DNA from: Heterodontus francisci | Taxonomy: Eukaryota | Direction: 5' to 3' | DNA length: 64,000 bases | Assembly (NCBI RefSeq): GCF_036365525.1 | Contig: NC_090383.1 | Location: 120,220,531 to 120,284,530, forward strand | Part shown: piece after piece, positions 1 to 64,000 of the stretch | Layout of the letters: the number at the start of each line of letters is the position of its first letter | How positions within the stretch are numbered: the stretch's first letter is position 1 | Notes under the pieces: model-generated | Database searches by the model: none | What the model was told of the DNA's origin: nothing | Seen by the model: only the letters and a program-made list of their open reading frames with translations | Translations under genes and position numbers: made by a program

Positions 1-727
1 TCTACACTGTCCCATCAAACACTCCCAGGACAGGTACAACACGGGGATTGGCTGCCCACTGATTTGGGAGCCTGAGTGCATCAACGAGGTGCAGCTGAGA
101 GTGCTGGTGGCAGTTGGAGGTTGCAGAGGTGGAGAGAGGAGCTACACTGAGCAAGGGAGAGCTTCTACAAACAAGCAGAGGAAAACTCCAACAACAATCA
201 CCTTTAAAAGAGAAGAAAGTGACATTCTTTTTTTTGTTGGAAACAAGGCTTTGTCTGGAGGTGGGTGCTGAACACCAGTAATTTACTTTGGACTGTTGGG
301 GGAGGAACAAGTGGCTGGAACAACAAGGGGTGGGGCTGCCAATTCAACAGGAGTCTGTGCTGCTGCAAAAGCACACAGGGAAGCTCCCTCCCCACCCCAA
401 TTGCCAAGCCTGGGTCAGCTGAAGCTGCCCAGCTAAACAGACGGAAGGGGATAGATAGTGCCTGGGCAGCTTCAGCTGACCCAGGTGAAGACGACTCCCC
501 CAACCAGAAGACCGGAAGACCAACTTCAAAGACTGTTTGTTTTAAGTGTACTGTGAGCACCACCTCCAGAAAGCAAGTCATCCCTTCCAGCCTGCCTTTG
601 CCTCTCCTCTCTTACCTCAGCCTCTCCACTAACCTGTTGTTTGTTTGTTTGTCTTTTCAAATCTTTCTGTGAATCTGTTATTTAGTGTGCAAGTCCACAA
701 TTTGGGGTGGGTTTAGCTCTTGGACCC

Positions 728-2770
728 ATGGCAAGCCCTTCATCACCGGTGGCGGGGCCCTCTACTACCTACGCAGCTGCAGCTTCTGTGGCTGCCCACG
801 TGGCCCCGTCACCCTTTAAATTATTGACATGCAGCCATGGGGTGAAGAGCTATCCCCACCCCAACATGTCTATTGAGGCCTGCGTTAAGGCAATGGCCGT
901 GGTTGTCAGCCCCTCGGCCATTGTTGCGGCCTCAAAGATGTATGGGAAGGCTGTGTTCTTTTTGAAGACCGAGCGGGCGGTGTCCCTGGCCCTGAGTAAA
1001 GGGCTCACTGTGGGGGGGACCTTCCTGCCAGTGGACCCTCTGGGGGCCACTGCGCATCGGATAATGTTGTCCAACGTCCCACCCTTCATTCCCAGTGAGC
1101 TCCTCCTCCCCCACCTGCACCATCTGGGGGAGGTGAGGTCGGGGATCACCCCAGTCCGGCTTGGTCTTCGGGAGCACAGCCTCCAACATGTCTACTCCTT
1201 CCGCCGCCAGTTATTTATGCAGCTGGCGCGGGAGGAGGACATGGAGGGCCAATTTAATGTGGAGTTCCAGGGGACGGCCTACCGCGTCTTTTGGACCTCG
1301 GACGGGGCGCAGTGCCACGTCTGCAAGGGGGTGGGGCATGTTCGGAAGAACTGCCCCAACCTCCCGGCCGCCAGCTCCACCTCGGCGGCCCAGAGTGGTT
1401 CCACAGCACCTCCTCCCACTCCCCCCGCACATCCAACAGACACCGCTCAGTCGGTTCCGGAGGCTGTGGTTTTCACAGCCTCTGGCGGGGAGGGGAGCGT
1501 CCGTCCGAGCGGAAGGAAGACGCGGGGAAAAAAGAAACATCGTGAGGCGCGTCCCCTGGACACTTTGACTCAACCCGAGCCTGAGCTCAGCCCAAAGCCC
1601 ATTCCCATGGAATCCACCTGTCCCAGGGCTGGGCTCAGGCCCAGGGTGACGAAAAAAGGAAAAAAGGGTGCGGAGGCGGAGGCCTCTGATGACATGGAGG
1701 TCTCTGAGTCTCCGCGCCCAAGTGCGAAAAAGAGGAGAAGGCACCCCTCCACAGAAATAACACAGGGCCCTGAGGTGCAGGGCCCATCTGTTGGAGGTGA
1801 GCTGCCTCCTGTTTCTGGTCCTCAGGTGCCCCCTACCGCCACCACCAAGGCTGCAAAGTCCGGGCAGGTGCTCCCTATTCCTCAGGATGGAGGGGAGGGG
1901 ATGGCCCCGGTACGTGAGGCCCCTCCTGAAGGAGTAAGTGGGGCCCTGCTTGTGGTGGGGGAGCCTGGGGAAACCGCCCATTCCGCCACTGCTACTGGGT
2001 CGGGTGTCCTGAATGAAGGGGAGGGCGAGGCCCCAGAGGGCCGGGCCTCCCAGCCGGAGTCCACCACCAACCAGGAGACACCCGACCCAGTTATAACTGA
2101 GAATGCTGCCCCATCTGCTGGGCCTGTGGGTGCTGGCGGAGCGGGAGATGGCCTCCTCTCGCCGCCTCCAGTCTCGGCTCCGGCTGGTTTCCCGGAGTCC
2201 GGAACTTCTGTCTCCCCTGGACCAGTCATTGGCCTGGGGATGGAGGTGGAGGGGGGTCCTGAACCGCTGTTGCCTACAGGCTCCAGTTTCACAATAGAAC
2301 CCAGAGAGGACTCCTCCGCCATCGATCCTGGGGGTGGGATCGTGACGGAGGCGGGACCAGCTGGCGCGGCCGGGACGTCCGCCCCACAGTGTGTGGTGGA
2401 TGTGTCGGCCGCTGGCGGTGACGACCCGGAGGAGGATGGGGATTCGGTGCGGGGCACGGAGGATGATCTTGATTCCATCGCCAGTGAGGTGGTGGAGTCC
2501 CTCGTGCCTCCCACCGAATCTCCTCTCATCCCCACGGCGGAACTCCGGGATTTCCTCGCGGCTTGCAGAGGTTGCCGCAATAAAGTTCAGCTGGCCCTCG
2601 ACCGTTGGTCGAATCTGGCGCTGATCATCCAGTCCGTCCGTGCCGCCCTTAAGATAGCGGGCAAGCGCGCGGACGTGAAACTGGTTGAGAGGCGCCGTTT
2701 TAATGTGTTCCTCAATGGGTTGCTGGGGGAGTGGAGGGCCAGGTGCACTTCCACTCCCTCCTCACAGTGA
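728..2770 (+). CDS. Tx1 ORF1p (gag-like, CCHC zinc knuckle)
   Basis: First ATG at 728 (the open frame starts at 707). Contains the CHVCKGVGHVRKNC knuckle, an RRM-like N-terminal region and a long Pro/Ala/Gly-rich spacer. Confidence 0.88.
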   Translation: MASPSSPVAGPSTTYAAAASVAAHVAPSPFKLLTCSHGVKSYPHPNMSIEACVKAMAVVVSPSAIVAASKMYGKAVFFLKTERAVSLALSKGLTVGGTFLPVDPLGATAHRIMLSNVPPFIPSELLLPHLHHLGEVRSGITPVRLGLREHSLQHVYSFRRQLFMQLAREEDMEGQFNVEFQGTAYRVFWTSDGAQCHVCKGVGHVRKNCPNLPAASSTSAAQSGSTAPPPTPPAHPTDTAQSVPEAVVFTASGGEGSVRPSGRKTRGKKKHREARPLDTLTQPEPELSPKPIPMESTCPRAGLRPRVTKKGKKGAEAEASDDMEVSESPRPSAKKRRRHPSTEITQGPEVQGPSVGGELPPVSGPQVPPTATTKAAKSGQVLPIPQDGGEGMAPVREAPPEGVSGALLVVGEPGETAHSATATGSGVLNEGEGEAPEGRASQPESTTNQETPDPVITENAAPSAGPVGAGGAGDGLLSPPPVSAPAGFPESGTSVSPGPVIGLGMEVEGGPEPLLPTGSSFTIEPREDSSAIDPGGGIVTEAGPAGAAGTSAPQCVVDVSAAGGDDPEEDGDSVRGTEDDLDSIASEVVESLVPPTESPLIPTAELRDFLAACRGCRNKVQLALDRWSNLALIIQSVRAALKIAGKRADVKLVERRRFNVFLNGLLGEWRARCTSTPSSQ

Positions 2771-2802
2771 GCTGTTGGTGACGGGTTTTACGTACCTTTG
2801 AC

Positions 2803-5800
2803 ATGAAGATAACCATAGCCAGCCTCAACATCAACGGCAGCAGAGGGGCTCACCGCAGATTTCACAATCTCTCAGTCCTTAGGGAAGGGAGATACGCGGT
2901 GAGCTTTCTGCAGGAAACCCACACCGTTCCGGGAGACGAAGCCACCTGGCTCCTGGAGTGGCAGGGTGGGGTCTACATGAGTCACCTCACCCCTATTTCT
3001 AGTGGGGTGGCTATCTTGTTGGCCCCGACTTTTCAGCCGGAGATCTTGGGGGTCAAGGAGCTAGTGCCGGGCCGCTTGCTCCACCTCGCCGTTCGCCTGG
3101 GTAGCGTGCCGCTCCACTTTGTGAACGTGTACGCGCCCAGGCCCGGCGCTTTGCAAGCGCGCTTCTTTGAAGAAGTGTCCGCTCTCTTGAGCTCCATCGA
3201 TAGCGGCGAGTGCATCATCCTCGGGGGGGATTTTAACTGCACCCTCGAGGTGGGGGATCGCTCCGGTCCCCAGCGCGGCCAAGCGTCGGTGGAGAAGTTG
3301 AGGGGACTGATCAGCTCCCTTAACTTGGTGGACGTCTGGCGGAATCTCCATCCCGACTCCAGCGCCTTCACGTGGAGGTCTGGAGGAGGGGGGTCGCGAA
3401 TCGACCGCCTCTACATTTCGCAGGCGTACGTCTCCCGTGTCTCGGCGGCCTCCATGCGGCTGGTGCCGTGCTCGGACCACCGCCTGGTGTGGGCGGAGTT
3501 CACTCCGCTCCGCACGCGGGCGGGGTCCGCGTACTGGCACTTTAACAACCGGCTGCTGGAGGACGTGCGATTTCGGGACTCGTTCTGTCGATTCTGGGCC
3601 GACTGGAGAAGGAAGCAGGGGGGCTTCCCCTCCTTGAGGCTATGGTGGGATGTGGGCAAGACTCACATCCGCGTCTTCTGTCAGGAGTACGCGAAGGGGT
3701 CGACCAAGAGGCGGGAAGCCGAGGTCGGGCGCCTTGAGAGGGAGGTGCTCGACTTGGAATCCCGCCTCGGTCATGCCGTCGCGGACCCGGCCCTGTGGCA
3801 GGCGTACAAAGAGAAGAAGGGCGCGCTGAGGAACCTGCAGCTCATAGGGTCCCGAGGCGCGTACGTGAGGTCGCGGATCCAGATCCTGGAAGATTTGGAC
3901 CGCGCCTCACCCTTCTTCTACTCGCTGGAAAAATGGCGGGGGGTCCGTAAGCAGCTCGTCGAGCTGCTGGCCGACGACGGATCCTCCATCACGGATCCGG
4001 AGAGAATGGGCCTCCTGGTCCGGACGTATTACAGTGCGTTGTTCTCTCCGGATCCGTCCAGCGGGGATGCGCGCAGAGTTTTGTGGGAGGACCTGCCGCA
4101 GGTCGGCCCGGAGGGCGCCGAAGGATTGGAGGCTCCGCTCACGTTGGCGGAGCTGACTGGCGCCCTCCACCAGCTCTCGAGGGGCAAATCCCCAGGGCTG
4201 GATGGGTTGACCGTGGAGTTCCTCAGGGCGTTCTGGGACGTCCTGGGGGACGATTACGCGCGGGTCCTGGGGGAAAGCCTGGCGACCGGGGAGATGCCCC
4301 TCTCGTGGCGCAGGGCGGTCATCGTCCTGCTGCCGAAGAGGGGCGATCTCCGCCTGCTTAAAAACTGGCGTCCGGTCTCCCTCCTCAGCACGGATTATAA
4401 GATCTTTGCCCGGGCTATGTCTACCCGCCTGGGCTCCGTGCTGGCCCACATGATCCACCCCGACCAGTCCTACACGGTCCCGGGCCGGTCCATCCAGGAC
4501 AACATCCACCTGGTCCGGGACCTGATCCATCTTTCCCAGAGGACTGGTCAGTCGGTCGCCTTTCTCTCCCTCGATCAGGAGAAGGTGTTCGACAGGGTGG
4601 ATCACGATTACCTTTTCGGGACTCTGCGCGCTTTCGGACTCGGGCCGCATTTTGTGGCCCGGGTCCGACTTTTATACGCCGCCGCAGAGTGTCTAGTCAA
4701 AGTTAACGGGTCCTTGACGGCGCCCCTTCGATTTGGGAGAGGAGTGCGTCAGGGGTGCCCCATGTCCGGCCAATTGTATACCATCTGCGTGGAGCCCTTC
4801 CTGTGCCTGCTTCGCAGGAGGTTGACGGGATTGGCTCTGCGCGAGCCGGCCATGCGGGTCGTCCTCTCGGCTTACGCCGACGACGTGCTCCTCGCAATCA
4901 CAGATCCCGTTGACTTGCGGAGGATGCGCGACTGCCAGCAGACCTTTTCTGCCGCGTCCTCCGCGAGGATCAATTGGGAGAAATGTTCCGGACTCCTGGT
5001 TGGTCAGTGGCGGGTGGACTCCCTGCCGGAGGAGATGACACCTTTTGCGTGGAGCACCACGCACCTCCTCTATCTGGGAGTCCACCTTAGCCCCGCTGAG
5101 GAAGCCTGGCCGGCAAACTGGCAGGAGTTGGAGGCGAAAGTCACCGCTCGGCTGGGGCGCTGGACAGGACTGCTCCGAGTGCTTTCCTACAGGGGCCGAG
5201 CGTTGGTCATAAACCAACTGGTGGCCTCCATGCTGTGGTACCGGTTGGTCACTTTGGCCCCGCCCCCTGTATTTGCCACCAAGATCCAGAAGAAACTCGT
5301 CGATTTCTTCTGGGGCAAGAGGAAACACTGGGTCTCTGCCGCGGTCCTGAGTCTCCCGATCGAGGAGGGCGGTCAGTCGCTGGTGTGCGTCCGCACCCAG
5401 GCTGCGACTCTCCGCCTTCGGACCCTGCAGAGATACCTGTACGTCGAGCGTCCTCCCAGATGGTGTGCGCTGGCGACGTATTTTTTCCGCCAGTGTCACT
5501 GCCTTCAAGACGACACGCAGCTCCCGGTGGAGTCCGTTAGCCGCGCCTCTCTGAGGGAGTTGCCTGTCTTTTACCGGGATCTTTTCCGAGTCTGGAACAT
5601 GGTCGCCTCCAGTCAGGGCGCTCCCCCGCCGGCGGAGGGGAGCGCCTCGGCTGTCCGGGCGGCCGACTCCGGGGACGGTCCGGCGGGCGGAGGAGTAGCC
5701 GAAACCCCCGGGACGCCCCTCACTGCGGGTGGCGAGGGGGCTCGGGAGTGCGGAGCGATCCCGGCCGAGCCGACCCCCGCTCGGCCGGAACTGCTCATCG

Positions 5801-6540
5801 GACCCAGGCCCCGAAACCCTCCTCGGGAGCCGGTCCCGCACAACCCGAGCCGCCTCTCGGAAATGCCCTCCGTGCCATTCCAATCGGCGCGGAGGGGTTT
5901 CCTGTACGGGCTGCTCCTGCACACTTTCCACTTCCTCGCCCTCGTCAGCCGGCCGGACACGCCCTGGCGGTCCGCGTTGCCATCTGGCGGCGAGGGGAAA
6001 CCCCGATGGAGGTCTCTCTACGCGGGAGTCTTCCCCCTTTACATCGGGGACCTGGGGTGGAGGGTGCTGCACAGAGCAGTCCCGTGCAATAGGCTTTTAA
6101 GTAGGTTCACGGACTCCCAGGCCACCTGTACTTTCTGCGGCCTGGACGAGTCCGTGTTCCACATTTATATGGAGTGTGCGAGGTTGCAGCCCCTATTTGA
6201 GTATCTGAAGGGGCTGCTCCTCAAATTCTGGCTGCACTTCAGTCCCACGCTCCTGATCTTTGGGCACCCGGTGCGGAGGGGCTCGGGCCGGGAGGAGGAT
6301 CTCCTCGTCGGTCTGCTCCTGGGCCTGGCCAAGGTGGCAATTCACAGGTCCAGGTTGCGGGCCGTCGGGGGGTCCGTCCTCCCCGATTGCCTGCCCCTCT
6401 TCCGCGGTTACGTTCGCGCCCGGGTGTCCCTGGAAAAGGAGCATGCGGTGTCCGCCGGTACGCTTGAGGCCTTCCGCGACCGGTGGGCACCGCAGGGACT
6501 GGAGTGCATCGTCGACGCCGAGAATGGCATTTTAATTTGA
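2803..6540 (+). CDS. Tx1 ORF2p: APE endonuclease, reverse transcriptase, C-terminal zinc finger
   Basis: 1245 aa with SLNING, LQETH, GGDFN, SDH; KSPGLDG, NWRPVSLL, RQGCP, YADD; CTFC..H...C. Confidence 0.95.
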   Translation: MKITIASLNINGSRGAHRRFHNLSVLREGRYAVSFLQETHTVPGDEATWLLEWQGGVYMSHLTPISSGVAILLAPTFQPEILGVKELVPGRLLHLAVRLGSVPLHFVNVYAPRPGALQARFFEEVSALLSSIDSGECIILGGDFNCTLEVGDRSGPQRGQASVEKLRGLISSLNLVDVWRNLHPDSSAFTWRSGGGGSRIDRLYISQAYVSRVSAASMRLVPCSDHRLVWAEFTPLRTRAGSAYWHFNNRLLEDVRFRDSFCRFWADWRRKQGGFPSLRLWWDVGKTHIRVFCQEYAKGSTKRREAEVGRLEREVLDLESRLGHAVADPALWQAYKEKKGALRNLQLIGSRGAYVRSRIQILEDLDRASPFFYSLEKWRGVRKQLVELLADDGSSITDPERMGLLVRTYYSALFSPDPSSGDARRVLWEDLPQVGPEGAEGLEAPLTLAELTGALHQLSRGKSPGLDGLTVEFLRAFWDVLGDDYARVLGESLATGEMPLSWRRAVIVLLPKRGDLRLLKNWRPVSLLSTDYKIFARAMSTRLGSVLAHMIHPDQSYTVPGRSIQDNIHLVRDLIHLSQRTGQSVAFLSLDQEKVFDRVDHDYLFGTLRAFGLGPHFVARVRLLYAAAECLVKVNGSLTAPLRFGRGVRQGCPMSGQLYTICVEPFLCLLRRRLTGLALREPAMRVVLSAYADDVLLAITDPVDLRRMRDCQQTFSAASSARINWEKCSGLLVGQWRVDSLPEEMTPFAWSTTHLLYLGVHLSPAEEAWPANWQELEAKVTARLGRWTGLLRVLSYRGRALVINQLVASMLWYRLVTLAPPPVFATKIQKKLVDFFWGKRKHWVSAAVLSLPIEEGGQSLVCVRTQAATLRLRTLQRYLYVERPPRWCALATYFFRQCHCLQDDTQLPVESVSRASLRELPVFYRDLFRVWNMVASSQGAPPPAEGSASAVRAADSGDGPAGGGVAETPGTPLTAGGEGARECGAIPAEPTPARPELLIGPRPRNPPREPVPHNPSRLSEMPSVPFQSARRGFLYGLLLHTFHFLALVSRPDTPWRSALPSGGEGKPRWRSLYAGVFPLYIGDLGWRVLHRAVPCNRLLSRFTDSQATCTFCGLDESVFHIYMECARLQPLFEYLKGLLLKFWLHFSPTLLIFGHPVRRGSGREEDLLVGLLLGLAKVAIHRSRLRAVGGSVLPDCLPLFRGYVRARVSLEKEHAVSAGTLEAFRDRWAPQGLECIVDAENGILI

Positions 6541-7002
6541 GTTTTTTTGTTTATTTATCTGTTTTAATAAAGTTATTTTAAAACTGTAAATATGTACATA
6601 AAGGGGGCCTGAGGGATAAAGGCCCCCTCGATGTGAAAAATATAAAAGGGGCCTGGGGTATAAAGGTCACCTTGAGAAAAAAAAAAAAAAAAAAAAAAAA
6701 AACGGGGTTAGATACAGAATAATGTTCATTATATGCCACCTCAGTAAAATAGCCCATCCCACATGCTCCATTCTTCCAGCCATTTCTGAGAAAAAAAAAA
6801 AAAAAAAAAAACTGTCCCATCAAACACTCCCAGGGACCTTTTACATCCTCCTGTGATCAGAAGGGCCTTCATTTTAAAATTTCATCTGAAAGATGGCACC
6901 TCTGACAGTGCAGCGCTCCCTCCGTACCGAGCTTCCGACAGTGTTGCACTCCTTCAGTACTGACCTTCCAACAGTGCAGCACTCCCTCCGTACTAAAAAA
7001 AA

Positions 7003-7158
7003 GGGTTAGATACAGAGTAAAGCTCCCTCTACACTGTCCCGTCAAACGCTGCCAGGGCAGGTATAACACAGTTAAACACAGAATAAAGCTCCCTGTACAC
7101 TGTCCCATCAATGACTCCCATGAGAGGTACTGCACGGGTTAGATACAGAGTAAAACTC
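7003..7158 (+). repeat. ~66-bp tandem repeat (GGGTTAGATACAGAGTAAAGCTCCCTCTACACTGTCCC...); pieces also at 1-46, 6702-6718 and 6811-6834
   Basis: The unit restarts at 7003 and 7136, and the same motifs flank the Tx1 element. Confidence 0.8.
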
Positions 7159-7337
7159 ATTCAGCAAAGCCAGCACAGCCACAATGGGCTGAATGGCCTC
7201 TATCTTTGCTGTAAGATCCCATGGTTCACTCGCTGACGAGATTCTCAGTTGATTAAGGGCCAGAGGGAAAGGGCTGTGAGTAAAGCGCCCAGAAAGAGCC
7301 TGAGCTTCTAGCACCAGGCGAGAAGAAGGAGGATAAT

Positions 7338-7700
7338 AAAAGTAAAATACTGCAGATGCTGGAAATCTGAAATAAAAACAGAAAGTTCTGAAAATACTCA
7401 GCAGGCCTGGCAGCATCTGTGGAGAGAGAAGCAGAGTTAATGTTTCAGGTCTGATCCTTCATCAGAACTGGCAAAGGTTAGAAATGTAATAAGTTTTAAG
7501 CAAGTGAAGTGGCGCTGGGGGGAAGAGAACAAAAGGGAAGGTGTGTGATAGGACAGAGGGCCGGAGAGATTATCTGACAAGGAAGTCATGGGGCAAAGGC
7601 AAAGAGAGTGGGCTAATGGTGTGGTGAAAGACAAAGCATTAGTGCAGAGAGAGTGTTAATGACAGAATAATGAACAGCCCTAGACAAAAGCACAAACAGA
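7338..7700 (-). mobile_element. Penelope-like element terminal-repeat fragment
   Basis: Same sequence as the 3' flank of the PLE RT remnant (61950-62310) and as 51781-52570. Confidence 0.65.
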
Positions 7701-8769
7701 AGGAGGACATTTGCAAAACTAAAAGTTAAGGTGCTGGTGACCGTATCTCAGCACCAGAATCAATGATTAAACTGGACAGCTTGATCTGGGAATGGCGGCT
7801 CTGATTCACTATGACATGATACAGTAATCATCAAAGATGCAATGGATTTTGAAAGTCCATTAGGTCCAGCAATACCTGCAGGATTAACAGGTACAGGTGA
7901 CCAGCAAGTCTTCAATAAAGCTGAAACACTGCCAGGACTCTGAAAACAATGGTTCAATCATGCAACAGCAACAACATCTTTCTCTGTGCTTCTTGTCACT
8001 TTTAAAGAGTCAGCACTGGCTCAATGAGCCAAATGACTTCCTTCTGTGCTGTAAGATTCTATGAAATCATGGTTGGGAGTTTGCTGCAGCGAAAGGTGAG
8101 CTGGTCAAACTCATGGCTCTAAGTGTTACAGCTTGGGCCATTTCTGCCCTGGAGTTGAGAGCGGCTCTGTTTATGTTAATTAGCGGGGGTGGAAATGTGA
8201 GGAGGGGTCTGGGCAAGGACAGAGGTGGAAGGAGCACTCTGGAGATGTGAGGAGGGGCTGGTGAAGGTGGGGGTGTGAGGAGAGGTCTGGGACGAGGATG
8301 TTTATTCACATTTTTGTGTTTACTTGGCTGAATTTGCCAGGCCATTTGGATTAATGAGACGGTGGTTTTATTTTCCATTGGACTGCTGTAATTATTTGCA
8401 CATTCTCTTAATATCTTTCCATTGTTTCTCTGAGATGATCATTTATATCAACTGCCTGCTTAACTTTAAACCCAGTAATCTTCACTCTGTGGGTAAAGGC
8501 TATTTTTTGTTAGCTGTGGCTCTGTGGGTAATACTAATAACTTTGAGTTAGAGATTATGGGTTCAAATGCCATTCTGGAGACTTGTATTATTCTTTCATG
8601 AGATGTGGCATCCCTAGCAAGGCTGGTATTTGTTGTCCATCCCTAATTGCACTGGAGAAGGTGGTGGCGAGCTGCCTTGAACCCCTGCAGTCCATGTGGT
8701 GTAGGGAATTCCAGGATTTTCACCCGGCGGCGATGAAGGAACAATGATACACATGAGCTTGTAATCTAA

Positions 8770-9040
8770 CTCAACATTCCCAGGGCAGTACTAAGCAAGT
8801 GCTGCATTGTGGAGGTGCCAGCTTTTGGATGAGGTGATAAATCGAGCCCTGTCTGCCCTCTCAGGTGGCTGTAAAAGATTCCAAAGCACTATTTTGAAGA
8901 AGAGCAGGGGAGTTCTCCCCAGTGTTCTGGCCAATATTTCTCCTTAAATCGATATCACAAAAACAGATTATTTGGTCATTTTCACATTGCTGTTTGTGGG
9001 AGCTTGCTGTGCACAAATTGGCTGCTGTGTTTTCCACAGG
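8770..9040 (+). mobile_element. Deu-domain-like SINE fragment (related copies near 32970-33260, 39890-40185, 54380-54725)
   Basis: Recurring ccctctcaggtgg..taaaagat..gaagagcaggggagttctcc..ctggccaa motif. The family name comes from recalled consensus. Confidence 0.55.
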
Positions 9041-10620
9041 CTAACAAGGGGTGAAATTGGCCTTTGGTCATCACGTATTGGCTGCTCAATTTTCACTGAC
9101 ATCACTGGAAAAGAAGGTTGGGTGGCTCTGAGAGCAGGTTCTGATTCACAATCATTCACTTTACAACACCGTTGAGAACAATTTAACCCTGCCAGTTTGA
9201 TAAGACAATCGGCCTCTTCTGGTTCTATTTGACATCCGCAATGTCCGTTTTCTTGCTCTCTACTTGTTCACCAGTTAAATGCTGAGATGTTGAACAGGTT
9301 GGGCTTTTCTCTCAGATCAAAATGATGGCTGAAAAGAGACCTGAAAAGTTCAATGGAAAGTCAAAGTCCATTCCCTGGTGCCTGACCAAAAAGGCAAGGG
9401 TCATCTGCTGGGAGACAACTTTCCCAAACCTTCATCTGCTTCACCCAGTCGCATTTTGTTCTAAAGACTCAAAAATGTCAGATTCCATCACAACCAGCAA
9501 TATAATGAACTTCCTCTAAAGAACATGTTACAAATCTCATTAGGTAATGTGCCTGGAAGCTGTACCTCTTTGCCTTATCGTTAATGTGTGCATGTTAAAT
9601 TGGAGCAGGCAGCCACTTGGGTCCATTATTACCCCATTTCCAAATGCACAGAATGAATGTTCAAATCTGTCTGATTCTGCTCTCTGGGCTCCTGAAACCC
9701 CTTCGAGGTAAACATCTGTCATCAACTTGATTCCACAAGATAATTAAAATCAGATAGTACATCGCTGCGGTTTTACTGTTGATGTTGAAATATTCATACT
9801 GATACACTCATGTATGCCATTCCCTGTCTCAGTCTGTTAAAGGAATGTGACAGTGTCGATCTCAGTGTACTAAACAGTGTGACAGTATGGTCAGGGAGTG
9901 TGAAAGTGAATAATTATTGAACAATGACATGTGAACACCCAGTAGCAGAATAATGCTGGCATTTTTCCCCACTATATGGGATTCCAGCTAAAATATTTAA
10001 ATAAACTACACTGTATTCTGGGTTAGTTCAGATGCACCATTGCTCAGGCACTATGAGCACAGCCAGCATCTTATTATCACTGCTGTATAAATGTAAGCCC
10101 CTTCTCTATACGGTTAGTGTGAGGTAAGTGGAACATTAGTGTCCTCTGGTGGTAGGGTGCATGTTCCTCATTTTGAAAAACTTTTTATTCCAAACTGTAA
10201 AATGTATTTTTTATATTACCTTTAATCTCTGGGCAATTTACAGGAAAGGAAAGAGGGGTTTTGAAAAGATATTTTAAAATGGGAGGGAGAAATGGAGAGA
10301 AGGAGGGGTTTAGGGGGAGAGTTCCAGAGAGTATGGACTAAAACTTTAGAAAGGGAATGGGCCAGACACAGCAGGAGTTAAAGGGTATGGATGGGATATA
10401 GAGCTGGAGGAAGTTGTAGAGACTGGGGGAGTGAGGGATGAAGAAATGGGAATGGCTGACATCTGCCAACGTGGCAAAGTCCATTGTGTATGTCTGAAAT
10501 AGTTAATGTAATGTAGTTAATGGTTATGTAAAGGAGGTCCAACACTTACACACACTGTGTGCCCAAAACTAGGCATGCCTGAGTTTCTAAGCCAATGAGT
10601 TAGCAGGACATCTTCAGGAA

Positions 10621-11165
10621 TAGAGGCATAGAGTACAAAAGTAGGGAGGTTATGCTGAACCTTTATAAAGCTCTGGTTGGGCCTCAGCTAGTGTATTGTG
10701 TCCAGTTCTGTTCACCACACTTTAGGAAGGATGTGAGGGTCCTTGAGAGGGTGCAGAGGAGATTTACCAGAATGGTTCCAGGGCTGGGGGATTTTAGTTA
10801 CAAGGTTAGATTGGAAAAACTGGGGTTGTTCTCCCTGGAGCGAAGGAGATTGAGGGGAGATTTGATAAAAGTGTGCAAGATTATGTCAGGATTAGATAAG
10901 TTATACAAGGAAAAACTGTTCCCATTAACTAATGGTACAAGGACCAGGGGGCACAGATTGAGGGTTTTGGGCAAGAGATGCAGGGGGGGATGGAGGATGT
11001 GAGAAAGAACTTTTTTACACAGCGAGTGGTAATGACCTGGAACTCGCTGCCCATGAGGGTGGTGGAAGGCGAGACAATCTACGATTTCAAAAAGAAATTG
11101 GATGGACACTTGAAAGAAATAAACTTGCAGGGCTATGGAGGTCGAGCGGGGGAGTGAGACTGACC
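10621..11165 (+). mobile_element. CR1 LINE 3' fragment
   Basis: LYKALV..YCVQF.SPH..LERVQRRFTRM..GLFSLERRRLRGDL. Confidence 0.85.
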
Positions 11166-12089
11166 AGGTGCTGAAACATTAACTCTGCTTCTCTCTCCAC
11201 CGATGATGCCCGACCTGCTTTGTATTTCCAGTACTTTCTGGTTTTATTTCAGATTTCCAGCATCTGCAGTATTTTATTTTTATTTGAAGATACATTTCAT
11301 CTAGGTCTGGGTGTTTATCCACTTTCAAAGATGTTAAACCCCTTAATAATTCCTCTCTATGTTAATTTCATCTAATATTTCACACTGCACCTCCCTGATT
11401 GCAATGTCTGTATCTCTCTTTTGTGAAAACTGGCACAAAGCATTCATTAAGAACCACACCAACATTCTCCGTCATGACACACAGGTTTCTGTCATGGTCC
11501 CAAATAGGCCCTACTTTTTCTTTAGTTATCCTCTTCTTCTTTATGTGTTTATAAAAAATCTTTGGGTTTCCTTGATTTTACTTGTCAATATTATTCATGC
11601 CCCCTCTTTGCTTTCCTAATTTCCCTTTTAATTTTGCCCCTACACTTTTTATACTCCTATATGTTTTCTGCAGTATTGAGCCCTCAGTATCTGCATTAAG
11701 CTTCCCTTTTTATAATCCTGTTCATTACAGGAAACCAATGAACTGTAAACATCTGTTAATTCACAGCAGTGAAGTACACTGTCCACAGTATAGTGAACAT
11801 GCCTCTTACCTGTAAGAGTTTTGTTGAAAGAAATATTTAAAATGAGATATCAGATTCCAAATTTCATAGAAAAACAGAAGTACATAGACTACAAAATGAA
11901 TTCCTCATTCTTCTTGTCATTCTTTATTCTCTGTTATTGCGGTAGATTTCTGCAACAATTGGGTCCAACAATTACTCAATTGAGTGCTCAGCAATTGCTC
12001 AAACAGCATTTCATCAGTAAGTCGAAGCAAAGGTCCAGATAACCCAGAGGCGGTTGACCACTGCTTTGTAACAACTGTTGCACATTTTG

Positions 12090-12985
12090 CCTGTTTCTAA
12101 TCTTTGATGAAATAGCTGGGTGTGTGGATGATGGTAGTGTTGTTGATATTGTGTAGATAGATTTACAAAAGGTGTTTGGCACAGCATCACATAATAGACT
12201 TGTAGCAAAATTGAACCCATGAGATTAAAGGGGCAGTGGCAGCATGGATATGAAATTAACTAAGGGCCAGAGAGAGTGGTGGTGGAGTAGTTTTTCAGAC
12301 TGGAGGGAGGTATGCAGCACTGTATTCCAGGGTTCAATATTAAGACCACTACTCTTTTTGATATATATTAATGATCTGGACCTGATTATATAGAGCATAA
12401 TTTCAAAGTTTGCAGATGACATAAAATTCTGAAATGTAGTAAACGAAGATGAGGATAGTAACAGACATCAGGAGACTTAGACATGGACAGACTGGCGAAA
12501 TGGGCAAATACATGGTCGATGCAATTTAACACAGAGAAGTGAGCAGTGATTCATTTTAATAGGAAAAATGAGGAGAGGCAATATAATCTAAATGGTCCAG
12601 TTTGAAGAGGATGTAGTAACAGGGGGACCTGGGGATGTCTGTACGACAATCTTTGAAGGCGACAGAACAGGGTTGAGAAGTCTGTTTAAAATACATATAA
12701 AATCCTTGGCTTTATAAATAGAGGAATAGAATATAAAAGTAAGGTATTTTTCTAAACTTTATAAAAGTTAGGCTCCAGCTGAAGTATTGTGACCAATTCT
12801 GGGTATCACACTTTTGGAAGGATGTCAATGCATTAGAGAGGGTGCAAAGCAGATTTATTAGAATGACACTAACAATGAGGTACTTCAGATACATGGAAAG
12901 ACAAAAGAAACTGGGATTTGTCTTCCTTAGAGCAAGGAAGGTTAAAGGGAGATTTGATAGAAGTGTTCAAAATTTTGAATGGTGC
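12090..12985 (+). mobile_element. Degenerate CR1 RT fragment
   Basis: KFADD remnant at ~12405-12420 and a CR1 C-terminal remnant, with many stops. Confidence 0.7.
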
Positions 12986-14249
12986 CAGCACAAAGTAAAA
13001 AATCAGTAGCTTTTTAACATCTTTCACCTATTAGGTAGGGAGTTATTCTTTGAAGTGTTTTTTGTATATAATCGAATGGCTTGTTGGCCATTCAGAGGGC
13101 AAAGGGTAAACCCCGTTAGTATCCGACTGAAGTCCCATATGGGTCAGACTGGGTGGGGACGGCAGGTTTCCTTCCTTAAAGGATATTAGTGAATCAGTTG
13201 GATTTTTGCAACAATCGCACCATATCATTGTCACATTTTCTGATACTGAAGACAATTCCATCTTTCAAAGAAGTGTATTTTTGAAGCAGAGGATACAAGG
13301 TTATGGGGAGAGAGCAGGGTGGTAGGATTGGTTTTGGATTGCTGTAGCAAAGGACTTGCACAGACACAATGCCACAGAATCATTTAGCTATCCTGCTTTC
13401 CCACTGTGTTAAATATATATATATAGATATATATATATACACAGACAATGAGGTGAGGTTTGAATCCATTCACGATGCAGCTGAGTGATGATGTCAGCTG
13501 TTCCTCCATCTAGCAGATTCTGAAATCTTCACTTTCACCTCCACTTGTTCCTCCTGATTTGTGCTGAATAAACAGTGAACAGTTAGTTCACTGTTTAAAT
13601 CCCCTATTTTGTATGTACCTGTCATGGGGGTGGCGGTGGGGAGGAGGGTGGGATGGAAGGGGTGGGGGGAGGCATGCGAATGCCCCTGGTGCAGCTATTT
13701 TCATGAGGACTCTCAGCTGAGAATGCTTCAAGAACAAAAGAACAACGAACAAAGAACAGTACAGCACAGGAACAGGCCATTCGGCCCTCCAAGCCTGCGC
13801 CGATCATGATGCCTGTCTAAACTAAAACCTTCTGCACTTCCCTCCATTCCCATCCTATTCCTGACAGAAGCTTCCAGAAACAGAACAGGGAAATGCGATG
13901 AGTGCCTGTCGCCTGACAGTCTTCGATATATTTATTACCTAGATGTAAAATTTTTGTGCCATGGATTTGTATTTGAACACATATCTGTGACAGTGCAAGT
14001 GACTGGACTGCAGAAAGGTGTTTGAGAAGGATGTTAGCCTTCAGTTTTCTGGATGCCACAGACTTCACCTTGTCTTATCCAATTTTTTCTCCAGTTGGGA
14101 AATCTAGTTCGTTTTCCTTGGAAAGACTCAAGGATTTATAATGGCAGGAACCTCCTCCCAGTCCCATCCATTCCCTTCTGTTATGTGCTGAATTTTGTCA
14201 GATAGATGTTTTGAATAATGTTATTTTAATATGTGCCAACAGTTTGTTT

Positions 14250-14885
14250 TATTTGTTCATGGAATGTGGGCATCGCTGTCAAGAACAACAGTTATTGCCC
14301 ATCCCTAATTGTCCTTGAGCAGGTAGTGGTGAGCTGCCTTCTTGAACCGCGTTAGGGAGAGAGTTCCACGGCTTTGACCCAGTGACAGTGAAGGAATGGC
14401 GATATAGTTCTCAGTCAGAATGGTGTGTGACTTGGAAGGAGACTTGCAGGTGGTGGTGTTCCCATGCATCTGCTGCCCTTGTCCTTCTAGCTGGTAGAGG
14501 TCACAGGTTAGGAAGGTACTCTCGAAAGAGCCTTGGTGAGATGCTGCAGTGCATCTTGTAGATGGTCCACACTGCTGCCACTGTGTGTCAGTGGTGGAGG
14601 GAATGAATGTTTAAGGTGGTAGATGGGGTGCTGATCAAGCAGGCTGCTTTGTCTGAATGGTGTCGAGCTTCTTGAGTGTTGTTGGAGTTGCACCCATTCA
14701 GGCAAGTGGAGATTATTCCATCACACTCCTGACTTGTGCCTTGTAGGTGGTGGACAGGCTTTGGGGTGTTAGGAGATGAGTTACTCACTGCAGAATTCCC
14801 ATCCTCTGACCTGCTCTTGTAGCCACATCATTTATATGGCTACTCCAGTTCAGCTTCTTGTCAATGGTAACCCCCAAGATGTTAC
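14250..14885 (-). mobile_element. CR1/L2-group LINE 3' fragment (related to 28000-28330 on +)
   Basis: ILGVTIDKKLNWSSHI remnant and a 3' UTR shared with 28000-28330 and 8590-8750. Confidence 0.6.
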
Positions 14886-17876
14886 CTACAATAGGAGTGT
14901 GCATGATAAACATTCGAAGGCCTGTCAACTCAGTGTTTTGCACATGACATTGGTCATGTGTAATAGGGGGCAAGGAAACACTTTGGCCATTTATCTGGTG
15001 TAAGATATTGGTGGGTCAACACCTGGCCATAAAAATATTTCCAGCGGTTTGATATGTGTCTTTGGATGATGGAGATTGAATTAGCACCTTGTGCAAACCC
15101 TGCTAGCACTGCGGGGTGGTGAGACTGCACTGGAGTGTCATACAGGGCTATTGTACTTGCTATCTCTTCCTGAAGTGCTCGCTCTATTTCTGAACCTGAA
15201 AATGCTGTGATTTTGTCTTTCCAACATTTCATTAGCAGTCTCCAGACTTTAAAACAAAACCAAAAAAAAAAACTTTTCTGCAAATGTTGGTGAGTAAACA
15301 TGGATTGTTAAATGATTGGTGAAGGCTTTTAAATAAGTTTCACAACAATTTTCATAATCTTCATGGGCAGTGTTGCAATCTTCAAACTCCTGCGTCAGCC
15401 TCGTTTAAAAAGTCTGCTTTAAAAATATTAATTTTAAGCAAACATTAAAGTGGGAAAATCATTTACAGCACTGAGCTGGCGATGAAGGTTTATCAGCAAA
15501 TAGCTAAATCACATTGGGCTCAATGCAAGAACATTTTTTATTTTTGCTGTACATTCAAAAATAATGCAAAATCATCCAAAAACAGAACAATGAATTTGAT
15601 TCCACCATTACAGAAGTGCAGTCTAAGCTGGGTTGAACTCAATATAGCGCAATTATAAAATTCAATTAGCATGATTACAGCATGTGTTTGGAGAAGTTGC
15701 ACAGCAAGCAACAAGTAGCAATCATGTGCTTCTGCTCTGTGACTTGGGGGACATTAGTATTAAGGCAGTATTCAGGCGACAAATTAACTGACATTGAAAC
15801 ACAATAGTCCTCTGAGAGGGAGAGCCCTCAGAGCATCAAGAGAGGGAGAGAGGAGCGAGCGAGCAAGAGGGACAGCAGCGATCTTCATAGGCGTTTCTCT
15901 GATTTCCCTGTTGTTTTATCTCCTCAGTTGATGCTGTGCTGTCTTTACAGGATTACTGTTGCTAATCAATGTTGTTTTTGCAGAAGCTCCTTCTAGCCAT
16001 TGAAGCAAGATTCTCTCTGTCCGATACAGTTCTGCAGTCTATTGGAACTCCGTCCTTCAAGCCAAAAACTCCTTATCATGGAAGTTTTAAGACTATTTGA
16101 AATATGCAAATAAAAGGAGTTGAAGGGATTGGAATATAACCTTACAGGGTCCAGTCCCTTTGACTGAAAATCTAATCCCAAATACATCAGGCACGATTTT
16201 CAGTCCCTGCCAGGGCAGGGAATGGGGCCCAGTGAGTGCTACAAATAGCACTGCTGACCTGTGTACTGGTTCCCCTGCTCCATTCTGTCCCTGGGCCCTC
16301 TTCCCGAGGCCACTGCTGGGACTGCACCCAGCCAACAGCAGGATCGTGGACTTCGGCCCCGGAACAAAGGTAAGTTTTGCAGCCCCGCCGGGGACAATTA
16401 GCCGGGTGCCGGCGAGGCTAGGGGGATCGGTTGGGCAGGGGGAAGGACCTTATTTCAGTGGTGGCAGTTGAGGCTTCGGGGGGCCCTCTGTGAGGCACAG
16501 GGTACCCGATCAGGAGACCCCACCCCAGCCGGCAAGGATTTAACTGGTGGCATTCTGGGGCCCTTAGCCATCCGCCTGTTGGGGGTAAAATACCTGCGGT
16601 GGCAGGTGGAGGCCCTTAAGTGGCAGATAATTGGTCACTTAAGGGCCCTGATTGGCCTGGGGAGGGCGGGCCGTTTGTTGCAGCTGCTGCCACGCGTAAA
16701 ATTGCAACGGGAAGGCATCGGGAATGGTACCACCCCCCCGCCAAGCCTCGCACTCAATTTTACAGCCCACCTCACCCCCGCCACCAACTCGCTCCTGTGG
16801 GGAGGGTAAAATTCCGACCATAGTAACAGATATTCCAGTTAAGGAAGTTTCGATTGTTTTTGTTGCAAACAAGAAAACCTCAGCTTGATTTAATTAAACT
16901 TTGTAAGATTATGAAGGCAAGTGTCAAAACAAATTGTTTCAATACCAGGAGAGACAGGTTAGGAAGACAGGAGCAAAGGTTAAAGTCAGACAGAACTTCA
17001 TTACCCAAAGGCTAATAGAATTGCAGAATCAGTAACTAAAGAATGTTCCTGATAGGAAGAGAATAATGGGTTCATGAGATAATCATAGGAGATTCTGGAG
17101 AGAAAAGGGATTGAGGAATTGGCTGAGGAATTGGGAGCTGACTTGTTAGGTCCTGCTCAAAATGTCCATCATATGTCCTTGTTCCCAGATCAGCATTTTT
17201 AGGAAATATTTCTTCTGTGGTTCAACTGTCAGCTGTTTGTTTATTGCCTGTTTGAACAAAATTTAAAATAAAGAAGTTATCTAAAGTAATCTAGTGTAAA
17301 ATGTGACAATCAAAGACAACTTCAGATGATGTCTATGTTTTTCCGGGGAGCTGGGTCTCGGGGTTGAGTGCTCTGTGATGATTCCAACAATGAGATTTGA
17401 GGACTCGTGAGCTGGGCAGAGCTATAAACTGGTTTGCTTCGCCACTCCTGCTCACTACATGGGGACTGCTGCTGGAACCTTCACTCCTGAATGACCAACT
17501 CTCTCCTTTGTTCTAAATTCTCCCACCAGAGGAAATAGTTTCCCTCGAATTTATCTAATCCTTTTTAACATTCTAGACACTTTGATTAAGTCACCACATT
17601 CCACCTTCTAAAGTCGAGGCAATATCATCCAGGTAATGCTATCTGTCCTAACAATTTAACCCTTTCAGTGCCTCTATTCTAATAGTACTCAGGTAGAAAT
17701 GAGGTTCAAAAAATTAATCAGAGGTAGATGTGTTTATCTCTGAAATAATAGTAACAAATAATTAATGATTATCAGAGTGTCAGTGGCCTGTGAATTGGTT
17801 GTTTTCCCTTGATAATGATGGTCAAATTTCCCAGAATTGATATGACATAGCTCTTGTTGGAAATGTCAGAGACAAT

Positions 17877-18731
17877 GGGCTGGATTTTAAAAGCATGCAG
17901 CAGCTTGAAGAACGGTGGCCCACATGCACCTTTCCCACCCCCAATAACAATTACAACAACTTTTTCCCCTCCACCCCTGCCATACAGCCTGACGTCAAGG
18001 GCTTGCTAATATCCAGTCCAGCGTTCTGAATTATTCCAGTGACAATCAAGTCCTGCCTCTAGGGTGAAAGCAGGAGCCAACCCTGAGCTGGTGGGCGGCA
18101 GGACCCCGGGTGGCATTTTACCAGCGGCGGCCAATTAATAGGCTGCCACCACCAGGATTGCTGTACAGATTAAGGACAGTGGCCTGTCTCCCAGAGCCGC
18201 TGGCGAGGGTCGGCAGCTCAGCAGCTTCTGCAGTGCCACTGCTAATGTGGCAACTGCTGTGGCTGCAAGGTGAAGGAGAGGGTACTTCCATGGTAATGTG
18301 CCCTGGAAGACCAGGTAAATATATTTTAGAGCCCCGAAGCTACACAGGCTTTGGCAATTGGGAGCAGTGGCACTTTCAAGCAGCGAGGTCATAGCCATGG
18401 TGATGGTCATTACAACCAGGGGGCCCCTTTGTGGGAACCCACTGGGAGATCACCAGGGTTTACCTGGTGGGCTCCTCATGCACCGGTGGGCCCTCCTACC
18501 AGGGGCAAATTGCCAGCGGGGATGGGAAGTGGCCGTTAATTGGGCATTTGAGTGGCTCCATTGGTCTCCCGGTGGGACACTGTGCCGCTGAGGTTCCTGC
18601 CCAGGGTAATATGCCAAGTTCATGGGAAGACATCGGGTTCCTGCTCCCCCCAACCCCATTGCCTTCCCCCGCCGTATTACCAGCCCTCCCACATCCCAGC
18701 CCATCTCCAAAGGGTTGGTAAAAGTCAGCCC
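17877..18731. mobile_element. PIF/Harbinger-type MITE
   Basis: TIRs GGGCTGGATTTT / AAAAGTCAGCCC with a 3-bp AAT TSD (17874-17876, 18732-18734). Related GC-rich elements lie near 16190-16815, 30700-31600 and 40187-40881. Confidence 0.7.
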
Positions 18732-18912
18732 AATAATTTGTTTAATTTTTGAGACTGATGGAAGAACTTGAAATAGAAATTAATTGTACTGACTCTCTTT
18801 AACCTGATTTAGATATTCAGTGTTAACAAATGAGAAGATTTGTGTGTGTGTCCATGGGTGTTAATGATTTAATAAAAGCTGTTCTTTTCTACATAACATA
18901 AATTCCGCACCA

Positions 18913-19790
18913 TACTGGGCTACTGATGGCCCATTGTCACACTGGGCTACTGATGGCCCATTGTCACACTGGGCTACTGATGGCCCATTGTCACACTGGG
19001 CTACTGATGGCCCATTGTCACACTGGGCTACTGATGGCCCATTGTCACACTGGGCTACTGATGGCCCATTGTCACACTGGGCTACTGATGGTCCATTGTC
19101 ACACTGGGCTACTGATGGCCCATTGTCACACTGGGCTACTGATGGCCCATTGTCACACTGGGCTACTGATGCCCCATTCTCACACTGGGCTACTGATGCC
19201 CCATTGTCACACTGGGCTACTGATGCCCCATTGTCACACTGGGCTACTGATGGTCCATTGTCACACTGGGCTACTGATGCCCCATTCTCACACTGGGCTA
19301 CTGATGCCCCATTGTCACACTGGGCTACTGATGGCCCATTGTCACACTGGGCTACTGATGGCCCATTGTCACACTGGGCTACTGATGCCCCATTGTCACA
19401 CTGGGCTACTGATGCCCCATTGTCACACTGGGCTACTGATGCCCCATTGTCACACTGGGCTACTGATGGTCCATTGTCACACTGGGCTACTGATGCCCCA
19501 TTCTCACACTGGGCTACTGATGCCCCATTGTCACACTGGGCTACTGATGGCCCATTGTCACACTGGGCTACTGATGGCCCATTGTCACACTGGGCTACTG
19601 ATGCCCCATTGTCACACTGGGCTACTGATGCCCCATTGTCACACTGGGCTACTGATGGCCCATTGTCACACTGGGCTACTGATGGCCCATTGTCACATTG
19701 GGCTACTGATGGCCCATTCCCACACTGGGCTACTGATGGCCCATTGTCACACTGGGCTACTGATGGCCCATTTCCATGCTGGACTAACTG
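18913..19790. repeat. 27-bp minisatellite, ~32 copies (CACACTGGGCTACTGATGGCCCATTGT)
   Basis: Direct tandem repeat that gives the 9-aa periodic ORFs in three frames. Confidence 0.97.
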
Positions 19791-19910
19791 CTCTCTGACC
19801 ATTCCATGCATTATTTCTGCTATTGGTCCATCTTGCTTGAAGCTTTCCCACAGTTTCATCATTTATGCGCACGTGACAGATATATGTTTTGCCTGTACCC
19901 TTGTCAAGTG

Positions 19911-19967
19911 TTACAGAAACATACCTTTAAGCTCACTGTATATGGACTGATCCCGTCTCTGTAATGC
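19911..19967 (-). CDS. Exon 7: C-terminal part of ITAM (ALQRRDQSIYSELK-GMFL*)
   Basis: Acceptor ttctctattttctattAG, phase 0. Reads to TAA at 19913-19911. An internal GTATGT donor after 19925 could instead splice to a further exon. Confidence 0.82.
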   Translation of the reverse strand, partial: ALQRRDQSIYSELKGMFL

Positions 19968-20069
19968 CTAATAGAAAATAGAGAAAAGTTAGAAACAATG
20001 ATCTAGTAACACGTACACAATGAAAGGTTATTTGGAATCTTCAAATGTTCTAAAATTGGAGTTTCTTAC

Positions 20070-20105
20070 CATGTATGTGGAATCTGCGGGATGATCGCCT
20101 GACCT
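20070..20105 (-). CDS. Exon 6: cytoplasmic exon, N-terminal part of ITAM (RSGDHPADSTYM)
   Basis: Acceptor tttcatttcAG, 36 nt, phase 0-0, GTAAG donor. Confidence 0.82.
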
Positions 20106-20121
20106 CTGAAATGAAATTGAT

Positions 20122-20322
20122 AGGTTGATAGGTAAATTGGCCATTATAAATTGTCACTAGTATAGGTAGGTGGTAGGGAAATATAGGGACAGGTGAGGAT
20201 GTTTGGTAGGAATATGGTAGTGTGGGATTAGTATAAATGGGTGGTTGATGGTCGGCACAGACTCGGTGGGCCGAAGGGCCTGTTTCAGTGCTGTATCTCT
20301 AATCTAATCTAATCTAATCTAA
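20122..20322 (+). mobile_element. 5'-truncated V-SINE/HE1-like SINE
   Basis: Matches the 3' half of 49080-49430, with a (CTAAT)n tail. Confidence 0.8.
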
Positions 20323-20654
20323 ATGGAAGCAACTGTAACATTGTCCAATATATTGCTAACGTTGGTTTAAGAATTCCCTCGGATGACTGTGTCAACTTTA
20401 GTTGTACTTCAGTAATTTACACATTTTGTTTAAACTGATAAAATCAATCCTGGAAAGTGCATGCAGAGAAGCATGAAGTAACGGAGATTCCCAACTTGGC
20501 AAAAATACAGTATATGTCAAAAAGAAACAGGCAAATGAAAAAGAGAGTTCTGACACCTGCATAAAAATACCGTCGCAGAGGAAGCGAAGTATAGTCTGAG
20601 AGACAATTTCATTTTTCCAGTCTTTGAGGTTCACAACTCAGACAATGATAGGAC

Positions 20655-21390
20655 AACATAGGAACATAGAAGCAGGAGAAGGCTATTCAGCCCATCGAGC
20701 CTGCCCCGCCATTCAATATGATCAATGCTGATCATCCAGTTCAATGCCTTTTTCCCACACTATCCCCATATCCCCTTAAGCCATTTGAATTTAAAAATCT
20801 GTCAATCTCTGCTTTAAACATACTCAATGACTGAGCTTTCACAGCCCTCTGGGGTAGAGAATTCCAAAGATTTACAACTCTCTGAGTAAAGAAATTTCCC
20901 CTCATCTTGGTCCTAAGTGGCTTCCACATTATTTTGAAATTGTGTCCCCTGGTTCAGCATTCGCCAGAGCTGGCGGGCAGCCATAAAGACAGGGCTAAAA
21001 TGTGGCGAGTCGAAGAGACTTAGTAGTTGGCAGGAAAAAAGAGAGAGGCGCAAGGGGAGAGCCAACTGTGCAACAGCCCCGACAAACAAATTTCTCTGCA
21101 GCACCTGTGGAAGAGCCTGTCACTCTAGAATTGGCCTTTATAGCCACTCCAGGCGCTGCGTCACAAACCACTGACCACCTCCAGGCGCTTATCCATTGTC
21201 TCTCGAGATAAGGAGGCCCAAAAGAGGTTCTAGACTCCCCAACCACGGGAAACATCTTAGCTGCATCTACCCTGTCTATTCCTTTAAGTATTTTGTAGGT
21301 TTCAATGAGACCACCTCTCATTCTTCGAAACTCTAGAGAATACAGGCCCAGTTTCCCCAATCTCTCTTCATAGGACAGTCCTGCCAAGTT
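20655..21390 (-). mobile_element. CR1 3' fragment interrupted by an RTE 3' fragment (20956-21225, + strand)
   Basis: CR1 C-terminal peptides on both sides. The insert matches the RTE 3' end at 34215-34480, and GGTTC is duplicated at 20951-20955 and 21226-21230. Confidence 0.8.
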
Positions 21391-21799
21391 AATCAAAAGT
21401 TTTGAAATGTGTCACAGCCATGGATGTGAAAGATTAGATTGGAAAATTTTGCAAACTTCATTATTCAGGTGAACGAACACTCAATATTTTCAATGCAGTG
21501 AAAGGAGAGCATTACCAGTGGGGATATAAAGATCTAGGTTAGGAGCAGACAGATGGTGCTCCAAAAAAAAGATAAAAAAGGAATTGACATCACAGAAAAG
21601 CAGGTAAGTGAATGGGTGATGAGTATTTCTCCTTTTTTCTCTCTAAACTAGAGCATTTGTTCAAACTAGGAGCCAGGAAATTAAAAATGTCAATCAGGAT
21701 TAAGTATAACAGGAAGTGAATTAATAATGATTGTTAGCACAGAGCAGATCTAGAGGTATTAATTAAACTTAATACAAGGTATTAACCAAATTCTTAGGG

Positions 21800-24700
21800 A
21801 GGGAATAGAGATTTTTTTGAGATCATGGACAAGCAACTGAAACCTATTGCTGCAATTCCTGCACCAGGTGAGAACGTCAGGATACTTCATGTGTCTTGGA
21901 GGCCCACATGTTTAGGAAGTGTTTCCATCTGCTTGAGCTCAAACTCAGGATTTCTGAGCTTGAAGGGCAGCTGGAGTCACTGCGGAGCATCAGGGAAGAT
22001 CAGAATTTCCTGGATCATACGTTCTAGGAGGTGGTCACCTGACAGGCAGAGAGTTCAGGATGGGTGGCCACCCCGAAGAGTGGGAAGAGGCAGGCGGTAC
22101 AGGAGACTTTGGGGTGTCTGCCACTCTCAAACCAGTACACAGCATTGGAGACCTTTTGGAGTGATGAAACCTTGAATGATTACATGGCATCAATGGGCAA
22201 GGGACTACACAGGAGGCAAGAGTTGAACTGCAGTCATTATAGGACATTCCATGGTCGGGGGAAGGATAGGCATTTCTGTAACTGTCATCGTAAGTTGTGT
22301 TCCCTCCTTGGTGTCAGGGTAAAGCACACCACAGAGGGCGCAGAATATTCTGCAGGGGGAAGGAATGAGACAGACATTGTGGTACACTTTAAAACCAACA
22401 ACATAGTGAGAGCATTTACTGAGGTCCTACGGTCAGATTTTCAAGAGCTGTGGAGGAAGTTAGAGTGGGACCTCAAGGGTAGTAATCTCCGGATTACTCC
22501 CTGTGCCATCCGCTAGTGAGAGTAGAAATAGGAAGCCTGGGAGGTACAATGCATGGCTTGAGACATGGTGCAGCATATAGAAGCGGAAAAAAGGAATGAG
22601 GTGCATAAATGACTGTTGAATAGTACTGGAGAAGGAAGTAGTGCTATATTAGATAGCAGCACATTAAAAAAGGACTACGAGGAATGCAAAAAAGATTTAG
22701 AATGCATGTGTGTGACCATACAAAGTGTGGTGAATAAGGTTGGTGAGCTACAAGCACAAATAGCCGTATGGGAATATAATGTAGTGGCAATAACGGAAAC
22801 ATAGCTTAAAATGGTGAGGAACTGGCACTTAATATCCAAGGATACAAAGCATTCAGAAAGATAGGGAAGGGAAAAGGGAGGTGGGGTGACAGTACTGATT
22901 AGGGAAGATATTGTAGTGTTGGAAAGAGAGGATGTCCTTGATGGGGAAACGACAGAATCCATTTGGTTAGAGCTGAGAAACAAGAAAGGCATGATTATGC
23001 TATTGGGGGTATTCTATAGACTTCCAAATAGTGAGAGAGAGATAGAGAAGCAAATCTACAGGGAAATCACAGAGATGTGCACGAACTATAGAGTGGTGAT
23101 ATTGGGGGTCTTTAGTTACTCAAATATTGATTGGGCTAATGTTAGAGTAAAGGGCAAGGAGGGGCAAATATTTCTTAATAGTGTTCAGAAGAACCTCCTT
23201 GGCCATTACGTTCCTGCTCCAACTAGGAAGGAGGCATAAATAAAAACAAGAAATGCTGGAAATACTCAGCAGGTCTGGCAGCATCTGTGGAGAGAGAAAC
23301 AGAGTTAACGTTTCAGGTCAGTGACCCTTCATCAGAACTAGGAAGGAGACATTGCTGAATCTGGTGCTGGGAAATGAGGTGGACCAAGTGGTTCAGGTGT
23401 CTGTGGGGGAGCACTTGGGTAAGAGTGATCATTGTATCATATCATAAGGTTTAGATTTGAAATGGAGAAGAGCAAGGAACAATCTAAAGTAGAACTCCTT
23501 ATTTGGCAGAGTAGTAATTTCAATGGGTGAGAGGGGATCTAACCAGGGTAATATGGAACCAAAGACTGACAGGAAAAAGTGTAACAGAACAATGGGTGAT
23601 CTTTAAGGAGGAGATGTTTCAGGTACAAGTTAAGTACATTCCAGCAAGGGTTAAAGGTAATGGACCAAAAGTCAGGGCTCCTTAGATGACGAGGGAGATA
23701 GAGAATATGGTTAAACAAAAAATGAAATGTGTATGATACATGTCAGGTGAATTCTTTAAGCAAGAACCAGGCCAAACACAATATGTTGAGAAGGAAAGTG
23801 AAGAGTAAAATAAGACTGGCAAAGAGAGAATATGAGAATGACACTTAACATAAATGGGAACTCAAAAATCTATCGGCATTTAAATAATAAGTGGGTAGTA
23901 AGAGGCGGTGTGAAGCCGATTAGGGACAAAGAAGGTGACATATGCTTAGAGGTTCAGGGCAAGGCTATATGGATTTTAAGAAAACATTTGATAAAGTACC
24001 ACGTAAAAGGCTGGTTGACAAAATTGAGGCTCATGGAATAGGAGGGTCGGTGTCAGCTTGGATAAAAAAATTGGCTTAAGGACAGAAAACAGTGAGTCCT
24101 AGTAAATGGTTATTTTTCAGACAGGAGGATGATAGACAGTGATGTTCCCCAAGGGTCAGTGCTGGGACCACTGCTTTTTTGATACATATAAATGACTTAC
24201 ATTTTGGAATGCAGAGCAAAATTTCAAAATTTGCTGATGATACCAACCTTGGAATTATGGGAGTGAGGATGATACAAATCGACTGTAGCAGGCCATAGAT
24301 AGGCTAGCAGAATGGGCAGAGAGGTGGCAGATGGATTTTAATACAGACAAATGTGAGGTGATGCATTTTGGCAGAAGGAATAGGGAGAAACAATATCGAC
24401 TTAATGGCACAGTTCTAAAGAGTGTGAAGGAATAGAGGGACCTGGGGGTGCAGGTGCATTGATCTTTGAAGGTGGCAGGACATATTGAGAGAATGGTTAG
24501 TAAAGTATATGGGATCTTGGGCTTCATAAATACAGGGACAGAGTACAAAAGCAGGAAGGCTATGCTGAACCTTTATAAAGCTCTGGTTAGGCCCCAATTA
24601 GTGTACTGCATCCAGTTCTGGTCACCACACTTTCGGAAGGATGTGAGGGTCCTTGAGAGGGTGCAGAGGCAATTTACCAGAATGGTTCCAGGGATGGGGG

Positions 24701-25170
24701 ATTTTAGCTGCAAGGTTGGGTTGGAGAAGCTGGGATTGTTCTTCCTGGAGCAAAGGAGATTGAGGGGAGATTTGATCGAGGTGTGTAAGATCATGACAAG
24801 TTTAAACAAAGTAGACAAAGGAAAGCTGTTCCCGTTACCTAATGGTACAGGAACTGGGGGACACAGATTGTAGGGTTTTGGGCAAGATATGTGGGGGTGG
24901 GGGGGGCAGGGAGGTGTGATGATGTGAGGAAGAACCTTTTTACACAGTGAGTGGTAATGACCTGGATCTTGCTGCCCATGGAGGTTGGTGGAAGCGGAGA
25001 CAATGAATGATTTCAGTAGGAAACTGGAAGGGCACATGAAGGAAATAAACCTGTCGGGCTATGGGAATAGAGCAGCGGAATGGGACTGATTGGATTGCTC
25101 CACAGAGAGCCGGCATGGACTCGATGGACCAAATGGCCTGTTTGTGCCATAATGTTTCTATGACGTTGTG
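21800..25170 (+). mobile_element. Degenerate near-full-length CR1 (ORF1 esterase-like remnants, EN and RT remnants), with a PLE fragment at 23238-23340
   Basis: VVAITET, GVFYRLPNS, KFADD and YCIQFWSPH remnants with frameshifts and stops. Confidence 0.8.
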
Positions 25171-26499
25171 AGACATGGAGTAGGGAGGGTGTTGACAATG
25201 AGTATAACCAGATACTATAATTCAGATACTATTAGAGTGTTTTCAGCAAAGTTGTGAAGATAAGTTTTAAAGTTTTCTGAAATGATTTTAAACAAGCACT
25301 CACATAAAAGTCAACTAAATGTGGAGTCAGAAACATAGGCATGGAATATGGAAAATGGGACTGCAGGTTACCTGGCTGAAACATCCATTACTGCCAGAAC
25401 AAAGCCTTTAAGATATCTGCACTCTTCCCAATTCTGGCCTGTTAAGCAGCCCAATTTTAGTCACTCCACCATTGGTGACAGTGCCTTCGGTTGCTGAGGC
25501 CCCAAGCTCTGGAATTTCCTCCCTAAACCTCTCCTTTCATCTCCTTCTCTCTCCTCCTGTAAGACACTCCTTAAAACCTTTCTCTTTGACTGAGGTTTTG
25601 GACATCGGCCCTAATATCTCCTTATGTAGCTCAGCATCAAATTTTGCTGATAAAGCTCTTGTGAAGCGTCTGGGGTTGTTTTACTATATTAAAGGTGCTA
25701 TATAAATGCAAGTAATTGTTGTTGTTATGCAGATAATTGATGCAGTCGGGCCCCACAAATCCCACTTCTCCCAAAGAGAGGCCCCTCTCTCCTTCAGCCT
25801 GCTCCCAAATCTGTCTAGCTCAGCATTGAATACATTCAATAACCCAGCCTCTCAGACACAACTGCAATTCTGCTGAAAGACAGCGTTGCCAGGCCATTCG
25901 TGCCACCAGGGCACTGAAAAGACAGCAGGATTTATCCAGTACATTAACTATCAAACACAGGTAGAAGTGTGTGGAAACAGAGCAGGGTGAATAAATGGTG
26001 AGGGAAACAAAATGGATATTGAGTGAAGGGAGGATAATGAATGTTATGGATAGATGATATAATGAATGACAGTGGAAGAGGCAGAAAGAGAATGGGGGGA
26101 AGTTAGAGAGAGGAGGACAATGAATAGAAGCTGGAAATTGAGGAGGGAAATGGACAGCAGTGTGGGGGTGGGAGAGTGGATGGTGGTGGGAAGGACAGTA
26201 GCAGGAATGGACGGCAGTGGGGGGGAAGGATGGCAGAACGTGTGACAATGAAGGAGGCGAGAGTGGCTGGCATTGAAAGAAGGGATGGAGCGTATGGCAG
26301 TAGAAAGGGGATGTCAGAGAAGATTAAAAGGAATCCCAAAGATTAGGATCCATTCGGATGATAAATTTCTTCCAATGGTGGGATAATGGGAAGGAGGTGC
26401 ATGATAGGTCAGAGTAAGGAGAATGCAGTGTTGAGGTGGATGTTTATAGAACTGGAGGAGATTGTAGGGTTGGGAAAGGCCACAGAGGATTTAAAGAGG

Positions 26500-26935
26500 A
26501 GCTAAGTAAATTGGGACTGTATTCTCTGGGGTTTAGAAGAATGAGAGGTGATCTCATTGAAACATATAAGATTCTAAAGGAGCTGGATAGGGTAGACACA
26601 GAGATTATTTCTGCTGGTTGGGGGATCTAAAACATTGGGGCACAGTCTCAGGATAAGGGGTCAATCATTCAGGACTGAGATGAGGAGAAATTACTTCACT
26701 CAAAGAGTTGTGAATCTTTGTAATTCTCTACCCCAGAGGGTTGTGGATGCTCCATCACTGAATACATTTAAGGCTGGGATAGATAGATTTTGGTCTCACA
26801 GGGAATCAAGGGGTATGGCGAGGGGGTGGGAAAGTGGAATTGAATCCTAAGATCAGCCATGAATGTACTGAATGGTGCAGCAGGCTCAATGGGCCATATG
26901 GTCTACTCCTGCTTCTATTTCTTGTGTTCTTGTGA
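26500..26935 (+). mobile_element. CR1 3' fragment
   Basis: LGLYSLGFRRMRGDLIETYKI; FTQRVVNL. Confidence 0.8.
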
Positions 26936-27159
26936 TAATTTAACATTTAATGCTGTGGTGACGGGAAATCAACAGATTTTCGGATGAAAGTTATGATAAG
27001 CTAGCATCCAATAAGGCATCATTCAAATAATTCAAACTTGGAGTTTGTGCCCCCATCTCATTATCCTTTGCTTGTGTAATAAGTGTGTTGAGTTCAGGAA
27101 CAGATGCTCTGAAGTAAATGTTCCTATGTTCTTTCCTAAATTATGCAGTACAAAGACAT

Positions 27160-27585
27160 AAGAAAATGAACATAAGAATTAAGAGCAGGAGTAGGCCATT
27201 AAGCCCCTCAAACCTGCTCCACCATTCAATAAGATCAAGGTTGATCTGATTGTGGCTTTAACTCCACTTTCCTGCCTGCCCCCCATAACCTTTGACTCCC
27301 TTGTTGATCAAAAATCTGTCTAACTCAACCTTGAATGTATTCAATGACCGAGCCTCCACTGCTCTCTGGGGAAGAGAATTCCAAAGATTAACGACCCTCT
27401 GAGAGATGAAATTCCTCCTTATCTCCACTTTAAATGGATGACTCTTTACTTTGAAACTATGCCCCCTAGTTCCAGATTCCCCACAGGGAAACATCCTCTC
27501 CGCATCTATCATATCAAGCCTGCTCAGAATGTTATATATTTTAATAAGATCACATCTCAATCTTCTAAACTCCAATGAGTACAGC
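27160..27585 (-). mobile_element. CR1 3' fragment
   Basis: LYSLEFRRLR.DLI..SQRVVNLWNSLP. Confidence 0.8.
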
Positions 27586-28755
27586 TGCAGCCACCAGACA
27601 CCAAGGAGTGACGTTCGAAACAGGCTCAAGGTAGGTCAGGGCGGGAAGGGTCTCCCGGGGTGGGGGTCACGGGGGTAGTAGGGGAGGTGGAGTGTCAGCA
27701 GCAAAGCTAAGGGTATTCCCCAGAGGTCTCCCCTTCCCAATGCCGGGTCCACTAAGTGCCTTTGAACGAGGAGCCCGCCCGCAGCTGGGAAGCAACCCAA
27801 GTGTTTTTTTGTGCCATGTTTCCTGTGCGGAAACAGGGCCACCTACGGCACGGGTAATTCCAGCTGCAGTGGGAAAAGCCCTTTATTGGGGTTAATTACC
27901 CAGTTAAGGTTCTCAGTTGGTGGCAGGGCAGGAAGGTTATTCACATACCTTCCCACTCCAGACTAAATTTCCGTGGAGGCGGGATGGGGCGGGACTGACT
28001 TCTTAGGGCTCCTTTGACAACCCCTTTCAAACCCACGACCTCTACCAACGAGAAGGAAAAGGGCAACAAATGTATGGGAACACCACCACCTGCAAGTTCC
28101 CGTCCAAGTCACACACCATCCTGACTTGGAAGTATATCGCTGTTCCTTCACAGTTGCTGGGTCAAAATCCTGGAACTCCCTTCCTAACAGCACTGTGGGT
28201 GTACCTACCCCACATGGACTGCAGCAGTTCAAGAAGGCAGCTCACCACCACCTTCTCAAGGGCAATTAGGGATGGGCAATAAATAATGCTGGCCTAGCCA
28301 GCGACACCCACATTCCATGAATGAATAAAGAAACCCTCACCCAGCCACTATCCCACCCGATTTTATGCTTTACTCTCCTCCAAACTCACCAAGCAGGACA
28401 ACATAAAATTCCACCCTTTGTGTCTTCCTCACAAATTGCTTTTCTACCTATCTTTGTATTGGCAGCAAATTTGGCTACAATACACTCGGTCCCTTCATCC
28501 AAGTCATTAATATAGATTGTAAATTGTTGAGGCCCCAGCACTGATCCTTGTGGCACTCCATGAGTTACAGTTTGACATTTACCTTAGCTGGAAATATTCA
28601 GATGGTCCACAGAGCCACTCGGGAAAATAAGGGCTAGCAAATTAACTTGGAAAAGTGATGCCAAAAGAAGCCGCAAATACACCAATAAATCTGTCTCATC
28701 AAACAGATCCTCCTTATTACAGAAAACAACAACCTCAAAAACTAACTGAACTCAC

Positions 28756-28829
28756 CTCTGTGTCTCTTATAGAAGAAATATTTTCATAATCTGCAGTTGT
28801 GTTCTGATTATCAGCTGCTCCCAATGATG
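28756..28829 (-). CDS. Exon 5: cytoplasmic exon with YENI motif
   Basis: Acceptor ttatttcacAG, 74 nt, phase 1-0, GTGAGT donor. Translation PSLGAADNQNTTADYENISSIRDTE. Confidence 0.85.
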
Positions 28830-29001
28830 CTGTGAAATAAATTATAAAATCTCAGCAACATGGACTATAATAATAATCATATTTTGCTGCTGATAATATC
28901 ATTTTATATATCACCAGGTACTTTAACAATTAGTTCTGAACTTTTATATTTTAGCAGTTATACAAAACAATCAAGACAAACTATTATTTAGTCACACATA
29001 C

Positions 29002-29136
29002 GGGATTCTTTTTTTCCAAAAAGTGTGTATCTGGTGATTAAAATTCCTCCAATAACAGCAGTAACTGCCAGCAGAGCCCCCAGAATGATCCAGACAAGGG
29101 TCGTCTTCCCAACTTGATCCGTTTGTGTTTCAGAAA
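29002..29136 (-). CDS. Exon 4: short stalk plus transmembrane helix
   Basis: Acceptor ttttctttcacAG, 135 nt, phase 1-1, GTATGT donor. Translation SETQTDQVGKTT-LVWIILGALLAVTAVIGGILI-TRYTLFGKKES: 21 uncharged residues followed by basic residues. Confidence 0.88.
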
Positions 29137-29514
29137 CTGTGAAAGAAAAATCACATGTTTAAGGTCAAAGACAAGCGAAAGACATCAGATTCCCTTCCAT
29201 CAGTAAAATCAGAAATGGTACCAATGGGAAATTAAAATCAGGGTGAAATTCAAATTGAGCAGGGCACCCGACATGCTGGAAACTTGGGCGACAATGTTAG
29301 ATTAAACATAGAGCAGTCTGATTTATCGATAATGAGGGCTGTCTATTGCATAGTATTACTGACGATCTGCTCTGCTATCTAGCTGCCTTGGCAAAAGAAT
29401 GCAGAACTGTTGGACAATGCAGAAAATCTCCTCTGATGGAGGGTAAGTGATTAGCAGAGGGTCTAGCGGATTCTCTTCTTTATCCTCCGCTGTTCACACT
29501 AACCTGACATAACT

Positions 29515-29862
29515 CACAGTGGTGCAGTGGTTAGCACCGCAGCCTCACAGCTTCAGCGACCCGGGTTCAATTCTGGGTACTGCCTGTGTGGAGTTTGCAA
29601 GTTCCCTCTGTGTCTGCGCGGGTTTTCTCCGGGTGCTCCGGTTTCCGCCCACAAGCCAAAAGACTTGCAGGTTGGTAGGTAAATTGGCCATTATAAATTG
29701 CCCCTAGTGTAGGTAGGTGGTAGGGAAATATAGGGTCAGGTGGGGATGTGGTAGGAATATGGGATTAGTGTAGGATTAGTATAAATGGGTGGTTGATGGT
29801 CGGCACAGACTCGGTGGGCCGAAGGGCCTGTTTCAGTGCTGTATCTCTAAAACTAAAAAAAA
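29515..29862 (+). mobile_element. tRNA-derived V-SINE/HE1-like SINE
   Basis: A-box-like tggtgcagtggttag, B-box-like ggttcaattc, V-domain core tgtgtggagtttgca..ccgggtgctccggtttcc and a LINE-like tail. Confidence 0.8.
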
Positions 29863-32800
29863 CTCAGAGAATTCTTTTTATACAGTGATATAATGTTTGT
29901 TGATACCACTAATCATGTGATTTGAACTTGTGATGTTGCACCATGTGACTGATATCACCAATATACATGGCCGGGCGATCTGTATAAACAAGACAAACAA
30001 TATGGAAAAAAAAAGATGTAGAGCAGTTGAGGAGAGGCAGTTAAATGGTAACAGAGGTGAACATAAAGTTCTATATATTGGAACACGAAATGTCAAACAT
30101 GCTAGTTAGCAAGATGGAGATGATGACTTCAATGGAAGGAAGCTAGGGCGGAGTGTATAATGGATGGTTGATTTGATACCGTCTGTTTTGCACACCCAGC
30201 AATGTTCATTTTCATCCGTTATCCCTAATATTTAGATAGAATGTCTGAGGCTTTGATCTGTGCTCCAAGCCAGGAGCAGAATCTCATTGGTCTCCAGATT
30301 ACATACAGTGCTACGCACCCAAATCTTCAAAATTACATCGATTTTGAGGCTTCAGTCTCTCAATTATGAAGACAGACTGGCAGAGTTTAACTTCTTTCCA
30401 TTAACAAAAGATTACAGGGGGAAATGAATTCAGGAGTGAAATTATAAAATCAGTAAGAGTAAAGAATGGAGAATGAATTTATGTAACAAACTCTAAGCAA
30501 AATTAACTCATTCAAAATGTTTTAATAAATATGAGGCGGAAAGTGAGACTAGAGTTTATTGCTACTGTATATGCTAAGACAATTGGCAATGTTGTTTCTG
30601 GTCGGAAGTCTATCAGGGTTGAATAGTGCAGATGTGAGATACTTTTCAATTTTCCCGCTGACCTTTGCAATGAGGAGATGAAGTGTACTTTACCTGACCT
30701 GTCCTGAATTCACCCGGATTTGCAACGTCACACCAGTTTAAGGGCCCGCATTGGGCCGGATTTGAAGAGGCTGCGGCAAGTTCAAAAAATGGCGGCCCAA
30801 CAGCACGGACCACACCCCAAAGAGCCACAGGCGATCTTAAGCGCGACAGCTCATTTAAATAGCCGGGTCAGCCCATTCCCCCACCAATCTTGTGCGGGGG
30901 GGGCAATGGTGTCAGCTGCCTGCGTGCGGGCGCTGGTGCCATTTTTAAAGGGCAGCCAGTCTTGCCGGCACATTTAAATTTTTAAAGTCCTACCCCTAAA
31001 ATTGAATGAATAAATGCCCCTTTCCCACCCCCCCCCCCCAATAACAATTACAATAACTATTTGCCCTACACCTGCCCACCCTCCAAAACACTTACCTTTT
31101 ACATCTGACCTTCCCCCCCAAAACTACACAATGTTTAAGGTCGCACCTTCCCCTACAGCCATTAAGCATATTTGACCCGTTTCCCCCCCCAGTGATAAAC
31201 TAAGCTCCTCCCCCCTCCTCACCAGTGTGGCACTGCATTTCCCCAGACAGGGATCTGAAGGCAAGGGGGTGCCGGCTGCTGTGCCAAAAATCGTGGCGGG
31301 CCCTCAAGATCGCAGGTAACTCTGTAAATTTAAAAATGTTATTCATTTGAATATTTAAATTGTGGTCCCATTGCCCAGCAGTGTGGGGGGCTGCCATGGA
31401 GCTTTGTCCCTGCTGGGTGGATTGGCACGGGCCCTCCTGGTGTCAGGGTCCGTGTGGGGCCACATCTGGAGTCATCTTCAGGTCCCCCCGCACACCGTGC
31501 CATGGAACCTGATGCCTGGGGGAGGACAAGATCCAGCCCCATGGTCTTCCCTTCTGCATGGATGCAGTGTTTTGTTCACAGGCCCCACTCGGATTATCCA
31601 TCAGAGTAGGTCTGGTCACAAGCCTTATTCTGGGTATTCATCTCAATAGATATCTTCCTGGTGTTTGGAAAGGAAAAGGAAAAGGGAGGAACCATTTTAA
31701 ATGTCCCAGGGAATGATCATTGAAATTTACAGTGACTTACACAGAATCGACAGCACAGAAACAGGCCATTTGGCCCAACCAGCCCATGCCAGAATTATGC
31801 TCCCCTGAGCATCCTCCAATCCTTTCTCATCTAACTCTATCATCGTAACCTTCTATTCCCTTCTCCCTCTGATGCTTATTTAGCCTCCCCTTAAATGTAT
31901 TTATACTATTTGCCTCAACTTGTGGTAATGAGATCCACATTCTCAACATTTTCTGGGTAAAGAAGTTTCTTCTGAATTCCTTATTGGATTTCTTGGTGAC
32001 TATCTTATATTTATGGCCTCTAGTTACGCTCTTCTCCACAACTGGAAACACTCTCTTTGGGTGTATTTTCCTGGCCCATTGGAAATGGGCTGGGAGGCGG
32101 GAGGACTGGGGAATGGTATTGGGAGGGAAGCCCGATGTCTTCCCGTTGCCTTGGCACATTGCCAGTGCCATGACTCTAAGAGGCGTGGCCACTCACCAGG
32201 CCAACTGCACAATTAAGGGCCACCTCCCACCCCCGTAGGCATTTTGCCCGTGTCGAGATAGCTCGCTGCCACGTGGGAAGACTTGGGTAAATCCTAGCGA
32301 CCTTCCGGTGTGTTCCCGGGGGAGGGTGGGAGTTCTTGATGGGTGCTCAATCGCTCACGGAGGGCACCCCCCCCAGCAGCAGCACCCCCCCCCCCCCCTT
32401 TGCAAAATGCCACTCCAGGTTCCCGTCGCACGCTGGAGCGGGGTTGCCTCCTGCTTTCGGCCCCGGTGACGGGACTTCAATGTCCACTAAAAATGTTAGC
32501 CCTTGTGTCTACTCTATGAAAACCTTTCATAATTTTGAAATCCTCTCTTCGGTAAACGCTCGGTCATTTTTTACGAGAAAAGCGATTCAGACCGATGAAC
32601 CTTTCCTGTTACGGAGAACCTCGCAATTCTGGTATCATCCTTGTAAATCACTTTTGTGCCCTCTCCAGTTCATTCATATCTTTTTTATAATATGGTGACC
32701 AGAACTGTACACAGTACTCCAAGTGTGGTTGAAACAGGTTCAAAACAACTTTAGCATAACTGCTGTGCTGTTCAATTCTATAGCTCGAGAAATAAACCCC

Positions 32801-34194
32801 ATTGCTTGGTTTGCTTTTGTTCTGAATCCAAAGTTCATCATGTTTTGGCAATGATCTTAAATTTATGCCCTCTAGTTACTGATTAACCAATCAGTAAAAA
32901 TAGTTTGTCTCAATTTACTTCATCAAAATCTTCTAGAATTTCGAACACTTCTATCAGATCTCCTCTTCAGGTGAGGTGTTAAACTGAGGCCCTTCTTCCC
33001 TCTCAGGTGGATGTGAAAGATATCAGGGCCCTATTTCGAAGAGCAGGGGAGTTCTCCCGAGTGTCCTGGCCAACATTTATCCCTCAACCAACATCACGAC
33101 AACAAACTAACTGGTCATTCTCACATTGCTGTTTGTGGGGGCTTGCTGTGCGCAAATTGGCTGCTGCATTTTCTATATTACAACAGTGACTACACTTCAA
33201 AAGAACTTTATTGGCTATAAAGCACATTGAGACGTAAAAGGTGCTATATAAATGCAGGCCTTTCTTTCTTTTAACCTTCTTTATAATGAAAAGAGCCTCA
33301 TTTTCTTCAGTAAAAGCAAAATACTGCAGATGCTGGAAATCTGAAATAAAAACGAGAAATGCTGGAACCACTCAGCAGGTCTGGCAGCATCTGTGAAAAG
33401 AGAAGCAGAGTTAACGTTTCGGAAGAAGGGTCACTGACCCGAAACATTAACTCTGCTTCTCTTTTCACAGATGCTGCCAGACCTGCTGAGTGGTTCCAGC
33501 ATTTCTCGTTTTTATCTCATTTTCTTCAGTGTCATCTCATAGCAAAAGCCATACTTATCCCTCGTATCACTTTACTGAAACTCTTCTTCACCCTTTCCAT
33601 GGGACACATCGTCCTTCAAATAAGGTGTTCAAAACAGGAAACCATATTGTAATTGTGACCCAAACAATTTAGCAAGATCTCTTTGATTTTTTAATCTACA
33701 TTTCTATTTGTAAACTGTTAGAAGTTCCTTGTTAAAGAACTTTATCAACTTTTCCCACTGTGAAAGATTTGTGTTTATGAATACTTAGGCCCCTTAGCTC
33801 CTTTTGGGATTTTACCGTTTAGTACCTATTTCTTCTCCTTATTCTTCCTCCTAAAATGTGTCCTCTTGCATTTTTGCTCATTAAATTTCACTCTGTAAAT
33901 AAATGTAAGACTGAGTAAAGATTGGCTCCAGTATCATCCTTCACCAACTAGCTTTCTGGAATACAACAGTGGCCTCTACTATTTCCTCTGACTTTTCTTG
34001 CAATGCAGCCAGTTCCTCCTCCACCTCCCGTTCCCCTTTATTTATATACTGTTACTGCTTTATCTATCGTTACCTTAACTATTTGCTCCTTTTGTATCTG
34101 TTCATTCCCTCTTTCACACTCTTACACATAAAAAATAATAAGGATTAGGAATGCTGAATGAAGTTCAGGTGGTTATAAAACCATAGGAACGTGT

Positions 34195-37100
34195 TCTTCT
34201 TCTTTCTTTCTTTCTTTTGGGCCTCCTTATCTCGAGAGACAATGGATACGCGCCTGGAGGTGGTCAGTGGTTTGTGAAGCAGCGCCTGGAGTGGCTATAA
34301 AGGCCAATTCTGGAGTGACAGGCTCTTCCACAGGTGCTGCAGAGAAATTTGTTTGTTGGGGCTGTTGCACAGTTGGCTCTCCCCTTGCGCCTCTGTCTTT
34401 TTTCCTGCCAACTACTAAGTCTCTTCGACTCGCCACAATTTAGCCCTGTCTTTATGGCTGCCCGCCAGCTCTGGCGAATGCTGGCAACTGACTCCCACGA
34501 CTTGTGATCAATGTCACACGATTTCATGTCACGTTTGCAGACGTCTTTATAACGGAGACATGGACGGCCGGTGGGTCTGATACCAGTGGCGAGCTCGCTG
34601 TACAATGTGTCTTTGGGGATCCTGCCATCTTCCATGCGGCTCACATGGCCAAGCCATCTCAAGCGCCGCTGACTCAGTAGTGTGTATAAGCTGGGGGTGT
34701 TGGCCGCTTCAAGGACTTCTGTGTTGGAGATATAGTCCTGCCACCTGATGCCAAGTATTCTCCGAAGGCAGCGAAGATGGAATGAATTGAGACGTCGCTC
34801 TTGGCTGGCATACGTTGTCCAGGCCTCGCTGCCGTAGAGCAAGGTACTGAGGACACAGGCCTGATACACTCGGACTTTTGTGTTCCGTGTCAGTGCGCCA
34901 TTTTCCCACACTCTCTTGGCCAGTCTGGACATAGCAGTGGAAGCCTTACCCATGCGCTTGTTGATTTCTGCATCTAGAGACAGGTTACTGGTGATAGTTG
35001 AGCCTAGGTAGGTGAACTCTTGAACCACTTCCAGAGCGTGGTCGCCAATATTGATGGATGGAGCATTTCTGACATCCTGCCCCATGATGTTCGTTTTCTT
35101 GAGGCTGATGGTTAGGCCAAATTCATTGCAGGCAGACGCAAACCTGTCGATGAGACTCTGCAGGCATTCTTCAGTGTGAGATGTTAAAGCAGCATCGTCA
35201 GCAAAGAGGAGTTCTCTGATGAGGACTTTCCGTACTTTGGACTTCGCTCTTAGACGGGCAAGGTTGAACAACCTGCCCCCTGATCTTGTGTGGAGGAAAA
35301 TTCCTTCTTCAGAGGATTTGAACGCATGTGAAAGCAGCAGGGAGAAGAAAATCCCAAAAAGTGTGGGTGCGAGAACACAGCCCTGTTTCACACCACTCAG
35401 GATAGGAAAGGGCTCTGATGAGGAGCCACCATGTTGAATTGTGCCTTTCATATTGTCATGGAATGAGGTGATGATACTTAGTAGCTTTGGTGGACATCCG
35501 ATCTTTTCTAGTAGTCTGAAGAGACCACGTCTGCTGACGAGGTCAAAGGCTTTGGTGAGATCAATGAAAGCAATGTAGAGGGGCATCTGTTGTTCACGGC
35601 ATTTCTCCTGTATCTGACGAAGGGAGAACAGCATGTCAATAGTCGATCTCTCTGCACGAAAGCCACACTGTGCCTCAGGGTAGACGCGCTCGGCCAGCTT
35701 CTGGAGCCTGTTCAGAGCGACTCGAGCAAAGACTTTCCCCACTATGCTGAGCAGGGAGATTCCACGGTAGTTGTTGCAGTCACCGCGGTCACCTTTGTTT
35801 TTATAGAGGGTGATGATGTTGGCATCGCGCATGTCCTGGGGTACTGCTCCCTCGTCCCAGCACAGGCATAGCAGTTCATGTAGTGCTGAGAGTATAGCAG
35901 GCTTGGCACTCTTGATTATTTCAGGGGTAATGCTGTCCTTCCCAGGGGCTTTTCCGCTAGCTAGGGAATCAATGGCATCACTGAGTTCCGATTTGGTTGG
36001 CTGTATGTCCAGCTCATCCATGACTGGTAGAGGCTGGGCTGCATTGAGGGCAGTCTCAGTGACAGCATTCTCCCTGGAGTACAGTTCGAGGTAGTGCTCA
36101 ACCCAGCGGTCCATCTGTTTGCGTTGGTCAGTGATTATGTCCCCCGATTTAGATTTGAGGGGGGTGATCTTCTTGATGGTTGGCCCAAGAGCTCTCTTCA
36201 TGCCATCATACATTCCTCTGATGTTTCCGGTGTCTGAGGCCAGCTGAATATGACTGCATAGGTGTTGCCAGTAGTCGTTTGCGCAACGCCTAGCTGTTCT
36301 TTGTGCAGTACTTCTGGCTGCTTTAAGTGCTGCGGATGTTAAATCGCTGGGGGCTTTCTTGTAGTTCAAAAGTGCAATGCGCTTAGCGGCTATGACAGGT
36401 TCCAGCTCTTCATTATGAGATTGAAACCAGTCTGCATTTCTCTTCGCACTTTTGCCGTAGGTGGTCAAAGCTGACTCATAGATGGCGTCTCTGATGTGGG
36501 CCCACTTGGTCTCAGCATCCCCTGTGGGAGTGTTTTGAAGGGCTGTTACAAGTGAATTTAGAAATTTTTGTAACAGCTGTGGGTGAGAAATTCTGCTCGT
36601 GTTGATGCGCGGGTGGCCCTTCTGCTTGGAATGATGCAACTTCTTTGGTCTGAGTCTAACCTTGCTGCACACCAGGGAGTGGTCGGTGTCGCAGTCCGCA
36701 CTGTGGAAGCTGCGTGTGATTTGAACACTGTTTAAGGCGGCTCGCCTTGTGACAATGAGGTCTAGCTGGTGCCAACGACGTGATCTTGGGTGCCTCCATG
36801 AAACCTGGTGACAGGGTTTAGTGTGAAAGAACGAGTTGGTGATGCAGAGGTTATGATAGGTACACAACTCAAGCAGTCTCTGCCCGTTCTCATTCATCCT
36901 TCCAATGCCATAGCGCCCAAGGCAGGAGGGCCATGAGTCATGGTCGGCCCCAACCCTGGCATTAAAGTCCCCCAGCAGGAATAGGTGTTCGGTGTTGGGG
37001 ATGCTGCTAATGATGTTATGGAGTTGTTCATAGAACTGGTCTTTAGCTTCAGGTGCGGAGCAGAGTGTTGGAGCATAGATGCTGAGTAGGTGTACTGGAC

Positions 37101-38571
37101 CAGAGGTGGTGAGCAGTCGGATGGACAGTATGCGTTCCGAGCCATTTGAGGGAGGCTCTATCATGCTGAGCAAGGAGTTTCTGATGGCGAAGCCCACTCC
37201 ATGCTGTCTTGGTTCTTCAGGATCCCTGCCCTGCCAGAAGAGAGCCACTCGCGGGGAGGCGTGTCTCCTGAAGTGCTGCAATGTCCACATTGAATCTACT
37301 GAGCTCGTTGTTAATGATGGCGGTCTGCCGAGAATCGTTGATTTGTGTAAGGTCTTCCGACAGGCCAGGACACATAGTTCTGACGTTCCAGCTTGCAAAG
37401 CGAAGGGCTGGTACCTTCTTTCCTTTTTTCATGTTGTTTGGTGCGGTGTATCAGTCCACCTTTCGGGCAATGACCCTGAGCTCCAAGCACCCATTGAAGC
37501 AGGCAGACTGTGGCGGGACAGAACCTTATTGACCGGGGGCTGCCCGGTTTGAGGCGGGCGGTAGCTGTCCAGTGAGGTGCAATGACCTCTCCCACCGACA
37601 AAGGCAACCCGTGGCGCCCAGTTTCTACGCCAATTTATCTGGACTTATAACCCGTAACTGCTGCCTTCCGTGTTGTTTTAGTCGCTGTGAGGCAACTATG
37701 GAGTGACCTCTCCATGGCGCATGCCTGGGCAAATTTATGGAGGTTGAGAGTTGCCCAGTCGTCAAAACCCCCCTCTCGGCCTTTCTGGTGGGGTCCAAAG
37801 GAGTGCAGGACACGACGTTTGGCACCAGTATGGCTGCAGGAACTGCCGGAAACATGCCAAAGGTGACACATGACCGCCTACGGGGTTCCGCTCCGGATTT
37901 TCTGTTAGGGTTTACTCCCTTAGCCTTGGTCTCTCCCGAGACGCCCACAAGGCAGTGGGGTTGTTGGGGCCCCTACACAGGTGTAGGATGGTGCCGGTGG
38001 GAGGAGGGGATGCAAGGGGGAGGGGTAGAGGGAGGGGGTGGGGGGGGGTGCAGGGGAAGGGGGTGCGGGGTGAAGATGGTGCGAGGGGGGGGCGGGCTGG
38101 GACGGGGTAAGCTGAGAGGGTGGAGCAGGGAAGGGGACGGGGGTGGGGGGGGGTGAAGGGGGGTAAGGGGGGGGAGGGGGGGTGGAATCTGGTGCAGGTA
38201 ATAAGCCATTTCCTCAGTGCCCACCATCGACGTCCGGAAAGCTCATCCACGTCCTTCGGGAGGTGAAGCATCATTTGGCAGACTTAGAGGTGATTACATT
38301 TGCTAAGGGTTTTTTTTTCTGCAGTGGTTTAAATAAAGGCATGCAGCATTGCCGACAGTGCGCTGCAGATGCTCTCAGAGCCATCTCCCGCGGGCGCTTT
38401 GAAGTTGCGGCCGGGGGGGCCGTTCGTGGATGTTTTGGGTGTTCGGGGCACCTTTTCACAGGACTTCTCTCGGGTCCCGCAGCTCCTTCTTCACCTCAAT
38501 GGACTTACCGCATGCCGTGGCTGCAGACACTCTGGACTGTGAAGACAGCAGGATCGGAGATTGAAGTATCC
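34195..38571 (-). mobile_element. Full-length RTE-clade LINE with frameshifted ORF
   Basis: 11-bp TSD TAGGAACGTGT (34184-34194, 38572-38582), (AAAG/AAG)n tail, and APE and RT motifs. Confidence 0.92.
34264..37432 (-). pseudogene. RTE EN-RT ORF, broken by a frameshift near 37243
   Basis: The true N-terminus (MKKGKK..ASWNVRTM..ALQETRLPASG, from 37432) is in a different frame from the FWQG..GDFNARVG..FADD..CSTC body. Confidence 0.85.
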
Positions 38572-41500
38572 TAGGAACGTGTACAATTATCATATTTGGT
38601 GCTGTTTGATTTTGGTACTCAGACTGACCAGCCAGATTCAGTAAGACATTCTCAGAATGCTGAGCTCAACTCCTAGGGTAGGACAGTGGTGAATCTGCCC
38701 CTACAGTAGGACACAGCCTTCTTCCTCTTCTCCGCTCTCCAATCTATCTACATTGTGTTATTGTATATGTATTGCACAGTGACTCATTGGTTTTCTAACT
38801 GTCTTAAGTATAGTGTAGTGTGATCTGGTAAAGATACGCAGCCACATTCATCCGAGAAGGCCCAGACGTCTCTACTCCACTTCTCTGCACTGCTGCTCCT
38901 CCCATCTGGAGGCCACTTTGTCACTTTGCCACATTTTAAGCTTCAGCGGTGAATCTGTCAAATTTTACAGTCACCAAGTGGTAGCATGGATGTAGAAGAA
39001 AGAGAATGTGAATGTTGAATATTCATACTAATTAATAATTTTCTTTGGTCGCTGAATGCTGGTTGATGAGAGTGGAGGAAGACAGCGAGTGATGTTTGCT
39101 CTCAGTTACCAGAAAATCCATAGTGAAGATAGAATTCGTGGGGCCTCCACTATGTGGGATATAATGGCCCAGCAATCACTGGACAATCTAACAAATGGGA
39201 CATGCCATGAGATGCTCCACTCTGGCAAATGTTGGCCCATTAATCATAGTGAACAGTAAGTATCATTCACTGGAAGCTGTTCTGTATTGAAGCTGTGGGA
39301 AAGGCTCCTTGCCAGAACACCCTGTCCTTTCATCTCCTCCTCCTCCTCCTCTTCATCCCCACAGCACTCCTCATTGTCCAGTTGCTTATCCCTTTCGCAA
39401 AACTGGGCATTGTACAGCTGACAGGAATGATTTTACATGTCTTTGAGGTCCTGTAGAGCTGTAACCCACCCAAGTGTTTCAGGCAATGGAGTCACTATTT
39501 CAGCATCCTATTAATGTGCTTCATAGTAACTCAGCTAGTGGCAAGGGCCAGCTATGACGGTGTTTCCTTTCAGTGGGTGTACAGAATTGCTCTGGTTTCT
39601 CATGAAGTATCCTTCATTTTCTTGGTTCCTTTTCAGTGTAGACACTGGGCTGCTGCAGAATTAAAGCAACATGGGTGCTTCCAGATAATGAGTGCAGGTT
39701 ATTACTGTAGTTTGAAACTATTTACATATTAACATAGTGGCCGCTCTGTTCATGTATGATGTGGGGTTGTTATGAGGAACCTAACGGCGGAGTGTATCTG
39801 TCTGTGGTTCTCAGGTACTCGAGAAGCTGGACAAGTGGTCAAAGTTCTGAGCTCCTTCCATTCCATTGGGAAATTGATAACAAAAAAGAACTTGCATTTA
39901 TATAGCAACTTGAACAACCTCAGGATGTCCCAAAGTACATCACAGAAAATTAAGTAGTTTTGAGGTGTAGTCACTGTTGTAATGTAGGGAACTGTGACAA
40001 TCAGTTTCTGCTCAGCAAGCTCCCACAAACAGCAGTGAGAGAAATGATTAAATTATCTGTTTTCAGTCATGTTGGTTAAAGGATAAATGTTGAACAAGAC
40101 ACTGGAAGAACTTCCCTTCTCTTTTTAGAAAATGTCATGCGATCCTTACTGTCGACTTGAAAGGGTAGATGGGTCCTCAGTTTAATAGCCAGAATTTTAC
40201 GCCACTCCAGCGAGCCGGATGGTGATCTGGGGATGGCATAAAATTTAACAGGAGGCTGCGTGAGATCTTCCCAACCCCTTCCCAACCCCAGCCCACTTTA
40301 GAAGGGCAGGGTGGCAGGCAGAAAACGGGCCACCCACTCCAGGCCAATCAAGGCCCTTAAGCGACTACTTAAAGGCCACTTAAGGGCCTTCGCTCCGCCT
40401 CCACGGGTATTTTACCCATGGAGAGTGGGCGTGCTGGAGATGTGAAGGGCCACCCAGTGAGAGCTGCCGGCCTACCCGCCCCCTGTGGGGGTGCCCTGGC
40501 AATTGGGAACAGGGAGTCCTATTGAGGGCCGCCTTCACCTCCCAACCCACCCCGGGACCCAAGATGTCACCCTTCCCCCCAAACGACCACCCTTGCCTCG
40601 CCGGGGCATGACCGATTGGGCAACCCAAACCCACCTGCAGTTCTGGCTCCATGTCGTAGGCTGGGCTGCAGTCCAGCAGTGGCCACCACTTCCGGTGGCG
40701 CTGTTGGGACTAAGAGTTGCCGGCCTGATGATTGATGGTCAGCTCAGTGAGGCGGGTGGAAGTCCTGACACGGGACAATTAAAGCCCGGGGACCCGTAAA
40801 ATGTGGGACGGATCCCCGGGCTAGGTAGACGTGGGTTCGACATCGACTTTTACTTCCTTCCGCCAGACATAAAATCCAGCTCTATATCTCAACCAATATC
40901 TTCTGTAAATCTCTGGAACGGGATTTGAACCTTCAGACAGAGGTGAGAGTGCTGCCACTGAGTCAAAGATAATAAGTGACAACCTCTGACAAACATGACC
41001 TTACTCACTTGCTTCATGCAGGAATAAACTGTGATTGTCTTATCGGGCCCCCTTGATTTCCGCTTTGATAGCCTGGAAGGCTTCAGTGGTGTAATAGCTT
41101 AATGCTGCAGTGATCTTTACTTTCATGAGGAACTTGATGTTGTGTATAATTCAGGTGCAGCAGATGTACAGTCAGTGTTTTGGAGTGGAGGTGATGAACA
41201 CACTGTCGGTTATGCCTAGGTAGGAGTGTTGTGCTATATAAGTGTAGTCCTGGGGGTAACAGCGGGTGTGTCGTTAGGAACAGCACAAGCTTTTACAGAT
41301 AATCGGACCATTGAGGCATTGTGGATTTCTGTAGCAATTTGTCACGTTAAATGGAAATGTAACTCACAAATCACTGTGCAAAAAGACAGCACTGGGGAGC
41401 AGAAAATCTCTGCAAAAGATATAACTTTGAGATGCAGCTTAAACAATAACAAAAACTACCTACATTTATTTAGCACCTTTAAAATAATCAAACGTCACAA

Positions 41501-41891
41501 GACACTTCAGAGGACCATTATAAAACAAAGTATGAAACTGAGTCACGAATGGAGATATTGGGCTGAATTTTATGATTGTGCAGCAAATCGTGGTGGCATG
41601 TTTACATATCAATGGTTCGCCCACATGAAGCTGCCGTCACTGAGACCCCCGCAATATTTCACGCAGGGGCTCATTTAAATGTGGGGGTGGAGTGGCCATC
41701 CCTGATGACATAGAGGGAGCAGCCGTTCGGTCCCTGGCAATGTGTCCGGCACCACCACACAGGCACCAGTGCCATTTTTAAAGGGCTTCAAGCCCTTCAG
41801 TTATATTTACATTTTTAAAGGTACCGCTTTGAAAACAATTTCAAAGAAGTTCAATTTCGCTTTCAATCCCCTCATCCACTCCCCCACTGAG

Positions 41892-42388
41892 TCTTCTTCT
41901 TCTTCGGCCTCCTTGTCTCGAGAGACAATGGGTAAGCGCCTAGAGGTGGTCAGTGGTTTGTGGAGCAGCGCCTGGAGTGGCTATAAAGGCCAATTCTAGA
42001 GTGACAGACTCTTCCACAGGTACTGCAGAAGGTATTGTTTGTCGGGGCTGTTACACAGTTGGTTCTCCCCTTGCGCCTCTGTCTTTTTTCCTGACAACTA
42101 CTAAGTCTCTTCGACTCGCCACACTTTAGCCCCGTCTTTATGGCTGTCCGCCAACTCTGGCGAACGCTGGCAACTGACTCCCACGACTTGTGATCAATGT
42201 CACAGGACTTCATGTCGCGTTTGCAGACATCTTTAAAGCGGAGACATGGACGGCCGGTGGGTCTGATACCAGTGGCGAGCTCGCTGTACAATGTGTCTTT
42301 GGGGAACCTGCCATCTTCTATGCGGCTCACATGGCCAAGCCATCTCAAGCGCCGCAGACTCAGTAGTGTGTATAAGCTGGGGATGTAT
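41892..42388 (-). mobile_element. 5'-truncated RTE copy
   Basis: Near-identical to the 3' end of the 34195-38571 element, with a (GAA)n tail. Confidence 0.88.
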
Positions 42389-42587
42389 GCAATAAATAAA
42401 TTGACCTATCCCCCCCAGAAAAAGACTTTTTGAAATTCCGAACCTTCCCCTCCGAACTTCAGCATTTTTGACCCTCAACCCCTTCTCACCATCCCCACAA
42501 CCAATAGAAATATTTTTCCTTGCTCCCCGCACTCATGTCCTGAAAACTTCACTCCTCACCCCTCCCCACCAGTGTTACACCTCAGAT

Positions 42588-43048
42588 TAGAGTCCTGCTT
42601 TAGGTCAGGAAAAAGAACTCGACCTGAACCTGACCGAACCACAGCAGACCCGAGCCCGACCCGGCCCGAGTCCCTCCGATTTTGCCCCAAGCCCCACCCG
42701 ACCCAAACCCTCCCCCACCATCCACCGACTCAACCCGACCATCCCTTTACTGACCTTCTGACTGGCAAGCTCCACAAAGCTGCAGCGCATGCGTGATGAC
42801 GTCACAGTGACATCACTCGCTCACTGCGCAGACTCAGTTTCGTCCGGGACTCCCAGCAATAGGTAAGTTTTTTAAATTTCAGTGCTTACCGGCAGAGCAC
42901 CTACCGTGTGTGACCGGTCTGACCTGACCCAGCTCGACCTGGATTTGGCCCAACCTGACCCGACCGAGAAAGCCAGTCCCAGAAGATGGGCCAGACCCAA
43001 CCCATGTAATCAGGTCCCGTCGGGTCCGGGTCGGTTAGCAGGCCTCTA
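42588..43048. mobile_element. hAT-like non-autonomous DNA transposon
   Basis: TIRs TAGAGTCCTGCT / AGCAGGCCTCTA (11/12 match), subterminal CCCGA-type repeats and degenerate 8-bp flanks cctcagat / ccatggat. Confidence 0.6.
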
Positions 43049-43103
43049 CCATGGATCTCGCACTAGAGATCTGACGGTGCAGGAAATATGGCCGCCGGCC
43101 AGA

Positions 43104-45310
43104 TTAGAATTAGAATTAGAACATTACAGCGCGGTACAGGCCCTTCGGCCCTCGATGTTGCACCGACCTGTGAAACCATCTGACCTACACTATTCCATTT
43201 TCATCCATATGTCTATCCAATGACCACTTAAATGCCCTGAAAGTTGGCGAGTCTACTACTGTTGCAGGCAGGGCGTTCCACGCCCCTACTACTCTCTGTG
43301 TAAAGAAACTACCTCTAACATCTGTCCTATATCTATCACCCCTCAACTTAAAGCTATGTCCCCTCGTGTTTGCCATCACCATCCGAGGAAAATGAGTCTC
43401 ACTATCCACCCTATCTAACCCTCTGATTATCTTGTATGTCTCTATTAAGTCACCTCTCCTCCTCCTTCTCTCCAATGAAAACAACCTCAAGTCCCTCAGC
43501 CTTTCCTCGCAAGACCTTCCCTCCATACCAGGCAACATCCCAGTAAATCTCCTCTGCACCCTTTCTATAGCTTCCACATCCTTCCTATAATGCGGTGACC
43601 AGAACTGCACGCAATACTCCAGGTGCGGCCGCACCAGAGCTCTGTACAGCTGCAGCATCACCTTGTGTCTCCGAAACTCGATCCCCCTACTAATAAAAGC
43701 TAACACACCATATGCCTTCTTAACAGCCCTATTAACCTGGGTAGCAACCTTCAGTGATTTATGCACCTGGACACCAAGATCTCTCTGTTCATCTACACTA
43801 GCAAGAATCTTCCCATTAGCCCAGTACTCTGCATTCCTGTTACTCCTTCCAAAGTGAATCACCTCACACTTTTCCGCATTAAACTCCATTTGTCATCTCT
43901 CAGCCCAGCTCTGCAGCCTATCTATGTCCCTCTGTACCCTGCAACATCCTTCGGCACTATCCACAACTCCACCGACCTTCGTGTCATCTGCAAATTTACT
44001 AACCCACCCTTCTACACCCTCTTCCAGGTCATTTATAAAAATGACAAACAGCAGTGGCCCCAAAACAGATCCTTGCGGTACACCACTAGTAACTAAACTC
44101 CAGGATGAACATTTGCCATCAACCACCACCCTCTGTCTTCTTTCAGCTAGCCAATTTCTGATCCAAAGCTCTAAATCACCTTCAACCCCATACTTCCGTA
44201 TTTTCTGCAATAGCCTACCGTGGGGAACCTTATCAAACACCTTACTGAAATCCATATACACCACATCCACGGCTTTACCCTCATCCACCTGTTTGGTCAC
44301 CTTCTCGAAAAACTCAATAAGGTTTGTGAGGCACGACCTACCCTTCACAAAACCGTGCTGACTATCTCTAATGAACTTATTCTTTTCAAGATGATTATAA
44401 ATCCTGTCTCTTATAACCTTTTCCAACATTTTACCCACAACCGAAGTAAGGCTCACAGGTCTATAATTACCAGGGCTGTCTCTACTCCCCTTCTTGAACA
44501 AGGGGACAACATTTGCTATCCTCCAGTCTTCCGGCACTATTCCGGTCGACAATGACGACATAAAGATCAAGGACAAAGGCTCTGCAATCTCCTTCCTAGC
44601 TTCCCAGAGAATCCTAGGATAAATCCCATCTGGCCCAGGGGACTTATCTATTTTCACACTTTCCAAAATTGATAACACCTCCTCCTTGTGAACCTCAATC
44701 CCATCTAGCCTAGTAGCCTGAATCTCGGTATTCTCCTCGACAACATTTTCTTTCTCTATTGTAAATACTGACGCAAAATATTCATTTAACACTTCCCCTA
44801 CCTCCTCTGATTCCACACACAACTTCCCACTACTATCCTTGATTGGCCCTAATCTAACTCTAGTCATTCTTTTATTCCTGATATACCTATAGAAAGCCTT
44901 AGGGTTTTCCCTGATCCTATCCGCCAATGACTTCTCGTGTCATCTCCTTGCTCTTCTTAGCTCTCCCTTTAGATCCTTCCTGGCTAGCTTGTAACTCTCA
45001 AGCGCCCTAACTGAGCCTTCACGTCTCATCCTAACATAAGCCTTCTTCTTCCTCTTGACAAGCGCTTCAACTTCTTTAGTAAACCACGGCTCCCTCGCTC
45101 GACAACTTCCTCCCTGCCTGACAGGTACATACTTATCAAGGACACGCAGTAGCTGCTCCTTGAATAAGCTCCACATTTCGATTGTGCCCATCCCTGCAGT
45201 TTCCTTCCCCATCCTACGCATCCTAAATCTTGCCTAATCGCATCATAATTTCCTTTCACCCAGCTATAATTTTTGTCCTGCGGTATATACCTGTCCCTGC
45301 CCATCGCTAT
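43104..45310 (-). mobile_element. 5'-truncated CR1 with two nonsense mutations in RT
   Basis: ORFs 44940-45221, 43893-44927 and 43185-43889 share one frame; (TTCTAA)n tail. Confidence 0.9.
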
Positions 45311-46040
45311 CGGTGTGGGATGGCCGTTGGGACAAGCTTTTGCATGCATTTAAAATTATTTTAATATTTAAATGAAGGATATGCCGCTGAGAGGCAATGG
45401 GCCACACTGAGGCCTCTGGTAATATGGGCGGGACCTTCTCGCCGTCAAGGCCCGTGGCGGGCCTCTCCCACAAGTATTTTACAGGCACCGCCCCCCCACC
45501 ACAATCCCAGCCTCGAGGAGCTGGTAAATTTAAGCCCATTTGATATGACTGAAAGCTTGGTCAAAGAGGTAGGTTTTAGGGAGTGTCTTAAAGGAGGAAA
45601 GTGATGTGGTGAGGCAGAGAGATGTAGGGAGGGAGTTCCAGAGCTTGGCACCGAGGCAACTGAATGCACGGCCACCAATGGTGGAGCGATTAAAATTAGG
45701 AATGCTCAAGAGCCCAGAATTAGTGGAGCAGAGATATCTTGGAGAGTTGTGGAGCTGGAAGAGATTACAGAGATAGGGAGGGGCAAGACATGGAGGGATT
45801 TGAAAACAAGGAAAAGAATAAAAACAGTAAAATTAACATGACATTGACAAGTCTAATCAGAAATATTATATATAAGTTGCATGCTGAACAATGAGAATGA
45901 ATGGTAATTAAGATTATTTATAAACAGTTTTCATTTACCACAGCAATTTGTGATATTTATTCGAATCTGTACTTCAATAAATTCATGTGCAAGAGGTTAT
46001 TCCCTTTTATTTGGGCTAATATAATGTAGCTTGTACTTAC

Positions 46041-46385
46041 TGGTTACATTCAGCTGGGTTCCATTCCCACTGATATCTCCCCACACTTTACAGTAATAGA
46101 CGGCAGTGTCATTGGGCTGCACGTTTGTGATTGTCAGAATGAAGCTGTTATTGGAGGTGTCTCTGGAAGACTGGAAACGGTCAGTGAAACCTGGGCTCCG
46201 TCGTGTGCTGTTCATTATATCATGTGTTAAAATCCACTCCATATCTTGTCCTGGGAGCTCCCGGTACCAGTGAACATCAGTGTCTCTCACTGCGGTGTTC
46301 GACATGGTGCACTGTAACCGCGCTGTGTGATCCTTTGTGACACGTTGCAGGATCGGAGACTGGATAAGAACTGGGACATCTGCAC
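46041..46385 (-). CDS. Exon 3: germline-joined VJ-type Ig V-set domain (V2), TCRgamma/IgL-like
   Basis: Acceptor ttttttgcttaaAG, 345 nt, phase 1-1, GTAAGT donor. Translation ADVPVLIQSP..RLQC..HWYRELPGQDMEWI..DRFQSSRD..DTAVYYCKVWGDISGNGTQLNVT. Confidence 0.95.
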
Positions 46386-48484
46386 CTTTAAGCAAAAAAG
46401 AAATCAATAAATTAAAAACCACTGTAAAGGTTGCAGAATATCCCTGGTATTTAAAGAGACAGACCAGGCAGTATCAGTTAGGTTGAACAGATTGTAAGAC
46501 TGAACCAGGGGAGTTATTCTATTTTTGATTCAGATCCAAATGGTGACAAGACTGTTTTGTGATCCCTGCCTTTTATCTGAATGAGTTCACCAACAGAAGA
46601 GCAAGCCCTTGATTCTAATCAATCCTCAATGATGATTGGAGAGTGACGATTGAGCTGCCCCAATAGCTCAATAAATCATTGCAAGTTCCAGATCCCACCA
46701 ATCTGGTACAGGGATTCAAAATGTATACACAGGACTGCAAAGCATGTGGAACAATTTGTAGCAAGAGTTAGCACATTCTAGAGAGGACGGGAAGGATTGG
46801 GAAAGAAAAGTATCACAGAAAATTCCAGGAGATGAAATTCATTGGACATCTGTTGCTTCATTCACAGTGTGATTAGTGAGCTGTGACTGATTGCTTTGAA
46901 ATCGAGGTAGACTTTTCCACATGACCCCTGTGCTGTGTTGGAGAGAGAACACACTGCTACCAGGAGAGGAGAAAGTGACTGTGCTGGAACACCAGCAGAG
47001 AGGCAACTGAAAAGAGAGACAGGAGAGACCCAAAGATTTAAGGGTTTCAATCTTTAGGCCTTGTATTGAGCAAATGCTTAACCAAGATAGGTTTTTGAAA
47101 CCGGAGGAGAGGGCGAGGTGTCTATCATTGGGCCTTCACCCCTCCAAAAAGTGGCATAAACAGGCCCTTTGCCACTCCCAATTACAACCAACATCTTTCC
47201 GATTTCTGATGGTAAAACAGAGGAAAATCCAGCTCTTCAATTCTTCTGTTTCTTTTCAGGAAATGCTTCACTGGACTCTATCCATCCATTTCATCTCCTG
47301 AGTAGTAGGTGCGCTCCCTGACATTTAAAGTTATTGATAAAGTAGTGGAGAGGGTTGATGAAGATAGTGCAGTTGATATTGTGTATTAGGACAAGCAAAC
47401 ACCTGTTAAAACTTTATAACACACTGGTTAGTTCCCAGCTGGAGTATTGTGACCAATTCTCGGCACCGTGCTCAGGAAGAATATCAAGGCCTTGGAGAGA
47501 ATGCTGAACAGATTTACTAGGATGGTACCGGGGATGCTGACCTTCTGTTACATGCAGAGACTGGAGAAGCTGAGGTTGTTCTCCTGAGAATAGGGACAGT
47601 TAAGGGAAGACATAACAGTGGTGTTCAAAATCACGAGGGTTTTTGATAGAATAAGGAGAAATTGTTTCCACTTTCAGGAATAAGAACAGTAAATGCTGGA
47701 AATATTCAGCAGGTCTGGCAGCATCTGTCGAGAGAGATGCAGAGTTAACGTTTCAGTTTGATGACCCTTCATCAGAACTGGCAGGAGGGTCAGTAACCAG
47801 TGGTTGCAGATTAAAGTTAATTGACAAAAGAAGCAGGAGAGGCCGATGAGAATTTTTTGGCACAGCGTGTTGTGATGATCTGGAATGCACTTCCTGAAAG
47901 GTTATGAAGCAGATTCAATAGTAATATTGAAAAGGAAATTGAATATATATTTGAAAAGGAGAATATTGCAGTGTTTCGGGGAGTTGGACTAATTGAACAG
48001 CTCTTTCAAAGAGCTGCCACTGGTACAGGTACAATGGGCTTTTAATGGTCTCCTTCTGTGCATTCTGATTCCGTCATGGAAACTTGTGAAAGGAGACTGG
48101 GGAGGGGAGATCGGGATGGAAGGAAGAGCAGCTACAGGCCACATATTGGCAGATGTTCCTTTAATACTTGCAATTTGAGTGAAAATTGAAAACATGGAAA
48201 ACATTCAGTTTGTGGGATTCCAGCAGCGGTAACACTGGGCCTGGTACTGGGGCAGATTTAATTCACTGCACTAACTCACCGCATCCTGCAGAGACTACAA
48301 CCCCCTCACATCACACACCGGCCTGCTCTCTGTGCAAGACTACGTTGATCCATTCTGGATTACACCATGGCACCTTGCAGGTTATAAAGCTGCCAGTTTG
48401 GTGGCTGTCTCGGCTGTTACTCTGACTGATTTGTCCAGCCTGACATCCTGGATTCGTTATTCCGAGTACAGAGTTGTGAATAGA

Positions 48485-49765
48485 AACATAGAAACTAGGA
48501 GCAGGAGTAGGCCATTCGGCCCTTCGAGCCTGCTCCGCCATTCATTATGATCATGGCTGATCATCCAACTCAGTAGCCTGTTCCAGCTTTCACCCCATAT
48601 CCTTTGATCCTTTTCACCTCAAGAGCTATATCTAACTCCTTCTTGAAAACATACAATGTTTTGGCCTCAACTGCTTTCTGTGGTAGCGAATTCCACAGGC
48701 TCACCACTCTCTGGGTGAAGAAATTTCTCATCATCTCTGTCCTGAAAAGTTTACGCCGTATCCTTAGACAATGACCCCTGGTTCTGGACTCCCCCACCAT
48801 CGGGAACATCCTTCTTGCATCTGCCCTGTCAAGTCCCATTAGAATTTTATAGGTTTCTATGAGATCCCCCCTCACTCTGCTGAACTCCATTGAATATAAT
48901 CCTAACCGACTCAATCTCTCCTCATACGTCAGTCCCGCCATCCCAGGAATCAGTCTGGTAAACCTTCGCTGCACTCTCTCTATAGCAAGAACATCCTTCC
49001 TCAGATAAGGAGACCAAAACTGCACACAATATTCCAGGTGTGGCCTCACCAAGGCCCTGTATAATTGCAGCAAGACATCGGCACAGTGGCGCAGTGGTTA
49101 GCACCGCAGCCTCACAGCTCCAGGGACCCGGGTTCGATTCCGGGTACTGTCTGTGTGGAGTTTGCAAGTTCTCCCTGTGTCTGCGTGGGTTTTCTCCGGG
49201 TGCTCCGGTTTCCTCCCACAAGCCAAAAGACTTGCAGGTTGATAGGTAAATTGGCCATTATAAATTGTCACTAGTATAGGTAGGTGGTAGGGAAATATAG
49301 GGACAGGTGGGGATGTTTGTTAGGAATATGGGATTAGTGTAGGATTAGTATAAATGGGTGGTTGATGTTCGGCACAGACTCGGTGGGCTGAAGGGCCTGT
49401 TTCAGTGCTGTATCTCTAATCTAATCTAATCCCTGCTCCTGTACACAAATCCTCTCGCTATGAAAGCCAACATACCATTTGCCTTTTTTACTGCCTGTTG
49501 CACCTGCATGCTTACCTTCAGTGACTGGTGTATGAGAATACCCAGGTCTCGCTGCATATTCCCCTCTCTCAGTTTATAGCCATTCAGATAATAATCTGCC
49601 TTCCTGTTTTTGCTACCAAAATGGATAACCTCACATTTATCCACATTATACTGCATCTGCCATGCATTTGCCCACTCACTCAACTTGTCCAAATCACCCT
49701 GAAGCCTCTCTGCATTCTCCTCACAACTCACCCTCCCACCCAGTTTTGTGTCATCTGCAAATTGG
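48485..49765 (-). mobile_element. CR1 3' fragment interrupted by a SINE
   Basis: ORFs 49426-49731 and 48570-49073 are consecutive CR1 RT pieces. Confidence 0.85.
49080..49430 (+). mobile_element. Full V-SINE/HE1-like SINE
   Basis: Pol III A/B boxes (tggcgcagtggttag, ggttcgattcc), V-core and (CTAAT)n tail. Confidence 0.85.
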
Positions 49766-50632
49766 GAGAGGTTTACGGATGCTGCAGATTGTCGCCCTGC
49801 TGCTGAACTTGTTGGGGAAGGTAGTAATACACTGTAAAAATATTATCATGTGCAAAAGCAAAATACTGCAGATGCTGGAAATCCGAAATAAAAAACGAAA
49901 ATTCTGTAAATATTCAGCAGGTTTAGCAGCATCTGTGGAGAGAGAAACAGAGTTAACATTTCATTTGATGACCTTTCAGATGAAACGTTAACATTATTTT
50001 TATGCAGCCAAGAAAACTGCAAGAAATCTGTGCAGCCTGTGAGAAACAGAACAGATCTAGCAAGCCGCACATTTACCTGGGCCTCAGCTGTGCCTAATTC
50101 CAATCGTCACGGTAACTTCTTCAGTCCAGGTGATGTAATTGTCTGTGCAGTCGGTGACTAATGTGGCCACAGCTGGGGTGCGTATAGAATTCACAAATGA
50201 TGAGCGATCACGATCCTATTTTAGAAATTACTTGGGTATATTCTCGGTGAAAGAGATGTTGGTGGAAATTCCCCAAAAGATGTAAATGTGGGAAAGAAAT
50301 GAAATCAGGTTTGATTGCTGTTGAGCCCCACTGGGTGGTCTAATAGAGTTAGTGGTCAGTACTGAGCCCCAGGGTGTTGATGGTGGGGAAATCAAGGATT
50401 TATTGAAAGCAGACTTTCATTTCCAGTTTCTGTTCTGTTATTTTTCTTCAATACTAATTCAATTTCTCAAACTGTCATGGTGAGATTTGAATCTATTCCG
50501 ATAATATAACCACCAAACTACTGTACCTGTTTTCAGAGCACAGGATGCAGTGTAGAGAGGATGAACTGAGGAGACAGGAGTAGAGGGAGCCGGAAAGACT
50601 GAAGGATCAAGGGAACTGGTGAGACAGAAGAG

Positions 50633-50634
<2 letters not shown>

Positions 50635-50670
<36 letters not shown>
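50635..50670 (+). repeat. (AAAG)n/(AG)n microsatellite
   Basis: Directly visible. Confidence 0.8.
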
Positions 50671-51780
50671 TGTGCAGAGCAGGCAGGAATAGTAAGGGAA
50701 GAGAGACTGATAATACGGAGATAACAAACTGAGTTATAGAAAGAGGGCAGAATTGGGACCAGACACCGATGGGGTCTGACTCCTGCCAGCCTGCGTGATC
50801 TTCCCAGAGCCCCATGCAATTAGAGCCAGTGGATGGGCTGCACAGGTTGGAGGTACAATCAGACTCTGGGCAGCTGGCAGCCTCACTGGGAGAGGTGGGT
50901 GCTGCCAATGTAGGTGGGAGATGGAGGCTCCCTCTGTAGAGTTCTTAAATTGTTCAAAGTAAGTGTAAAGTAAGCTACCAGGTCAACATTTTGGAGGGGT
51001 GACAGGATGACCTGCAGCCATAGCTACAGCCCTCTCGCACTTGCAGTACCGGGAGGTAAGGGGGTGTATTTAAAGGCAGCTTCACTGGCCCAAGGCCTGC
51101 TCTGAGCGGACGCCTCCAAGTACCTGCCGGGCTTCGGCCTTCGTGGAGGCCTGTCCACTGACAGGAAGATCGCTCGGAGGCAGGAACACATCAGGGAGCT
51201 GCCCAGACATGAGATTTCCCAAATTTACTCCCTGTCCCCACTCCAAACCCATCTCCATGGGACGGGGAAGATTCCATCCAGAAAGAACAGAGTGGACAGG
51301 TTTAAACAGTTGGCTGATCCAATAACGTCAGACCTCTGACCAGTGAGGAAACTTAGAATCAACCTCCCCTAAAATGTGATAAAGACATGAGAATAGAAAA
51401 TAAATTTGTGCAGATAAGAAATGCAAACAGACTTAAAATTCTTCATGGATTCTGGATAAATGTTGTGGACTTTCAAAAGGCATCTGACAAAGCATCATAC
51501 AATAAACTAATTAACAAAATAAAATCCCACAGAATAAACAGACTGTGGCAACGTGGATATAAAATTGTCTATGGGGCAGAAAGGGGAGAGTAGAGCTGAA
51601 CAGTTATTTTCCAAAATGGAAGGAAATATACTGTGGTTAGCCCCAATGGTTAGTGTTGGGAACACTGCTCATTTTAATATATATTACAGACCCGAACCTG
51701 GCTGTGCAGGAAATAATTTCAACGTTTGCAGATGATGCAAATTTTAAAATGCAGTAAACAATGAGGAGGATAGTAACAGA

Positions 51781-52570
51781 AATAGAAACAGAAAAGGCTG
51801 GAAATACTCAGCAGGTCCAGCAGCATCTGTGGAAAGAGAAACAGAGTTAACATTTCATGTCAGTGACCTTTCATCAGAACTGGCAAAGGCTAGAAATGTA
51901 ATAGGTTTTAAGCAAGTGAAGCAGGAGTTGGGGGAGCGGGGTGTGGAGAAGAGAACAAAAGGGAAGGTGTGTGATAGGGCAGAAGGCCAGAGAGATTAAA
52001 TGACAAAGATGTCATCAGACAAAGGCAAAATGAGTGCTAATGGTGTGGTGAAAGACAAAGCATTAGTGCTGAGAGTGTATTAATGACAGAATAATGAACA
52101 GCTCCTTCCAAAAGCACAAACATGAAAAAACAAGTTTAAGGCAGGCAGATGGTTAAAATAGAATAAAATAAAACAAAATCATAATAAAAAAAAAGGCCAG
52201 TCATGCTCTGAAATTATTGAACTTAATGTTTAGTCCGGTAAACTGTAGAACGCCCAATCGGAAAATGAGATGATGTTCCTTGAGCTTGTGTTGATGTTCA
52301 CTGGAACACTGCAACAGGCCGAGGACAGAAATGTGGGCATGGGAGTAGGGTGGTGAATTGAAATGGCAAGCAACCGGAAGCTCAGGCTCATGCTATTACA
52401 TTAACCCCCTATTTACCTATTACATTTCTAACCTTTGCCAGTTCTGATAAAAGGTCATAGACCTGAAACGTTAACTCTGCTTCTCTCTCCACAGATGCTG
52501 CCAGACCTGCTGAGTATTTCCAGCACTTTCTGTTTTTATTTCAGATTTCCAGCATCTGCACTAATTTGCT
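51781..52570. mobile_element. Penelope-like element remnant with inverted terminal repeats
   Basis: ~51781-51905 is the reverse complement of ~52420-52545. Confidence 0.65.
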
Positions 52571-52619
52571 CTTATATTAGGATAATAACAGACTTCAGGA
52601 CAGCATAGTAATATAGTTT

Positions 52620-53440
52620 AGGATAGTAACAGCAGGGCATGGATAGACTGGTGAAATGCGCACATATATGTATGATTACATTTAATACAGAGAATTATGA
52701 AGTGACACATTTTGGTAGGAATAATGAGGGATAGCAATATAGATTCAATGGTACAATTGTAAAGGGAGTGCAGGAACAGAGAGACCTGGCGGTGTATGTA
52801 TGAAAGCCTTTGGAGGTGGTAGGACAAGTATATGAGATCCTTGGCTTTATTGATAGAGGCACAGAGTACAAAAGCAAGCAAGTTACCATAAACCTTAATA
52901 AAACACTGATTCATCCCAGCTGATGTATTGTGTTCAACTCTGGGCATCACAATTTAGGAAGCTTGTCAAGACTTTGGTGAGAGTGTAGAAGAGATTTACT
53001 AGAATGGTGACAAGGATGAGGGATTTCAGTTCTGTGGGGAGACTGGTGAACCTTGGATTGTTCTCCTTAGAAGAGAGAAGGTGAAGAGGAGATTTGATAG
53101 AGGTGTTCAAAATCATGAAGGGTTTTGATTGAGTAAAAGAGAAACTGTTTCCAATGGGAGGTGAATTGGGAACCAGGGGAGACAGATTGAAGGTGATTGG
53201 CAAAAGAACCAGAAACACCATGAGGAAATGTCTTTTTATCCAGTGTGTGGTTGTGATCTGAATGCACTGCCTAAAAGGCAGTGGAAGCCAATTCAATAGT
53301 AACTTTTAAAAGAGAATTGGATCAATATTGAATTGAAAAGAATTACAGGTTTCTGGGGAAAGAGAAGGTGGTGTAGAAGCTGTAGCCTGCACAGACGTGA
53401 TTGGTCGAATGGTTTTCTTTTGTCTTGTCTCATTCTATTA
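52620..53440 (+). mobile_element. Degenerate CR1 3' fragment
   Basis: CR1 RT C-terminal nucleotide motifs (ggagatttgatagaggtgttcaaaatcatg). Confidence 0.7.
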
Positions 53441-55594
53441 TTGTAGGACTGGTTGTGAAGCACTTTGGAACGAGTTGAGGTCAGGACAGTCGATATATAA
53501 ATGGAAGTTTTTCTTTACTGGGCTGTCCTTGTGCCTAGTTGGGTTCGAGAGAGAAGAGATTAAAAAAGGAAAGAAGGTAATGAATGTTGTAACACAACAC
53601 AGGAGATCCAGTTGAACTGGTCAAAGTCCTCCTGGAGACTCAAACCACTTGTGACACTAGCCCTTCCATTTCCTCCCCATTCCAAAGCACAGAGATCTTT
53701 CTCCAGGAGCACTGTATAAATACAGGTTGATTTTCTATTGATCCTCTGTCTGCTGTTATTGTTACTTTGTCAGCAGCTTTATCATCTCTGTTTATTCTGT
53801 AAGCTTTAGGCATTTTAATAGAGTGAGCTCACATGGATGACATTCGTCAAATAGTTGTTGTAATACCAAATTAGAGGTCATGAGTTCAAATCAATTATGA
53901 AATTATAATTTAATATCTGGGTAATTTATGCACTGGCACCAGAAAAAGGAGCATGAAAGCTGCTGGATTTTTATAAAAACCCACCTGGTTCAATAATGTC
54001 CTTCAGGGATGGCTGAGCCACCTCAAATTGTTCCAAACCACATGTGACTCCCATCCAGCACTACATTGTTGACTCAATGCAACCGGCAACTAAGGATGGG
54101 AAAGAAATAATTCCTCGGCAGTGTCACCCATACCCAAGCACAAGGATATAAAATATGATATAACACCTTCCAGACCCTCAGGTCACCCTGTGATGTCCTG
54201 GGGACTTAAGTGAGCTTTAGCTGAGTTTAATATAAGGTATGAGGCAAAGACAGAGAGACAAAGACTGCAGCAGCTGAACATAATGGTTTCTTCTTTTATT
54301 CTCTCAGTTTCACTTTCTGTTTGTGGGCGTGTGTATTGTACAGCAGCCTCTGGAGTACACAATGCACAATGAAATTGCAATTTCAAAATACTACAACACT
54401 ACCCAACTCAATGCACTTCTCAGCCAATGAACTACATTTGAATTGCAGTCATTGTTGCTGTGTATGAAAACAGTGAATAATTTATGCACAGCAAGATCCC
54501 ACAAACAGCAATGAGAGAAACAATTAGATAAAGTGTTTTAACGATGTTGGTTGAGGGCTGAATATTAGCCAGGAAACCGGGAGAACTTCCCAGATCAGCT
54601 TCAAATCTTGATCTGGTACCTTTTACATGACCTGAACAGACAAAGCCTTAATTTAACATTTCAATCAACCAGCATGATCTCTGATAACACCACACTGACT
54701 CAGTACTGCACTGAAGTACCAACCTGATCTCACACAAACAGACACAGCCCTGGTATTTATGGGGAGGTGGAGAGAGTGCAGGGGAGGATGAGCACGGATG
54801 GAAAATTTGGCAAGAGTCAGATGTGGGGGTCCAGCTGAACCTAACAGGAAAACCACATTCTCCTTATTAGATCCATTTCCCGCTGGGCAGATGGGCAAAT
54901 GGACCGAGCGCTGAGAGTGAACAGCAAAGCTAGGAGGACACAGCTGACAACACTCGGGGACTGTGCCTACCAATGGGGAGGGGAAGAAAGAGAGGCTGCA
55001 ATCAGGGTGTGGTGGGGGGTGCAGTGGGGAGGAGGAGAGAGAGAATCCATGATCAGGAGTGAGGTAGGAGAGAGGGGCGTGGACAGGGCCCTCAGTAGGG
55101 GCAGAGACAGAGAGAGAATGAGGGGTAGAGGCTGCAGTTAAGGCTGTTGCGAGGAAGGAGTGAGAGAGAGAGAGAACCAACTGATAATCTGAATGGGAAG
55201 GTGGAAGGGAGAGAGAGAGAGACCACAAACAGGAGGGGGAAAGAGAGACCATGATTTGGTTGGGAAACAGGGAGAAAGGCTGTGATTGGGAAGGTGAATA
55301 CTGCAATACTGGAGTGTAACAAGGAGAGGCTGCGATTGATTTTGGGGTGAAGCAGAGAGCCCATGATTAGAAGGGCATTACTGGATTCTGTGTATGAGTG
55401 TGAAATATTGTCCCATTTGTTTACACACTCATTTATTCAATTAAACGCAAATTGAATGTAGCTCAGATTTTACCCTCTATTCTATTGTTAAAACACAATT
55501 CTGTAAAAGAAACTGTTTAGAAAGCATTTATTTAAATGAGATGCTTGTATAGTATTATTTGGAATAAAATCAATGTAATATAGAAAGTACTTAC

Positions 55595-55948
55595 TGGTTA
55601 CATTCAGCCGGGTCCCTTTTCCAAGGAGTTTCCCCCAAATCCCACAGATATAGACAGTGCTGTCACTGAGCTGTGTGTCTGTGATGGTCAGAATGTAACT
55701 GTTATTGACAACATCTCTGGAAGGCTGAAACCGCAGAGACAATCCTTTTGATCGGTAAACCTGGTCATTTACAAAAAGACTCAATATTACGTGACTCTTA
55801 TTTTCTGGATGATACCAGTGTGCAGTATATTTCTCCACAGTGTAATTTGAGTTGCTGCTCTGTAAGTCACAGCGAAACTTCACTGTTCCACCCTTGGACA
55901 CCTTCACAACATCTGGGGATTGGATAAGAACTGTACTTGCCTCCAGAC
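55595..55948 (-). CDS. Exon 2: germline-joined VJ-type Ig V-set domain (V1)
   Basis: Acceptor ttttctattcacAG, 354 nt, phase 1-1, GTAAGT donor. Translation GLEASTVLIQSP..KFRC..HWY..DSTVYICGIWGKLLGKGTRLNVT has B-strand Cys, C-strand Trp, D-x-x-x-Y-x-C and a J-like GxGT. Confidence 0.92.
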
Positions 55949-56554
55949 CTGTGAATAGAAAATAACTGAAAATCAGAACAAATGAGGAACAACAAAATAT
56001 AACTTGAAACTGAATCTATTATCAAATCTTGGAAATGTTTATAAATAGATATGTATTCTCATCACTAATTTGTAGCCTAGTTGTTTAAACATATCCCGAA
56101 CTTCGCTCTTTCACATTGGACTGTCCTGACCAACAGTATCAGCCGAGCTTTATGTCCTCAAGTCTCTGGAGTGGGATTTGAACTGAGCCCTAGCTGACAC
56201 ACAGTGGGACGGGGTCTGGAGTGGAACCATCAGCTGGAGGCAAATCTGACACCAAACGTGTGCTGGTTTGGATGGGTGCCTGCAGAGCTCCGAGCTATGA
56301 ACAGAGCAGGTTCAGCCAGGAACAGTGCTGTTTCTGCATGTTAAGGGTGGACTAAGTTTAAATTGTTAATGTAAACGGTGAACAGCAGTAGTCCCAGCAC
56401 TGACCCTTGTGGAACCCCACTTCTAGCTAAACTAAAAGCAAAACACTATAGATGCTGGAAATCTGAAATAAAAACAGAGTGCTGGAAATACTCAGCAGGT
56501 CTGGCAGTATATGTGGAGAGAGAAACGGTCTGTGACCCTTCATCAGAACATCAT

Positions 56555-57382
56555 GGTTAACAGGTAGAGAGCAGAGACTAGAAATAACTGGTCATTCTCG
56601 CGTTGGCAGGCTGTGACTAGTGGGGTACTGCAGTGATCAGTGCTTAGGCCCCAGCTGTTCACAATATATATCAATGATTTGGATGTGGGGACCAAATGTA
56701 ATATTTCCAAGTTAGCGGATGACACAAAACTAGGTAGGAATGTGTGTTGTGAAGAAGATGCAAAGCGTCTTCAAGGAGATTTGTACAGATTTAGTGAATG
56801 GGCAAGAACGTGGCAGTGGAATATAAGGTGGAAAATGTGAGGTTATTCACTTTGGTAGGAGGAATAGATGTGCAGAGTATTTCTTAAATGGTAAGAGATT
56901 AGAAAGTAGATGCACAAAGGGACCTGGGTGTCTTTGTCAATGAGACACTGAAAGCTAACATGCAGGTGCAGCAAGCAATTAAGAAGGCTAATGGTATGTT
57001 AACCTTTATTGCAAGAGGATTTGAATACAGGAGTAGTGAAGTCTTGCTTCAGTTGTATAGAACCTTGGTTAGACCGCACTTGGAGTACTGTGTGCAGTTT
57101 TGGTCCCCTTACCTTGGGAAGGATATTATTGCCATAGAGGGAGTAGAACAAAGGGTCACCAGACTTGTTCCCAGGATGGCAGGACTGTCCTATGAAGAGA
57201 GATTGGGGAATCTGGGCCTGTATTCTCTAGAGTTTTGAAGAATGAGAGGTGATCTCATTGAAACCTACAAAATACTTAAAGGGATAGACAGGGTAGATGC
57301 AGCTAAGACGTTTCCCCTGGTTGGATGGCGGGACAGGCCCGATGGACTGAATGGCCTACTCCTGTTCCTATGTTCCTATGTC
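56555..57382 (+). mobile_element. CR1 3' fragment
   Basis: LFTIYINDLD..KLADDTKLG; LVRPHLEYCVQFWSP. Confidence 0.85.
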
Positions 57383-58169
57383 CTACGATTGGGCTCATGT
57401 CGAAGAACCCGTTAAGTAGAAACATCTCCATTGCATCATACAAGAGAGTGCAGCACACCAGGCTAACAGCAAAGAGACTCACAGAAAAGGGAAACTATGA
57501 GCTGAAATCTCCTCCAATTGGGGAATTAGCTGCACTGGGGGAATGTCTCCCACTATTGTGAATCCACTGCTAATTGTCATTCTCTTTCCCTCTCAGCAGC
57601 TGGGTATCAGAGAATCTCACTTCTACAGAGGGCAACCCCCTGCAAACACTCAATCACCTTCTTCATCCAAAATCACTATGGTAACTCCCATTGCCTGACA
57701 CAAGGGCCACTGCTAGTCTTCATGGACACTTCATTTAAAGGGACCTACGCATCTCAGCATGTACTTAGGAATTGGTCACATTCCTTACAGAGCAGGTGGT
57801 GGTGGTGTAGTGGTAATGTTTATTAGTAACATAAAGACCTAGCTAATTCTCTGAGAATATGGCTTCAAATCCCATCACAGCAGATGGTGAAATTTGAATT
57901 CTACTAATAAACATGGAAATCATTGTCAATTGCTTTAAAAACCCCATCTGATTCACTAATGATCTTTAGGGAAGGAAATCTGCCATCCTTACCTGATCTG
58001 GCCTACAAGTGACTCCAGATCCACAGCAATATGGTTGACTTTGAAATGGCCTAGCAAGCCACTCAGTTCAAGGACAATTGGGGATGGATGTACTACCCAC
58101 ATCGCACAAACAAAAAGCAGAAAAATCTTCCCACCCGCATCTGTGACTCTTCCGATGCTCTCCATCATT

Positions 58170-61100
58170 TCAAGGGTTTCCTGGCCCTAACCCTCTCCTC
58201 TTCACTATGGACATCCAATCTCTCTGCACCTTGAACCCCCCACCAGGATGGTCTTGGGACTCGCCATTTCTTCCTTTAAGAAAGGCACAACTATTGCTAT
58301 TACTGAGACTTGGTTGAGGGAAGGGCATGATTGGCAACTAAATATCCCAGGATATCGATGCTTCAGGCGGGATAGAGAGGGAGGTAAAAGGGGTGGAGGA
58401 GTTGCATTACTGGTGAAAGAGGATATCACAGCTGTGCTGAAGGAGGGCACTATGGAGGACTCGAGCAGTGAGGCAATATGGACAGAACTCAGAAATAGGA
58501 AGGGTGCGGTAACAATGTTGGGGCTGCACTACAGGCCTCCCAACAGCGAGCGTGAGATAGAGGTACAAATATGTAAACAGATTATGGAAAGATGTAGGAG
58601 CAACAGGGTGGTGGTGATAGGAGATTTTAATTTTCCCAACATTGACTGGGATTCGCTTAGTGTTAGAGGTCCAGATGGAGCAGAATTTGTAAGGAGCATC
58701 CAGGAGGGTTTTCTGGAGCAGTATGTAAATAGTCCAACTCGGGAAGGGGCCATACTGGACCTGGTGTTGGGGAATGAGCCCGGCCAGGTTGTTGAAGTTT
58801 CAGTAGGGGACTACTTTGGGAATAGTGATCACAATTCCGTAAGCTTTAAAATACTCATGGACAAAGACGAGAGTGGTCCTAAAGGAAGAGTGCTAAATTG
58901 GGGGAAGGCCAACTATACCAAAATTCGGCAGGAGCTGGGAAATGTAGATTGGGAGCAGCTGTTTGAAGGTAAATCCACATGTGATATGTGGGAGGCTTTT
59001 AAAGAGAGGTTGATTAGCGTGCAGGAGAGACATGTTCCTGTGAAAATGAGGGATAGAAATGGCAAGATTAGGGAACCATGGATGACAGGTGAAATTGAGA
59101 GACTAGCTAAGAGGAAAAAGGAAGCATACATAAGGTCTAGGCGGCTGATGAAAGACGAAGCTTTGAAAGAATATCGGGAATGTAGGACCAATCTGAAACG
59201 AGGAATTAAGAGGGCTAAAAGGGGTCATGAAATATCTTTAGCAAACAGGGTTAAGGAAAATCCCAAAGCCTTTTATTCATATATAAGGAGAAAGAGGGTA
59301 ACTAGAGAAAGGATTGGCCCACTGAAGGACAAAGGAGGAATGTTATGCTTGGACTCAGAGAAAATGGGTGAGATTCTAAACGAGTACTTTGCATCGGTAT
59401 TCACCGAGGAGAGGGACATGACGGATGTTGAGGTTAGGAACAGATGTTTGATTACTCTAGGTCAAGTCGGCATAAGGAGGGAGGAAGTGTTGGGTATTCT
59501 AAAGGGCATTAAGGTGGACAAGTCCCCAGGTCCGGATGGGATCTATCCCAGGTTACTGAGGGAAGCAAGAGAGGAAATAGCTGGGGCCTTAACAGATATC
59601 TTTGCAGCATCCTTAAACACGGGTGAGGTCCCGGAGGACTGGAGAATTGCTAATGTTGTCCCCTTGTTTAAGAAGGGTAGCAGGGATAATCCAGGTAATT
59701 ATAGACCGGTGAGCCTGACGTCAGTGGTAGGGAAGCTGCTGGAGAAGATACTGAGGGATAGGATCTATTCCCATTTGGAAGAAAATGGGCTCATCAGTGA
59801 TAGGCAACATGGTTTTGTGCAGGGAAGGTCATGTCTTACCAACTTAATAGAATTCTTTGAGGAAGTGACAAAGTTGATTGATGAGGGAAGGGCTGTAGAT
59901 GTCATATCCATGGACTTCAGTAAGGCGTTTGATAAGGTTCCCCATGGCAGGCTGATGGAGAAAGTGAAGGCGCTTGGGGTCCAAGGTGTACTAGCGAGAT
60001 GGATAAAGAACTGGCTGGGCAACAGGAGACAGAGAGTAGCAGTAGAAGGGAGTTTCTCAAAATGGAGACGTGTGACCAGTGGTGTTCCACAGGGATCCGT
60101 GCTGGGACCACTGTTGTTTGTGATATACATTAATGATTTGGAGGAAAGTATAGGTGGACTGATTAGCAAGTTTGCAGACGACACTAAGATTGGTGGAGTA
60201 GCAGATAGTGAAGGGGACTGTCAGAGAATACAGCAGAATATAGATAGATTGGAGAGTTGGGCAGAGAAATGGCAGATGGAGTTCAATCAGGGCAAATGCG
60301 AGGTGATGCATTTTGGAAGATCCAATTCAAGAGTGAACTATACAGTAAATGGAAAAGTCCTGGGGAAAATTGATGTCCAGAGAGATTTGGGTGTTCAGGT
60401 CCACTGTTCCCTGAAGGTGGCAACGCAGGTAAATAGAGTGGTCAAGAAGGCATACGGCATGCTTTCCTTCATCGGACGGGGCATTGAGTACAAGAGTTGG
60501 CAGGTCATGTTACAGTTGTATAGGACTTTGGTTCGGCCACATTTGGAATACTGCGTACAGTTCTGGTCGCCACATTATCAAAAGGATGTGGATGCTTTGG
60601 AGAGGGTGCAGAGGAGGTTCACCAGGATGTTGCCTGGTATGGAGGGCGCTAGCTATGAGGAGAGGTTGAGTAGATTAGGATTATTTTCATTAGAAAGACG
60701 GAGGTTGAGGGGGGACCTGATTGAGGTGTACAAAATCATGAGAGGTATAGACAGGGTGGATAGCAAGAGGCTTTTTCCCAGAGTGGGGGTTTCAATTACT
60801 AGAGGACACGAGTTCAAAGTGAAAGGGGAAAGGTTTAGGGGGGATATGCGTGGAAAGTTCTTTACGCAGAGGGTGGTGGGCACCTGGAACGCATTGCCAG
60901 CGGAGGTGGTAGATGCGGGCACGATGTAGTCTTTTAAGATGTATCTAGACAGATACATGAATGGGCAGGAAGAAAAGAGATACAGAACCTTAGAAAATAG
61001 GCGACATGTTTAGAGAGAGGATCTGGATCGGCGCAGGCTTGGAGGGCCGAAGGGCCTGTTCCTGTGCTGTAATTATCTTTGTTCTTTGTTCTAGTCCCAG

Positions 61101-62310
61101 CCCACCACCACCCTCCTCCACCTGGCTGAACATGTTCTCACATTGAACAACTTCTCCTTCAACTCCACTCACTTCCTCTGAATAAAAGGTGTTGCCATGG
61201 GTACCCACATGGGTCCCAGCTATGCCTGCCTTTTTGTGGGATATGTGGAACATTCCTTTTTCCAGTCCTACTCAGGTCCCCACCTTCACCTCTTCTTCCA
61301 GTACCTTGATGACTGTATTTATGCCATTTCCTGTTCTCGCCCTCCACTGAACAATTTCATTGACTCAGTTTCCAAGTTCCACCCTTCCCTCATCTTCACA
61401 TGGTCCATCTGCAACTCTTCCCTTCCTTGACCTCATTGTCTCCATTTCTGAGGATAAGATATCAGCAAAATTCATTAGAAGCCCATAAATTCCCACTGTT
61501 ACCTGGACTACACTCCTTCACACCTCACTTCATGCAAGGACTCTATTTCATTCTCCCATTTTCTCCATTGCTCTTGCTTCAGTTCCGATGATGCAATCTT
61601 CCATACGGGCGCCTCCGAAATATCTTCCTTTTCCCTCAACCGAGGATTCCCCCCAACCGTAGTTGACAGGTCCCTCATCTGTGTCCAATCTATTTCATAC
61701 ATTTCTGCTCTCACCCCTTCCCTTCCCTCCCAGAACACCCCCATTCAGTCCCCAAGTGTGACCCCGAGCTTCCTATTGCTTTTCATCTCAATTCTCCACT
61801 TTGCTCCCACTCTGACCTTTCTGCTTTTCTGTCCATGGCCTGCTGCAATGTTCCAATGAACACAAGCTCCAGGAACAGCACCTTATCTTTCAACTGGACA
61901 CTTTACAGCCTTCTGGACTCAACATTCAGATCAATAACTGCTGCCTCCATTTTTGTTCCCTTTATGTGTTTCTTTTCAGTTTTTTTCCTCTCTCCTTTCT
62001 TTCTGTATCTCTTTACTTTGTGTTTGGCTGATTGCTATCCTGCGATTCACACTTCATCCAGACACAACTTTTGTTTCTTCACTTGTCCCATTACCAGTCC
62101 ATTTGGCTTTGTACCATGAAACCTTTTGTCATTTAATCTCTCCTGCCCTCCGTCCAATCTCAGACCTTCCCTTTTGTTCTTCTTCCCTCCTTGTCCTTTC
62201 ACTTGCTTATAACTTATTACATTTCTAACTTTTCTCAGTCATGATCAAAGGTCACAGACCTGAAACATTAATTCTTCTTTTTCTCTCCACAGATGCTGCC
62301 TGACCTGTTT
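58170..62310 (+). mobile_element. Penelope-like RT remnant split by the CR1 insertion
   Basis: Left flank reads LFTMDIQSL..PHQDG. Right flank reads LTLNNFSFNS..KGVAMGTHMGPSYACLFVGYVE..QYLDD (PLE-type RT motifs). A terminal repeat lies at ~62220-62310. Confidence 0.75.
58290..61091 (+). mobile_element. Young 5'-truncated CR1 with near-intact EN-RT frame
   Basis: AITETW, GDFN, SDHN, KSPGPDG and FADD in one open frame up to a premature TAG at 60929; (TTCTTTG)n tail. Confidence 0.92.
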
Positions 62311-62939
62311 TTGTTCTGTTGTCTTTAACAGCTCCTGACCATAAGAAACATTCCATGGTGTTTTATGGAGGTGTGAGGAAAGCAGATGTCAAACCAAACA
62401 AGGAGCGATTGGAAATGAAGAAAAGAGCTACTTCTCATTCTCTCAATTCAGTAAGGTTCACTTTGGGACTGTGTGGGTGCTCTAAGAGCTCAGCATCGCT
62501 AAATCTATCTGCATATTTTATCCTACATGATTTGTTTTCTTCTGCTCAATCTTAATGTTCTGTACCTCACTGTGGGAGATGATCCCACAGGCAATGCCAG
62601 CCTTCAATAGCTCACCCGAATGACTGTTCTTTATCAGTGAGCCTGGACAATGTGTTTTGGATAGCTTCTTGAACCTAGAGTGACACAGCTGAATTTATTT
62701 ATCGTCACACCCCAGAGTTCAGGAGTGGGATAACAGGGCTGTGTGACTCTGTCATATCTGACGGTGTAAATGCCCAGTGAATGATGAAAAGGCCCAAACT
62801 ATCTCAATTATTACAATGAAATATCTGACAGCAAAACACCCACCTCACAACAACCATCAAAATCGGTAAGTTAAACTCAAAACCTAATTATCATAAATCG
62901 AACCCAGGTTGGGTGACCCCTCTCTGGGCATTTACTTAC

Positions 62940-62991
62940 CCACTGCCACACAAAGGGTCAGAGTCAGGACTGAAAGGGTCAAGCCAAACAT
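62940..62991 (-). CDS. Exon 1 (signal peptide) of V-V-TM-ITAM Ig-superfamily receptor: MFGLTLSVLTLTLCVAV(G)
   Basis: ATG at 62991, 17 mostly hydrophobic codons plus 1 nt, then a GTAAGT donor (62939-62934). Phase 1 matches the V1 acceptor, giving ...CVAV-G-LEA/STVL, a typical Ig split leader. Confidence 0.85.
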
Positions 62992-63019
62992 TTCAAACAA
63001 ACTTATTTTGAAAATATTA

Positions 63020-63420
63020 AATTCCTGTTTTTTCACACACTGTATAATCTGTACTGTCAATGTTTCAGAGGTGGGTCAATGTCACAACTTCCGTATGTTC
63101 TTGTGAATATAAACCACACAAAGAGGAAGGAGTAAGATCCAATGGCTGTCCTGTTGTTAAAAACCTCGTTGAAAATGTATTCACACATCACAGACAAGCA
63201 GCCAAGACTTTCTTCCCAGTCTCTCTCCATCTCTCTGGAAGGAAGTGACCTGCTGGAGTGGAGATTCACAGGCTCTGACAGCCATTCAGCAGCTTATTCT
63301 AAAATCCATTCTTCCCGTGTGAGGTAGATACCAGGGACGAGAAAGTTACCCACACACTGCCCATTTATCATTGTTAACCAACCTACTAAGGTCCTGACTA
63401 GGTGGACAGGAAGTGCATGC
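63020..63420 (-). promoter_or_regulatory. Putative haematopoietic/lymphoid promoter of the receptor gene
   Basis: Upstream of the ATG: ETS ACTTCCG (63087-63093), RUNX AACCACA (63112-63118), PU-box-like AAAGAGGAAG (63120-63129), AGGAAGTG (63240-63247) and ACAGGAAGTG (63406-63415). Confidence 0.5.
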
Positions 63421-64000
63421 ATTTCCTTCTGGAAGTCTGCTGTACTGGTTAATGTGGATAGTCTGACATCAGGAACACACATTGATGCATTTATAGCATA
63501 GAATTATTTATTTAAATCGAAAGTTTGATGCTTCGCAATGGTAGAAAGGATGGAGGAGTCCAATTCCACCAGATCTAGAGAGACGTTGCAGGATTTCTCC
63601 AATCTGCACTGTGGAACGTGTGGCAAGCTCCATGGAAATTGTAGCAGGGTGCTCCCATGGAACACTGCTACCAGCTGTTGGCTCCTGTTTATAGGCTCAT
63701 TCAGGCTGCTCTGTAGACTCAGGGTGAAAACCTCTGTACTGAATTCAACAAGCTGACAAAACCGGGGCTTCTAAGAGGCCACTTGCAGTTCTCTTGCTGA
63801 TGTGCTGTTGGCTCAGGGGAGGGAGGAATGGTAGGATAGGCAAGAAAAATACAGTCCTTCTTCAGAATGTCTGCCAATCTGAGCCATTGTCTTCAACCAA
63901 TACCTCAAACATGGGAATGGTGTATAACAGCCTGCTTCCAATGTCTGATAAAGCCACTGGGGCAGTGAATTAAGGGTTACATGGTGGTGGTGGGCAGGGG

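What the first reader, a model, noticed from the sequence alone, without database searches (positions are those of the whole stretch)
46041..55948. Two paralogous germline-joined VJ exons with ultra-short CDR3 and cassette potential
Seen: both exons start with VLIQSP and end in C-x-x-WG-x-x-x-G-x-GT-x-LNVT. They share an identical 22-nt stretch across the donor (gtacttactggttacattcagc on +), so they arose by internal duplication. The J motif F of FGxG is replaced (LLGKG, ISGNG). V2 keeps WYRELPGQDMEWI, while V1 has a shortened C-C' region (WYHPENKSHVI). Both exons are phase 1-1 and leader+V2 would give a plausible CVAVGA/DV cleavage, so V1-only, V2-only and V1V2 isoforms are all in frame. The V1-V2 linker is too short for scFv-like intrachain pairing (inference).
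Basis: partly seen in the sequence, partly recalled or inferred. Interest (0 to 1): 0.7.

Follow-up and report, generated by a model that had tools for sequence, protein, structure and literature searches.

The report
Shark antibody-like paired activating receptor
These two exons encode the outer antibody-like domains of a shark cell-surface receptor with a predicted "on" tail, lying head to head with a near-identical gene that has a predicted "off" tail; both belong to a shark, ray and chimaera family whose domains were likely borrowed from an antibody light-chain gene.

Summary
The two exons are real. They are V1 and V2 of one eight-exon gene lying wholly in the window (17222-62991, minus strand), identical to horn shark RefSeq XP_067901728.1: leader, V1, V2, uncharged transmembrane segment, and a tail with an ITAM split by a phase-0 intron. 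About 30 kb away a divergent paralogue has 86-96% identical V1 and V2 and an ITIM/ITSM tail. Relatives occur in 23 cartilaginous fish species, 13 with both tail types; none was found in bony vertebrates. The six-residue junction is family-wide (336 of 354 domains). The nearest rearranging relative is a light-chain class I label sigma-2 (about 40% identity). Origin by germline joining is favoured, but a pre-RAG relic was not rejected (AU p 0.24). V1 and V2 split before sharks and rays did, so the 22-nt match does not show recent duplication. V skipping is in frame and appears in gene models, but this gene's V2-only model has no signal peptide. Ten paper searches found no description of the family; this scan's own unreviewed notes already report it from other genomes.

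The parts
62940..62991 (-). Leader exon (coding part, 17 codons + 1 nt); first half of a split leader
   Evidence: a contig joins leader to V1, carrying four leader differences that point to the paralogue
55595..55948 (-). V1: membrane-distal single-exon VJ domain; variable C-C'/C' region; predicted ligand-binding domain
   Evidence: covered edge to edge in 4 of 4 laid runs
46041..46385 (-). V2: membrane-proximal single-exon VJ domain, junction CKVWGDISGNGT conserved across sharks and rays
29002..29136 (-). Transmembrane exon, no charged residue in the span
28756..28829 (-). Cytoplasmic exon 1 with YENI (Tyr310; YxN-type adaptor site by motif, inferred)
20070..20105 (-). Cytoplasmic exon 2, ends with DSTYM (first ITAM tyrosine, Tyr331); phase-0 intron follows
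19925..19967 (-). Cytoplasmic exon 3, ALQRRDQSIYSELK (rest of the ITAM, Tyr342)
17222..17247 (-). Last coding exon to the stop codon

Best explanation
V1 and V2 are the two tandem, non-rearranging VJ domains of a single-pass receptor whose own tail carries an ITAM, and it likely acts as the activating member of an activating/inhibitory receptor pair. The domains are predicted to stack head to tail. The variable C-C' face of V1, not the fixed six-residue junction, likely binds the ligand. Clustering would phosphorylate the ITAM and recruit a Syk/ZAP-70 kinase without an adaptor chain, while the facing gene with near-identical V1 and V2 and ITIM/ITSM motifs would recruit SHP phosphatases. Exon-limited sequence exchange likely keeps the two ectodomains alike, as in CEACAM1/CEACAM28, so that the activating copy answers microbes that exploit the inhibitory one. 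The VJ exon most likely came from a sigma-2 light-chain V and J joined in the germline, lost its constant exon, was multiplied as a phase 1-1 module and acquired signalling tails before chimaeras and sharks split (about 0.55 for this origin step alone).
For: Shown: the eight exons splice to RefSeq XP_067901728.1 exactly. ITAM DSTYM|ALQRRDQSIYSEL with a phase-0 intron in the first YxxL, the split that PMC2110893 calls typical (Fig. 2 legend, passage). Divergent paralogue on C13 at 120.313-120.380 Mb with four V exons and tail motifs TVYAAV, LYYADI, TEYAVV; V1 86% and V2 96% identical. Homology between the two genes covers V1 plus short flanks (724 nt, 85%), V2 (407 nt, 95%) and the leader region (598 nt, 75%); the other rows over 90% lie in introns and were not followed up. 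Among 133 family proteins from 23 species, 28 have an ITAM and 45 a terminal ITSM/ITIM; 13 species have both. In 8 of 11 hand-picked ITAM/ITIM pairs V1 is closer within a species than to the best same-tail gene of another species. V1 is less conserved than V2 in 35 of 45 cross-species pairs, most so at C-C'/C'. Model: two V folds at pLDDT about 81-96, a TM helix, a disordered tail. Origin: mean identity of 22 family domains is 39-41% to shark sigma-2 V against 24-30% to lambda, sigma, IgH, TCR and CD8b-like V; family, sigma-2 and joined VJ-C genes form one branch at 95/93 and 95/96; V1 exon ends are in register with sigma-2 V and J; a joined VJ with a sigma-2-like J and a still shorter junction sits at the end of the sigma-2 array of this genome. 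Germline joining of Ig genes is known in cartilaginous fish (PMC4279169, passages).
Against: No ligand, cell type, phosphorylation or signalling was tested; function rests on motifs and gene arrangement. The excess of replacement changes in V1 between the two genes is not significant (21 against 4, Fisher p 0.62). Three of the 11 pairs do not show the within-species pattern, and some pairs may be alternative models of one locus (one is 100% identical). The chimaera models retrieved carry no ITAM or ITIM. AU tests rejected none of three alternative trees: all rearranging V on one side p 0.24; all IgL without the family p 0.11; family with sigma-2 alone p 0.33. Family monophyly was strong in one tree (99/96) but weak with more outgroups (62/50 and 58/92). 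Sigma-2 has short branches, which inflates identity to it. The split-leader register is shared with lambda and a split leader is reported for UrIg2, so it does not single out sigma-2. The class labels sigma-2, lambda, sigma, TCR-gamma, CD8b-like and NITR-like are mine, from recalled sequence features and gene anatomy; the databases call several of them 'lambda-1 light chain-like'.
Confidence: 0.75

Rival explanations
1. Same paired receptor, but a pre-RAG relic: the VJ exon was never split, and the family, joined VJ-C genes and CD8b-like V descend from the non-rearranging ancestor, with sigma-2 simply the slowest-evolving rearranging V.
For: A tree with all rearranging V on one side is only 1.4 log-likelihood units worse (p-AU 0.24). 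A coelacanth CD8b-like V and a coelacanth VJ-C fall beside the family. That CD8b-like V hits V2 (40%) next after its own orthologue in this genome. Sigma-2 V and J are joined in coelacanth, gar and turtle (PMC5985310, passages). Non-rearranging VJ relics exist in sharks (UrIg, UrIg2; PMC12227049, parts 1-3 of 8).
Against: Identity is clearly higher to one light-chain class than to CD8b-like V (39-41% against 25-29%). No bony-vertebrate member was seen among the listed hits of two word-based searches and one full HMM search. The locus is not on the MHC contig (0 of 64 MHC class I matches on C13), where known relics lie.
Confidence: 0.27
2. The gene is mainly a cassette device: regulated V1-only, V2-only and V1V2 isoforms diversify specificity or reach.
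For: All three forms are in frame. Eight model pairs in 6 species differ by exactly one V exon. RefSeq lists a V2-only model for this gene.
Against: Seven of the 8 pairs drop an internal or membrane-proximal V of a longer gene and keep V1. The one that drops V1 is this gene's leaderless model; the only sequence match for its first exon in 264 kb lies 104 kb upstream of V1, beyond the ITIM gene. In 4 of 4 runs the V1 contigs extend two letters past the donor, which fits a next exon starting GT (V2) and not TT (TM). The pairs are gene models, not reads seen here.
Confidence: 0.15
3. The domains pair like antibody V domains (homodimer, or with IgH V as a surrogate light chain) and form a fixed antigen-binding site.
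For: Light-chain-like ancestry and exon anatomy; fixed-specificity germline-joined IgM1gj/sigma-2 antibody exists in nurse shark (PMC4279169).
Against: The residues that form the VL-VH interface (by recalled IMGT positions) are eroded: position 118 is Ser in 107 of 163 V2-type domains, position 103 is Ile in 64 of 71 V1-type domains, and Gln44/Pro50 are absent from V1 and V2 (alignment). There is no C1 domain, and the protein has its own TM and ITAM.
Confidence: 0.08

Closest known systems
Ig light chain sigma-2 (sigma-cart, horn shark type I, NS5)
   Same: Nearest rearranging V (V2 49-50%, family mean 39-41%); shared VPVL-Q-P and RFQ-SRD-S-NS-ILTI stretches; same exon register at both ends; germline-joined forms known.
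   Different: No recombination signal, no C1 domain, tandem V domains, six-residue junction, type I membrane protein with its own signalling tail, different chromosome (C13 against C46).
CEACAM1 with CEACAM3/CEACAM28 paired receptors
   Same: ITIM gene and ITAM gene with homogenised N-terminal V domains; ITAM in the receptor's own tail split by a phase-0 intron (PMC2110893, passages).
   Different: The ectodomain is an antigen-receptor-type VJ with canonical cysteines and a J motif; no CEACAM chain was among the 60 best PDB matches shown for either exon.
Teleost NILT
   Same: One or two V-type domains with ITAM or ITIM in the cytoplasmic tail, clustered multigene family (PMC3022915, search listing and start of abstract only).
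   Different: NILT V domains are CD300/TREM/NKp44-like (recalled), not light-chain-like; no NILT sequence was compared here.
Teleost NITR
   Same: Non-rearranging V with J-like motif, ITIM tails, multigene cluster (recalled).
   Different: NITR has V plus I domain and activating forms mostly use a charged TM residue (recalled). A NITR-like V averaged 25% identity to the family and was an unstable long branch.
UrIg / UrIg2, NCR3 (NKp30), PRARP
   Same: Single-exon VJ, non-rearranging; split leader reported for UrIg2.
   Different: UrIg and UrIg2 have C1 domains and lie in the MHC and the Ig/TCR complex; NKp30 and PRARP are described as MHC VJ genes. This gene has no C domain and is not on the MHC contig. 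Their sequences were not in my trees.

Membership tests
Paired activating/inhibitory IgSF receptors | Linked genes with near-identical ectodomains and opposite signalling motifs | tested here: met
   V1 86%, V2 96%; ITAM against ITIM/ITSM; leaders about 30 kb apart, head to head
Paired activating/inhibitory IgSF receptors | Concerted evolution of ectodomains within species | tested here: met
   8 of 11 hand-picked pairs for V1; the two horn shark genes are sisters at both V1 and V2
Paired activating/inhibitory IgSF receptors | Shared ligand, co-expression and opposite signalling in cells | not testable with these tools
   Both V1 variants appear among contigs of one sample; no cell-level data
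ITAM-bearing receptor | YxxL-x(6-8)-YxxL in the tail, first YxxL split by a phase-0 intron | tested here: met
   YM|AL-x7-YSEL; PMC2110893 legend
Ig light chain sigma-2 | V domain of the sigma-2 clade | tested here: inconclusive
   Nearest class by identity and same branch, but outside the sigma-2 group and AU tests do not decide
Ig light chain sigma-2 | One VJ followed by one C1 domain, no membrane anchor | tested here: not met
   Two V domains, TM and tail; no C1 match in 264 kb with a sigma-2 chain as query
Ig light chain sigma-2 | Conserved VL-VH interface residues | tested here: not met
   Positions 103 and 118 and 44, 50 replaced; position numbering recalled
UrIg / UrIg2 | VJ followed by C1 domains; MHC or Ig/TCR-complex linkage | tested here: not met
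   No C1 domain; C13 neighbours are a nicotinic receptor alpha subunit, DUF4772, PAQR-type, MCM3 and IL-17 genes
NCR3 (NKp30) | Single VJ, charged TM residue, MHC linkage (recalled) | tested here: not met
   Two V domains, uncharged TM, not on the MHC class I contig; shark NCR3 sequences not compared, paper not held
NITR | V plus I domain ectodomain | tested here: not met
   Both domains are V-set and paralogous; 25% mean identity to one NITR-like V
NILT / MDIR (CD300-TREM-like) | CD300/TREM-type V with extra disulfide (recalled) | tested here: not met
   Only the two canonical cysteines per domain; no NILT or MDIR sequence was aligned

The most novel reading that the evidence does not exclude
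The family is a living pre-RAG lineage: unsplit VJ receptors, sister to all immunoglobulins and T-cell receptors, that still signal through their own ITAM or ITIM. [quoted passage not shown]
Probability: 0.25. Interest if true: 0.85.

Novelty: new variant of a known kind. Interest (0 to 1): 0.6.

Why it matters
Sharks have few characterised NK-type or myeloid paired receptors, and this family supplies a candidate system across sharks, rays and chimaeras that databases misname (pIgR-like, SIRP-like, IGSF3-like, perlecan-like). Either origin is of interest. If it came from a germline-joined light chain, an adaptive gene was recycled into innate receptors. If it predates RAG, it is a candidate for the ancestral antigen receptor with built-in signalling. 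The horn shark locus is small (one intact ITAM gene facing one intact ITIM gene), which makes it a convenient test case. The cassette idea that prompted the finding is the least supported part.

Tried and rejected
Homodimer prediction of the V1V2 ectodomain: no answer, score 0.00 in two runs, controls not folded; not used either way. Run search: no RNA holder listed on record; the four runs laid are RNA by the tool's guess, from one sample, and are contigs. MHC linkage rejected. No CD8b-like gene near the locus: the best match is on C1. Positive selection on V1 between the two genes not significant. A tree with NITR-like rows lost resolution; 15 of 52 rows were left out for and the AU tests (4 long rows, 11 redundant). 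Foldseek and PDB sequence searches gave only antibody V domains and engineered tandems. Bony-vertebrate members: none named among 118 hits, 120 listed of 127, or the best 150 of 3908 representatives; of those 150, 23 domains with a six-residue junction or a high score were read and 10 proteins were named, so absence is not proven. Neighbour genes come from 150 of 877 candidate ORFs. Literature: 10 searches found no description of the family; three key papers were not held, subscription journals are largely missing, and no supplements were read, so a mention there cannot be excluded. First domain classification by regex was replaced by nearest-reference classification. Exon bounds of c2 and c3 were one base off and were corrected.
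Full report
Observation. Each is a V-set domain that runs from V into a J-like end without a break. The 22-mer occurs twice in the window. All three splice combinations are in frame.

The gene. A homologue search with V2 returned proteins identical to the window, named as Heterodontus francisci RefSeq models XP_067901728-30. Mapping the longest onto the window gave eight coding exons from 62991 to 17222, and their splice reproduces it exactly. After V2 come an uncharged TM segment, a YENI motif and an ITAM, DSTYM|ALQRRDQSIYSEL, with a phase-0 intron inside the first YxxL. PMC2110893 calls that split typical of ITAMs (figure legend). AlphaFold2 gives two confident V folds, a TM helix and a disordered tail; pTM is 0.45, so the angle between domains is not settled. 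Five residues separate the last strand of V1 from the first of V2, and Foldseek fits to scFv chains have rmsd about 13-16 A, in line with a head-to-tail stack.

Expression. In 4 of 4 runs (one sample, RNA by the tool's guess, contigs only) V1 is covered from 55593 to at least 55881, in three listed cases to 55946-55949, and the intron bin below it has zero depth. One contig matches the whole exon with no difference and has extra letters at both ends. The two-letter overrun at the donor fits a next exon that begins GT, as V2 does and the TM exon does not; this is indirect. One leader-to-V1 joint carries four leader differences and likely comes from the paralogue.

The locus. The window lies near the end of contig C13. 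A second gene starts about 30 kb beyond the leader on the opposite strand, with leader, V1, V2, V3, V4, TM and a tail holding TVYAAV, LYYADI and TEYAVV. Its V1 and V2 are 86% and 96% identical to ours, and the similarity is confined to the exons and short flanks. Thirteen of the 16 V1 substitutions lie between residues 33 and 71, but the replacement excess is not significant. A broken copy and a lone V2 follow. Neighbours are a nicotinic receptor alpha subunit on one side and DUF4772, PAQR-type, MCM3 and IL-17 genes on the other; from recall these match human 8p21 and 6p12. None of 64 MHC class I matches is on C13.

The family. The searches gave 133 family proteins from 23 species, including Callorhinchus. 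They have one to nine V domains. An ITAM is present in 28 and a terminal ITSM/ITIM in 45; 13 species have both. The chimaera models show neither. The junction has six residues between the second cysteine and the J Phe position in 336 of 354 domains; 14 could not be scored and 4 differ, one being the light chain itself. V1, V2 and V3 types each include shark and ray members, so the duplication is older than that split. In 8 of 11 pairs that I chose, V1 of the ITAM gene is closer to V1 of the ITIM gene of the same species than either is to its best counterpart elsewhere. Across 10 ITAM genes V1 averages 61% identity and V2 67%, with the most variable columns at C-C'/C'. The J Phe is usually kept in V1 and replaced by Ser in V2.

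The 22-mer is kept at 18-22 of 22 positions at all 8 donors checked and its intron half is the common light-chain J donor, so it marks the family and not a recent event. On cassettes, 8 model pairs in 6 species differ by one V exon, 7 of them an internal or proximal V. This gene's V2-only model begins with a leaderless four-residue exon whose only match lies 104 kb upstream. Skipping is therefore plausible in the family but not shown for a secreted-pathway form of this gene.

Origin. The best non-family matches in the genome are a large array of V segments on C46 at 45-50% identity. Those examined have a 12-spacer recombination signal, a J and a C1 exon. I label them sigma-2 from recalled horn shark type I sequence; PMC5985310 Table 2 equates type I with sigma-2. 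Family domains average 39-41% identity to shark sigma-2 V, 31-35% to joined VJ-C genes and 24-30% to other V classes. Trees join family, sigma-2 and joined VJ-C genes at 95/93 and 95/96. A joined, frameshifted VJ with a sigma-2-like J and a CAIW-GPGT junction at the end of the C46 array suggests that such joins can be very short. Against certainty: three AU tests rejected nothing, a CD8b-like V falls in the same branch, and the answer depends on the root. I put germline joining at about 0.55, a pre-RAG relic at about 0.27.

Mechanism. Shown: gene structure, motifs, pairing, family range, sequence exchange pattern. Inferred: ligand binding by the C-C' face of V1, ITAM signalling through Syk/ZAP-70, opposition by the ITIM gene, and a microbial driver, by analogy with CEACAM pairs.

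Novelty. Paired ITAM/ITIM Ig receptors are a known kind; building them from antigen-receptor-type VJ exons is the new part. Ten searches found no description. Papers seen: PMC12227049 outline, parts 1-3 of 8 and passages; PMC10751288, PMC5985310, PMC4279169, PMC2110893 and PMC6795676 passages only; PMC3022915 listing only. Three relevant papers were not held. Eight unreviewed notes of this scan describe the same family in other genomes; I had reached my reading before opening them and they are not independent support.

Noticed in passing
L054 (G000:C46:16884831-16885118, minus): Joined VJ exon at the end of the sigma-2-like array, starting PVLIQSP, with a frameshift near its start and a junction CAIW-GPGT that lacks the J Phe; looks like a germline join with heavy trimming.
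   Followed up: partly
L067 (G000:C34:823795-824085) and P0224, P0250, P0256: Shark single-exon VJ genes, with a C1 domain in P0224 and P0250, that group near but outside sigma-2; possibly further non-rearranging light-chain-like classes.
   Followed up: partly
G000:C13:120380862-120381100, minus (L037): Candidate leaderless first exon of RefSeq isoforms X2 and X3, about 1 kb past the ITIM gene's last coding exon and antisense to it; a transcript from here would cross the whole ITIM gene.
   Followed up: partly
G000:C13:120417353-120422240 and 120437282-120437611: A broken paralogue (interrupted V3 plus ITAM-type TM exon) and a lone V2 exon; a decayed V3 also lies inside the ITIM gene near 120365000.
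   Followed up: no
L055 (G000:C650:263984-267528); C439 and C1995: Unplaced contigs hold a near copy of V1 and V2 only 3 kb apart and further family genes; haplotypes or misplaced parts of the cluster.
   Followed up: no
P0153, P0263, P0072, P0086: Further family subtypes: single-V models without a clear TM but with YxN motifs, and two-V models whose tails have YENI/YENV motifs but no ITAM.
   Followed up: no
P0108, P0121-P0124 (Callorhinchus): Chimaera domains have cysteines at the junction (C-C-V-W-G-D-V-C-G), suggesting an extra disulfide across the F-G hairpin; Cys at position 118 in 8 of 8.
   Followed up: no
window 686-6537, plus: Two long open frames (694 and 1252 aa) of a non-LTR retrotransposon, read from the sequence only.
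   Followed up: no
window 18864-19947: Tandem repeat with a 27-nt period, open in several frames, just downstream of the exon holding the second ITAM tyrosine.
   Followed up: no
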